A stretch of 63,693 nt of DNA, the filler included, from Licmophora abbreviata (Eukaryota), in NCBI GenBank assembly GCA_900291995.1. It is 16 parts of 16 records of this genome, joined end to end, with 100 filler letters (N's around TTAATTAATTAA, not from the genome) between each part and the next. Parts side by side here need not be neighbours in the genome. Positions count along the whole stretch, not along the records: positions 40,961 to 47,103 come from OLMU01000382.1; 15 more parts are not named here. The stretch is one strand, 5' to 3'. The notes under the pieces were generated by a model. The model saw nothing but the letters and a program-made list of their open reading frames with translations, had not been told where the DNA came from and made no database searches. A program made the position numbers and the translations under genes. This document shows, in pieces, positions 1 through 63,693 of this stretch. The first letter of the stretch is position 1; each line of letters opens with the position of its first letter.

Positions 1-1053
1 CCGTCGATGGTTCGGGGGTTGCCGCCCATGGACACGCACAAGTCACACAGCTCTCGACTGGCTCGAGTAACACACGCTGAAAGCGTATTGACCCCAAATC
101 CCATGCCGGCCACCATACCAGCCCCCACGGCCAAGGGGTTCTTCAGCGATCCTCCAAGCTGGACTCCTGTCGAACGAAGGAGAGACAGAAGCGGGGCATT
201 AAGCCAAATATTACCTGCCTGTAAACGGAAGCTTTGCTTCTCACTTCAATCTAGTATACGTACCGATCGGATCTTGTGACGTGTACACCCGAAATGATCT
301 GTTGTTGCTGAGAATCTTTTGCATCTTGACGGCCAGAAAAAGCTGGTCAGACGCTACCACCACAGCGGTAGGAAAGCCCTTGACGATTTCTTCCGCAAAG
401 CTCGGTCCACTAAGAAAGGCCAAGGGCTGAGCAGCTCGATCGAGTGCGTCCAGAATGGCATGACCAATGAGTTGCTTGGTGGGAAGGTACAAGCCTTTGG
501 CGGTACTGCAAAGCAGCACGTTTGGCGGAATCAGGTCGCGGTGTTCCTTGATCCAAGTGGGAGTCTTCTGACAGGGAAGCGCCAGAATCACGACGACCCC
601 GGGAGCCTGCAGCTCCTTCGCCAAGTCATCAGCAGTACTGATACCGCCAATGGTACCAGCCAGAGAATTCAGCATGTAGTTTGATAGATATTTTGGGTTG
701 TATCCCTTCTCATTCACACACCTGCACTGCACCGTGTCGCGCATGAAGATCACGACGTCATGTCCATTCGACGCGGCCGTGTAGGCCATGGCGGTCCCAT
801 AGCTCCCAGCCCCAATCACAAGAATGCGACTCTTGCCGTTCGAAACGGGCCGAAACTGCTCCATCAACGGCCCCAGAGCCGTTCTCTGCCCTCGACGCAA
901 GTGCTTGAGTGTGCGGCTGCACGCATGACGAAGGCGCTCGCGGTCGCGCAGTCGCAAGAGATACGTGGCGGCTCCCAATCCTCCAGCGAAAGCCACAGCG
1001 GCACTCAGCCATACTGCTTTTGAATTGACGTGTGTAGAAGAAGAAGATAGCAT
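1..1053 (-). CDS. NAD(P)-dependent glycerol-3-phosphate dehydrogenase (GpsA type) with N-terminal membrane anchor; 3' end runs off the window
   Basis: Rossmann motif VIGAGSYGTAMA, STAKGL and LSGPSFAEE. GT-AG intron 263..167 joins ...DPIG to VQLGGSLKNPLAVGAGMVAG (catalytic KN motif). Confidence 0.92.
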
Positions 1054-1275
1054 TATTCCAGGCCGTTTCGCAAGACCATCACATCATGTTGAAGGGGCTG
1101 CTGAAAATCGATTTAGAAAAGAGAGTGTGTTCTCATCCAGGTTCTGTCATGATGTTCTTTCTGTCGGTGTGACATGTCATGACATTTTCCAAAACTTTCA
1201 CTTGAAGTTTGGTTGGATCTTCGATCTGGGTGTCGTGAAAATGGGGAAAAGCCGCATTGTCAACGAAAGATCACC

Positions 1276-2094
1276 ATGAGCACTTTCGTCGTTTGGACGC
1301 TACTGCTGCTTGCCTGTCTTGTAAGCTCTTCTGGGGCGCTCACACAGATTCACAGGCTGCTGCACCGGCAACATGAGACTGCATGGACGAAACTGAACCA
1401 ATCGAGCTCTCCCGATACTACTTTGCCAGTGGTCGACAGCAGCGACGAGGTATCTCGTTTAAAACGAGAATTGCTGCAGCTAGCGGCATCTTACGACCGT
1501 GGGTATGGTGCGAGTCCGTCGGCGAAACGAAAAGTGGAAGAGATAGTGAAAGCACTGGAACCGCTCAACGAGGAAACCGATGCCGCCCAAGGAATCTCGG
1601 GCGGCTCGTCGTCGCCGCTCCGAGGCAACTGGCGCATGGTCTGGACGACAGCGCAGGATGTGCTAGTGTTGGGGGCGTCTCCATTCACCACGGTAGGAGC
1701 CATTTATCAGAACTTTCGTCCTCCGGTAGTGACGAACATTATTGACTTTATTCCCAAGGCACAAGCACTGCTGCCTGCGGCTCTGATACGACCGACTCTG
1801 ATTCGAGCCGAAGTTACGACACGTGCTTCGCCTCGTCCCAAGCGTCCCATGCGAGTGGGGCTTAACTTTGAATCTGTTCAATTGAAACCTGTTGAGGTAC
1901 TGGGGTTTGAAGCAGACGGAATCTTGCCTCCGCTTGGGTTTGATCTTCCTCAGATTGACATACCTGGGACCGACCCCGAAACGGCACCAGGTTACTTTGA
2001 CGTGATGTACTTGGACGATGAACTTCTCATTATTCAGCAAAATGCACCAGGCGGGATGTTCGCCCTTGTGAAAGTACCAGAAAATGATCCTTGA
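1276..2094 (+). CDS. Plastid lipid-associated protein / fibrillin
   Basis: Signal peptide, LKRELLQLAASYDRG, LRGNWRMVWTT, and C-terminal GYFDVMYLDDELLIIQQN typical of PAP_fibrillin. ATG at 1276. Confidence 0.88.
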   Translation: MSTFVVWTLLLLACLVSSSGALTQIHRLLHRQHETAWTKLNQSSSPDTTLPVVDSSDEVSRLKRELLQLAASYDRGYGASPSAKRKVEEIVKALEPLNEETDAAQGISGGSSSPLRGNWRMVWTTAQDVLVLGASPFTTVGAIYQNFRPPVVTNIIDFIPKAQALLPAALIRPTLIRAEVTTRASPRPKRPMRVGLNFESVQLKPVEVLGFEADGILPPLGFDLPQIDIPGTDPETAPGYFDVMYLDDELLIIQQNAPGGMFALVKVPENDP

Positions 2095-2193
2095 GCTCAG
2101 TGGACACTGTGACTGGCCTAGCTAGATTCATCAGAGGACTCCAATGATATATATTTTTTTAGTTTCATTTTTTGCAGAAAGCACTGCAGATAT

Positions 2194-5100
2194 TTACTCT
2201 TCGCGATTGATGAACACCATGCCTTCCTCCTCGACAACCCTACTTTGAGCTGGTTCCACGAGATCCCATTCCGCTTCAGACGAAAGGCAGGCGCTGAGAG
2301 TGTCTTCTTCGTGCTCGTCTGCGCCGTCCCACTCTTGACCGAGCCACGAGTCGTTGTCGCGGCAGAAACGTAGGAACGGCAACCAATTCTTCTTGTCCAT
2401 TGCAAGGACACTAGGGCATCCAATCACTACCACCAAAGACTGAGCTCTCGTAATGGCAACATTAAAGCGTTTCTCATTGGCGACAAAACCTAGGTTGTAT
2501 CGGAGGTCAGATTCCACGAACTCTCCTTCCGAGCGCACCGTGGACAGAATGATACAACGGCGTTCCTGGCCCTGAAACGTTTCGACAGACCCCACCTTGA
2601 TGCCCTGAAAGTTGCGCGTCTTGAGTGCCAAACGGATCTTCTGAGCTTGGCGGGCGTAGGGCGTGATAATTCCAATGTCGTCCAGCGCTACGGGAGGGCG
2701 ACTCTCATTCACGAGAAGGTGCACATAGTTGACAACTTCCTGAACCTCCTGTGGATTGAACCACGATGGGGAATTCCCTTCGCGAAGGTTTTCACCATTG
2801 ACGGAATGGAAAAGGAGTGGGAACGACGGAGTGGGTAAATGCTCCCAGCGAGCCATGCTGTTGGTCTTCATGACGTCTCCGCAGACCAGAAGCTCATTGT
2901 CGTAGAACATCTCATTTGGCAACTTGAGGATCGAAGGATGAGAACGATAGTTGCGAATCAACTTAGTCATGAGGTCCTTGGGATACTGGCCATCTGAATC
3001 GCGACCATATACCTCTCTCTTGGTGAGCCGTTCCATGTACGACACAGCCATGCCAAACTTGACGCAAAGGTCCGAGGTGATGACAGGCCCGAGTTGACGC
3101 GGGTCGCCAGCCAGAATCAGTTGACCCACCTTGTTATCCTTCCTTGTGAAGTCCATGAGCGCCGCAGCGATGCCAATTACTTCAGGCTCGGTAGCATGTC
3201 CAGCCTCGTCCACGCAGAGCACGTCGAAATGCCCCTTGGGCACACCAAAGTACGAAAAGCGAGCGGCGAGATTCACAGTGCTTACGACAATTCGAGCAGA
3301 CAAGATCTCGGTCGCCTGCTCCTGACTTGACAGTCCGTCTGTTGCATATGTTCGTACCGACGGTGCAAGCTGGTCTACGGATCGAGTGTAGGCGATAATG
3401 CGACGCATCTCCGATGGAGGAAAGTAACTCGCAAGCTTTTCCACCAGAACGTCAGCAGCGTCGTTTGATGGCGCAACGAGCAAAACCTTGAGGTTTTCTT
3501 CGTGCTGTGCGAGCTGGTAGACGGCTTCAGTGACCGTAGTGGTTTTGCCTGGAACGGACGGTAGCGAAAAATAGGTGGCGCAAACATGTTAGAATACAGT
3601 GACACAGACGCACAAAGTGGCACATGGTACACTTACCAGTTCCTGGGGGACCGAAAATGATGTACGGGAGAGGACGAAGTATGCCCATTAGAATTCTGCG
3701 TACCGCAATCTGCTGTTCCTCGTTGAGGGCTGGGTTCGCAAAAGACAGCAATTGATGAATTCCTCTACTCTGCAGCTCGCATTCGTCCCCTGGTTGCGGA
3801 AGAAGCATTTGCTTCATGACAGTGGGTGCAAGACGGCACCCTTCGTGGCTGGTACGAAAGGTCGTGCGTGTAAACGTGAAGCGCACATTAACAGTGTCAA
3901 TGTTGACGTTGAAAGAGTTGTGGAATGATGCGTCAAACACAAGCAGCAAGTCTAGCAGCCTCACTCGATCAACGCGTCCTTGGTACTGACGACCGTTCCA
4001 TGTAACCTTGATAATGTCTCCCCGCAAAACGGATGGGCGCCCCTCCGCAAGTCCATGCACGGTAAGAACAAGATACTTCCCTTCTTTTTGGAAGCGAGCT
4101 CCCTCCATGTCAAAAAGCTTGATATCTTCGTACGCCTGCAGCTCGCTGGTCCAGAGCAGGAGCTTCCAGAACTCTTCGTAGGTGTCGACCATGTCGTCAG
4201 CTTTGCGTAGAAGCGCTTCCAGCTCTTTGTTCTGAATGAGCTGTCTTATCTCACCGGGAATCTTGCTTTGTGGGAGACTGGCAAGCGGATTATTTCCGCT
4301 GCTTGTAATGCTTGGGGCAAAGATAACTTCCGATGGAGGCTTTTCGAAGCGTCTCGGTTGTCTCACATAGGGCGAGGTCGGCTTCAGGATACCTTCCATG
4401 TGTGCATCGCCTGATTTCACAGTCAAGTGCCGGGAGATGACAAAGTCCTTTTCTCGGCAGCCGAACCTCATTCGAATGATTGCTCGGTAGACTCCAGTCC
4501 CCGTCGATCTAAAGTGCACCACGACATGCGTATCTGCGTCAAGCAGCAGCACCGGTACGTCTGCGTGCTCGACAGAGAAGGCACGTTTCTGAGGTCCCGC
4601 TACTTCGACTTTTTCCAGTGAAACGTTGCCATAGTCTTCGTTAGTATCTTCAATGTTGAACTCGCAGGCAGCCGCGCCGCGGACCGGGACCAGTTCGGGT
4701 AGATCTTGTACATTCAACACAACAACACCCTCCTTGTCAGCTTCTTCTTGGTGTTTCTTTTCAATGACACGAGCCCTTGATACCGCACGATCTTCCAGAG
4801 AGGGGAATGTCCCAGACGCATCCGCAAAGCACATGATCACCTTGTCCCCGTAGCGGCGCGACTTGAGAAGCTTGTTCTGGCGGAGACGGGCCATGACGGA
4901 TGCCTCCAAGAAGGACGTGTGGCTTTCGCCACTCGTTAGCTCCAAGAACTCCTGGAAGACTTTGCCGGCGCCATCACGATCCGAGCAACGGTCAAGCAGA
5001 GAAGAATGCATTGAGCAATAAGCGTGAAATCCTTGGGCCAGGGTCTGGATGCGATCTTTCTTCTTTTTCTTTTTGTTCTTTTTCGGGATCGAAAATTTGG

Positions 5101-5389
5101 CATCTTCCGGCTTTACCACTTCCACATGAATTTCCTGTCCCTGCCATGGATTAGCGTTGCGCAATAGTCGAGCAGCCACGGCCGGTGTGTACGACGTAGA
5201 AATTTTGAACAAGGCAATCGTTCTCGAGTTTTTCTGTGATTTAGAAAGGGACGTATTCAGAATCTGTCCAGAGACTGCATTTTCTACATGAGCTTCCAGC
5301 TCAGCCTGGTCTACAGCGCGAGGGAGCCTCGTGACCTGTAGCGTTACCACTCGTCCCCTTCTGTTGTTGCCGATAGTCGCCATGGTCAA
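2194..5389 (-). CDS. MOV10/SDE3/Armitage-like UPF1-family (SF1) RNA helicase, 2 exons
   Basis: GLAEGRPSVLRGD (MOV10 signature). Walker A GPPGTG|KT split by intron 3636..3549. DEAGH, GDPRQLGP, NYRSH, VETFQGQE and RFNVAITRA motifs. Confidence 0.93.
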
Positions 5390-6090
5390 AAGGAAGTGTG
5401 CAAAAGTACAACGTAGTGTGCGTATGTTGCAATGCTGTTGGCTGCGGTCTTTAGCGTGAGAGGCAAGGCAGGTGCGAATTTCTGGGATAGCGAAAAGCGC
5501 GCGAACGTCAGTCGGTCGCCGGTATTGACGACGTCAGACGACGTCGGGTAGAATGTCCGGATTCAACACTCATCCTGCGTATTTACGATCTTGTTGTTGT
5601 CGCAGTTGTTGTTGTCGCATGTATCTGGTAGGCTTTGTTTATGTCGACATAGACGCATTGTAAGCTACTGTTCTATTACTAAGGAACTTCTTTGTCTAGA
5701 GAAGACACCTTTCAGTTGCTTGGGGGTGTTTCGTCAGTCTAGAGTGTTCGTCGCTGAGCCGGGAACGAGCGTGTCTACTTATAGTAGCGACGAGCTACAT
5801 TCTCTGCCGCTACTACTTACTCCACATGGGTCTCCGAGATCCGCTTTCCGCACTGCATAGTACAGGCAATGGCTGCGTCGGCTCAGGGTCCACTACCTTT
5901 CGATTCACTCATGGCTGGATCTTAGGCCAGATGGGGCGAAATATCCTCATGCCCAGATACGGCTTCCGTGCTTGACTTTTTCACCGCATCCGATTTCTTA
6001 TCGAGCACCCGTGTCTTCCGATCGCAGGCTACTTCCCTGAGTTATCATCGATTGGTCACCTTGGGACTAGTTCTCCAGAACGAGGGAAAA

Positions 6091-7458
6091 TCACTTGTTC
6101 CGTTCTCCCACTACCGAAACTGCATCAAAACCATGCTGGGTCACAGCTTGTTTCCACATTTCGCCATCAGGGAAGCACTTCCAAACGAGCGAATCGTTTG
6201 AGGGCGTTGCATTATAGAGACCTTGCCATCGTGCAATGGTCCCAGGTAGAAGTGAATAATCTCGCAGCCGCAAGTGATCGTTGTTCAATACGGCCTGCGC
6301 TCGACGCTTTTTCGTCTTGTAGAATCTCATTAGCAAGCCGACGCAATCATGACGCGGCGCCAAACGGAAGACAAATTCGGATTCATTTCGATCACGGGTT
6401 TGCCAAGCATCAATCTTCGTGTCTTGAGAAAGATCACAAGCACTGAGAGAAGGATGAGACCCGATCCACTGTTCGTTGGCATACCGATCTGCCGCTAGGG
6501 TTCCAGGGTCGTCAGCAGCATAGATTCCAAATTCAATGTGTTTTCGCTCGAGCAGGACAGATAGGTCTTCATCAATCCACTTTTGCTTTCTGGCTCCGTA
6601 CTCTATTGGAGGAATAAGCTGTCGTACATAGGAGCAGCGCGCAGCGAAGAAATTTCCGGGGGAATGTATAAAGGGAAAGTAGCGCATGATGAGTCCACAG
6701 ACGTTGCATGTTTCATCCGGGGGGTCGAGGCACAGCTCGTGCGTAGCCGCAAGGGTTCCGTGTCGCCGCCAGTAGGTCTGGCCGTTTCGAAAGAAGCGAA
6801 GGTGCTCATGAAAGCTGCCTTTGTTGTGTACATAAATGACGGTGTCCATCGGATACTCCGTGCAATGTTCATACAAGAGCTGAAGTGTAACTTCCTCATG
6901 CGCTTGTTCGTAATGTTTCACGTGCCGACAGACCAAATCATGATCCTGCTCGCATATCCTTTGTATATCCGGATCTCTTCTGCCGATAGTGTTGTAGTGG
7001 ACGGGCAGTGGCCGTTGCTTCTTTGCTGCGTCCGAAGCGCGAATCTGGTCAAACTGTTCGCCGATGAGTTCAAGAGTTCGATTCCTTTCCGATGAGCTAG
7101 CATTGGGTGGAATATACACATTGTAAAACAAAGCAAGACCAGGATCAACCATACTGTTATTGTTGGTCGCCGCAGGGATTTCGACGAACGATGATTGAAT
7201 GTGGCTCAAACTGACGACGTAGAATGGCAGAGAGATGCCCGAAAAACAAGTGAGTGTCAAAAATATACAAATCCAGGGCGAGAAAAAAACCGCTGATATT
7301 GAAAGGAGAGCATGGTGGACTCGCTGGGCTGCCGCAGATAAACGATGCACCCTCATCGCCGAGCTCTGTAGTGGTGTGGTTGGTGGGTAATGTATAATGT
7401 CTGTGCTGGTTGCGTGTTGTGTTGGAAGTAGCATCATCATCCAGTCATCACACAGCAC
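6091..7458 (-). CDS. Type II membrane protein of unknown function, possibly glycosyltransferase-like; true start probably near 7354
   Basis: Long ORF with one N-terminal TM segment, then a Cys-containing luminal domain with VIYVHNKGSFH, GNFFAARCSYV and RYANEQWIGSHP motifs. Confidence 0.6.
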   Translation of the reverse strand: MLCDDWMMMLLPTQHATSTDIIHYPPTTPLQSSAMRVHRLSAAAQRVHHALLSISAVFFSPWICIFLTLTCFSGISLPFYVVSLSHIQSSFVEIPAATNNNSMVDPGLALFYNVYIPPNASSSERNRTLELIGEQFDQIRASDAAKKQRPLPVHYNTIGRRDPDIQRICEQDHDLVCRHVKHYEQAHEEVTLQLLYEHCTEYPMDTVIYVHNKGSFHEHLRFFRNGQTYWRRHGTLAATHELCLDPPDETCNVCGLIMRYFPFIHSPGNFFAARCSYVRQLIPPIEYGARKQKWIDEDLSVLLERKHIEFGIYAADDPGTLAADRYANEQWIGSHPSLSACDLSQDTKIDAWQTRDRNESEFVFRLAPRHDCVGLLMRFYKTKKRRAQAVLNNDHLRLRDYSLLPGTIARWQGLYNATPSNDSLVWKCFPDGEMWKQAVTQHGFDAVSVVGERNK

Positions 7459-7463
7459 ATCCC

Positions 7464-7563
7464 NNNNNNNNNNNNNNNNNNNNNNNNNNNNNNNNNNNNN
7501 NNNNNNNTTAATTAATTAANNNNNNNNNNNNNNNNNNNNNNNNNNNNNNNNNNNNNNNNNNNN
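7464..7563. other. Artificial scaffold spacer N44-TTAATTAATTAA-N44 (stops in all six frames). Also at 17474, 21038, 25967, 27084, 31920, 35729, 39400, 40861, 47104, 49123, 53249, 56906, 60845 and 62337
   Basis: Identical 100-nt blocks; genes continue across several of them. Confidence 0.98.
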
Positions 7564-7795
7564 GAGATGCCCGAAAAACAAGTGAGTGTCAAAAATATAC
7601 AAATCCAGGGCGAGAAAAAAACCGCTGCTATTGAAAGGAGAGCATGGTGGACTCGCTGGGCTGCCGCAGAGAAACGATGTACCCTCATCGACGAGCTCTG
7701 TAGTGGTGTGGTTGGTGGATAATGTATAATGTCTGTGCTGGTTGCATGTTGTGTTGGAAGTAGCATCATCATCCAGTCATCACACAGTACATCCA
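7564..7795. repeat. Near-identical second copy of 7231..7463, probably an alternative haplotype overlap across the gap
   Basis: ~230 bp repeated on both sides of the spacer with about 7-8 substitutions. Confidence 0.85.
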
Positions 7796-8051
7796 CATCC
7801 CAACGCGCTGTCATCAGCCGCGGCGGTATCGGCGGTACCGGTTTATTGAAAGTATCATGACATTGCATCTTTATTTATGAAACTGTATTCATGCATATAT
7901 TCTATAAATCTATTCAAAGAATCGCCATGGGCCTTTTTCCTTCTGAATGATGACTCTTTTGTCGTCATTATTTGCAAAAAGGGTATGCCTCTTGGTAATA
8001 CTGCCGCCGCCTTCCGTTGTGATCCTTGGGAGCAGCTCCTGGACGACTGAA

Positions 8052-9398
8052 ATGAAGAAAGTGTGCCTGTTCAGCAGACCATTGCTGCTCGTGTGCGCAT
8101 TCGGAATCTATTATGTCTACAATTCAGCCATTCTTTTTCAAAATTTCGACCACCAGGAGGCGACACGGACGTTGATGATGTCCATCCCTTCGCAACGACG
8201 TACCAACTCCAAACAACGTACTTCCAGAAAATTGCCTCGAGTTCTGGCTATTGTCTTTCCACAATTTCACCGCGATCCGCTGAACGATCAACTTTGGGGG
8301 GAAGGTTTCACAGACTGGAACAATCTTCGGGCGGCACCAGCGACGAACCGGCTGGGCTATGAAATTCCAAGACCTACGGAGCTTGGGTACTATGACTTGG
8401 CAAATCAAGCCACCAGGAAGATGCAAGGAGACTTGGCGCATGAGTATGGCATCGACGGGTTCGTGTACCATCACTATTGGTTTTACGATGAGAAGCATCC
8501 CGGCCCGAATCTGCACCGACCGCTTGAGGAGATGCTCAAGGATGGACACCCAGACGTCCCGTTCTTTCTCAACTGGTGTGCCATCAACTGGGTTGATACG
8601 TGGAGTGGCAAGGCCGTAAATGCTTCTAAAGGTGGAGGAGACAACTTACTGCAAGGCCAGACTTTTCCGGATCCCGAAGATGCTTCCGTCCAGGAGCACT
8701 ATGACTGGCTCAAGCAATTCTTTCATCACCCAAACTACATCAAAGTCCGGGGACAGCCTGTGCTGATGCTGCATCAGAAGAAACCCAGGGCGTTTCCAAT
8801 CCTTCAAAAGTTCCGTCGGCTTGCAGAAAGCGATGGATTTCCAGGATTATACATTGTCGTCGGAATGGGCAAGACGCACGATGATCTCTTTCCAGAGGGA
8901 AAGGATCAAGGACAAAGGTTCAATCGATTTCCTAAGGACACGGTGAACAGAACGGTCGCATACCCTCAACCGTATGAAATTACATCGAAGCAGGTCCTCA
9001 AGGTTCCCGGATGGTGCTTGAAAGACCCCAAACCGCAAGGACACTCCTCCCCGGGCTTCCAGATTCCCGGTATTCTAACTTCGTTTGACAATACTCCACG
9101 GAGGGACTTCGAAAGTGCGTTCTTGTGGTCTGCGGATGAGCCTGACAAAGTTGTAGAACGCTTCTATCAGAGTGTGTATGCGGCAGTGTATTATGAAACA
9201 TGTTGTTTCCCGCTAGCACAGGAAGCAAGCGGCGACGATGAACGATTGATTGTGATAAACTCAATGAACGAATGGGCAGAAGGCATGGCTTTGGAGCCAA
9301 GTAACGTGTTTGGGCGTAAACTTCTGGAAGCCGTCCGGGACGCCAAGGCGGAAGTTCTGCATAGTAATTGCACGACTTCTATGGAAACAAAGTATTAA
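8052..9398 (+). CDS. WbsX / GH99-like domain protein with type II membrane anchor
   Basis: LAIVFPQFH...NDQLWGEGFTDWNN, LGYYDL, YGIDGFVYHHYWF, FDNTPRR and INSMNEWAEGMALEP are WbsX-family motifs. Intronless. Confidence 0.88.
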   Translation: MKKVCLFSRPLLLVCAFGIYYVYNSAILFQNFDHQEATRTLMMSIPSQRRTNSKQRTSRKLPRVLAIVFPQFHRDPLNDQLWGEGFTDWNNLRAAPATNRLGYEIPRPTELGYYDLANQATRKMQGDLAHEYGIDGFVYHHYWFYDEKHPGPNLHRPLEEMLKDGHPDVPFFLNWCAINWVDTWSGKAVNASKGGGDNLLQGQTFPDPEDASVQEHYDWLKQFFHHPNYIKVRGQPVLMLHQKKPRAFPILQKFRRLAESDGFPGLYIVVGMGKTHDDLFPEGKDQGQRFNRFPKDTVNRTVAYPQPYEITSKQVLKVPGWCLKDPKPQGHSSPGFQIPGILTSFDNTPRRDFESAFLWSADEPDKVVERFYQSVYAAVYYETCCFPLAQEASGDDERLIVINSMNEWAEGMALEPSNVFGRKLLEAVRDAKAEVLHSNCTTSMETKY

Positions 9399-9867
9399 CA
9401 ATGCAAAGAGGAACTTTGGCGTTAGCTAGCTACAGAAGCTACAAGATGGCTCTGCATTCTTGCTTCAGCTATAGAATACCAGTAGCTAGAAAGTGACGGC
9501 AAACTATTATCATCAATACGTGAACCGGTAGAGTATTTCAGGATCCATACACGGCATCATGGTAGCAGGTACCGACCGTAGCTGTGAATATAGAATAGGT
9601 ACGAAGCACCTGGTAACGCTATGTGAGAGAGAGTGCTCCTCTCGTCCGTCTGATGTCACCGGATGACGGATGATGACCCATGACGAGCGCGCCGCCTCAT
9701 GAATGCCGCTCGCGCTCGTCGTCGCGCGTCAATACTCAACTCTCCAGACACAGCGGCGTCGACGACGATGGTGACCGACAGCACATGCTAGTCTACCCGG
9801 TATAACCTTTTCATTGTTGAAGAGCAATCCCATAAGAAGACTGTTGAAGCGCAAAGTAGATTGAACC

Positions 9868-12538
9868 ATGTCTAGGTAAAGTAAATTGGTCTGAAGGCGA
9901 CAAAGCCATCACGGAATGGAATGAAGATGACCCCTGCGGTGCATGGTTGTGTGTGCTCTCCCCTCACACCCTCTGTCTTTCTCGCGTGTATTCCACGTAC
10001 GATGATAGGTGGCTGAAATCGGTGAATACCTTGTTGGACTCGCTGGATGGACAGGTGGAAACGGCCATAGAAGAACAGGTGGCGCACGAACAAGATGATG
10101 CGCGCGCATTGGGCCAAGAGACGGTCGAAAGCATCTTGGCCAAGCGAGGTCTTTCGGCGACGAATGGTGTAATTCTGGAACCGGAAGCGACTCGAGAGGG
10201 TTCCTTTGGGAAAAGTGAGACTGATGTCGAAGCAAAGGGGCATGTTGATGAAACAGTAGTGGATGCCCAGCCTGTTGTGTCGCAGAGCGAGGAGTTTGAC
10301 GTTCCAGAGGAAGCTCTGGCGGTTGAAAGTTCCACGGAACCCGAGACTGTGTCTGAAGTAGAAAAGCCAATTGAGAACGATGAAAATCAGACAGACCAAT
10401 CCGCGGAGCCGGTTCAGGAGATCAAGTCCGAAGTAGCCGCTGAGGACGCTCCTCAAGTCATGGCCGTGGTGGACTTGAGCATCGAAGCCAAGGAGGAGGA
10501 GGACGCCAACGAGGAAAGGAGAGGAAGTCCCACAATGGTGGAGGCTGTGAATGAAGCGGCCTCACAGAAAACGCCGAGTCTGCCACGGCAGGAACCTGCG
10601 CCGTCGTCGCCCAAACTGGAAGCTTCAAGCTCTGCTGCACCCACCGTGAATGTTCCTACGCAGAAGAATTTCGAGGAGGAATTCAAGGCAGCCTTGGCAG
10701 AAGCGCGAGGCGCACAAAAGGAATCGCGGACCCTTCGACGCCATGTGGTTGCACTCAATGAAGAATTGGAGACGGCAGAGGCGGAAATTAAAGCGCAGAG
10801 GACGGAATTGGAGCGAGCCGGTGAACGCATGGAAAAGGATCGCACCCGTCACAAGGAAGAAAAGGAGGTCTTCACAGCTCGGCATGTAGAAGAGATCAAA
10901 GCTCTCAAAGCTCAGCATGAGCAAGCGATGAGGGAACAAAAAAGACTAGCAGATGAGCAACTGGAAGGGGCTAGAAAGCGAATGCGTGCTGTAGAGGAGC
11001 AGCGTATGCAAGAGGGGGGAGATTGGACGAAAGAGCTTGAGGTATCTGTTCAGCGCGAGCACGATGCGGCACAACGAATGGCGTCGCTGGAGTAAGTACG
11101 AAATCTGAGCTGCTTGTTGCACTTTCTTCTCGCCAACTCATCGACTTGCGTTGCCCTTTAGAGATGAAAAGTCGACGCTTCTCTCCCAGATTTCGACGCT
11201 TCAGGCTCAACAGGCTGCTCTTGCGAACAGAGTGGAGTCGCTCTCTCAGACTGCTGACAATGCTTTGGATCGTGAAAGGGAGGCGGACGATCGATTGGAT
11301 GCAGCATTGTCAATGCATGCGCGCCAACTTACTCAACGGCAGGTAGGTTTGCATTTTATTCAGTTTGTTTTGGTTGTATGCCGTAGCCACCCCCGTCTAA
11401 CTTGCGACTGACCGGTTCCTATAGAATCGAGAGGCTGAGCTAGAACGAACAGTTACGGATCTCGGCGCTGCTCTGGTCGTCGCGCGAAACAAGGAAGTAG
11501 AGCGTCTCAAGTCGGAACAGCATGCTGGAGTCACGAGCGACAGCGGGGACTCCGGTTCTTCGACGGTGAAGCTGGCAGCGGCGGAGGATGAACTGGAGAC
11601 AGTCAAGGCCCAGCTCGAGATTGAAAAGCAGCGCGTAAGTTTGTCTTTGTCGTGAATTGATTCTCTCCGGGCTGTTGTACATCATTCTTATTAAAAGTCT
11701 ATGTTCACTTTTGGATAACAGTCGCAGACGTTGCACGAGGAACTTAGGGACCAGACAAAAGAAAGAACGGAAGAAGCATCTGCTCTTCACGCTCGACAGC
11801 TACAGAGCGATCGTCGTGTTACCGATATGTCGCTTACTATTTCGCGGCTACAGGCCACCATGCGGGACACAAAGAGGGACTCGTTGGAAGATAACCATGA
11901 CTCATCGCGCTTCGCCGACGGAAAGGACGAGCAGATCAAGTCGCTGTCGGAACAGGTCATTCGTCATCAAGACAGGCTAGGACAGAGCTCCACTGAGATC
12001 AAGGCCATGAAAAGTCGTCTACAATCCGCTCTGAATCGCGCGGAGCAGGCGGAAGCAGCATTAGCAGCTTTCAGCGAGACCGATAGTGTGTATGATTCGA
12101 TGGAACGTGGCCCAAAGAGCGCTAGTATGAGGAGAAGAGGAGGACAGCCGCGTGACGTGTCGGGTGGATCCATCAGGTCCGTGATGAATCTGAACAAACC
12201 GGGACAGGAGAAGATCGCCAAAGCCATTGATGTGGTTGATACTTTCTCAGTCGAGACTGGTAAGTCAACGAGAGCTCAAGCTGTTCACTGTCAGTTCGAC
12301 TTCGATGCTTAGTACAATGTTGTTCGCTTGTCATTTAGGGAAATACCTCCGCTACAACCCCTTGGCCCGCGGCTTCTTTCTTCTGTATCTAGTTATGATT
12401 CATCTCTGGACATTCGCTTTGTTGATGTTTCACGCGCATGGCTACGAAACGGTTCACGGCGACTTTGGCGCTGGGAGACAGCTTCCTCACGGCCCGCACG
12501 CGTTGATGCACCAGCAGGATCCTGCTCAAACTCCTTAG
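9868..12538 (+). CDS. Golgin-84 (GOLGA5)-like coiled-coil Golgi tether, 6 exons
   Basis: MS|RWLKSVNTLLDSLD N-terminus, long coiled coil, and C-terminal LRYNPLARGFFLLYLVMIHLWTF TM. In-frame GT-AG introns at 9876-10008, 11092-11161, 11343-11424, 11635-11721 and 12260-12338. Confidence 0.85.
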
Positions 12539-12651
12539 GACGCAAAGCGTTCTACTAGCTAGGAAGGAAAAAGAGGTGGGATAGTGTTTCTTTTTTTATT
12601 GTTAGGTTCGCATTAATGGAACTTGGCCATCTTGCACTCAGGTGCGAACAG

Positions 12652-15384
12652 TCAAAAACCCGAGTTGTAGTCCCTCACAAAAAGCATGGACTGCTGTATT
12701 TCGTTCAACATCATGACTGAGCGGTTGACCTTGCGCTGATCGCGACCAAGACGCCGCCGCTTTCTCCGGCTTACTTCCGGGAAGTTGTCTTCCTCTTCCT
12801 CCCAGAAGTCTGTTACTGTCCTCGCCTCGCAGAAAGGGGCCTCAATGATCCGATCTTGTACTTTCTCGTTGTCGGCAATACCATCCTCATCTATAGGAAC
12901 ACACAGCTCACAATCCGATCCAGCATCGCAAGCAGAGTGTCTTATTTTCGTCCGCTTGGGTACAAACCTCACAGGACGCTCAAGAAAAGCTTCGAACTCG
13001 ATATCGCTACTGGACTTTTTCTTGCCACGGTTCTCGTATTCATGATGGAGTATGCTTCTTTCGACCTCTTCTCGATGTCGAACCTTTTCAATGCGCTCGG
13101 CATCACCCTTCTGGCCCCGTGTCCTAAGTTCCTTGTTGTAACCGAGTTTTGTCTCTTTCAAGTACTCTTCATCGATCGAGGCAGAATTGTAATCCTCCTT
13201 CAAGGCTTGCAGTTCCCTATTCGCCGCTGCAACTGCAGAAGCCAAAGTACTACCAAATGCTACAGGTGCAAAGTTGCCGTACATGTAGTCACCGACAAGT
13301 TCTTTATGATCCAACCGTTTCCAACCATCCAAAGATGAAGCTGCGGGGGCAGCCGGCAAGACTGGAGCTGAGCCACGTTTTGCCGCTGGAACTCGGTCGG
13401 GTGGCTTCAGAACAGACTTAACGATCTGCTTACGTCCTTGACTATGGTCTTCAGCTCGTTTGCTTGCCAGTTGAATCTTTGTCACGTCATCTAAGAGCAT
13501 GCACCCTCGGTGTTGTGATGAGACATGCCTCCGTAGCTCCTCATCGGAACGAAATCGAAACTGCTTTGTCTTCGTATCCGACCAAGGACAGAACGGACAC
13601 ATGCAGTGAATCTTGTCGCGCACTTTTTCCACATTAGTACCATGAGTTTTCTGTATATGGCGCACTAGTCCACTCCAGCTGAACCATCCATTGCAGACTG
13701 GACAAAGATACACGTGTCGTTTCACATTTTCGCAGAGGGAGCCTCGCATCGGCAGCACAGGATGCGAATCTTTCATATGCTTCAGTCTCTCCTCCGCACT
13801 GTGCGAGATATAGCTGCAGTGTGGGCATCCATGCTCACCAGATCGGAGCCTATGCAGCTCGCTTCTATGTCTCTCCAAGAAGCAGAGGCCAAAAGGCCGA
13901 AGACAAGCTTCACACTCGCCAACTTCGATATCGCGGTAGTGTTTCTTTTGATCAAGTTTTGAAGCCAATTCAGTGGCAATGGGTTTCTTGCTCGAAAGAG
14001 AAGTCGATACGTCTTGTGTGCCGCTTCTGAGCCGTCGTCTTAGAGGGTCGAGGATGGAGGCAGGCTGCTCTCTCGAAGCTTGCTTCTTGTTCACAGTAGA
14101 AGCCCCCGATCGACAAATTCGCGTCGAGACACTTTGCCTTTCGCCATTCGCCATCGTCGAGTCACCAGCGGTGTCCTCGCCGTCCGCTTCCACGCGCACT
14201 CCAACGCCAGGAACGTACTGGCACTTGGTATGGCATGCTGAACATTCGGTTCCCACATACGGACAACGATTGCCGCACTCGGGACATGAGAACCCACTGC
14301 TAACCGTCGCCTGGGCATCGAGAAGTGTAGACACTTCGGAAATCGTCATGGGCGTTGGGTTAAATCGATCGACCTTCAAAATCTTCCGCTGCGGTCGTGA
14401 GCTTCCAATTGGTGCATCCTGGCTTTTTGTATCGACGGTTTTGTCTGTCAAGTCGCTCTGTGCAACTGGTGAGGACTCTGATTGGGGCTGTCCGGGCCGG
14501 ACGACGTCCGACGATGCTCGAGTCGATCGTATTGGTCGACGGACACTGGGGCGAGTCACTGTCACGTCCTCTTTCTTCTCTTCTCCGTCCTTGTATTTTG
14601 CTCTATCTCCTCTCAAACTCTGGCCCTGCTCTAGACATTCTTTCACTAATCTCACGGCACCTCGATCGTTCGGTGCGTCAGTGTCAGGCAGCATCTCCCA
14701 TGTTGAACCCAGTTCCAGTCGCCACTCCTTTTGTTGGCTCCACGAGCACAGTCCTGGGGACGCACAAGACAGAGCCATGTCAATATAATCTTTCAGACAA
14801 TCCAGCTTCATTGTGTTGCTGGCTGCCGTATCACAGTCTGTCAGTCGAGTTAGAAGCGGCCCAAAGTACAGTGTTTTCCCCGACGTCCGACATGAAACTT
14901 CAAGTGACGGCGACACAGTTCGACGTTCTGATATTTGACTCTGAATTTGTTGTAGCATGTTACGAAGCTCGGCACATTGTAAAATATAGCGAACAAGATT
15001 ATCAGGCGCAGAGGATGATCCATCCGCTGTTGGACCCTCTCGCCACAGTCGCGCCACCCAGACGGTTGGAAGGCGACCGGTGGGCGATGGATGACCCTCT
15101 GCGACTCCTGCTGCCAGAACGCCCCCGTCTACTGTTTGTACACCAAAGGGCCGGAAACGAACCTGCCAGCACTGTCGATCCGGCGTGTAGAGACCGTGGC
15201 CGCAGGGGGTCGTGATGCGTCCCTGTGGCGAGGGCAGATCCTCCGAGGACGCTTCCACGCGAGTCGCTTCGGACAAGCTTGTCCGGATCTTTTGGATCAT
15301 TCCAAGTGTTTCAGCATCCCAATCTGTATCTACAATCAAGGTTTCAGGGTCTTTTCTTCGATTCGAAACATCAATGGCTGCCAC
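12652..15384 (-). CDS. C2H2 zinc-finger protein with an additional C4 zinc ribbon
   Basis: 910-aa ORF with CPECG..CSAC, and CEAC..H..H, CPHC..H..H, CPVC..H..H, CPFC..H..H fingers. Confidence 0.75.
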   Translation of the reverse strand: MAAIDVSNRRKDPETLIVDTDWDAETLGMIQKIRTSLSEATRVEASSEDLPSPQGRITTPCGHGLYTPDRQCWQVRFRPFGVQTVDGGVLAAGVAEGHPSPTGRLPTVWVARLWREGPTADGSSSAPDNLVRYILQCAELRNMLQQIQSQISERRTVSPSLEVSCRTSGKTLYFGPLLTRLTDCDTAASNTMKLDCLKDYIDMALSCASPGLCSWSQQKEWRLELGSTWEMLPDTDAPNDRGAVRLVKECLEQGQSLRGDRAKYKDGEEKKEDVTVTRPSVRRPIRSTRASSDVVRPGQPQSESSPVAQSDLTDKTVDTKSQDAPIGSSRPQRKILKVDRFNPTPMTISEVSTLLDAQATVSSGFSCPECGNRCPYVGTECSACHTKCQYVPGVGVRVEADGEDTAGDSTMANGERQSVSTRICRSGASTVNKKQASREQPASILDPLRRRLRSGTQDVSTSLSSKKPIATELASKLDQKKHYRDIEVGECEACLRPFGLCFLERHRSELHRLRSGEHGCPHCSYISHSAEERLKHMKDSHPVLPMRGSLCENVKRHVYLCPVCNGWFSWSGLVRHIQKTHGTNVEKVRDKIHCMCPFCPWSDTKTKQFRFRSDEELRRHVSSQHRGCMLLDDVTKIQLASKRAEDHSQGRKQIVKSVLKPPDRVPAAKRGSAPVLPAAPAASSLDGWKRLDHKELVGDYMYGNFAPVAFGSTLASAVAAANRELQALKEDYNSASIDEEYLKETKLGYNKELRTRGQKGDAERIEKVRHREEVERSILHHEYENRGKKKSSSDIEFEAFLERPVRFVPKRTKIRHSACDAGSDCELCVPIDEDGIADNEKVQDRIIEAPFCEARTVTDFWEEEEDNFPEVSRRKRRRLGRDQRKVNRSVMMLNEIQQSMLFVRDYNSGF

Positions 15385-16019
15385 TGTGGCAGGTGAGGTG
15401 CTGCTACCGCTGGCAAGGGGGGCGACGAGGCAGACGACGAGTTCATCGATGATGGGTCCTTATCTCGTTTGCCTCGGTAAGCTTCTCCCCTGTCTCTTGG
15501 TCCCAGATTCGTCATGCCGCCTTTCAGTTCGTCGCACTTTTACCGAAAGTAGGACGGTGGCGACGCGCAGAGTTGGGGATGTCGGCGCCTCACAAATTTC
15601 CCCGCTGTCTCTCGTCGCCGTTGTGTTGCTAATGGCCGGCATCGACGCTCTCCGGGTGAGATCTCACAGACATGAGTGTACGAGCAGAGAGAGAGTATAC
15701 GAGTCGGGTACCAAGTCTAAGATATCTCAGACAGGCGCAAGAAATCACAATTCGACTGATTCGACTCAGAATTATTGATTTTGGTCACGAGTGTGATGAT
15801 GCGGCGAAAAAAAATTCAAAATGGCGCATTCTCAACGCCGGCGACGGTCCGACACGCTTGTCAATCATCATCACGTTCTCCTCAAATGAGCACGTTTGAG
15901 TGACATTCGTAGTCTTACATTCATCACTACGTATAGAACCGATAGAAGGAGCGCCAAGAGGTTGCGACAAGAGATGGAGCGAAAACTGAGTCAATTTTTA
16001 GTTTCCGGTGACAGTCATC

Positions 16020-19000
16020 ATGAGCAGCAAGAAGGAGGAAGTCACGAGTCTGGACGCATACTTTAATCGCGTCAGCAGCTCAGAAGAGCAGGCTTTGTCG
16101 GGAAACAACGCTGGTCGTCGTCTTCGTCGTACTTCCGCGCAGCAAGAGGAAGATGAAGAATCGGGAATTCGCTACTTCTTGAGTGAACCATCCGTGACGA
16201 GCGAGGGTGATCAATCGGAAAGCGTTCACCGAGATCGTATTCTGTCGCTGCTATCGCCTGCGCGTGATGAAACGGAGGAGGTAGTACGGGAGCTATCACC
16301 AGGGGCTACAAGTCTGAGTTCCAAGGAAAGTCTACTTGTGGGTGGGAAAATGGTCCAGTTGCAGTTTACGCCGGAACACGCTCTGAGGAATCGAGTTCGG
16401 GTCCCGTATGCTCCTGAGTTACCCACTCTTACTTCCAAACCGAAACCAACGGGGATCGAAACTGCAAACGATCTTGAATCTGAAATGAAACCTTCTCCAG
16501 CGATTGGCCAGCTGTCAGAACCCTTGTCGTTGTCCACCGAGAGCTACGGTGCACTCAGAGAGCAAACGGGAACATCGGACGCTGATGGCACTGTCGAAGA
16601 AATCGTGGTGAGCGACGCCGAGACGGACAAGATTGGTAACTCTGTCGCTTCCATGGCCCACACTGTTGATGCTGACGAGACGCTCGTTATGACACTTTCC
16701 GAGACGGATGACGATGAGGTGCGAACGAAAGATACCGAGGCAACACCGCTTGACTGGGAACAACAGCATTCGGCTGATGACGAGCAGACACCGCTGGTGA
16801 GCAGGCTGAATCGCAAACGCTGGGTCCCAAGCAAGATTGCAAATGGACACCGTCGGACAAGGAGCGGAGATGCGGCAGCTGCTAGTCTCATGACGGGTGG
16901 GCTAGACTGGCGAGGTATGCAGCGAGATCAGCTTCCGATTCCGCCACCACATGTTGAGGAAGGCGAGGAGGACGACGAATTCATAGATGGAGCTCAATCT
17001 ACTCCATTTGATGAGCGCTGGTTGAAGGCAGACAAAGGGGAGCACGTATCCGGTGTTTCGAAAATATCGTTGAGCAATACTCGATGGAGACGGTCCGGGC
17101 CGTCCCAGCAGTACAGTCCAAGGGAGGGGCTAGAACTCAGCGAAACGGGTCCCGACTTGCTGTCGCCAAATACTTTCTCTCACCTTGCCCTTCAGCCTCA
17201 GCATCAAGCAACTGGTCCTTACCTAGCGTCGTATGGGACTTCGACCTCGAATCCGAGACGCGGTCGGCTCCAGTCGGAAGCTAGTGCAGACTCTTCACTG
17301 ACGCGAGAGTCCGGTTTTTCATGGCTTTCTACCTCAGAGGCGTTGCCAGCTGCACCTGGTGCACAGTTTGCTGACCGAGGGGTTTCGAAACCCCTGCAGC
17401 AACGCGAGAGTCCGAGTGAGAGTTCTCAGTATGACGACGAGGACTCCGAGAGCTACTTTTCAAATATAGAAGANNNNNNNNNNNNNNNNNNNNNNNNNNN
17501 NNNNNNNNNNNNNNNNNTTAATTAATTAANNNNNNNNNNNNNNNNNNNNNNNNNNNNNNNNNNNNNNNNNNNNGCTACTTTTCAAATATAGAAGAGGAGG
17601 AACAGAATATCATGCGCACTAGAATGCCACCTAGGGGTGCTTCTCTTCAAGAAATTCCAGGAGACGAGGGGCTCCTTCGAAGTCGAGATTTCACTAGTAG
17701 CGTACAAAGAGGTCTGCACGGCAGCATAGTCTCGCCTTTCGCAAATGTTGGGGAATATGGACCAAAGGCTTCCCTTTCATCGTTCAGGGTGGCAGGGATG
17801 GATGGGGTCGGCTCCGGTTCTCACCCCACTTTTGTATGCCCGCGCTGCAACACCGTTCAGAGGGAGTTTTTCACTGTGGCGACTGCACCTTCGCAGTTTG
17901 AAAGCCCTGCTGGCTATCTAGCCGTGTACTTTGGAATTTACGTCATTGCTGCGCTCTACATTTTTGGGTTGGAGGTACGTGCGACCTCACGAGAATGCGC
18001 ATGCTCAAGTCGCATCGGCTTACAAACTTCTTTGTGATATGAACCGTTCTATAGGAGGGATGGGCGCCTCTAGATTGCGTATACTTTGCTGTCATCACGC
18101 TAACTACAGCAGGATTAGGTGATTTCGTGCCTACTTCCGATGGAGCCAAGATCACGTGCAGCATTTTCATTTACTTTGGTGTCGCGTGCATTGGCTTACT
18201 ACTCGGTACCTACTTGGCTAGCATGATGGATGACAAATCCGAGAAAGAAGCAAAGCAAAAACGAGTGGAGAACTGCGCTAATTGTTCCCGATTGAATGAT
18301 ATCAGGCACCAGCGGGCGACGCGTGCCGCGATGTCAGCTTCTTCTAGAGAGTTCTCGGGTCGAGATTTCTCTAGCCGCGATATCTCTGGAAGATCGAGAT
18401 CCACGGTGTCGTCACAGGGCGACAAAATGTGGTTTTCTGACCGTTCTCGGGATATACATAGCTCTGACATCGATAGTGCTGCTGAGGGCCAGGCTGGAAT
18501 TAGCCACGCACGCCAGATGTCATCTTCGCTCAGATCCATTTCGGAAGACAATGGTCCTTCAGAAAATCTAAGGACACCAAGTGATACGGAGAGCCGGAAG
18601 AGAGAAGATAGGCGCGAGGTGATTCATGGTTTCGGGAGGAGTCCTGAGCAGTTGTTGTCCCCCGGGACGAAAGCAGCTCTTGGATCCCCAATGACGTCGC
18701 AGATCATCCGCCGACAAAGCCGGACGCGTCACATGTCAATTGGTCACGATCAGCAAAGTGCCTTCTTTGGCTCACCAACTGACAGTGCTCGTAAGATGAG
18801 CGAAGATCTTGCCTCTTCGGCCGCCATTCCTGAAGGTAGGCCTTACAATCCGGTCTCATCGAGATCGACGAACACGGAATGGAGAGCGGCAGGCGAAAGC
18901 GGTGAGCGAAGTGAAACTGAAGACGACGAATCTTTTTATTCCGCGTCTTCTTCGTTGTCTGAGGAAGTTGGGGCCATGAGGGCACCCGACAAACTGAAGG

Positions 19001-19941
19001 CGGCCAAGTACATTTTCCTGACATTGAAGCAGGCGCTCATGAATTCTATCCTGATCATTGTCGTTGGTGGAATTGGTTTTCGCGTCATTGAAAAGATGAC
19101 CTTCGTGGATAGCTTCTACTTCACGACAGTTCTGTTGACAACTGTTGGATATGGTGACATTCATCCAGTTACATCGGCAGGAAAGCTGTTTGCTACCGTC
19201 TATGTGCTTGTTGCCGGCACGGTTTTGTTGAACAACATGTCGCTCATAAGTATGATTCCGCTTGAGCTACGAAAACGTCGGTTAGAGCGCGTGGTTCTCA
19301 CTCAGTTTGGAGACCAACTGGATGACATTACTTTAAGGGAATTGGCGACTGGTCCACTTGTTCGTCGGCTCCAGTTGTCGCACAACCCCTCTACACCTGG
19401 ACTGGACAAGTGTACTCGTGAAATGTTTGCCTTGGCCATGTTAGTTCGATTGGGAAAAGTATCTGAACGAGATATTCGCCAGACCTTTGCAGCCTTTCGA
19501 CGACTGGATGTCGACAAGGACGGCGTCCTGAGCAGCAAGAGTATCATTGCCGGTATGATGGCTTCCCAACGACGCGCGAGTCAGATGAGCATTCGACAGT
19601 CAAGTCAGACGAGTGGACGACAGGCAAATCAGTCTAATGCACCACCTCCGCCGTCATACTACGAGCACGAGATGCGAGAACCCCCGCTAGACTACTGGTA
19701 TGACTCGAGAGGCGTAGACGGCCATCTTTCTGCTGCTGCACGCGAGCAGGGATTTGAGCGATTAAGTCATGTCCAGCGCAGCGTCTCAGTGTCTCCTCGA
19801 TTCCGGCCGGATTCTTCTGAGCGATCGTCCTTGTATGTGAGCAACAATCAAGGATACGATTCGTTTCCGTACGACGTCGAACGTGGCCCCTACGATGACT
19901 GTGGATACCATGGAGGAAGACTATCAAGTTCTCTCACCTAA
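16020..19941 (+). CDS. Two-pore-domain K+ channel (TPK/K2P-like) with long disordered N-terminus and EF-hand; spans a gap and one intron
   Basis: Pore 1 YFAVITLTTAGLGD (after intron 17975-18054), pore 2 YFTTVLLTTVGYGD, EF-hand DVDKDGVLS. 22-nt overlap across the gap at 17474. Confidence 0.88.
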
Positions 19942-20026
19942 CTGCTTCAAACAGATGCATGGTATTCGTTTTCTAGATTCTCACGTCCCGCGTGCGAACC
20001 GGAACTGTACTGATAGTTCTAGCTGT

Positions 20027-21037
20027 CTACCGTGCGATGTGCTCCCACTCCGCTTCGATTGTGCGGCGAGTGGCCAGCCACTCTGAAATAGTTAGGTCAC
20101 ATTTTCCTCCGATCTCTGTCGGAATCACTTCCACTGGAATGCCATATCGGGATAGCGAAGCCACGACTTCCTCGTCCGAGCCACTGTGAAACACAACTCT
20201 AGCCCGGGTCTCTTTGTTTATCTGAGCTAGTGAGATCGGTGTCAATATTTTCGATATAAGTGTAGGAAGACAACACGCATGAGTGGAGCGGGCAGGTACT
20301 GGAAATGCAATCCTGTGTAAGTCTGCGTTGGAGAACTGATAGTCCCAATCCACATCCCACATCGAGCCTCCCTTTCCAACATAGATCCGTACAACACCCT
20401 TCGCTGCATCAGGATGTTGACAGTACACCTCTTGCAGGTAGAATCCGGCCCGAATCAAGCTGCTGGTGGAGTATCCATCGCGTGTGTGCTTTCGCATAAC
20501 CCCCAGACCGATCAGCCGTCCCGAATCGTCCACGCCCGGAAGATGCTGCATAAAACCCGCCTCCAGAGCGACTAGATCATCTCGCACGGCACCATGAAGT
20601 GTCATGGGCAAGCAGAACTTATCTGAGCCAAACCATCTGCGTCGCTCTTCCCAATACGAAGCGACGCGTCGAGCACCTTTCACAGGATTCAGATCTTCTC
20701 GTCTCAAAAACAGCTCCAGTCGCTGATCATTGATCTCCAGGTCGCGCCCTTTGCGAGACGCCTCCAACCACGCTCCTTTCTCCTTAGTTGGCATTAAGTT
20801 CAGCTGGTGTCTCAGCTCAGCGAGCAATGATGAAATTTCTTCGGCAGAAGCTTCACTTGCCGTGCTGCCGGTACTTCGTTTCACGCGCTTGCGAGGCTGG
20901 GAAACAGCACATTGGTCTCCGAAGAGATCGGCCAGAGCGTCATTGCGTTCCTCTTCCGTTAGAATCTGGTTGTCCTGGAGAGGACGAGGCGGCTCCGTTA
21001 ACATGGAAAGGAGAAACTCGGCGGCCGACACGTCTTC
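20027..21037 (-). CDS. CRAL-TRIO/Sec14-like domain protein, 5' end in the gap
   Basis: LELFLRREDLNPVKGARRVASYWEERRRWFG, DDSGRLI and YGIPVEVIPTEIGG resemble the CRAL-TRIO N-domain and C-terminal motif. Confidence 0.7.
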   Translation of the reverse strand, partial: EDVSAAEFLLSMLTEPPRPLQDNQILTEEERNDALADLFGDQCAVSQPRKRVKRSTGSTASEASAEEISSLLAELRHQLNLMPTKEKGAWLEASRKGRDLEINDQRLELFLRREDLNPVKGARRVASYWEERRRWFGSDKFCLPMTLHGAVRDDLVALEAGFMQHLPGVDDSGRLIGLGVMRKHTRDGYSTSSLIRAGFYLQEVYCQHPDAAKGVVRIYVGKGGSMWDVDWDYQFSNADLHRIAFPVPARSTHACCLPTLISKILTPISLAQINKETRARVVFHSGSDEEVVASLSRYGIPVEVIPTEIGGKCDLTISEWLATRRTIEAEWEHIAR

Positions 21038-21628
21038 NNNNNNNNNNNNNNNNNNNNNNNNNNNNNNNNNNNNNNNNNNNNTTAATTAATTAANNNNNNN
21101 NNNNNNNNNNNNNNNNNNNNNNNNNNNNNNNNNNNNNAGTCAGACAAGCTGCTGCAGCAGCTAAAACAAATCAGCCAGTCCCTCTAACAAGACTCTCTCC
21201 TTTTACCTTCCTTCTGGGATGGTACTCTTCCTGGAAAACTTTCCATAACCCTTGTCGTCGCTCCTAAAGAACATTTGCTTCGCCAACCCAAAATTATCGT
21301 AAATGTTGAAAATCATTGCAATCCTCGCAAATTCCTCCATTTCCTTTTGTTCTCTTCTAAAAACGACTACCAGTACTCGTACTGAGGACCAGTGTGTCAT
21401 CCGTGTCTTAGGCAAGGCAAAACATACCATTGTGGACTAGCTAGCTTTACCTGCAAGGTACATTGGAAGGCCGCCAAACCCACGTAGCTTATACTACGCG
21501 AGCTCTCGTGAGAGGAGCTCGTCGGTGTCGGTTACCCGAAAACTTTTCAAACGCGGCGTCATCGCAGAGACCATGATGGCGCCTTTGGTCGGCGCTCATC
21601 AGTTCATCATCATAGAGTTCCCGTCACC

Positions 21629-23455
21629 ATGCCACGTGCCGCTGCTACTCCCGTGATCGACCTCTGCGAGGTGGAAGAAGAAGCAGCAGGATGCGTGTCT
21701 TTGACTGAATCGGCCGTAGCGAGAATGCCTGCCGAAAATTCGAACGTGGTGTCTTTGCTGGACGACGACGACAGTACAGCCGCCATTGCTCTTACTCATC
21801 GTCGAAGCCTCAAGCGACGAAGACGACGGAACGAGCATCCGAATGAAGATAGAAAGCCTGCTGCTGTGACAGTCAACATCGAATCGGAAGTAGAGGTCGT
21901 CTTGACAAGTACGAAGAGCGCCTCGCCGCTTGATCGGATACTCGAAGTGTTTCCTGATGTACGCCTGCAGCACGCCCAGTCGTTGCTGGAGAAGGCATCT
22001 TCCGATGTCGCTCAGGTACTGACTATCCTCGGTGAAGGTTCGTTCCCCAAGGAAGAGCATCAAAAGAAAGCCCCTCCTCAAGGATGCGTACATCGCAGCG
22101 GCAATACTCTTGAGTTTCAGTATGACTACATGTCGATATCCTCCTTTACGCCATCAGCTTGCTACGTCAAGCAAGCAATTGATCAGCTTCTGGTAGATTT
22201 TCCCTTTCTCTCCAAGCCTGGAGCGAAAAACTTGCTTTATGTGGATCATAATCACTATGCGGTCACTTACAACAGCATCAAGGAGGCAATTCTGGGCGGG
22301 CCGCTGTCAAAGAATGAAGATAAGCAGGAAGTCCAGTACAGACTCTGGAAGAGCGCCGTGTCGGGAGTACCATTGACTGCGATACAGGAAGCTAGCGTAC
22401 AAAAGCTCCTGAGCGTCCGGGGAAAGGCGACTTTGGTCCGTCCGCGGCGCAAAAGTATCGGTGCCAATGTGACCGACAGAATCTTGAGCGACGAGATTCG
22501 TTTCAACCAGACAAAACTAGCGGAGTGGGAGAATCGAATGCGGCTTCTATTGCAACGCAAGCGAGCCCGGGCAAAGTCAGTAAAGGAGGGAACGTGCTTG
22601 GAGTGCATGTGCTGTTTCGATTCGGTTGCCTTCGAGGAAATGGTTCCCTGTCGACAAGAGGGGCACTTGTTTTGCATTGATTGTGTTCGTCGTTTTGCGG
22701 AATCTCAAATTTTTGGAGCTGGGAACTTTGGCATCAATTCGAAAACGAAAAAGCCTGCTCTCGAGCTCCTATGCATGAGTGGCGATGGCTGTGCGTCGGG
22801 ATTCGATCGAGCGTATATGACAAAAGCGCTCTCGGGCAAGGTCATGGAGAAGTACGACGAGCTTGCCTTCCACGCCAGTGTCAATGCGGCTGGTATTGGA
22901 GATAGCATGTGCGCATGTCCAAAATGTGGCTACGAAGCCGCTTTGCCGGAAACTCAAATGATCTTTCAGTGTCCTGTCGCGGAGTGCTGTTACGAGTCTT
23001 GTCGAAAGTGTGGACAAGAATCTCATATCCCGATGCGATGCGAGGAAGTTGAGCGTGACAAAGTGGAAACCAAAGGCCGTCTCAAGGTAGAGGAAGCAAT
23101 CTCGGAGGCCAAGATTCGGACGTGCCCAACACAGAAGTGTGGCGCGAAGTTTGTAAAGACAGATGGCTGTAACAAAATGACCTGCTCCAAGTGTGCGAAC
23201 TGGAGCTGTTACGTGTGCCGAAAGGCGATTCCCAAGAGCATTGGGTACAAACATTTCTGCCAGAAGTTCAATTGTACTCATGAGACGTGCAATGGGTGTC
23301 CGCTCTACACGAAAACGGAGGAAGACGATAAGCGCGCGATGCGCGAAGCGGGCATCGAAGCAGCTGAGAGAGTTCACGAAGAAAGCCTACGATCCGTCGA
23401 TGGGAAACAGCCGGCCATTTCAGATGTTCGAGTCGATGTAGACAGCTTGCTGTGA
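21629..23455 (+). CDS. RBR E3 ubiquitin ligase, RNF216/TRIAD3-like, with CUE-like domain and SUMO-interacting-type motifs
   Basis: RING1 CMCCF..CRQEGHLFCIDC, IBR CPKC..CPVAECCYESCRKCGQESH, RING2 CPTQKCGAKFVKTDGCNKMTC. ILEVFPDV (CUE-like). Confidence 0.9.
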   Translation: MPRAAATPVIDLCEVEEEAAGCVSLTESAVARMPAENSNVVSLLDDDDSTAAIALTHRRSLKRRRRRNEHPNEDRKPAAVTVNIESEVEVVLTSTKSASPLDRILEVFPDVRLQHAQSLLEKASSDVAQVLTILGEGSFPKEEHQKKAPPQGCVHRSGNTLEFQYDYMSISSFTPSACYVKQAIDQLLVDFPFLSKPGAKNLLYVDHNHYAVTYNSIKEAILGGPLSKNEDKQEVQYRLWKSAVSGVPLTAIQEASVQKLLSVRGKATLVRPRRKSIGANVTDRILSDEIRFNQTKLAEWENRMRLLLQRKRARAKSVKEGTCLECMCCFDSVAFEEMVPCRQEGHLFCIDCVRRFAESQIFGAGNFGINSKTKKPALELLCMSGDGCASGFDRAYMTKALSGKVMEKYDELAFHASVNAAGIGDSMCACPKCGYEAALPETQMIFQCPVAECCYESCRKCGQESHIPMRCEEVERDKVETKGRLKVEEAISEAKIRTCPTQKCGAKFVKTDGCNKMTCSKCANWSCYVCRKAIPKSIGYKHFCQKFNCTHETCNGCPLYTKTEEDDKRAMREAGIEAAERVHEESLRSVDGKQPAISDVRVDVDSLL

Positions 23456-23540
23456 TGAGTGACGCTGAGGCGCAGCGATATAAACACGACACATAACGAC
23501 ATTGTGAAAATAGAAATCATCACGATGCAACCAATCGCTA

Positions 23541-26228
23541 CTAGGACCACCCCGTATTAACAATCTTCTTCTGGCTCATGCCGCGGACCACCGACAGTAC
23601 GCCCAATATACCTACAACAATGAGCGCCAAAAGGGGTCGATTGAAGCTCTCTGGTAGCAAGTCGAATCCCTTGGAAGGAGACATACGAGTGAAGAATATG
23701 TCCGGGCCTCCGACAGCGAGAATGAGTGACTGCGATTCGAGAGCCGCAGGGGCAGAAAGTACAATCTTAGTACCATGCACGGTCTGGTTGTACGAGGGTG
23801 ACCACTGTGGGATGAAGTTCAGTAGAGGATGGTACCTACTCGTAGACGAGGATGTGACAATGACGGTAACAAAAGGTAAGCACATGAATGGACATGAACG
23901 GAGAATATGGCCAGGATCATCCTTCACAAAGATACAAAAGTGTACTTACTGGTAGAGACCTTCAATCTTCTCGGACTCTTTGACACTGCCCGTTGGCCTT
24001 CGCGGTTCAAGAACCTGGCGACTCAGTGACATAATCTTATCGTCTCCAGTGGCGAAAAGAACATGCTTTGTGCTGATACCCCCACGGGTCAAGGTAATGC
24101 CCAGAGCAGTAACGGGCTTGGACAGACCATATGTCTTGGTAAGAACAACAGGTTTTGAATCTCGAGCCTCCATACTGGAAAAGGACATGGCTTGTTCTGG
24201 AGAAGTAAAGGCAGTGAGCCCGTTCTTGTCAATCATTCCTTCGTAGAGACTCAGCACGCCGAGCTCTGTCCTTCTGGTCTTCTCGCTGAAGAAGGCGTAA
24301 ATCACCCAGTTCTCTGAGACAATCACGGGTACATCCTGCCCAGCTTGTGCATTCGAATGGCTGGCACGGTACAGCACACGCCCCGAGACTGTGTCCATCA
24401 CGTTGACGAACAGATTCGGATTATCTTCCGATTGTACTGGTGTGGCGGTTTTTGGATCATCTCCTGGCTGTGTCACTCCCTTTGGCTTTCGCTTGCTTTT
24501 CTTGGATAGCGCCGTTGCAAAATCACCAGTCTCCGTTTCCTTGGCCATCGTCACCACCACCACAAGGTGTGGATTAAGATACTTGAGAAGGAGCGAGTCG
24601 TCGCCTAGTACAGTCGAAGGTGACTGCACGACGTCCTCGCGCTGCGGATACGACACCGTGACAATGCTTTCGCCGGGAAACGCCGTGCGCCCGACAGGAA
24701 TTGTAGTGAAAGAGGCGCCATTTGAACTGATTTGATACGATTCCAAAGCAGCCTGGTCTCGATTAATAACATGAGCGTACATGCCGTTACGATGGGAACC
24801 AATGTGATCAGAGATTGCTGAAAGAGTCTTCTCGCCGTCCGGTACAGCGTGTACAGCACCATTCTTGTCTAGCAGTAGAGCGCCTTGTTGGCAAGCCCCA
24901 CCACCGTGCACAGGAAGTACCTGCGCTACCGAAGCCAGCGCAGCGATAGAGCCAGATGAATGGATCGCACCAGTGGTGCCTTCCATGCAGGTCCATGCGA
25001 TTTCCACGGTGCCATCCGCCTGCGGAATGCTCGACAGCAACAGAATCTCCGGACTGTGAGCTCCGATATTCATTGCATGAACGCCCGCGGTGGAGCTGGA
25101 AGTACCATGGACAAGCGTGTGCCATTCCGCAGCTGCAGGCAAGTCCACTTTCCAACTGACAGATCCACGGGTGTTGCCGGATGTGAGCATGCCCCACACG
25201 CGGTGGGCAGACGACGATAATAGTACGGCCACCTTGACAAATCCAAAGTCGTGGTCACGACTGGTCGGTGTGCCCGTGCGAAGGATCATCGACTTAAGAT
25301 CGTCCACCTGCAGCTTGAGTCGTGAAGCAAAGGTCAAGTTCTGCAGTGTCGCCAGCTGTTCCTCCTCGGAGATGGTGTCGAGGACGGGAAGTGAATGATG
25401 ACTTGCATCCAACAGAAGAGCCGAGGATACAGAAGAAAGTCCCTCTTCCTGGCTCCAAGCAATACTCACACCAACTCCGTCCGCCGAGGTTTTCGCGAAC
25501 GTCAACTGCATGGTGGTTCCCAGGGACGTCGTGAGTAGAGCGGACATGGAATCGGCATCGCAGTGAATTACCGTGAAACCAATTACGGAGTCCGTTTTCG
25601 GAATTAGATTGTCGTCTCCAGTCACACTGACTGCATGAAGAGGATTCAGCAATCGATGGCGCTGTGTCCGAGTCACCGCGGACCCTTCTCCACTTGTCAG
25701 ACTGGCCTCGCCAACGGAGAAAGCTTCAAACTTCGATTCTCCGAACGACAGACTCACGACAAGACTGGCCACTGGACAGAATGCAATCGCATCGAATTCG
25801 GTTTCTTCCTCTCCCTGTACACCATACCACTGGTCCCAGAGCTGATCCGACGGTTCAAACCGAAACAGAGCCGTGGAATCTCTCGGGGGTACATAGCGAT
25901 TGTCCTGGCCTTGGATTCGGATGAGGCCCGGTTCCGTCGTGGTCTCCAGGCGCTCCATGGACGTCCNNNNNNNNNNNNNNNNNNNNNNNNNNNNNNNNNN
26001 NNNNNNNNNNTTAATTAATTAANNNNNNNNNNNNNNNNNNNNNNNNNNNNNNNNNNNNNNNNNNNNATAAATCACTCGCGTTCCTAGGCCATGTCCAGTC
26101 GTGGCGACAAGAAAGTCATTAAGACCAGCTTCATCTTCCAGGAGACCAAAGGTAGGAGGACTGATGCAAAAGGCAAGAAGCAGGGCGAACGTCCACGAAG
26201 CAAACAGTGGAAGGCGGATCATGACCAA
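23541..26228 (-). CDS. EMC1: ER membrane protein complex subunit 1; spans a gap and intron 23949..23836
   Basis: Signal peptide + LLEDEAGLND, VLGDDSLLLKYLNPH, VSENWVIY, LEPRRP, LESQSLILAVGGPDIFFTRMSPSKGFDLL and a C-terminal TM. Confidence 0.93.
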
Positions 26229-26539
26229 ATCTGTTCCTCTTCTCTTCGTACGTCGTATTTTCTATCGGTTTCCAGCTAAATACTTATAGCAAACTTCTCC
26301 AACGACCTGGGGAACGATTCTTGTTCTCTCTTCTCCAGATTTAGCGTTGTAAACGGCGTCGTACCGTCAATCTCGCCATTGCTGTGCGGAAGCTTGGGGC
26401 TTCGCGGACGTCCGCTCATCTTCATGACCCTGGCCGTCACCCGTCTTCAAAAAGTCTGTCCTCGCACCGGCACCGCGTTCAGCGCGCGAGCAAAGTTTCT
26501 CGAGGGATCACAAAAACACAAAAACCTTTCGTCTTGACC

Positions 26540-27584
26540 ATGGCACAGAGCAACGGCTGTTGTCACTCAGGAATGCTTGTTTCGAGCCGTCTCAGTATCA
26601 TCTTAGTCAGAGTATACCTTCTATGTATACTTCTGGATCGTCGTGAGTACTCAGTGGAGGCATGGACGCCTCCTCAGACTGCGACAGGTCGTCGCCATCA
26701 AGTATGGCCCGCACCAGCTCATGGACGGCGAAGAATTACTGTTTTACGTTCTGCGGATAATTCCTCTGTAACAAACGCACCATCGACGATTCGGACGGCG
26801 AAGGATCAATTTCTTGAATCTCTTGACGAACAAGACTGCCTGAATGACGCGAATCAAGAAAGAACTCGTCTTTTGAATGTCATGATGCAGGACAAGATAG
26901 AGGTTCCGGTTGACGAGCTCATCATGCAACAGCAACAACAACAAACACACTCGTCGCCGTCAACAAAACCAACGCAGCTGTACTCTGTGGAGAACCCGGG
27001 TTTGACAAAATCCATGCTCCCCGTAGCAGCCGGTACCTGGAAGGTCGTTTATGCGCCTCACATGTGCACCATGATGAGACTCGNNNNNNNNNNNNNNNNN
27101 NNNNNNNNNNNNNNNNNNNNNNNNNNNTTAATTAATTAANNNNNNNNNNNNNNNNNNNNNNNNNNNNNNNNNNNNNNNNNNNNACATGAGCGCCATGATG
27201 CGACTCGGGGGCGGCGTTCTGGATGTCCAGTACGTGCTCCGCAAAGACGGCAGTATGGAGAGTCACGCCAAGTGCGACTTTCCGTGGTTGTTGGATGCAA
27301 ATCCATTGCTCTTGTCAGTCAGTGGAACATTCGGGTCTGTATCAAAAACAGTGTGTCGGGTTGACTTTGACCATGCGTGGGTGAGAACGAATTCTGATGA
27401 GCCCTATCCCAATGTCGATGATGTGCCCGAGTCGTTGACCAAATCGTTCATCGACGCAACTGGCAAGCTTCTATTTCTCGAGGAGTTTTCTGTCTTTCCC
27501 GTTTCATTTCTCGACAGTGACTTGATTGTCTTTGATTTCGAGCTATTGGGAACGAGAATTTGTGCACGAAAAGTGTCTGCTTGA
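26540..27584 (+). CDS. Second fibrillin/PAP-like plastid protein; spans a gap
   Basis: Presequence ending VEA-W, AGTWKVVYAPH, and C-terminal VSFLDSDLIVF. Overlap across the gap at 27084. Confidence 0.65.
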
Positions 27585-27632
27585 CAAATGAGCAGGCGTT
27601 CTTCTACCTACGAGTAATGTAGTTAGAGATAG

Positions 27633-29763
27633 CTATTCTGAGATACCCCTTATCCTGGCGAGCCGTTTGAGGGCCTTCTCGGCAACTTGCTTCGCGCCCA
27701 TCAATACCAGCGGGACGCCGTTCCCAGGGCGGGTGCTTGCTCCAACGAAGAGAACGTTTGGAAGGCCCGAAGACGCATGTCCAGGTCGTGTGAGACTTAG
27801 CTGCCGAAATCCGTGGCTCTGGTGGAAAAGTAGCGCGAAAGATTGAGAATTATTAACAGGGCCTCGAGCAATATTCACGCGATCTGCAGACTTACCATGG
27901 CAAAGGGTGTGCCTGCCGCGACGTTGTAGAAATCTGCGTAGTGGGATGGGGTATCAACCACCTCATCCACAATATGCTCATTCAGATCTACCAGAGATTC
28001 CAATGCTCCAAGCCTTTTCAGAACTGCCTGTCTAGCCCGATCAATTACTTTCTCGTCAAATTGCTCCTTGTATTTCTTTATGGCTTCGTCTCGATCCAAT
28101 CGAGCGTAGTCGTCTCGGCGCACCAAAGTCGGACATGGCACCAAGATTAGAATCGCGTCGCATCCCTTGGGCGCGGCAGTTGGATCTGTTTTGCTGGCAC
28201 GATGGACATAGAAGTTGAAAGGCTCTAAAGAAGTTCTGTCATCATGTTGTGATGGGTCTCGCACTACGCTCCAACTAGCCTCTGCCTCAGACCGGCTGTT
28301 GACAACGAGAAAAACGTTGTGTGTGTTGAGATCCTCAAGCACACTGTCTACAGACCAATGAAATGCTATCACGCCACTGCTAAAGTCGAATTGATCGTCC
28401 CAATCATATCGAGGCAACGGTGAAGCATTTGAAGCAGGCAAAAGCGTCTTGGTCGCGAAGGGAAGATCTGCATTGACCACCACGAGGTCAGCGGGCAAAA
28501 ACATGCTCTCGCTGTCTGCCAAGCTTGTATCTTTTACGTGTATACCCGTGGCCTCAATACCTGTCACCATCTTTTCGCAGTAGATTTTGACCCCTTTCTC
28601 GTCTGCAAGGCCCCGAAAAGCATCCGTAACCGAACGAAATCCTCCTACGGGTGCAAACACTACATGGGGTTGTTGTGAGTAAGCAGGGGCGTGTGCAATC
28701 GATCCACAGGCTATGCTCCACAATTCACACATACCTCCAGCATTCCTATTGGATGGATGTAGCTCAATTGCTGCCAGGAGACCGAAGACAGCGGGCGCAG
28801 TTTTACGAAGCACGCCACCGCCTAGCTCTTCGTCATTCTTGTAAGGTTCGAGTCCCACGTAGAGATTTTGAAAGGAGGCTAGGGAACGCATCTTTTCTGA
28901 TGCAAACGTTGCATCGAGTACGTCCGAGTGAGGCCTGAGTGGCCAAGACTGATTGAAAGGATTACATGGGTGGGGTCTGTGAGCGTAAGAGGCAGCAGGA
29001 TTAACGATGATTGAGTATGATTCACCTTTCCCCAGTCTCGAAGAGCCTCCCGGATGAACGCAGGCATTGTCTTCAGGTCCAATCGTTCCTCAATGAAGTT
29101 GGGCAAGCCGCAGTCCAGGAAAGCGGATGTTGCTTCCATGTACGCATCCCACTTCAACGCACCATTCGGTTCGAAACCGTTCATCTTAGAACGAGACTGG
29201 TTCTCGGCGACAAGAATCTCCTCAAATCTTCTGGATGATGCCGGAAATCCAAGTTCAATTGTATCCCCGTCATCGAAAACTACTTGATAAGCCGGTACGC
29301 ACTGCTTCATATGCAGACCATATCGCTCGGAACACTCAGCGAAACAATCATGAAACAATTCTCGGTAGACTTGTGGCAGAAGTAGCAAACTGGGCCCACG
29401 CTCATGTCGAAAGGTGCCGAGCTTGGTGTCGACATTGAATGAGCCACATCGGCCGCCCAGAAGGGAGTTCTTTTCCAAAACGACGACCTCAATCGATGGA
29501 GATGCAGAGGCGATGCGTGCCGCTACTGATAGACCCCCAACACCTCCTCCCACTACAACCACCCGTGGTGTGCCTGGCGTTGATGTTTGGAAATCTGCGA
29601 ATCGGCTCGTCGTGGAAGATGATGCTGGTGAATTGATCGGCGCAGAAGGTGAAGAAAAAGCTTCAATATTGACATTGTCCAACAAATTTACAACCATCAG
29701 GAACAAATATACTCGGAGGGGTGATCGAGAGCGTAACATGATGACAGGGCAGGCACCATTCAC
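27633..29763 (-). CDS. CrtI-type phytoene desaturase / carotenoid oxidoreductase family, plastid-targeted, 3 exons
   Basis: VVVGGGVGGL..LEKN..GGRC, ERGPSLLL, SFQNLYVGLEP, VVVNADLP and C-terminal LFVGASTRPGNGVPLV. Introns 29025..28949 and 27895..27819. Presequence IEA-FSSP. Confidence 0.88.
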
Positions 29764-30273
29764 CGATTTGCGGGCAACCCTTCATCATGGTTTATGACGG
29801 ACGAGTTGAGATTTGAGATTTGATTGAGTGTCGCCATCATCATATCTCGACCGGTACCGGTACATGTGCGAACTCTTTCTTTCCAAAAGAGACAAAGAAA
29901 GCTCGTGAGTTTCCATTCTGATTTTTTGAGTCGGATGAGTCAACTTCTTTCTTCCAGAATCTTTTCTCGCCCATCTCGACTGACCGAAGTCCTTCACTCT
30001 ATGTGGAAGCGACGATGACTTCTAACGAGCCGTAACCCAAGAAAAAACTGTAGGTTTCTGTCCTAACTCTAATGTGTACAGGTGTGATAATAAGTAGAGG
30101 ATTCGTGCAATCTAGAAGTACTGGTTTAACTAGTGCAAAGTGCAGCAAAGCACCTGCGCAGTCAAGCGTTGGGTGGTGATGGTTGTTGACACTCTCTCAA
30201 AGAAAACGTCAAGAGAGCATCATAGAGTATGCAATGTTGATGGTACAAAATTCCGAGATGTCAGGACGTCTTC

Positions 30274-30762
30274 CTACTTGTCTTCATCGACGGGAACGAT
30301 GTCGCAGACAATTCCGTTCTTTCGCAGTGCATCGTAGTACATTTCAGCAACTTCGTAGCACCATCGTCCAACAACAGCGATACCATTTTGATGCGCCTGC
30401 ATCATCGTCTGGTAGGCAGTGACCTCTGACATACCCGTAACTTGCACCAGAGATCGAGCCACGTGCTCTCGTGTGTTGAGTCCATCGTTGTAGATCCGCA
30501 CTTCCCATGCCTCACCACCAGTGCGCTTCTGTTCCTTGACAGGATCTTCCGTCTTTTCCTTGGGACGCTCCAATACAGCGGGGCCATCGCCGGTCTTCAC
30601 GGTTTCCTTTTCAATCACAGCAGGGCTCATGGAAATGGCGTTCCGTTGCAAACCCCAGACGGCCGTAGACGATCGCGGTGAGATTGAGCGAGCCGTGAAG
30701 GCCATTGTGGATCCGATCATAACGGACACAAGCAACACGATGACTTTCAACGAGCGAACCAT
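30274..30762 (-). CDS. clpS: Plastid ClpS adaptor (N-degron recognition)
   Basis: Signal peptide + TMA-FT; VRIYNDGLNTREHV..AYQTMMQAHQNGIAVV..AEMYYDAL. Confidence 0.9.
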   Translation of the reverse strand: MVRSLKVIVLLVSVMIGSTMAFTARSISPRSSTAVWGLQRNAISMSPAVIEKETVKTGDGPAVLERPKEKTEDPVKEQKRTGGEAWEVRIYNDGLNTREHVARSLVQVTGMSEVTAYQTMMQAHQNGIAVVGRWCYEVAEMYYDALRKNGIVCDIVPVDEDK

Positions 30763-31344
30763 GCTTCCAAAAAAAAGTGACTGTAAGAAAGGAAGTCAAC
30801 AGGAGACCAAAGATAATGGGTGTAGCAGTCGGACGACGGGACAGTGGTTGCAAAAGTACAGAGCTTTCGCCAGCTTCACTCGCTCTTGCTTCGTGTTTTG
30901 GTGGCCACCAATCAAGCATCGATCGTCGCTTGCGTTCCTTCGTTTCACGCGCATACGTAAGTCTGTTTTCTACGTGAAAACACGTAGAGAAGCTACTGGG
31001 AGTGCAAAACGGCCCGAAGAAGCAACACCAGCTCAGTGGCTCAAGCATACAGGGATCTCCTGATTTGTATAGTATTTTAGGGTGTCAAGCAAAACATCAA
31101 TGCATAAGTAAACACTTATGGTGCGATCTCTATAGAAGTCTTCTTCAACGTGAGTCATCAGCTTAGTCGATGGAGTCGATTCGATCTCCCCAATGACGGG
31201 GCTCGAGACGAGGCGATGATGGCTGATGGCAAACCGTGTTGCCGGTTGCTGCCTCCTGATCGAGTGAGAGAAAAAGCGTAAACTCAAACCTGAACGTAGC
31301 CTCTCCACCCAAAGTTTCGGTCCATACCGGTACCTGTACACTAT

Positions 31345-32745
31345 ATGCCGTCGACCAGCATTCATCCCGGGTCGGCGGGCTTTTGCTTTCTGGATTTTGA
31401 CATCGACCGTCACCGCCAAAAGCTCGCAGTCGCTGCCGCTTTCGTCAATGCCACTGATTCACGATACGGACTTAGATCGTCTGATCTACGATTGCTCGGG
31501 GGGTCGGAGGTGGCACGATTAGAAGAAATGATTGCGGGGGATCATGAATGGGGCTCGAAACATACCAAGTGCGGTGGAATACAGGTGCGGCCTCCCGAAG
31601 CTGGAAATCGTATCGTGGTCAAGTTGTATTGGGATGTTGCGCCTTTAGCATGTGAAAACTTTGCCACATTGTGTGCGAATGGGTCGGTGCTGCCGCAGGA
31701 ACGCAAGGCCAAGCAGATACCTATTGGCGAATCGGGCAAGCCATTGACGTATCGCGATTCCGTTGTGCACCGCGTGATACCCAACTTTGTCGTGCAAGCC
31801 GGTGATTTTGTTTTTGGAAACGGATCAGGGGGTGAGAGTGCACTTGGAAAGAAAATTTTCAAGGACGAACGGGCTGGACTATGTTTGAAGCATGATCGAC
31901 GAGGAGTCTTGTCCATGGGNNNNNNNNNNNNNNNNNNNNNNNNNNNNNNNNNNNNNNNNNNNNTTAATTAATTAANNNNNNNNNNNNNNNNNNNNNNNNN
32001 NNNNNNNNNNNNNNNNNNNCAGTGGCAAGAACTCCAACACTTCGCAGTTCTTCATCACGTTTGACGAGGCACCGCAGTGTGATGGAAAACACGTTGTGTT
32101 CGGTGAAGTTGTGAGTGGGTTTGAGGTACGGTTTCGTTCTGGAGTCGCCTTTGTTTGGCTTGCCCGGGGCGACGCAAGTTTTCACCTTCATCGTGCTGTT
32201 CCTTTTTGTAGGTGCTTAACGACATAGAACGCTTTGGGAGTAAGGAGGGAGCACCTACGGTGCCAATTTCTATTACCGATTGCGGTCTGTTTACTCCCCT
32301 CCGCACTGCAGGTGCGGGATACTGGTACGATTCGCCAGATGAGGAGGCGTACTCTGGCGTGTCGCCAGTTTTCATGGTGCGGCCGCGGGTAGCGGTGCTC
32401 GGCCCTTCGACGTCGGTCTTACAGAGGTTCCAGAAAGCGATAGGATCGCAAGGGATGATTGTTCAAGCGTTGTCGGTGGAGGATTTTGAGGGAGATGAAG
32501 CGATTCAAATGAGAATCCAAACTCTGTTAGTCGGTTTTATGGTCGACGTGGTACTGGTGGCGCCAGCCTGTAGAGATAGGGTTCAGGCAATACAGCTACC
32601 GGGTAGCTGGCAAGAATACGATGGCAGCACTGCCGTGGAAAAGGTAGTACTCGAGTGCAAGCCTATTGAAGCACTGTCAATGATCTGGAAGCGATCGTGG
32701 ATGCGAGCGCGAGAGGCATGGCATCTCGACTGTTCTCCATCGTAG
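31345..32745 (+). CDS. Cyclophilin-type PPIase with N- and C-terminal extensions; spans a gap and intron 32126-32211
   Basis: [67 protein letters not shown]. Confidence 0.9.
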
Positions 32746-32824
32746 CAAATAGATCGCTCGATAGGACATGCCACAATATGGCTTTCCTATGCCACTGATT
32801 GCTTACTGAACAGACTGCTCTGAC

Positions 32825-33973
32825 TTAACGACTCATTATGACCTCGATGATATCTTCGTCCTCCATGTCATACGATTTTGGAGTCTTTTGGGGATCCATG
32901 GCTTCCCCGTCAAACTCGAATCTTACCTGCGCCGAACTGCCCGCTTTCTTGTCTTTCCTGTACTTGTCAAAAAGCTTCTGAAGCGGTTCCTGCTCTCGAA
33001 TGCGGAAAACGTCCTGCGTGACTGCTTGAGTTTTACCAACTTCTCGCGTCCGCAGCCTGAGGGCTAGCGTGGCACCAAGGCTTCTTGCAGGTGCAGCACT
33101 TACACCAACAACTCCTAGCGATCCCTCAACAATGACGTCTATCAAGTCGTCGTCTTCCATATCGAGAGCAGCGGGTGTCGTATTCAAACCGACGCGCTCT
33201 CCGTCGAAGGAGAGCGTGACTCGAGTATATGATGCGACACCCCTTTCGGCTCGATAGCGTTCCAGTAGTTTCTGAAACGGCTCGCGTTGTCGAATTCTCA
33301 TGGCATCTGACGAAACAACATTGCGTTTGCCTTGTACAATCTGACTCGTACGCACTTGCAAACGGAACGTCGGGCCGAGATTCGTGAGAGGTGCCGACGA
33401 CCGAGCGGGTGCGAAGGCTATCCCAGCAAACGACACTCCAGGCGAATCCACATTCACCACCGGTTCTGGAACATAAACATCCTCCGCATGGTAGTGCTGT
33501 GCTGCCGATAGCTGAGACCGAGCGCGTTGGGCTTCCACCAGCTTGATAGACACATCAGTGCTACCAGCAAATCGTGGTCGGTGGAACTGCTCATTGATGC
33601 CTCCTGCGACCTCATCATCTGAGCTTAGCTCCAAGAGATCTTCTTGTTTAGGTTTCGTCTCGGTACCTTTCCTCTCTTCCAAGACTTCAATGTCAGAGTC
33701 GTCATCGGTGTTCTTCTGTGCAGCGCGTTCCATATGATGCTTGAGCGACGTCTTCTCTTGTCGTCGCTCAAGCTTCTCCAGTGCTTTGTCAGATACCGAC
33801 ATATTGCATCGTGTTCGCCCTCGCTTCGCGGTCCCAGGCGACTCTTCGTCCAGCCCAGGGCGTTTCTTGCGAAACTTGACCTTTTGAAATGTGAACGGGT
33901 CGTCGTCCGACGAGTGGTCGTCATTGGCATCGTCGAACGTGTCGTCCCACGGATCTGATCCGCTGTCACTCAT
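32825..33973 (-). CDS. Rad60/Esc2/NIP45 (RENi) protein with tandem SUMO-like domains
   Basis: Two SLDs (LSFDGERV..TPAALDMEDDDLIDV; FEFDGEAM..TPKSYDMEDEDIIEV) and acidic SIM-like IEVL/LLEL. Confidence 0.88.
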   Translation of the reverse strand: MSDSGSDPWDDTFDDANDDHSSDDDPFTFQKVKFRKKRPGLDEESPGTAKRGRTRCNMSVSDKALEKLERRQEKTSLKHHMERAAQKNTDDDSDIEVLEERKGTETKPKQEDLLELSSDDEVAGGINEQFHRPRFAGSTDVSIKLVEAQRARSQLSAAQHYHAEDVYVPEPVVNVDSPGVSFAGIAFAPARSSAPLTNLGPTFRLQVRTSQIVQGKRNVVSSDAMRIRQREPFQKLLERYRAERGVASYTRVTLSFDGERVGLNTTPAALDMEDDDLIDVIVEGSLGVVGVSAAPARSLGATLALRLRTREVGKTQAVTQDVFRIREQEPLQKLFDKYRKDKKAGSSAQVRFEFDGEAMDPQKTPKSYDMEDEDIIEVIMSR

Positions 33974-34365
33974 AGCAGCCAAGGAAGGGCATTCGCGGGA
34001 AGACGAAAGGGCACAAAGTCGTGATGAAAAGCTGCCGTCACGGGTGCCTCGTGGTTGCTGTGTCATTGTGAGATGTCGTCATGCCGCGCTTAAAAATCCT
34101 TGTCGTAGACTTAGCGTAGTCTACGTTAGCTTTAGTAGTCTTTCTACATAATGTGCCGATGCGAGGAGAGGCATCTTCGAAAGGCACGCCCCCACGAGCA
34201 TAATAAGAGAGGTTGTCTTATGCAGGCGCGAGAAGTGCAGAGGACTATGATAGTGCTAACGCACTTGAAGCACTTTCAACGTTCAGGTTGTAGAAGGGCG
34301 GCCTACTTTTCGTCTAGAGAAGCAGCGAGCTATCCTAGTAACAGCTTGCAATAAGCCAGTGGACA

Positions 34366-35700
34366 TTAGGCTAATTTCTTGTTGCTGGCACCACGCTGGT
34401 GATACGAAAGACGCTCTCGTTTCCAGAAGAATCGCGACAGCCAGACCAGGACGCTATTTTCTCGGACGAGCTGCGCGTATGTGACATCCTCCTGTAACCG
34501 ACGCATCAAGAGCTTTCCTCGAAGCGCCCCCAACAATAGCAATGGTATCCCCATGAGTTTGGCCACTACTTTTCCAAAGACTACATGCACAATCAGATTC
34601 AAGTCGGTGGCGGCATGTCCCTCGGGAACAGCCCTGGCTGAATATTTCTCGAGCGCAGCCGCAATATCATCCTTTTCCTCTGACAAGCACATGGACAGCA
34701 GAATGGCGCTTTGTAATCCACAAGCGAAACCTTGACCCAGAAAGGAATACATGCCTTGTGCTGCATCACCCACAAGAGCGACGCCCCGATCATGATAGCG
34801 GTCGAGTTTGATATAATGTTCCCGTCCAGGACGAGCATCGACGAAGCGTTGAGCCTCCTTGTCGTCAAAGCGTATTTGTTGTGACTTGCTGCTCGGTTTC
34901 GTCGAGTCGCTGCTTCCCCGGAAAAAGAAGAGTTTCCGTGCTACATCACGCAGAAACGACTTGGGTTGCAATGCCAGGGCAATGGCGGTCGTCAGGTCTT
35001 GAGCTGTCTCAACTCCCCGAGGATTATCCAAGCCCAAATCTTTCCAAAAGATAAGCGCGGTATAGCCCTCGGGGTGGCGAGGAAAGACGGCCCCTCGGAT
35101 CGTGGGGTGCGAAAGAGGCTGGAAGGCACCGGCCTCCATCACACCTTCCTGAGAAGGCAATTTCATAGATTTCCAGAGTGAGGGTCTAAGATAGCGTGAT
35201 TCCTTCAGTCGTTTGTCATCCACTAGCACCTGACGGATGATCGAGTTTACCCCGTCCGCTCCAATCAGCAAATCGTACGGGATCTCTTGTCCTGTGCCAG
35301 TCGTGAGCATTTGACGATCCAGGTCGACTTGATTGCATACCGTGTCATACGTCACGACGCATCTCGCACCGAATCCCGGTTGCCTTTCTATATGATTCAG
35401 GATTTCTTGACACATGGCCGAACGACCGACAATCCGCACGGCGGGTCCAGTCGACGTGGGAGCACTGATTTTCTCAATGCGTTCCCACAAGCCCGGCACG
35501 CTCTGTTGCAGGTATCTTTCGTGGCGAGCACCCACGCCGAAGCCAAAGGAATTCATGTCCGGAGTTCCGGTGGCAGGAGCCTTTTCTAGGATATGAATCT
35601 GGACAGTTGGATCTTGCTGAAGCAAGAGATTGGCCAGAACGAGGCCAGTGGGACCACCACCGACGATGCTGACTTTTTTGTTGCTCAGACAAGAAGACAT
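34366..35700 (-). CDS. FAD-dependent monooxygenase, kynurenine 3-monooxygenase-like
   Basis: IVGGGPTG, LLIGADGVNS and ALVGDAAQGMYSFLGQG class A flavoprotein motifs. Confidence 0.85.
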   Translation of the reverse strand: MSSCLSNKKVSIVGGGPTGLVLANLLLQQDPTVQIHILEKAPATGTPDMNSFGFGVGARHERYLQQSVPGLWERIEKISAPTSTGPAVRIVGRSAMCQEILNHIERQPGFGARCVVTYDTVCNQVDLDRQMLTTGTGQEIPYDLLIGADGVNSIIRQVLVDDKRLKESRYLRPSLWKSMKLPSQEGVMEAGAFQPLSHPTIRGAVFPRHPEGYTALIFWKDLGLDNPRGVETAQDLTTAIALALQPKSFLRDVARKLFFFRGSSDSTKPSSKSQQIRFDDKEAQRFVDARPGREHYIKLDRYHDRGVALVGDAAQGMYSFLGQGFACGLQSAILLSMCLSEEKDDIAAALEKYSARAVPEGHAATDLNLIVHVVFGKVVAKLMGIPLLLLGALRGKLLMRRLQEDVTYAQLVRENSVLVWLSRFFWKRERLSYHQRGASNKKLA

Positions 35701-36001
35701 CGAATGAGTCTCGCTACTGAGAGACAGGNNNNNNNNNNNNNNNNNNNNNNNNNNNNNNNNNNNNNNNNNNNNTTAATTAATTAANNNNNNNNNNNNNNNN
35801 NNNNNNNNNNNNNNNNNNNNNNNNNNNNCTCATGTCTCAATGGGGTCAATGCAAAGGTATTGTGGGAAAGGCAGCAGTGAAAGTCGTCGCCGCAGGGGTC
35901 GATGCGGCCTACGAGTACATTCGTTGTAGAATAGGGTTATGAGCTACTGGGAAGGATGGAAAGGAACCTTACGTCCGACCACAGCGGGGATCAAACGACG
36001 C

Positions 36002-36082
36002 GAGTGAGTCGAGTCGAGTCGAGTCTAGTCGAGTCGAGTGAGTCGCTCATCATGGGGGCTCGAATGTGACTCACTCGACTCG
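36002..36082. repeat. (GAGTC)n array with a 15-bp perfect inverted copy, in a divergent intergenic region
   Basis: 36002-36045 is GAGTC/GAGT tandem; 36030-36044 is the exact reverse complement of 36068-36082. Confidence 0.8.
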
Positions 36083-36473
36083 TGACGCATTCCAAACTGC
36101 AAGTCTGGAATCTTGCAGATACGTAGGATGCAGTATCATCTCTACGTAGGTTACTCTTTCGGGAGCTCTTTGGCAGTTGCGACCTCTGGGACGTCTGTCC
36201 TCTACCGCAGCATAGAGCACGGGCTCTCTCCGCCAAGAAAAAAAAGCCATCCGAGTTTTTCGCGCCAACTACAAAACCGCGCTCTCGTTTCGATGCATTT
36301 TCTTCTCGACCGTCGACGCATCAATATCATCGCACCAAGGAGGGAGATCCAGTTTGGATTACTGTTACTGATTATTGAAATACTGATCTGTCGTCCAGTC
36401 GGTTCTCTGATCCAAAAGAGAAAGAGGAGCGAGATTGTCAATTCTACCTCTAGAGCCTTGTCACTGCAGAACC

Positions 36474-37819
36474 ATGTCGGACGAAATTGCAGTGGCGGAT
36501 CCTCGGGCCATCTCACGAGACTTGTTTTCTGCCACCTTGGGATCTGTCTGTTGTTGCTACACGGGCCAACCACTGGATACAATCAAAGGTAGGTACCGCT
36601 GTCTGGTGTCAGAACGTCTGTTTCATTTGGATTGTTCATGCCCATCATCTTTTTTTCTTTCCGATTCATTCGAATAGTTCGAATGCAGACCTCCCCGAAG
36701 GAATACAGTGGTGTTTGGCCGACGACGTCCAAGATTTTGAAATCTGAAGGGCTCTTGGCGTTCTGGAAGGGGGCAGTGCCGACGGCTATGGGTATGGCAG
36801 CGGAGAATGCTGTGGCATTTGGTGTCAATGAAGCACTCAAGCGAGCGTTTCCCGATGACCCATCGACGCGAAGTGCCGATGAACGCCCTGACCTTCTCAA
36901 GCCCTTCTTGATGGTACGTTCTTGACAGTGATGGTATATTCTAATATATGTCACCTATACTCTGCTCCGGTCAGATTCTGACTGCTCTTATGGCTTCTTT
37001 TGTAGGGTACGATTACAGGATGCTGTTCAGCCATGGTACTGCTTCCGAGTGAAATCGTGAAGGTATGAATTGTTGTGGATTTGCATGCCTCTGTTACCAT
37101 ACAATTGGTAGAAGTCGCGTGCTCACGCTCACTTCTCATTGCATCGCTGACAGGCAAAGACGCAGGTTGTCGTTGGGCAAGGCTTGTCCTCCAATGATAT
37201 CCTTCGACAGATGTTCCAAAAGCAGGGAGTGAAGGTACGGAAGCGAGATATATGTCGTGTGTCTGCTTTTTCCCTCCACTATCTTGCTCAGTATCAAATC
37301 TTTTGTACAGTCTCTTTTTGTTGGACTGGATTCCCAAATCATGCGCGATGCACCGTTCTACGCCGTCTTTTTCGGTGGATACGAAATGAACTGCTATCTC
37401 TTCCGAACCTATGTGCCGTCGATGCCGGAAGAACTGAATTACTTTTTGAGGTGAGTTTCTGGGGAAGAGTGGCTTACTTGCGTGTAAAGGTCATAAAAAG
37501 CAGTCTTTGCGGAAGACTCACTGTGTGCACACGACTTCTACTTGTGGATTCTAGTGGCGGATTCGCTGGTATGCTGGGTTGGGCTGTTGCCATGCCGTTT
37601 GATGTGCCAAAGACAAACGTTCAATCTCGATGGGATACCAAAGTCGTGGGCAGTTATTTTCCTGAAATGATTCGCATTGCACGAGAACGTGGATTTCTTG
37701 GTCTTTACAGTGGACTGGGTCCGACTTTGATTCGCGCCTTCCCGGCCAATGCGGCCTTGTTCTTGGGCGTGGAAATGGGAAAGCGTTTCTTTGACAAGCT
37801 TTTGTGGAAGGAAAATTAG
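36474..37819 (+). CDS. Mitochondrial carrier (SLC25), ornithine/carnitine-like, multi-exon
   Basis: Three PX(D/E)XXK signatures (QPLDTIK, LPSEIVK, MPFDVPK), RDAPFYAVFFGGYE and RAFPANAALF. Several GT-AG introns. Confidence 0.9.
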
Positions 37820-38501
37820 AAAAGTGAAGCGTGATTGATGGTGCAGTGGTGGTCATTGTTTTTCCTTGTATACTGGGGCATGCTCGTTGGGTCACTACAA
37901 CGCACGTCTCCGCGATGGTGAGTTAATAGCAAGCTAGGAAGCAACTCTACATTAGACAACCCATCCTATCTTGAAGAAGTGTTCATACGCATTGGTGACG
38001 CAGCAATCGCATGGCGATATAACGCTATAGCGCTTAACAAGAGTCCGAGATTCCATCACTAGACCTCAGATTTGATAATATTTTCGACTGGGTGGGCCCG
38101 GAGCAAAACATCCAGGAGGCGACCGTGGCTGCTCGTCTGAAAAGCTAACACCGCGACCCACTTCCAAGTCGTCTTTCCCATCAGCTGTCGTTCCAATGAC
38201 TCTTTCATGCTCAGACTTAACAAAGCTCAAATGACCCATACTAAACTTCCTCAGTTTCTTCTAATCTTCCTTCAAAAATGGTGCCGCCAACGGTCGATGG
38301 ATCAAACCTACTCCAACAAACCGTGCCGCATGCCTAAGAATCAGAATCATTTGGATGCTTCCAATCATGCTCATACTGTAACAATCTGGGCGTAGGATAC
38401 CCTCTTCTCCATAACATACTTACTTGAATACATCAACACGTAGCTGGCACAGCCGCCTCTAGGGCGGGTCCCCCTTCCCACAGAGCCATCCACGGGCTTA
38501 G

Positions 38502-38993
38502 TCATGTCAGGCTCATCAAGTCCCTCATCATGAACTCGTCTTCTTTTTTTACGAATCGCCCCTTCACTCGCATACGACTGTCTGCAAAACTCTTTCGCAC
38601 GTCATACTTGACTTTTCGTGTCCACACTCTATTCTTGCGCTTCACTCGAAAGCGATCTAATCTGACCTTGCGACTCTCAGGTGAGTAAGATCCAATCCAT
38701 CCGTCCGGTCGCTCTACAATGAGCAAGCCACTTTCGTCCAGTCGAGTATTGAGATTCGGATCGCTCATTGATCTTGGAATTCCCAGACCTGATGGTCTCT
38801 CTTTTCGCTTCTTTTCTTCAGCATCGTCCTGCTTAGCCTTGGCCTTGCGCTCCTTATCACGAGCTTCGGCCTTTTCCTTCTTTTCTCGTTCTTTTCGCTC
38901 CTTTCGTTCTGCTCTTTCCCGTTCCTTCTGCTCCTTCTTATCTTGCTTTTGCCTTGCCTTGCGAGCCTTGGCCAGCAACGCCTTTTTCGTCAT
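38502..38993 (-). CDS. Short CCT-domain protein (163 aa)
   Basis: RKVRLDRFRVKRKNRVWTRKVKYDVRKSFADSRMRVKGRFVK = CCT motif. In-frame TGA two codons upstream of the ATG. Confidence 0.85.
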   Translation of the reverse strand: MTKKALLAKARKARQKQDKKEQKERERAERKERKEREKKEKAEARDKERKAKAKQDDAEEKKRKERPSGLGIPRSMSDPNLNTRLDESGLLIVERPDGWIGSYSPESRKVRLDRFRVKRKNRVWTRKVKYDVRKSFADSRMRVKGRFVKKEDEFMMRDLMSLT

Positions 38994-39625
38994 GGTTCAA
39001 GAGGATAGATAGTCTAGTGCGGTGTCTGAGTGCATCGCTAAAACGAAGTGTGTGATTGATTGCACTCCGTGCGTTGAAGGAAGAGACTGATGGCTGAAAC
39101 GTCATACGTCTGGCCGTACATCCTTCCCCTGTTCAGGAGTTGCACTTACGTCATCAAGAGTCGTAGTGACTTACTTCTCCTAATTATTTTAGACATTCTG
39201 TACTTATTGTTGTGAAACAAGCATTTTTCGATCTCCGTTGCGTAGAAGTCTACTGCATCCCGAAAGTGTGGATTCACGCTGAAATTCATTGCCAGAAGGC
39301 TGAAATCCCGTGACAAGCGCAGAAAAGCCGCGACTTCGTTGTCGTATCGTTGTCTCTAGCAACGTGTTGGCATTCGTTTCTGCACCGACACATTGCTCTN
39401 NNNNNNNNNNNNNNNNNNNNNNNNNNNNNNNNNNNNNNNNNNNTTAATTAATTAANNNNNNNNNNNNNNNNNNNNNNNNNNNNNNNNNNNNNNNNNNNNG
39501 CAAAATCCGACGAGCGAGTGCATTTTCCACCAAAACGAGATATTTCGACCGAACTTATACCCGCTTCTTCGCGCGTATCGTGAATATAGTAGTCCAGAAC
39601 TATCACCAGAACAAGAGAATTCAGC

Positions 39626-41407
39626 ATGAGTAGCCGCGTTCAGTCGACGAGAGGAAATCCTTCTCGCACGCGTAGCATAGGAACCGCATCAGATCTGTCG
39701 GACGACCTGGATCTTGCGCAAATGGTGGCTCATATCAAGACAGAAGAAGATCTCGAGGAACACTTGCACAATGTTCTACCGCAGTCGATTCCGACTTCGA
39801 ACGACCCGATGCAGCGATCGGCATCCAAGGCCATACCGATGGCGAGCTCCTCGTTAGGTCAGAATGCATCGTCGTCCCAACCGAGTTCGATGGGATCTTC
39901 CGGGAGTGGTTTCATTAGTGGCATCATGAATCCCGGTGGCACGGGACTCCTGTCTCACACTCCTCCTACCCTGTTTGGAACTTCGTACGAAGTGCAGCAC
40001 TTTGCAAAACGTCCCAGAGCAGGGGTAAGTGTCAATTGGATAAAGCGTTCGTGCTGTATGCTGTAGGGTAGAGAGGCTCACCCTTTGGCTTCTTATCGTG
40101 GTCATTACCAGAGCATCTCTGGGAGGTTGCGCTCCGCGTCCGAACTCGAAGACAAAGGTCTTATTGATCGTCAACAAAAGGCCATCCTCAAGGATCTCAT
40201 CATCTCGGGCGATGAAGATCTGCAGGCTGCACTAGACCAATATGATCAGGGCAACACGGCCCAGCTCGAGAGCATGATCCGCAGTGGAGAACTGTCGAGT
40301 CGTGCTGCCGCTGACATTGATCTGCTGGGCGACCTGGACTTGGATTTCTTGACGGTTGACGACCACTTCGGTGGCCTTGCTGCGGAGGAGGCAGCAGCAT
40401 CCATGCCACCTGTGGATGCACCAGGTGCTCCCGAATCGGGTCCAATTCCGCTGCACGCACCGCCTTCCTTTCCGGGGCGCCATCTGGTCCCACAAGTGAC
40501 GGGTTCTTCGCAAGTTCATCCCAACATGGTGTCGCCTTCGGCATACAACGATGATGACATTGGTGAATTGGACTTTGATGGAGAGTTCTTCCTGCCAGCA
40601 GCGGGAAACCAGTCGTACGGATCCAAGGGAGAGTCAATGGCAGTACAGGTTGATCAGCGGTTTCGGTCCAACTCGCTGGCGTTTGGCGGTCTCTTGAATG
40701 AGAAACCGACTGCGGTCGACACCGAAGCCCTGTATGGAAACTGGATGGACAGAGATGTACCCCCGACTCGGGAGGGGATCCCTGTAGGCATTGGCGCCAG
40801 TCTCGCGGCCTATGGGCGGTCGAAGAGCGAGTCTGGCTTGATTCTGACCAAGGCGCAACTNNNNNNNNNNNNNNNNNNNNNNNNNNNNNNNNNNNNNNNN
40901 NNNNTTAATTAATTAANNNNNNNNNNNNNNNNNNNNNNNNNNNNNNNNNNNNNNNNNNNNGGGAACGAGAAAAGGCCGAGAAGAAGGAGCGCCGCGAGTC
41001 CCTCAAACGTGAAAAGAATGGAGAGGGATGCTCGTGAGAAGCAGGGACGAAAGGACAAAAAAGCAGCTGCAAAGGCAAAGCAGGCTGAGGTGGACGAGGA
41101 GCCCACAGAGCGGCCGTCTGGTTTGGGCATTCCACGCTCCATGAGCGACCCAAATCTGTCTTGTAAAATTGATGCGAATGGTTTGCTCAATGTGGAACGC
41201 CCTGAGGGATGGGTCGGTGCGTACTCCCCAGAAAGCCGGAAGATCCGGATCGAAAGATTCAATGCCAAACGTGGACACCGTGTATGGACCAAAAAGGTCA
41301 AGTACGATGTGAGGAAGAATTTTGCTGATAGCAGGCTTCGCGTGAAGGGCCGCTTCGTTAAGAAAGAAGATGAACTTCTGATGCGAGACCTGATGAGCCT
41401 AACATGA
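39626..41407 (+). CDS. Long CCT-domain protein; intron ~40025-40111 and a gap
   Basis: Exons join KRPRAG|SISGRLRS. C-terminal CCT RIERFNAKRGHRVWTKKVKYDVRKNFADSRLRVKGRFVK. Confidence 0.88.
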
Positions 41408-41736
41408 CAGTGTATAAAGAGGGGAGCCTGAATACCTAGAGCTATAGATCACGCAACGTGCGTAGATTTGGTTTGAACTGCAGTAGAGCTGCTAGGAATA
41501 CAACGACGTACAGAAACTGGTAAAGCTTATCGCAAAGACATCAGCTAGCTACACTAGTGTGAAGCATCCGTGCTATCGGTATGAGCAGCGAGAAAGAAAG
41601 AATTCTTGTACTTCTACAGGTGCTCCAGTACATGCAGAAATGGCTCGCTTGTGCTTTGTGCGAGTCCCCTTCAATCACGTTCATACTGTAATTTCCAAAT
41701 ATGACAGGTACAAGTTTTTATAACCAAAAAATAAGG

Positions 41737-42853
41737 CTACGAAGGATCTTGTCCTTCGTCGTTCTCGTCGAATGAATAATTGAGGGCGCCGCGGCTCGGT
41801 CCCACGACCACCATGTCACCCACAGACAAAGTAGTGTTGAGACTACTTGGTGGACTCGCAATAGAATTTCTTCGCACATCTACATAAGATGTATCACTGC
41901 CATGTTCACTGTCGAATGGTACTAAAGAACCAAGAGAATCTGCGAGGGGGGAGTGAAAAGCGCTCAGGGCGACCCCAGTGTCCGCAGCGTGTTCCCTTTG
42001 GAGTCGTTCGCAATGGTAGAAATAGTTGCGCCAAAAGACTGTTTCCTTGACGTCACTGCGACCTGTAGAAAAAGAGATTCGAAGGCAGGTAGGTGAAGTT
42101 GAGAAATCAAATCCTTTTCGCTTTTCTACATCCAGATCCAGTCCATCAGTTTGAAAGATTCACGACACCGAAACATCGTGAATCGTGGAAGGAATGTCCA
42201 GCGGCCGAAAACCACACGAATGCGCTTCGGCCGAAATCGGACGAGTCTAAGGAGCGAATCAGACTTATCTTACCCGAAAGCTTGGCATGCATAGCCGCAA
42301 GATGTTCATCGAACTCGAGCAAGCGGCGAATCAGATGAATGTGTGGCTCGTCGAGAGTGAAACCCCGAACGCTTTCTTCCCCAGCATCACTGGCTACGTC
42401 ATACGGTCCTCGAAACGTGGCCTCCTTGTGGCTCACCGCCATTATCTTCAACTTGAGACCATTATCATCTTTGATTTCCTCGTCCGTTTCCATCTCCCAT
42501 GGGAGGTGAAGCTCGTAGTCCTCGCCGACACCCGAATTTCCACCGTAATTTTCTTCTCGCCAGCGTTCCGCCTCCTGTTCGGCTTCACGCTCGAGCTGTG
42601 CAATTTCCGCAGCCACCGTCATGGCCGAGCGATGAACTAGGCTGGCAACACCTTCGAAGGCTGCGGGAACATGTGTCTTGAAGGACTTGGCAAAACTTCC
42701 GAGCCACCCGTTCCCGGCCTGCTCTTCTTCGGAAAGGCTACCAGCGTCAGTAGGGGAAGTCATGATGCTGTCGTTCATGCTATCTTTTTTCGTGACTTCC
42801 GGCTCAGACCCAACCAGATTCGGATCAATCAGAGGATCCAGAGTCGACGGCAT
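41737..42853 (-). CDS. BSD-domain protein, 2 exons
   Basis: Intron 42273..42063 joins ...LLEFDEHLAAMHAKLSG to RSDVKETVFWRNYFYHC (BSD FW.YF motif). Stop TAG at 41739-41737. Confidence 0.82.
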
Positions 42854-43656
42854 GGTGAGCAGTATAACAACACCACAACCACGGATTCTCAACCAAGTGA
42901 ACTCCCAACACGCACAGGGTAGACACGAGTACCACCACCTTTCGACGAACGTGTCAACCCCATCACGAATTTCGATTCTGCTCTCGTGGAGTTGTCGTAC
43001 ATACCGGTACGGCGCCGTGGTACACATAGTGTTTTCAATACCTTCATTCAGTACTGAGGATTTCCGAAAATGTTAAATTGAGTACACGTTTTGGTATTAT
43101 GTTTATTTTATGTGAGACTCTACTTGAAGATAAGAGGCCATCTCATAAGTGTATAGGTGTATATATAAGTATAACACATCACAAAATTCGGGCGAACAGA
43201 ACGAGAGTGAAAAAATGTGAATGAATCAATCGAGTCAGTCGAATGAGTCTCGAGTCTACCAAGCGATGGTGCGGTTTCATAGACCCTATTTTATCGGTGG
43301 CATAAGGTACGTAGCTGGCACTGGTAACCTAAGCGGGTACCGGTACTTCTGATAGAATGAATCGAATCTAAGTCACATCGATCGAATCGGTAGTCTACAA
43401 GGCCACGACAAGCTTGACCAACTAGATACCTGGTGCCTTTCCCAGGTGCCACGATTTGGCGACGGTTCCGTTGTCCAGTATCGTACTGGACGACGTACGA
43501 GCAAGAGCATGGCTCAATCGAACAGACTTTGCACCTTATACCAGGTAACTTGCAGCCTAGAGCAAGGTAGGAGTAGAACCGAGAATATGAACGCATGACA
43601 TTGCATGCTGTTACAAATATTCGAGGTTGGAATAAGAAGCTACGTCCCGGGACTAG

Positions 43657-46600
43657 CAGATAATCACTTCTCTCATAGATATACAGTATAATATCCATTG
43701 CCCGGACGGACTACGATTTCAGATACGTTGGCTGACACTCTCTGTGGACAAGGAAATTAGCAAGGGACTTCAAACTATCTTCGACATGGAAGCAGACCGC
43801 CGAGCCCGACGGAAAGCATCGCAGGGACTCTGGTTTCGTGCAAAACCGTACTGCACCACAATAGCGGCATGGGTTGGTGACCACAACAACTGGCGCAATC
43901 TTCTCCTGCGGCTGAGCAGTGCCCACACACGTGCCATGTACAAAGACAAAGAATACCGAACAGCCACCATCATTCTCTTTGAAGAAACCACTGGTTTGTC
44001 AAGCAACGAATCCAGTGTCACTGACGATGGCGGTACTGATGATCCTGCCACGCCGCCAACACAACCTATCGACATTGACATGCAGCCACGACACCTAATC
44101 TGCCCCCTATGTCACCAGCATGAGACCTGTGCTTCCGAACATCCGAAAGGCAACATGCCACACCATCACCTCTTCTGCACGCAGGTCGATATAGAGAAGG
44201 CGCGAGAGGCACTCCTCGATTCGTACGAGGCAGCAGCCCAGCACCTCCTCGACAGCATTACACTGGCGCTCGGCAACAGGCAAGCAACCCAGCGATCGCT
44301 TGCTACACTCACCAAGCGATTACAGGCACTTGAACTCGAGTCTGCTACCAAGATGTGCTATGACTCACGACACAAGGCCCCACGTACTGAGAATATTTCT
44401 GTCATTCATAACGATGCGAACCGACTCCGACAGCACCGACGATGGATCGCCCTCACCAAACTACACCTCCTGCCAGCCACCGCCGATGGCGACATACTCG
44501 ACGCCGAAGCGTCAGCGGTTGACCTTACGTATCTGGGAGCCCTGCCTGACGCCTACTTTTACTGGATCACTACCATCTGCAGAATGGCACGATCGAAACA
44601 CAACACTACCGCAGCTACAAACCTGGAAACAGCATGGAAACGGGTGGTCGCATGGTGCATCTACAAAGCCGTTGCACTACAATGCGTTATTCAACATGTG
44701 CTTACACAACATCGAAAACAAGTGCTTACCCTCCACAAAGAACGCCACTCCCACGGACAAGAACCTGCACACAGCACCTCGGATGAACAGCGACGAAAGA
44801 CTCCGGCCCGCCACGAGACACCGATGCCAGCCACCAACAATCCCACTCGACCCACAGAGCAATGTACAGCAACTGGATGCCGCCTACGACAAGCCAGCCT
44901 CCAACGTTTCACTGTCGGAATGCGCCCCATTGGATCACAGAGCTGTAACAAGTGCACACGCTTCAATAAAGAGATTGCACGAGCGACCTTTGTCGAACAA
45001 CAACTCATCAACTCTTGCGACACGCGCAAGCACTTCATCAATACTATCCGACCACTGCTACCTGTTCAGCGCCTACGTGCAATCGCCCGACTTGCAACCA
45101 AATACGACGATACCAAGCGCTTATGGCCACCTAACATGACCAAAGGCCGATATGCTTTCAACGACTACTTGCGACATGCAGCGTTCCGCGTGACAGAAAC
45201 TATTCTCCTCAGTACAGGAAGCGATAGCCTTGCACCCCTCCCGGCAGTACTGAACACGGCTGTCTTACGCCAAAAAGCCAGCATACTCTGTGAATGCCAC
45301 CCGCCACAGTGCGACGTCTCACATCCACGGCCGATCACAAACGACCCTGCATCCTGTGACTATCCAAAGCTTTGCCATCTGTGCGGCTCACTCCAACCCC
45401 GACCAGGAAAAGACAGCTACCCCCCTGCTGCGACGCCGCCTTGTCCCACTTGCCTTGCTACCACAGCCGATCCTGACGTGCCATGCCATCCCTGTGTTGC
45501 CCTATGGCTTTGCGTCCACAACTCGACTAAGATACGCACACAGACTGCGCTTGCGACAATCTCGAACACACCACAGACTACGCTCCCGACACCAGCAGGA
45601 CTCTCCTCGACCCAAGACGTGCGAACCCCCACTACAGCTTGCTCCACATGTGCACCTAAAGCAAACGGCGACACACCCATGTCAATGCCTACATTTCCCA
45701 ATGACTCCGACCTGCAACACCCAAGATACACAAGACATGAAGTAGTCCGACAGCAACGTCAGGCGATTGTCAGTGCAATCCAACACAGTCCCAAAACACG
45801 GAACGGCAACACCAACCGAAAGAAGAGACACCACAAGCTAGACCAACACCAACTTGCTACACTTATCATGGCCCGAACTGATCATGACACCCAACTATCA
45901 ACCCAACAACACCGCTCAGTTACTTTTGGCAGCTCACTTGTCCTGCGATATGACACAACAGCGGATCCAGCTTCCCTTCGACCGAAACGAAAACAGCATC
46001 CACCACCAACATCAGCTCTCGTCCTTCCACCTGTGACACAGAAACGTCGACGCCTACCGCTACAGTCTACGGACCTGAACAACTCATCCCCCAGTACATC
46101 CGGCACCCCGCTACAACCATCGGGCAGCATCGTCCACCTAGAGGAGGTCATGAGGAGTGACCCGATGACCATCCCATCCCTACAACAAGCCATTCCCACT
46201 GCTTTCCTTCAATCTACCTACATGCTGCGTGGTCACCATATCGCCGCTTTTCTAGAAATTGTGATGCGGCAACCCCAGATCACAGCAATGCATGCGTATC
46301 TTTTGCATCCATACTTTCTACGGTGCCTCCATGACCGCGGTTGGAACGATGACATGAATCAGAAACACTTCCGGAATGGAATTATCAATGACGACTCGAT
46401 CATCACTCCGCGGTTCATGCGTAACACGAGACCCCATTTGCCGCCCACCCAAGCTCCTCTCCTTGTAATCCCATCCTTCTCGGGCTCCGATGTCACATCC
46501 GGACATTGGTTCACCATCATCCGCGTCCGCACAGGACCGCCACCCCAGAACCAGGAATCCCAGAATGATCCAGACGGAAGCGTTACTTTCTTCTACATGA

Positions 46601-47103
46601 ATTTCGTTGACTCGACCCAATGATGCACGTTTTGCGAAAAGCCTGCTCCAACGAACCACTCTATGGAATCATGCTCCAGGAAAAACGAAGTGGACTCACG
46701 TTTCGACACCTTGCCAAGTGGGTTTGGACTGCGGAATATGGGCGATTCTCAACAGCTACTTCTTACTCGGCTGGATAGCTCGTGATCCGCTAACCCTGCT
46801 TGACCCGGCGTCTCGACTCGATTTTATTCCCGATGGTACCAACACGCCTGAAACTATTGGACTACGAGCTCGACGCGTCATTCGAAATGCACTTGCATGC
46901 GCGCCACAAACGACTACAGGCCTTGATCCTACGAGCTTCACTTCCTTGCTACGCCTCGACGTCAATGGCAAAGCTGCTACAACAAAACTTGCCAATCGGA
47001 GGCGCCGACAAAGACGACATAAGCCACAGCAAATTAGATAACTTAATGACCGTAAGTAAAAGTGCAATTTGCGCTGGTCGCCCCATACCAAACCCCGAGG
47101 AAG
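43657..47103 (+). mobile_element. Putative 5'-truncated transposable element (non-LTR-like) encoding Cys-rich domains and a C-terminal Ulp1/C48-like protease; frameshifted at ~46621
   Basis: Intronless 959-codon frame whose open reading begins without an ATG after the stop at 43654. Strong A/C strand bias unlike host genes. CPLC..HHHLFC knuckle; GHW (46504), VDS, then CQVGLDCG (46730) in the +1 frame. Confidence 0.6.
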
Positions 47104-47274
47104 NNNNNNNNNNNNNNNNNNNNNNNNNNNNNNNNNNNNNNNNNNNNTTAATTAATTAANNNNNNNNNNNNNNNNNNNNNNNNNNNNNNNNNNNNNNNNN
47201 NNNTTATTCCCGCACGTTGTCAGCCTGCTTCTCTTTGAATTCAATTTCATATCTGATTGTTAAACGGAGTCGAG

Positions 47275-48080
47275 ATGCTTCCTTTGAGTCGAAATATCTT
47301 ACAGGCCCGCCGCTGTTTGCCCACGCACGCTGACTACCGTCGCTGCAAACTAACATTGCAGCTCGACCGCATTTCTGCCATCGCCTTGACGAGAGCAAGG
47401 GTTTCTACCGACACACTATGCCCACTCCTACTTCATTCTCCCTCATCGAGCGCAAGATACTTTTCTAGTTGGACTCGTGGTACCGACTTGTTGGCTGATT
47501 CTCTCAGTGTTGGTCCGCGTCCCAAGGTCGTCTTGGACGCTTACGCACCTTCCGGCTTTGACGTGTCGGGTATGATTACAAAGATAGAGGAGCACGAAGA
47601 GGCGGAATCAGGAGCTGTTCACATGAACTCCTCGATAGTTGTATTTCCGCATTCTTGCTTCTTGTGGAAGGTTACCAAGGTATCCGATATCACGTTCGAG
47701 TCGTTGTCACCCGTACTGTTGCATCGACCCAAGCTGGAGTATCTGTTTCTAGGGACCCCAGCGCCTATTCCACTTGAACAAATGGAACGAATCAAAGTAC
47801 AATTCAGAGAGAAAGGAGGGATTATCGTAGAGGGACTCAATCTGGTATGTGAACGAGCCACGTGTAGTGGTTTGTATCTAAAAATGGATGAGCATATCAT
47901 TGTACTCATGTACATGCCGGCACTGACTCGACCTGACCTGTTGTTGAATGCCCCCTTCTTCGCCCTATTCATTCGATTCGAAAGTCGAATGCTATGGGGA
48001 CCTTTAATATACTGAATGGAGAGGATCGACCTGTTGCAGCGGCCCTTCTGTTGGAAGAAGAATCGCCAAATAATCTGTAA
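47275..48080 (+). CDS. NDUFAF3: NDUFAF3/Mth938-domain complex I assembly factor, 2 exons
   Basis: LDAYAPSGF, SIVVFPHSCFLWKV and PKLEYLFLGT. After intron 47845-47984: AMGTFNILNGEDRPVAAALL. Confidence 0.88.
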
Positions 48081-48111
48081 GAAGACGTCAGGATGCCAGT
48101 ATCATAAGACC

Positions 48112-49122
48112 TCACTGACAGCCCGGATCCAGTTCATGAAGCATCGAAGCGACCTCGCTCGGTTCTGTCGAAATTGCTCGCGTCGATTGACAGATTCCAG
48201 TCAGTCCACCACTTGGCTTCCAGGATCCTTTGGGTGTGAGCCACTGGACAAGAGTGCTTGCGTCGACCGATGGGATACTGTGGCGCTGCACCAGCTTCTT
48301 GACCCATCCGTGTCCCGGCATTCGATACCGGTACTGATACAGGCCATCTTTTGTCCGTGTTGAACAAAGGACCCGTGTCGTTCCTTTCCAGAGTCCAAAT
48401 TCTCGGAGTCTGCGGTCGAGTGCGAACGGCGACAGCGGTGGTGATTGTTCCGCAACGACCACGAGCCTGCCAGGGCCTCGCTGAACATGTTCAGATGACA
48501 AGATCTCCCAATCTTGAAGTGCACTTTCGAATACACCCTTCCAGCGACTCTGATACGATGCTCCTCCTGTGGCTTCAAGATCCTTCAGCACGTCTGGCAG
48601 CTCATTGAGCACGTTTCGGTACGCCTCTTCTTCACTACTTTCCAAGAACGACTCGACTATACAATCTAACTTAACCCCATTGTCACTACTCCACTCACCA
48701 AAATCACCTGCTGCAGCACCCTGTGAGAGGAGATCCCGATACGCGAGGGCCTTCTGAGGCTCGAGGCATGACCAGACACTCAGGACCCCGTCAGTATCAT
48801 AGTGGTTGTTGAGAATCAGTGCCTCGTCGAACTTCGAATCATAGGAAGGATCTGCCGTTTCGGCAAGATTTATGGCCATTTCGGTCGATGTATCAGCGTA
48901 CAAGTTGTCGGGGGTTTGATTGTTTCTCCAGTGAGTGAGCTCCAGTGTGACACCGCCTTCGATGCGGCCGTCGCAAGAAATGGTGGGTCTTGCAGTGTCT
49001 TTGTCGTTTGAAGTAGAAAACGATTGACCATAGGGAACAAAGCGAAACTCACGAGTCATTCGTGGCTGTGTATTCGAAGTAGACAGGGAAACGAGGGAAA
49101 GGATAAACGAAGGGAGCGCCAT
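48112..49122 (-). CDS. DHH-like hypothetical protein (DUF6687-like), bacterial-type
   Basis: SCDG..LELTHW..TP..LYADTSTE, NNHYDTDGVLSVW and AAAGDFGEW. Intronless. Confidence 0.6.
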   Translation of the reverse strand: MALPSFILSLVSLSTSNTQPRMTREFRFVPYGQSFSTSNDKDTARPTISCDGRIEGGVTLELTHWRNNQTPDNLYADTSTEMAINLAETADPSYDSKFDEALILNNHYDTDGVLSVWSCLEPQKALAYRDLLSQGAAAGDFGEWSSDNGVKLDCIVESFLESSEEEAYRNVLNELPDVLKDLEATGGASYQSRWKGVFESALQDWEILSSEHVQRGPGRLVVVAEQSPPLSPFALDRRLREFGLWKGTTRVLCSTRTKDGLYQYRYRMPGHGWVKKLVQRHSIPSVDASTLVQWLTPKGSWKPSGGLTGICQSTRAISTEPSEVASMLHELDPGCQ

Positions 49123-49409
49123 NNNNNNNNNNNNNNNNNNNNNNNNNNNNNNNNNNNNNNNNNNNNTTAATTAATTAANNNNNNNNNNNNNNNNNNNNNN
49201 NNNNNNNNNNNNNNNNNNNNNNACATTTTCTTCGCATAAAATCATAAAATCAGTTTGAACACTCTCACACCTCACACTCTCGTCGCGTCGCGCTCCATGA
49301 TGCGAACAGAGCGGACTAATTTGAGACAGGAGAGCTGGGGCTGACATGACGGTTCAATAGGCTGTAGCGAAACTTCCATTCGAAATTCTTTCTTGCAGCT
49401 TCGAAAATA

Positions 49410-50762
49410 ATGTGGCACCCCCTTAAACTTTCGTTGCTGTCACTTGTCTTCTGTGCGTTGATCGTGTGGGTGCCAACCACGTTGTACACCGCGATCCGGC
49501 TCGAGTACGTGCAAAGTGCCGGTACGAAGCTCCCCGTCACGAAGCTACCTTCTAATTCCACCGATCCTATTTCCATAACATCACCCTGGAGTGATTCCCA
49601 TGACACTACCGCTTCGCCCCGACGATTTCCCATGTACGGGACGACCGACTTCAACGAGCTGTGTGCCTGGTCTCTCCCTGGAGACACCCCCAACAACAAT
49701 TGCACGCTTCTAGTTTCACCTAGCTCGACCTCTACTGAGGGATTGGCAGACTGGATCTCACTCGTTACACTAGGATTTTTCGCTGCGAAGCAGACAGGTT
49801 GTCGGCTCCTTCTCGACTACGGTCCCGGGATTGAAATGTCCCAGATTCTCGTGCCGAGGCATCCCGAAGATCGGCTCTATAACTGGACTGTTCCAGCTGG
49901 TTTCGAATGCAGTATTGAGAACCGATGTGATCGAGTCGTACATGGATATCGATACGATCATTTCATACAGAGCAAACCCATTTCGCAGCTGATGCCTCGC
50001 GGAACCGAGCTCGTTGGTGTCCCGCATTATCGGACAGGATTTCTCAAGCCCATTGAGAGTGTAGCAAGCATGCAGAAGCTCTGGCCCGATTTCACGTTGG
50101 AGACTGGCATGGCCTGTGCACTTGAGAATTTGCTGCAGCTATCGCCAAAGGCTTCCGAGCTGGAGCCTCAACTCCTCACGCAGATTATTCCGACCTTGCG
50201 GGACCCTCAGAGTCTTGTATTCACAGTTTACATTCGGACTGGAGCAACAGATGAAAGAAGTTCTTCGAATCCGTCACGAGTGGTAGCTACGAAGCATACC
50301 ATGATCGAACATCACATCGACTGCGCTCTCAGACTGGAAATGGAGTATCTCGCAGTAAATGACCACAATCGAACGCCTTCGTCCTTCTCACGCATAGTCT
50401 GGATGCTGGTAACTGATTCGCCAGAGCTCAAACTTCAAGTTTTTGAACGTTACAACAAACAGGACACGAACGCTCGGGTTCCTCTCGAACGACGAAGATG
50501 GAAGGACAAGGTCGTTCCTCGTGAAATAGTGGTTACGCAGGCTCGTGGCAAACACACCAAAACGAAGTGGGGCCCCTCCACGGCGGATTTTGCCGCTGCC
50601 TTGTTGGACTGGTACTTGATTGGAGAGTCCGACCTGGTCGTTTTGTTCTATGGATACTCGTTTGGTGCAACAGGTGCACTTCGCACGGCCCGGCGAGTGT
50701 ATGAACACGGCACTTGTTCCGAGATCCTTCTCAAGCAACAAAATGAAACGAAACTAATCTAG
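49410..50762 (+). CDS. Fucosyltransferase-like (GT23/NodZ-type motifs) type II membrane protein
   Basis: N-terminal TM; EGLADWI, VYIRTG, MLVTDS, ALLDWYLIGESD..YSFG. Confidence 0.65.
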   Translation: MWHPLKLSLLSLVFCALIVWVPTTLYTAIRLEYVQSAGTKLPVTKLPSNSTDPISITSPWSDSHDTTASPRRFPMYGTTDFNELCAWSLPGDTPNNNCTLLVSPSSTSTEGLADWISLVTLGFFAAKQTGCRLLLDYGPGIEMSQILVPRHPEDRLYNWTVPAGFECSIENRCDRVVHGYRYDHFIQSKPISQLMPRGTELVGVPHYRTGFLKPIESVASMQKLWPDFTLETGMACALENLLQLSPKASELEPQLLTQIIPTLRDPQSLVFTVYIRTGATDERSSSNPSRVVATKHTMIEHHIDCALRLEMEYLAVNDHNRTPSSFSRIVWMLVTDSPELKLQVFERYNKQDTNARVPLERRRWKDKVVPREIVVTQARGKHTKTKWGPSTADFAAALLDWYLIGESDLVVLFYGYSFGATGALRTARRVYEHGTCSEILLKQQNETKLI

Positions 50763-50880
50763 CGGACTGCTACTAAACTTCTTATTGGTGTGGCTTCATC
50801 CCGACTCGTTCCTCCTCGATCTTGCCTCCCCATTCAATTTACACCAAGACCACAATGCTCGCGCTCTGTCACCTCGCGCC

Positions 50881-51105
50881 TTATTTCGGAGGGTTCGCCT
50901 GGTAGTACTCTTCAATCTTACGAACTCCAGGGTTTCCAATAAACACATTGTACGCCATTCCAGTCGCAATTGCAACAGCCAATCCCTGAGCGGCGCATAT
51001 GACCAGACCCTGCAAGGGTGGACGGGCACCCAAGCCTGTTGGTCGGCGGGCCAACGGACCGGGGCCGTAAAACATTGGACTGCGATTCACAATGCGTTCT
51101 GGCAT
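50881..51105 (-). CDS. 74-aa single-TM protein, possible small mitochondrial complex IV subunit (COX6C/Cox9-like)
   Basis: MPERIVNR..GLAVAIATGMAYNVFIGNPGVRKIEEYY. A polypyrimidine-CAG acceptor just upstream suggests a 5'UTR intron. Confidence 0.5.
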   Translation of the reverse strand: MPERIVNRSPMFYGPGPLARRPTGLGARPPLQGLVICAAQGLAVAIATGMAYNVFIGNPGVRKIEEYYQANPPK

Positions 51106-51740
51106 GATGAAAGAGTGTCCTGAGGCAAACAAAATGAAAACAGGGTGGGGAGATGAGACTAATCTGCGACAACGCCCAAGTGCATGTTCAATGTGAGTCT
51201 CCATCGTCATCCGACTCGACTCGTTCGACTAATAAGTAACTCCAACTTCTTGCGTACGATCCACGCTGGACCAGTACTGTGCTCCGTCGTAGTGATCAGT
51301 CGCAGTTTTAGAAGTGCCTTGCACACATGCTCTCAGCTTCTTCCTCTTCAATGGATCTTAAAATTACTGCACCCTATGAATACGATTCAATGTCTCCGAA
51401 AGCTCCTGCCATGGTAATGCTGTCTCACCTGCGTCGCTGTCTTGCAGTTGTGTGATGAGAGCGACGGACGCGCGAACGTGCACACAGTACGAGCTCTACG
51501 AACCCATTCACTGATTGTGTACTTACAATTCGAGCTCCAGATGGCAGTAAAGGCTTCAACAATCCGAACTGTTGAGGGGTTCGTGATGGCCGAACTCAGA
51601 AATAGATGACGATAGTCTCTAGGACGTGCTGAGTTGACAGTTTACGGCTCGAAATGTATAACAGTAGCTTTCTCTAGACTAGATGAAATCCAATGATTTA
51701 TTAGTTCCTTACGTTAACATCCATCTTAGCTCTTCATTTA

Positions 51741-53248
51741 CTAGGAGAGGTGATCGGTCAGTGCCCCTCCCCTTCGCATACCAATAACTGGCGATTGCCG
51801 GGTTAGTTGCTCGTCTTCCGGGGCAGCCGTGCCCTCCGGTTGAACGGTTCGTCCAATCGCCGTATACAACTCATCATCGTTCAAACCTAGGCATTCAAGC
51901 GTCAGCTGTAAGTCCTTGGGTGTGATTGATTCCACAACGGCATTGAAATCTGTCACTGTCAGAGGCCCCTTCAGTGGGACTGACTCCTGCTGCATGCCGG
52001 ACATGAGCTGTGTCCAGTACTGTGACGTACGCAGTTCTCCTTCGTGGCGGTTCAGTAAAACACGCTTAGCGGACTCCACATTGTCGGACGAAATCGGGCT
52101 GACAGTACGCAGATTCTCCAGGGTCTCCTTGCAGGCGTCCAGGGCCAGCTGCGCCTTTTCCTTCGACGCCGTGACAGTTACCAGAAACCATCCACCCAAC
52201 AGTCGATCAAAGCCGGTGAATGAAAAGTTAGCATCGTACGTAAGTTGTTTGCGTTCTCGTACTGTACTGAATAGACGACGGTTGGCGATTTCAGAAAGTA
52301 GCGAAAGTGCGACGTTGGCAAACAAAGGATGCCCCCTACGGCGTTTGTCGTAGTCGCTAGCCCGCTTGTCGGCTTGCAAGACGCGCTCCGACACGGTCGT
52401 GCCGTCGGCCAGGTAGCCCCACGTGTTAGGGGCAGAGCCAGCAACATAGGAAACTGCACGTGGGTCTGAATCTGGAAGTTCCAGTTCGATGTGCTTGCCA
52501 GGAATTGCGAGCGCGGGGACTGATGCGCCGGCCTTCAAGGCTTCAGCTTCTTTCTTGAGCTCACTGTTGGCGTCAGCCGGAATCGTCCCAACGTATTTGT
52601 AGAGCATTTCCAAAACTTCGGAGGGATCGAAGTCACCTGCGACGGAGATCTCGAGTTCCGATGGAAGCATCTGTGACATAACGGCCAATTGAGCTTCCTT
52701 GAGTGTAATGGACTCGACTGCCTCCACGTCTATGGAAAGAAACCTATACATACGAGGGGCATATAGCGAGTGAGATACGAGAGGCCATCGCAGACGCCGT
52801 TACCTGCAGTTTGAGAACCATTGAGACATACCTGTCGTCGTCGCCGGTCATGCTTTCCATGATTCGTTCGGTTGTCAGTCCCTCTAAGTTCTTCTGCAGA
52901 CCCTCGTGGGAGCTGCGGAAGCTCTGTTTGCTGCGACCCAAGGCGTCTTCTTCCCACTTGAAGCCAACAACGATTTCGCGAACAATCTGCATAACCGCTT
53001 CCGTTCCGGTGATTCCAAGCTGCACGTCGTCACCAAAGCCAACATTTCCGACGTTCGTGGTAGGGAATACAAAGTCCACAGTCAAAGCCTCCTCATTGCA
53101 GTTAATCTCGACCATAAGAAGGTGGTCAACACAGAAGAGTTCGACTTGCTCACGAGTCCACGGTCCGAACGCTCCACCTTCCTGCATTGTACGGGCTCCA
53201 ATTGCCATGCTTCCTTTCTTAAAGCCGAGGCGCTTCTCAGCATCACGA
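51741..53248 (-). CDS. M16 peptidase, C-terminal part of a plastid stromal processing peptidase-like protein; intron 52831..52744
   Basis: REQVELFCVDH, EISVAGDFD, NRRLFSTVRERKQLTYDANF and C-terminal M16 repeat features. 5' end in the gap. Confidence 0.82.
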
Positions 53249-53348
53249 NNNNNNNNNNNNNNNNNNNNNNNNNNNNNNNNNNNNNNNNNNNNTTAATTAA
53301 TTAANNNNNNNNNNNNNNNNNNNNNNNNNNNNNNNNNNNNNNNNNNNN

Positions 53349-54301
53349 AACTTGTCTCGCAAGACTTGAAGCAAGAAGTGTCGCAAAAACAGGCCCCTCA
53401 CTGGATTCTGCACACACTTGACGGCTTCTGTCAAATCTTGCAGCACCCATTTGGGTCCCGCCTGGTTGGTGCGTAAAAGTGCCGAGGCGGCACAAATCTG
53501 CAAGTACAACCGTGGTAAGACCTTGGGGCAGTACTGGACAGCATTGTAGACAAACTGCGAATCGTTGGTGGAGCAAAAGTACTCTTCCAAGTTGGCCATG
53601 TCTTCCAGTGCACGCAGATGAAGTTCATAGTAGTTTTTGGGAGTCAATGGCGACGTCTTGTAGGAATGATGGTGGTTATGGTGTTCTGGCGAGGCGCCGA
53701 GTTCGCCGACCATCAAGGCGGCTCGATCGAGTACGTTGGGGAGGTCATCCTTATCCATGGCAAGTTTCATGTAGTAGGCATGCTCTTGGACTTTGCGCGT
53801 GGCGTCCGTCAGCATGCGCGTTTGATGAGCCTGTGCAGCAGGAGAATCGGAGCCCAATTTCGACGTCGTAGAAGTGGCCGTTGTAGGCGTTGTGGGGGCC
53901 ATGGAAGGAGGGGCAGCCATCGCGGAGACTGCAGGCATGCCACCTGGGATTGCAGCATGGGCCATGGCAGACCGCGCTGCGAACGAACTGACGTCGGAGG
54001 GAGCAGCGACTGAGCCTGGAGAATATGTCTGTTGTGGCTGTGGCGGCTGTGTTGCCTGCTGCTGCGGCTGAGCGTATTGTTGTTGAAATTGCTGCTGCTG
54101 CTGCTGCTGTGCCGAGTGGGGGGCGTGGCATACTGCGTAATGCTTCCCACGCGATGAGGCGACTGTCCTGGTATGGTCTGCGTCTGCGGGCGCGGGGGGA
54201 GGAGGAGACAGGTTGTACATGTCCTCGCTCGGCGGCGGCTGGCTATATCCATATCCTTGTCCGACGGATCCGCCCATGAAAGCCTCCTCTTGACCGGACA
54301 T
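53349..54301 (-). CDS. VPS35: Retromer subunit VPS35, N-terminal part, with Q/P-rich extension
   Basis: LTPKNYYELH, VQYCPKVLPRLYL (PRLYL signature) and VQNPVRGLFLRHFL. 3' end in the gap. Confidence 0.92.
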
Positions 54302-54647
54302 TTTCGCTCTTCCTATTCCTCTGACTCGACCGCTTTGTTCCCAAAATGCTACTTGTGGATATCTAGAAGAGGAAAACCGACTCTGTGGAAACAGAAACAC
54401 CTGCAACGTTCAGTCGTGACGATTCTTTGCCGTCGGGTGCTCGAGCGCCATTTTGACTGTGCTCTGTTCGGTTCGACTTCGGTCTTCGGTCGCGCGCTTG
54501 GTGTGCTCTCGCGCAAAGCGTTTCATTGAGTACTGACAACTACATACGACAGTTCGTACGCAATCTCCATAGTACCTGCTGACGTACCCCGAGTATCCAC
54601 CGATAAACACACTGCGGCGATCGACGGCGCTTGTGATTTCGACGACC

Positions 54648-55793
54648 ATGTTGCGAGCTGCTACATCCTCTGTGGCCCGTCGGGCAGTACAGAGGTCCTT
54701 TCGAGGGTACGTGATGATCGAGGAAAGAGCGTGTTTCAAATGAATCAAAAGAGCACAAGAAACGGAAGACACCTCTCTGCCGTGCGACACAGTACTTTAG
54801 CCACGTAGGCGAAGATTTCGCGGCGCCACACGCGAAATTCAAGTGCAAGCCTCTTGTTGAATGCCTTGATCAGACGATGATCTTGATCGAACGGATAATT
54901 CGATGAATGCTCACCATTGATTCTTTCTCCTTTTACCCTTACACAGAGTTCCCGCATGTGCGGCACCTAGTGTGAACTTTCATGCTTCGGCCCGTCGGGA
55001 AGAAGATGCTGCCAAGCCTGCCGACACACTGGCTGCCCCGAAAGGAGGTCTCTTTGGCACGGGCTTGAGCGAGTGGTTCGCCGTTCCGATTGGTCTCGCT
55101 GCGGCCATTCCTGTAATTAACTACGAGATTTATCTCGTCAATGAAGAAACGCAGCTTGTCGCGGTGTTTATTGCGTTCTGTGTGACTTTCTACACGCAAG
55201 GAGGAGATGCCGTGTACAAGTTGCTCGATGAGCGTGCCAAGGCGATCCTGAAGGACCAGAACGAAGCCGAGGACAAGGTCATTGCAGTTCTGGAGGAGTA
55301 CCTTGAGAGTCTTCAAGCACAGCTCAACATTGTCAGCGACTTTGAAGCAATCCATGCTATTCGTACCAAGACTTACGAGAATCTCAACGCCGCTGGAGCC
55401 ATCAAGCCTCAGCATGACTTGAAAACTCAGGTTGAACGCATGCTTGCCATGATTACTCAGGAAGAGACCAACGTCGCGGAAAAGGCCAAGACAGCACTTA
55501 TGGAAGAAGCCACCTCAACTGTCACGGGAATGTTTACCGATTCGGCAGAGCTCAAGAAGGCTGCGCTGGATGCCGCCATCAACAAGATCAAGGGCAAAGG
55601 AGGCACGGACCCTGTCCAAGCGGCCTTTGTCAAATTCTTTCAGCGCAAGGCTGCCAATGCGAAGAAGGCGGACGATGGCAGCGAAGAAAAGAGGCAACGA
55701 GCAGCCTTGGTCGCCAAGCTCAATTCTGTCTGCAAGAACGAAGAATTCTACTTTCAGTTTGACGCAACGGGCCAGCCGAAAATGATGTCGTAA
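54648..55793 (+). CDS. Mitochondrial ATP synthase peripheral stalk subunit b, 2 exons
   Basis: Presequence MLRAATSSVARRAVQRSFRG, intron 54707-54946, YLVNEETQL between TM segments, then a long helical stalk. Confidence 0.82.
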
Positions 55794-55971
55794 GTTAGTA
55801 TGGTAACAGTAATGCGACAGTGGACAGTCTTTAGTAAGCTAGTACTATAAGGAATTATCGATTCAGACTACCACACTTACTGGACAGCCAGAAGCGGGTA
55901 TACTCTCAGCTTCAACTACCGGTACTGCAAGAAAGTGCGAGCAAGCCTTGACATTTGCACAACACCGTCCC

Positions 55972-56905
55972 CTAACTCAACGCCCCGATAAAAGACGGCT
56001 TGACTGCCAAAGTCTGATCTCCCTCAATCACCTGATCAATCAATCCATAGTCAACCGCTTCATGAGGCTGCAAATACTTGACACGAGAGCAATCCTGCAT
56101 GACTTCCTCGACCGGCTTCCCACACGCGGATGCAATCAGCTCACAAGTCGTTCTGCGGTTGTGCGCAACCTCCTTGGCCTTGATAGCAATATCCGTGGCT
56201 TGTCCTCGTGCCTGAGAACGGGGCTGATTGAGAAGAATAGTGGCGTTCGGCAAAGCATATCGGTGACCGCGCTTTCCCTGGGACAAGAGCATGGCGGCAG
56301 CACCAAAGGCCTGTCCGAGAGCAACCGTGTGGACGGGGGGACGAACGTACTTCATGACATCGGCAATGGCGAATGCTTCCGTTTCGAATCCGACACTCTG
56401 GCCGTCTCCTGTTGTTGTTCCAGAGCTGTTGATGTACATGGTGATGGGGTCTGAGGTGCTTTCATAATTGAGGTAGAGCAATTCGGCAATCACCAACTCT
56501 GTGACGGCCGGAACCAAGGGCATACCAATGTACACAATACGGTTATGGAGAAGCAGGGAGGGAAGATCCGGAGGAGGTCCAATGCGAACGCCTAAAGGAT
56601 GGATAAGAGGGCAGCGTGGAAGCAGGTGAGTCAGTGCGCCGACAGTTTGTGATGTCGTGCTTTTTCTGAGGGCTGATTTCAAGGTGACAAGTGCTTCTTC
56701 CCGTTGACCCTAAAGCATGTGCCACCAGGAGCGGCTTCGTAATCGGAATCTCAGTTTGCCATGGAGTAGGCCGGTTCGTCTAGACGTCGAGTGGTCTTGT
56801 CATTTCTCTCACCTTCGTAGTACTCGTCTCCGTACGCCTTCTCGGCACCTCCCGCGACCATGTTCATCGGAGGTCTCCATAGCACATCATCACCTGCCGA
56901 TTGCG
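55972..56905 (-). CDS. ClpR-like non-catalytic plastid Clp protease subunit; intron 56812..56592; 5' end in the gap
   Basis: PPPDLPSLLLHNRIVYIGMPLVPAVTELVIAELLYL and YINSSG. Catalytic Ser position reads GQAFG and catalytic His position reads LLNQP. Confidence 0.88.
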
Positions 56906-57138
56906 NNNNNNNNNNNNNNNNNNNNNNNNNNNNNNNNNNNNNNNNNNNNTTAATTAATTAANNNNNNNNNNNNNNNNNNNNNNNNNNNNNNNNNNNNNNN
57001 NNNNNTACACGGTAGTTTTAATCTGTCGTGTGGCCGCAGGAAACCTTGCCTCGCTGTTTTACCTTTCATCGGAAGAGTCTCCCCTCTGTTCAACAGGCTA
57101 CCCACCGTGGAAAAACCCCGGCCCAGTTTTATGGATGA

Positions 57139-57592
57139 GTGCATGGCCGCTCGGGCAATCCCCTCCTTTGCCTAGTACAATCTACCATCAGCCCAGTGAA
57201 GTACCTTCGCTCCTTTGGCGCTCTCCCCGATACCTTGATTTCTGTGTACGTCAAAAATGGTCAGTGGCCGCCCTCTCTCCCCAGCCGACAATACTCACCT
57301 GCTCCGCACTGCCGTCCTGGCCCTTGGCCCTGCCAATTTAGGTTTCAATCCCTCGGACAATACCGATGGATGCCTTCAAGCAGCCGGAGCCATGGCCCTT
57401 CTTTGCCCCAAAGTTGACACAGATATCATCCAGCTCTTGGGCAGATGGTGCTCTGACAAAATGCTCTGCTATCTCCACCTCTAAGCCGAGCCCATCATGC
57501 GACATTTCGATCAGGACATGCTGCGCGGGGGTACCTTCACCTTAAACCCCAACGCCGATGTCCCACAAGCACCACCCGCTCTCCAGCCATGA
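57139..57592 (+). pseudogene. Degenerate tyrosine recombinase C-terminus of a DIRS/Ngaro-type element
   Basis: HGRSGNPLLC.. (frameshift) ..CLQAAGAMALLCPKVDTDIIQLLGRWCSDKMLCYLHL*AEPIM matches the YR xLRxGGA..GRWxS..Y catalytic region. Premature TAA at 57482. Confidence 0.85.
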
Positions 57593-57645
57593 CCCATCCA
57601 CCCACCCCAAATGCCCTCTGGCCTATACACCCTGTGGCTGGCGGC

Positions 57646-57960
57646 TCTGCCCACCAGCTTGGGCTAGGGATGAGGCATTCACCAGTGCTAGTGAGGCCTA
57701 GTTTCCCACTCCAGCAAGACTAGACTCATTAGCCCCTGCGACGGCTACTCTACCAACCCCAGTGCCGCCGCGCCATCTTTGCGTGGGACCGTGGGGATGA
57801 ACGAGAAAAGCGATGCCAACCGCGGCAGTTGCTTGTCCTCCCACTGGCTGGTCTGAGGCTCTAGTGAGTCCAGCCTCCAAACAACTACAAGTATGAAACT
57901 ATGACTGTTTTCTTCCACTGGGGAATGCCTCGCCCCTCCTATAAGAGCGGGTGGGACAGA
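57646..57960. repeat. Imperfect inverted repeat closing a structured ~315-nt terminus of the YR element
   Basis: 57672-57687 GAGGCATTCACCAGTG pairs with 57916-57931 (1 mismatch). 57646-57655 pairs with ~57950-57960. Internal hairpin 57687-57733. Confidence 0.75.
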
Positions 57961-57999
57961 CTAGCTATCTAGATCTGGAGAGTGCTACTAGCTAGCTAC

Positions 58000-60844
58000 T
58001 CTACGAGCTACAGCTAAAATGGGCAGTGGATGCAGCAGAAACAGTCAAGAAGCACCCTACCGGCCTTGTATGTCCTTCTTGCTTGAGGTTTCCCTCTTCT
58101 GCTCCTGGTCCTGCTGTTAGGGTTATGATGTGGTGCCTCCTTGTCCTCCTTGACCCTGGTGCTAATTGAAATTCAACAATCAACCCGCCCTGGCCTAGCC
58201 AGCTCCTCATAGACCAGTCATACGGCTTTTGAGGGGCTGGCTTCTTCCCTTTGCATCTAGTAGTAGCTATGATAGACGAAATAGTGGAGTTTGGGGTGCT
58301 GGGGTAAGCCAAGAAGCCAGGCGGCCGTCACATAAAAATCACCATACGCTTATCTCGTACCTTACAGACACCGAACAACATTAACGCAGGGCTACGATTA
58401 CCATTTGGATAAGTCTGAAAAGAAAAATGGCTCCTACATATGATGGATGATCTCCATTCTCTCTTGCAATTCTAGGACAGGAGAGTTACCTGAGATGAGA
58501 AAATTGTGTCCTTTCCCTACAGACAAGCAATAGATTGGGAGAAGACCAACAAAGAATTCTATTTGATACCGCTGTATGCATCTGAGTTCGTCAGATAGAT
58601 TGAAATAGACGCGTGGTGCATTCTCAAAAGACACAACCAGACATTGAGTTCTTTTCATTACCCATAGATATATTAGAATCAATGGGCGTGGGTTGCACGG
58701 TGGCGAGAAAATCAAAGTTTATATTTGTTGCAAGCCATGCAAGCTCTCTGTTATCTTTCTTCTACCTTGTCTATGATTTCTTCAAGTGCCGTTTGTGCGA
58801 AAGCTAGCCAGCCACTGAGCTGGGTATGGTTCTGTCCGGGCCATGATCTGCCATCATGATGAGATCATTCTCCCTGGCATCACTCTCCCTGGCATCACTC
58901 TTGTGGGTATTTAATAGGCACTTCCATTTCAGTAGATAACGGGACTTATGATGTACGACAACTGGTTCTGATTCTCCTGCCGGAACTCAACGTTTTCAAG
59001 ACTTAGGTAGAGATTTCTAACTGCACCAGGAGGGAGCATCACTGTCTGTGGGGGGTTTCGAGAACCCTATTGATTGCCTGCTGGCTGCTTCAGGTCCGTA
59101 GTTCACTTCTGTAGGGAGCTCTTGGAATTATGGTGGCAAGGGTGAGAAGGACTGGAATGTCCAAAAGAAAGTGATTGTCCCCTTTATTCTTGGCACTGGC
59201 AGTCGGAGCTTGGGCAGGGACTTAGCCCTGCACTTTACAGCACAAAGAACAAAGTGTGTATGAGAGGATGGCCAAGAATACAAACAATAAGCCAGAAAGC
59301 AGAGGACTTACCCCTCCACCAGTGAGGGAAGCATCCGATACCTCCTGTCAGACCTTTCCACTTCCTGGTGGCTTCTTGTTGGTGTGGATAAGCATATTCA
59401 AAGAGCAACACTGGCAATCCGTAATCCATGGGAAGAAGAAGAAGAAGACCAAAGTAGCATGGGCCTGTCTGTGAGGGGATACACCACCATAGTTCCTATT
59501 GTCTCCTACCAGCAATCCAAGAAGGGGGAGTGGCCACAGGTGATGCCAATCACGGTATTTGTCCAATATGCTTGTGGGCTGGAGACAGTCCTTCCACAGT
59601 CCTTCCTTGTCTACTGGTGCCTTGTTGTTGGTCAGAAAGCTCTTCCATGTCAGGAACCAGATCTTTGACAGGAGCGTAACACAAAAACACAACCACGCAG
59701 AGTCAACCCAGCAGCCTCCTCCAACCTTGCCTGTGAACGTTTCTAGATCATGGTGGAAGTTAAAGCTAAACCGCCGTACATGGGCCTGGCACCTGGCACT
59801 GCTCTTGTCATGCAGCCGGCTGACACCCATGTTCAGTCCATAATCAATTGTATCACACAGGGATGGGGAGTCCTTTTTCAGTTTTCTAAACAGGAGAGGG
59901 GTGACCCAACCAGGGTCAGCAGCTCTGGGAAGGGCTGGCAGAAGGCCTCATAGGCCATGAACAGGGTAGAGGACAAGACCTGATTCAAGAGGGTTGATAG
60001 AGTATAGAGAGAGAGTTGGAGACATGCCTGGAAGATAGGGCTCTTGTTTGAAAGAGAAGACAATGCAACTCCTACCTGAAATATAGGCACCAGAGTATCC
60101 AGCACACATGGCTCCATGTTCATCCCCTTCTATGACTGGCCATCAACCCATTACTGCAAGACGTCCCAGACAAAATCGTCTTCCTCCAACTTTACCTCCA
60201 TGTGTACCGGCCTCATTGCCCCCCGCGACCGTGGAGGCCTCCATTTGTCTACCTTCAACCTCTTTAATGGGGAGGACGCATCTAGCTCCTTGAAGTGGTA
60301 CGTTTTGTTTGATGCTCTCTCCAGGATGACAGAGGGAAGAGACGAGGACTACAAAAAAGATTGGTCAGTTCATGTGCTGCCCTTGATGCTGTTGACATGG
60401 CGATGGGATAAAGAGTGTTCGCAAGAATAGGTATCTGTCGACAATAGGATCTTCATTATTGCCGCTATCACGAGAATTGACATCATATCTGTCGACAATA
60501 GGATCTTCACTATTGCCGCTAAGCAGTTGTTGGGAGGCCAGCCATGGTTCAGAGGATGAGAATGAACAGCATCTCAAGGGACAAAACATCTTTGTCAAGG
60601 GACACCGTGTCCCTAGTTCTCCAAGTTGTCGAACCTCCCATTCGTGAATACACAGGACTGAAATTTCTTTTTCTAGGGATGATGCTTCACATCAAAGATA
60701 GACATGAAATGCCTATCGTGGAGAACAAGCCATTCCTTAATCACCCGCTTCCGTCCACTCGGGCAGGCAAAATTTTCCACGGCATGGTTCATGTGGTGTG
60801 GCTTGGTGTGGTGGACATTGACAGCATCTCTTCAAACTGTTCTT
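58000..60844. pseudogene. CpG-depleted relic DNA, probably a decayed TE or foreign gene; no intact ORF
   Basis: Very few CG and abundant TG/CA relative to the CG-rich genes in the window. Only short stop-interrupted ORFs. Confidence 0.55.
60432..60521. repeat. Two-copy 36-bp direct repeat, 54-bp period
   Basis: TATCTGTCGACAATAGGATCTTCAYTATTGCCGCTA at 60432 and 60486. Confidence 0.9.
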
Positions 60845-61059
60845 NNNNNNNNNNNNNNNNNNNNNNNNNNNNNNNNNNNNNNNNNNNNTTAATTAATTAA
60901 NNNNNNNNNNNNNNNNNNNNNNNNNNNNNNNNNNNNNNNNNNNNATGGTGACCGAGAAAGGATGCTGTCAGAGGAGAAGGAGGGAGCAGGAGAGAACCTA
61001 GTTTTCACAATCAAAACAATTAGAAGTAGCTAGTTTTCGAATCATTGTCGAACGTTCGC

Positions 61060-62066
61060 TCAGTCCTTTGAGTTTTCTTTCGATGGGTCTTGCTGGTCAA
61101 GCATACTGGTAACTCTGCGGGCTAAAACAGCCGCGGGTGATGTGTCTTTACTTGGGTCCAAAAGAACTTCCTCTGCCACGCGGATTTCCTCTTTGGGTGT
61201 GATGAGCCCACCGTTGTTCAAGTGGCTCAGATCTAAAGAACAACAAGCAGTCATGGAAGTAAGTCTCGAATCTCATCAGACAAGACAAATGAAATGCCTT
61301 GTTTCCACAACACGTTCTTTAGTCGGTGCTATCCACTCCTCGATTGGCTTCTGCATGATCCGTGTTGCTTCGTGGTCTCGTGCTACTTACATCCACTCCA
61401 CCCGACCAGCACAACGTTCTGCACCAACACGCGGTGGTGCAGAGGAACATAATAGAAATTGAACGAGTGAATCACAGGCCATAGTCTCCAATGACGAAGC
61501 ATTGTCGGCCAAAGCATTGCGCTCGCCTTGTGATGTTTCTCGATTAAAATATCCAATGCACCAGTGTTTCGCTCCTCGTTGATCGAAGACACTGGCAAAG
61601 CCTGCAAGAAGTTTGTCAAAACATAGTAGGAATAAATGTAAAATGGCGCCGCAAGACCTTGATCTACAACCACCTTCGTCATCGTATTGGCAAGTCGGTA
61701 CTGGGAGACCGGAAGCCGGGATCCGACCATGGTCTCGAGAGCGCCCCACCAGTAGTGCAGAAACATCGTCGCGACGATCCCAAAAGCAGACCCACTCATA
61801 GCCCTTGAAAGGTCCCACTGTGATTGAAATTGAGTCTTTTTGTTTCGAGTAATGTACTGCGTTGCAGAATCGCTTGTGAAGAAAATGAGGGCTGCCGCGG
61901 TTGTCTTAGTCGCAAGCGGCCGTGAATCGAGTGCTCTCGCATACGCTTCCCAAGCGCGTTTCATTAGAGACCGACTCTGTTCTGGCGGCAGGTCAGAAAG
62001 CCTTCGTTTTGATACAAAACACGAGCTTTTATGAAGAGTAACGACTGTCCGAAATTGTCTCATCAT
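61060..62066 (-). CDS. Mpv17/PMP22 family membrane protein, 2 exons
   Basis: YARALDSRPLATK, KVVVDQ, WRLWPVIHSFNFYYVPLHHRVL. Intron 61390..61233 joins WSG|YLSHLN. Confidence 0.92.
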
Positions 62067-62436
62067 CGTCGCTGCGGACTAGTAAAGGCTGCGGGAGCTA
62101 CGCGAGAATACGAGCGACAGAGCGAAGAGCACAGCGAGAGCGAGCTTTGATGGTACTTGCTCGGACGCTGACTAGTTGCTTCTTACACTTCTTGCGCGGC
62201 TTGCGATGGATGCTCCTAGCGTGCTCGATTCTCCCCTAGCTCAACGACAGCGAGTGTTGACACACTACCTACCGCTATGGCGCCTGACCAATGAAGTTGC
62301 ACACCATCACATCACAGTGTGCCCAGTGCTGAAGAGNNNNNNNNNNNNNNNNNNNNNNNNNNNNNNNNNNNNNNNNNNNNTTAATTAATTAANNNNNNNN
62401 NNNNNNNNNNNNNNNNNNNNNNNNNNNNNNNNNNNN

Positions 62437-63693
62437 TTGTCCAGTTACCCGGTCTTTCCGCGAAACTACTGGTGATCTTGCACGCTGAGCTCCCTCGCTC
62501 AGAGAAAGTAATCACAAAGTGCACCAAACGTGCGGCTTCGCTGACGAGCGCGGTCACACCAGATGAGTCAGCGTGAGTCGAGGTTCTTGCTTTCCTCTCC
62601 TGCTCATAGATCAGCGAGTGCAGTTGTTGTAGTCTAAAGAACGCAAGAAATTGAAGCTCAGCGAGGGCAGAGGTCTGGCTATCTCTAGTCGCTTTCCAAG
62701 TCTCTTCCTCGAGAGCAGTCTTCGACAACACAGTAACAAGTATCTCTCCTGTCTGACGAGAAAACCACAAATCAGTGTCACCATCTGCTACTGGAACCTC
62801 GTCGAGCCAGAACGCGCACTTCGTCTGCAATTCTACGATCCAGCCGAGAAGCAGCAGAATCTGTCGCCTAACATGAATTTCCGACGATGTATTTCTCAGG
62901 GTTGGCCGAACTGCAAGCTCAACCACTTCGTTGCACCGTTGGGTCACATCTGAAGCTGTGTGACCATCAACTCGCGTGTTCCTAAGCAGAACAACAAAAA
63001 TGGAAGTCACAGCCGAGCTTACTACTCGATGAAATCTGGCTTTTGTCTCGTCGGACTCTTCTGCAAGGTTGAGATTATCCTTGATACTTGACGAAAGAGC
63101 ATGGAACAAGCCGCCTATCTGTCCATGAGGGCATTGGCGGACGGCCAGAGATAGTGCCGTGGCCACTTGTGGACAATGAATCAGGTGCCTGAGAGAAGTG
63201 ATAATTTTCTCTTTGGGTGGGTAGGAGTCGTTTTGGGAGGCCGCTCCCGAGATTTTCTGAGCGCTGCCGCTCAGTAGGCTGGTCGCTCCCAGTATCGATC
63301 CGAATAAATGGTCTAGTTGCCGGAGTTTACTGTACGTCACAACTAACGTGGACAAGAGATCAGCTTCGTCCGAAGCGTCACTGCCCTCATCGAGTGATCT
63401 AGTGCGACTTGCCATGGGAACCGCACAGAGCAGCAGAATTTGCGGGAGACGATCATGAACTGTGTGATGATTCAACCGTGTGAGCACGTCAATGCAGCGC
63501 AGAATCTCGGGTCGTACAACTCCTATACGGCATAGACGGTCCGTAACACTATCCAAAAAGGATAACTTTTTCCCATCCTTGTCGTCGTGCGATGGAAGAT
63601 ACGTATCATGATCCAGCAGTATCTTCAAGCTCTCGAGCAGTGCATTCGTGAGCAGAGACGTCTCGTTGGCCGTCATCGGACCGTCTTGTATCA
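62437..63693 (-). CDS. Internal fragment of a large alpha-helical protein, possibly URB2/Npa2-like; open at both ends
   Basis: Leu-rich helical ORF open to the window edge and to the gap. YSKLRQL motif is reminiscent of URB2. Confidence 0.45.

Follow-up and report, generated by a model that had tools for sequence, protein, structure and literature searches.

In the window, by which we mean the whole 63,693-nucleotide stretch of Licmophora abbreviata DNA analysed here, positions 43692-47041 very probably hold a dead, 5′-truncated and frameshifted insertion of a non-LTR retrotransposon (LINE) whose relatives carry an ORF2 ending in a Ulp1-like protease. Judging from the sequences compared here, the main protein of this family would, unusually for a LINE, close with an enzyme resembling SUMO/ubiquitin proteases. 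The family’s ORF2 runs from an APE-like endonuclease through reverse transcriptase (RT), RNase H, a CCHC knuckle, a post-knuckle block, Cys clusters and a variable linker to the Ulp1-like (clan CE) cysteine protease at its C-terminus, and abortive target-primed reverse transcription would leave a post-RNase-H remnant such as the one in the window (Table 1).

Table 1. Features of the LINE remnant and its surroundings, in window positions
Feature	Position	Strand	Basis or remark
Host flank	43657..43691	+	Open by chance in the element’s frame, up to the 5′ junction at about 43691/43692
5′-truncated LINE ORF2 remnant, about 1117 codons	43692..47041	+	The whole of ORF2 that follows RNase H
Conserved post-RNase-H block (LRF ... 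QG ... SHTR.YK..YR)	43702..43959	+	Alignments
CCHC zinc knuckle, C-x2-C-x16-(GN..)H-x4-C	44101..44178	+	Motif pattern
Conserved post-knuckle block (D-x6-D..LG.LP, W..V....A..LQ.VI), no assigned function	44500..44700	+	Alignments
Four-Cys cluster (C-x4-C ... C-x2-C)	44863..44955	+	Equivalent C.GITC ... KQC.RC near-invariant in alignment A8
Cys-rich module, several CxxC pairs	45289..45495	+	Aligns with a CxxC-rich stretch of P0004
Low-complexity P/T/S/Q-rich linker	45544..46224	+	222 residues
Ulp1-like (clan CE) cysteine protease domain	46225..46894	+	Profile, fold, family alignment
Protease His in GHW	46498-46509	+	
Asn-Ser at the family’s Asp-Ser position	about 46597-46605	+	
Extra T in a TTT run, giving a +1 frameshift	46602..46604	+	Absent from related contigs
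Gln...Asp-Cys-Gly	46712-46735	+	
TAA stop (47039-47041) and initial 62 nt of 3′ UTR	47039..47103	+	Ends at the contig end

Reading frame, frameshift and composition

The window joins 16 short contigs, with spacers of the form N44-TTAATTAATTAA-N44 between the parts, and the contig with the ORF spans 40961-47103; what had been taken for a ‘gap’ past 47103 is a contig joint. The frame of more than 1100 codons proposed in the preliminary description was recovered as 988 codons (43657-46620), the longest open frame of the window, with a further 146 codons after it in the +1 frame (46601-47041). That frame had been called intronless, and there is indeed no intron between the two parts, their separation being a frameshift of a single base. 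All three of the X2 metagenome contigs that cover this site are one letter shorter than the window (two at 46602 and one at 46604), and the summed depth of the shorter X2 contigs there is 6.5 of 6.5. Read through the frameshift, the protein runs ...FFYMNSLTRPNDARFAK..., and given this read-through and the extra T, the ‘FVDS’ previously read as the protease’s His-Asp(S) step is an out-of-frame reading; the window has Asn-Ser at the position where the family has Asp-Ser.

The A/C skew described earlier is real, with A+C accounting for 60.6% of 43692-47041 compared to 51.6% of the flank, and across 44001-46000 the GC skew was -0.22 to -0.33 and the AT skew +0.22 to +0.25. The description of the element as ‘CG-rich’ was mistaken, since its CpG observed/expected ratio of 0.98 equals that of the whole window. 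At the other end of the element, contigs from X3 and X4 extend past 47102, and the 30-letter sequences with which other contigs run on are not present in the window; the 3′ tail of the window copy and any target-site duplication fall off the contig.

The 5′ junction and the possibility of a host gene

Two sequencing runs informed us about where the element begins. One X3 contig follows the window over 43641-43691 and thereafter diverges, while one X2 contig matches from 43691 onward only and is preceded by 255 unlike letters, and the breakpoints of the two runs fall together at 43691, where there is a hint of an empty site. The remaining pieces of X3 agree with the flank to within 0-2 letters in 151.

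This junction bears on whether the ORF is instead a host gene, perhaps a transposon-domesticated zinc-finger protein with a Ulp-like protease. The ORF does keep ordinary host gene company, as a CCT-motif gene lies on the same contig (40961-41407), its frame of about 1130 codons is nearly intact, and the contig is without RT. However, family homology opens mid-block, immediately past a stop codon, and the first ATG (43786) falls within the conserved post-RNase-H block. The coinciding breakpoints, the copies that do not share the window’s frameshift, the diverged copies present in the same runs, the replaced catalytic Asp and a strand composition unlike that of the flank likewise argue against a host gene, leaving this alternative very unlikely in our estimation. 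The preliminary description had favored a mobile element over a spliced host gene, and the mid-domain start near 43690, the frameshift and the other diverged copies uphold that choice.

Returning to a truncated LINE insertion, we infer that the window copy does nothing, because it has no RT and no natural start codon, is frameshifted, and has its catalytic Asp replaced by Asn. No second copy of the element was found in the rest of the window by tblastn and blastn, and Rfam gave no matches on the window contig or on seven full-length loci of relatives.

Relatives are giant proteins with an upstream RT

The window ORF corresponds to about the C-terminal third of giant proteins of 2000-2850 aa that have RT upstream. 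There were 52 homologues at E ≤ 1e-3, among them P0013 (2.9e-9), P0015 (4.5e-9) and P0034 (1.1e-5), with query residues 12-630 corresponding to about residues 1500-2290 of the giant proteins. In each of the three named, the match lies some 700-1000 residues downstream of RT; P0015 is a long relative whose alignment covers the greater part of the window ORF. When homologues were searched against the window by tblastn, 54 of 54 matches fell inside 43672-46825 and none elsewhere, and no RT or RNase H homology was detected in other parts of the window. The first of these matches begins at 43672 and the majority begin at 43690-43714, with nothing upstream, and the homology start at about 43690 corresponds to residue 1945 or so of P0013.

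The preliminary description anticipated RT rather than a DDE transposase in longer relatives, and this is what was found. Pfam RVT_1 was detected in three of the 24 homologues scanned (P0013, P0034 and P0044) and in three of 16 intact metagenome ORF2s, one of which exceeds the curated cut-off. RT motifs align in seven of the nine long proteins of alignment A2, including P0015; the other two, P0056 and P0037, start within or past RT and hence are not among the seven. The motifs themselves (..YRPISL.., ..QG.P.SP.. and YxDD) are presumably of the LINE type.

A metagenome scan yielded 108 relatives, from which 79 loci were kept. Of the 79, 44 have a frame of 2600 aa or more that is free of stops, and 38 of these 44 had all five anchors: an APE-like endonuclease, RT, RNase H, a CCHC knuckle and, at the C-terminus, a His/Asp/Gln/Cys protease. 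The order of RT, then CCHC knuckle, then protease was kept in 38 of the 44 long ORFs, in agreement with the earlier proposal that the ORF is the 3′ half of a non-LTR element with its protease downstream of the knuckle. Full-length relatives have an ORF1 of about 300-390 aa upstream of an ORF2 of about 2800-2990 aa, and Pfam gave no matches on ten ORF1s.

A metagenome scan with the window protein gave 36 pattern matches and 0 relatives, and thus no full-length copy of the window’s own subfamily. The 988-aa frame drew no matches in a word-indexed protein search, and with the domain alignment and longer lengths the same type of search returned four metagenome proteins only. Searching phage records for the element by tblastn gave no matches, and an Atlas search of P0034 produced leads only, all below 0.9.

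Endonuclease, RNase H and 3′ tails of the relatives

Pfam gave no APE match on the relatives, and HMM searches against solved structures returned no matches for the APE, RNase H or post-knuckle blocks; the whole-ORF2 profile had no meaningful match among PDB sequences. With the HMM searches against structures empty, the APE and RNase H blocks are assigned from weak hhalign scores together with invariant motifs. The APE block (36 sequences) aligned to E. coli XthA by hhalign with a score of 29.6 (P 0.0027), where 0 of 30 shuffles exceeded 19.9 and the cross-control of the APE block against RnhA gave P 0.5. GD..E, IDH and PSDH are in register in this alignment, and the N, E, Y, GD, D and SDH of the block are (near-)invariant and in canonical order. 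The RNase H block scored 21.1 against RnhA (P 0.019; shuffle maximum 16.9) with D-E-D-H-D invariant, and the whole-ORF2 alignment, compared to E. coli RNase HI by hhalign, reached 2.7% probability with the catalytic motifs in the right register. The weak but consistent signal for the APE block suggests that the relatives’ ORF2 carries an N-terminal APE-like endonuclease.

The relatives have microsatellite-type 3′ tails. Tails were scored in the 31 loci with at least 380 nt past the ORF2 stop, and 24 of these share a 3′ UTR end motif, 23 of them believably (L079 looks spurious). The end motif is followed by at least three units of a 3-6 nt tandem repeat in 14 of the 31, two of these runs (L017 and L033) lying beyond the tail itself, and most of the remaining loci have two repeat copies.

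Tails of this type, and the presence of RT, RNase H and APE-like blocks in one frame in the relatives, speak against the ORF being part of a MULE, Ginger1, CACTA or Zisupton DNA transposon with a C-terminal Ulp1 domain. Such domains on transposases are documented: the available part of PMC2836005 describes Ginger1 and Mutator-like transposons with a Ulp1-type protease at the C-terminus of the main enzyme, a placement that the family here shares. Those elements are cut-and-paste DNA transposons with a DDE transposase and terminal inverted repeats, whereas the family here is RT-based. In addition, no transposase family appeared in Pfam scans of the window ORF, the homologues or the intact ORF2s, and the repeats on the window contig are short weak pairs only, with no inverted or long terminal repeats among them. 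We consider a DNA transposon extremely improbable, and treat the ORF as LINE-derived in what follows.

Modules of the remnant

The window copy is without RT, RNase H and endonuclease, and its modules all belong to the part of ORF2 past RNase H. The motifs quoted in the preliminary description are in place, both those upstream of the linker (LLLRLSSAHT, CPLC...HHHLFC, CTATGC..CNKC and CECH..CHLC..CPTC..CHPC) and those of the protease part (LRGHHIAAFLE, YLLHPYF, LVIP, GHW and CQVGLDCGIW), and the knuckle spacer, given there as x14, has 16 residues. Across 38 intact elements, the T, Q, G, W and R ... H.R..YK..YR of the post-RNase-H block are (near-)invariant. The knuckle pattern C..C...GN..H...C is present in 33 of 52 homologues by pattern counts, and its C, C, G, N, H and C are invariant in the 38 intact ORF2s, a set selected with that pattern.

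The post-knuckle block occupies the slot taken by the restriction-like endonuclease in Dualen-type elements. Its D, D, W, G and W are invariant in alignment A8, with H-R in addition in the metagenome clade. Profiles of 23 and 38 sequences of the block gave no match to solved structures at E ≤ 0.1, the block has no recognisable PD...(D/E)xK pattern, and the post-knuckle region of the window had no usable match in the Atlas. Further downstream, tails resembling the Cys-rich module are also found in P0005, P0007, P0015 and P0024. The P/T-rich linker reported earlier is indeed rich in these residues, at 24% Pro+Thr and 43% P/T/S/Q, and this stretch has the lowest conservation across 41 aligned stop-free ORF2 frames of at least 2780 aa.

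The C-terminal protease domain

Profile comparisons and structural modelling predict a clan-CE fold for the window domain. By hhalign, the domain matched nine family tails at 96.8% (E 2.6e-10) and 38 family tails at 93.6% (E 2e-7). The family profile had 11 matches among PDB sequences, all of clan CE, including the Ulp1-like SUMO protease 6dg4 (4.5e-6) and SENP8 (1.3e-5), and it also matched XopD structures. An AlphaFold2 model of the window domain made with ten sequences, which used the first read-through (P0001) and not the corrected one, is of moderate confidence, with a pLDDT of 60.9 and a pTM of 0.60; modelling from the single sequence gave a useless pLDDT of 34.7. Foldseek returned 28 PDB matches to the ten-sequence model at E ≤ 1e-3, with TM scores of 0.31-0.47 on the query length and as high as 0.61 on the target, and the top matches listed are all Ulp1, SENP, NEDP1, XopD, NopD or CidB.

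The preliminary assignment to C48/clan CE is thus borne out at the level of fold by profile and Foldseek, but not by Pfam, as the window ORF matched neither Peptidase_C48 nor any other model even at E ≤ 10, in both raw frames and both read-throughs. The window domain had one chance match only when searched against PDB by phmmer. Among the family tails, Pfam PF02902 matched three of ten (best E 0.0092), and among 24 proteins scanned, P0023 bears a canonical Peptidase_C48 (8.6e-26) as an extra C-terminal domain.

The family’s protease signature is PxFSG..GHW, DSLG and Q.ELECG. In intact copies, the His is present in 38 of 38, the Asp in 37 of 38 and the Ser in 38 of 38, all at positions outside the selection pattern, and the Gln, Cys and Gly are present in 38 of 38 but lie within that pattern. 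The window retains the His, Gln and Cys and has Asn for the catalytic Asp, a replacement that also occurs in one intact metagenome copy. P0015, P0007 and P0024 end without the protease, so not every member of the wider family carries it. In the order of His, Asp, Gln and Cys (in the family) and in predicted fold, the domain resembles Ulp1, SENP and NEDP1 and bacterial enzymes of the XopD type, and its N-terminal helix segment is similar in kind to the start of the C48 domain. It differs from these enzymes in falling under every Pfam threshold, in its own family signature and, in the window, in having Asn for Asp.

Comparison with known LINEs

Other non-LTR elements also combine a CCHC finger with a cysteine protease of the Ulp1-like kind in a large protein, as the available part of PMC4640811 describes for the single large protein of the nematode elements NeSL and Utopia-1_TSP. 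In these elements, as described there in part, the protease is N-terminal and upstream of RT, a restriction-like endonuclease is C-terminal and there is no APE, whereas in the family here the protease comes last, the N-terminus bears an APE-like block and RT is followed by RNase H. We considered membership in the NeSL clade and rejected it on the basis of the protease being last in 38 of 44 long ORFs and of the N-terminal APE-like block.

Dualen-1_GCr, a cryptophyte Dualen/RandI element, likewise encodes one giant LINE protein in a marine protist and is listed with a C48 peptidase, APE, RT, RNase H and CCHC finger (PMC5029228, available part), and the order APE-RT-RNH-CCHC is common to it and the family here. 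According to the same partial description, Dualen-1_GCr is 5287 aa long, has a SET domain, and places C48 before APE and a restriction-like endonuclease at the end. Compared by description, the family here differs in its C-terminal protease and in having no recognisable restriction-like endonuclease past the knuckle.

In overall plan, the family is also like the I-group LINEs (I, Tad1, Ingi, R1, LOA and relatives), which have two ORFs and an ORF2 with N-terminal APE, RT and downstream RNase H. I-group LINEs also have a Cys-His motif at the C-terminus and 3′ tails made of simple repeats. No protease was reported for them in the literature searched, and the ORF2 here has about double the length of theirs and is barely seen by Pfam models. 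For the distribution of RNase H among I-group LINEs, we relied on the available part of PMC4640811.

What the protease might do

In active elements, the protease would act in trans and deconjugate a ubiquitin-like modifier (SUMO, ubiquitin or NEDD8). ORF2p would bring it to the integration site or the RNP, where the protease would remove a modification that restrains the element. This combination of deconjugation in trans, delivery by ORF2p and relief of restraint is plausible to us for active elements, at a little under an even chance.

Alternatively, the protease might cut the element’s own giant ORF2 polyprotein or free itself, and would not take SUMO or ubiquitin off host proteins. Polyprotein processing is what clan-CE proteases do in adenoviruses, poxviruses and ASFV, and ORF2, at 2800-2990 aa in one frame, comprises at least six modules with poorly conserved linkers between them, the protease lying at the far C-terminal end after the linker that varies most. 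Yet across 41 aligned long ORF2 frames, the linkers hold no conserved Gly-Gly or other motif, and the only three conserved Gly-Gly pairs lie within the APE, RT and RNase H cores, which is a mild argument against Ulp1-style self-cleavage. The matches listed at E ≤ 1e-3 in the sequence-profile and fold searches also point away from self-processing, as they are proteases specific for ubiquitin-like proteins or bacterial effectors of the deubiquitinase/deSUMOylase type (Ulp1, SENP1/2/5/7/8, XopD, NopD and CidB), and no viral processing protease is among the matches listed. Altogether we regard self-processing as unlikely.

Deconjugation in trans could be taken further, to a reading that we find doubtful: a large, Pfam-invisible clade of marine-protist LINEs may have fixed an ORF2p-terminal Ulp1-like isopeptidase as a counter-defence that strips SUMO (or ubiquitin/NEDD8). 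The targets would be host chromatin-silencing or repair factors, or ORF2p itself, with the retrotransposition machinery carrying the protease to the target site. If this were true, NeSL, cryptophyte Dualens, MULEs and Ginger1 would have reached the same solution independently, and the lineage of P0023 would have decayed its original domain and then gained a second, canonical C48; a domain replacement of this kind, if it happened, would imply that protease activity is indispensable to the element.

LINEs are usually viewed as carrying just what copying needs, namely an endonuclease, RT and sometimes RNase H. The retention of a deconjugase-type protease in dozens of intact and highly diverged elements, with its His invariant and its Asp near-invariant, suggests that these elements do more than copy themselves. 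Either manipulation of a host ubiquitin-like pathway or processing of a 2900-aa polyprotein would then form part of the life cycle of an entire clade of LINEs, a sizeable group in protists that essentially escapes Pfam-based annotation. That transposon-borne Ulp1 domains serve anti-silencing is an idea long floated for MULEs and NeSL, and the family described here would provide a natural set of sequences for asking whether they are indeed anti-silencing enzymes.

A dead LINE ORF2 fragment in the window

The window contains 30 runs of 44 N, paired around TTAATTAATTAA and forming 15 spacers across 7464-62436, which shows that it is made of 16 short contigs joined by spacers; its apparent gaps are therefore contig ends, and adjacent pieces need not be linked. 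On the remaining contigs, and to the left of the element on its own contig, the genes are ordinary eukaryotic ones, among them EMC1 and those for a MOV10-like helicase, an ion channel and an IBR protein. MOV10-type helicases are restrictors of LINEs in animals.

Features of the element's contig, and a MOV10-type frame elsewhere in the window
Feature	Position	Strand	Remarks
Frame with MOV10 beta-barrel domain (4.4e-15)	3530-5533	-	668 codons; contig other than the element's
Contig bearing the element	40961-47103		6143 bp
CCT-motif gene	40961-41407	+	Pfam 3.2e-16; same contig as the element
Gene without Pfam match	41737-43072	-	Element's contig; start faces the insertion, ~600-800 bp off
First frame of the element	43657-46620	+	988 codons without a stop; longest open frame of the window
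First ATG of that frame	43786	+	Within a conserved block
Second frame (+1 shift)	46601-47041	+	Ends at TAA, 47039-47041

The break between the two frames lies at a TTT run at 46602-46604. When contigs from four public sequencing runs (X1-X4) were aligned to the window contig, all three X2 contigs over this site were one letter shorter in the run. At ~4-6% divergence from the window (11/189 and 12/263 letters in two of them), they are therefore other copies or a relative's copies. Skipping the extra letter leaves the frame unbroken across 43657-47041, reading ...FFYMNSLTRPNDARFAK...; the extra T may be a mutation or an assembly error, no read from the same organism spanning the site. Because the corrected frame is continuous, the 'FVDS' motif of the preliminary description belongs to the wrong frame. 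That account was otherwise largely right, as all its other motifs are found in the window sequence and its A/C skew is real (A+C 60.6% in the element versus 51.6% in the flank), but the knuckle spacer is x16 rather than x14 (C-x2-C-x16-HHHLFC) and the element is not 'CG-rich', its CpG observed/expected ratio of 0.98 equalling that of the whole window.

Contigs from X3 and X2 break at the same base, 43691, in agreement with the onset of protein homology. One X3 contig matches 43641-43691 and then runs into unlike sequence, while other X3 pieces differ from the flank at 0 to 2 positions per 151 letters; this contig may be an empty site or allele, and if so the insertion would be polymorphic. One X2 contig matches only from 43691 onward, preceded by 255 unlike letters, and may come from a further copy of greater length. 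With one metagenome contig apiece, these are hints and not proof. At the other end, X3 and X4 contigs extend past 47102, indicating that the 3′ UTR of the element continues off the contig; neither of these run-on sequences is present elsewhere in the window. X1 yielded one element piece with 0 differences (44440-44604) and a second that differs at 10 of 223 letters (46352-46574), its other pieces showing 0 to 2 differences from the host genes of the contig; the identical and the diverged piece suggest that the X1 organism carries at least two copies.

Longer relatives carry a reverse transcriptase

A word-indexed protein search with the window ORF found no relatives, and an exhaustive HMMER search returned 52 proteins at E ≤ 1e-3, 7 of them at ≤ 1e-10. 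Residues 345-880 of the top match, P0002 (1.6e-42), align with query residues 12-546, and the long relatives match far downstream in their own sequences (P0013, 2853 aa, at 1948-2285; P0015, 2250 aa, at 1498-2136; P0034, 2002 aa, at 1155-1568). The RT sought in longer relatives was there: among 24 of the 52 homologues searched with Pfam, RVT_1 was present in three (P0013, P0034 and P0044), and P0015, a long relative spanning most of the window ORF, aligns across every RT block. Peptidase_C48 was found in one of the 24 (P0023, residues 1251-1428, 8.6e-26), and the other 20 had no match. With tblastn, 55 homologues gave 54 matches to the window, all within 43672-46825, so that no remnant of an RT, an RNase H or an endonuclease exists in the window.

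The full-length family is a two-ORF LINE

A metagenome scan with the window protein gave no close relative. A second scan, with A2, an alignment of nine long homologues, recovered 108 relatives, and 79 loci were retained. Under the standard code, frames of 2600 aa or more without a stop occur in 44/79 loci, most of them 2800-2990 aa long, and 38 of these 44 carry the full ordered set of five anchors (SDH, G[YF]xDD, [AS]TDG, C..C...GN..H...C and Q..[ED]CG). Together with the RT-bearing relatives, this anchor order bears out the earlier structural interpretation of the window ORF as the 3′ part of a LINE with a protease downstream of the knuckle. Many loci have an upstream ORF1 of 300-390 aa (for example L011 360-1364, L015 225-1175 and L022 654-1661), and none of ten tested had a Pfam match at E ≤ 0.1. 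Pfam on 16 intact ORF2s gave RVT_1 in three, a weak ElaD/SseL-like clan-CE match in one, a spurious match in one and nothing in 11.

Across 36 sequences of the N-terminal block, the residues N, E, Y, GD, D and SDH are invariant or nearly so, in canonical APE order, and GD..E, IDH and PSDH fall in register with E. coli exonuclease III (hhalign score 29.6, P 0.0027; 30 shuffles ≤19.9; P 0.5 against RNase HI). In the post-RT block, D-E-D-H-D is invariant over 38 sequences, and the Glu and second Asp line up with E. coli RNase HI (score 21.1, P 0.019; shuffle maximum 16.9). HMM searches of both blocks against solved structures gave no matches, and their assignment as APE and RNase H is statistically weak but consistent.

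Between knuckle and protease lies a conserved block with D-x6-D, W, G and then W, plus two Cys clusters, at the position where Dualen elements have a restriction-like endonuclease. No PD...(D/E)xK pattern was seen in it, its profiles (23 and 38 sequences) matched no solved structure, and Atlas returned nothing.

Past the ORF2 stop, a conserved end motif follows after 250-450 nt in 24 of the 31 loci that extend far enough, the L079 instance looking spurious. The terminal segment of the 3′ UTR (L008-L075) is conserved and ends ...ACACGTAAAAATATAACATA, followed by 2-6 copies of a lineage-specific short unit (CTTAA, CATAA, CATTA, ACT or CAAA). A pattern search found at least three tandem units in 14 loci, with the L017 and L033 runs lying past the tail proper; the 3′ UTRs of full-length elements had no Rfam match. 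Two ORFs, the domain order, the lack of terminal repeats and the simple-repeat tail identify the family as a LINE. One metagenome contig, L017, holds two long ORF2-type frames head to tail (1123-9729, 2869 aa; 11835-19547, 2571 aa), each preceded by an ORF of ~330-360 aa.

ORF2 ends in a clan-CE protease

A profile of the window domain and nine family tails (A1) matched 11 PDB sequences, all clan-CE proteases, including the Ulp1-like SUMO protease 6dg4 (4.5e-6), SENP8 (1.3e-5), the CidB deubiquitinase domain, RickCE, SENP1 and XopD, with His, Asp, Gln and Cys aligned. The corrected window domain matched a window-free profile of nine tails (96.8%, E 2.6e-10, 175 columns) and a 38-tail profile (93.6%, E 2e-7). 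An AlphaFold2 model made with A1 (pLDDT 60.9, pTM 0.60) was built on P0001, the first read-through, in which six residues near the break differ from the corrected frame. Foldseek against the PDB returned 28 matches at E ≤ 1e-3 with modest TM-scores (0.31-0.47 on the query), those listed all being Ulp1, SENP1/2/5/7, NEDP1, XopD, NopD or CidB. The proposed C48 fold is thus upheld by profile and structure matches, but Pfam Peptidase_C48 itself is absent from the window and detected in only 3/10 A1 tails (best E 0.0092).

Across 38 intact elements, His is present in 38, Asp in 37 (one Asn) and the following Ser in 38; Gln, Cys and Gly, which belong to the pattern by which elements were selected, likewise reach 38/38. 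In both profile alignments the window has Asn-Ser opposite the family's Asp-Ser, and as one intact metagenome element (A7) likewise has Asn here, Asn may be tolerated. In P0023, the family-type domain (~890-1000) has His replaced by Phe and Asp by Asn, and the canonical C48 domain comes after it, which looks in the sequence as if lost protease activity had been replaced by a second domain. Not every relative has the protease, which is missing from the ends of P0015, P0007 and P0024.

We infer that a clan-CE protease on a LINE could serve in either of two ways, by deconjugating a ubiquitin-like modifier (UBL) in trans or by processing the 2900-aa protein of which it is part. Across 41 aligned stop-free ORF2 frames (≥2780 aa), just three Gly-Gly pairs are conserved, all of them within the APE, RT and RNase H cores, and the least conserved stretch is the linker before the protease. 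Since, in addition, UBL-specific enzymes are the nearest matches in both sequence and fold, we lean towards deconjugation in trans, though at less than even odds, and regard self-processing as the less likely of the two. An anti-silencing role, put forward in the preliminary description, is a hypothesis.

A new arrangement of a known theme

In the parts of the literature consulted, the Ulp1-like protease is N-terminal in NeSL families and Utopia-1_TSP (PMC4640811); the 5287-aa cryptophyte Dualen-1_GCr carries SET, C48 peptidase, APE, RT, RNase H, CCHC and restriction-like endonuclease domains (PMC5029228); and Ginger1 transposases have Ulp1 or OTU at the C-terminus, Ulp1 also occurring in Mutator elements (PMC2836005). 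No LINE with a C-terminal Ulp1/C48 domain was found in the full-text literature searched, which lay outside Repbase Reports and most subscription journals. With its C-terminal protease, the family arranges a known theme in a new way and is not a new kind of element. The window copy itself is dead and fragmentary; what matters more is the lineage it comes from, a varied group of LINEs in marine protists that escapes Pfam and carries a conserved Ulp1-like protease at the end of ORF2.
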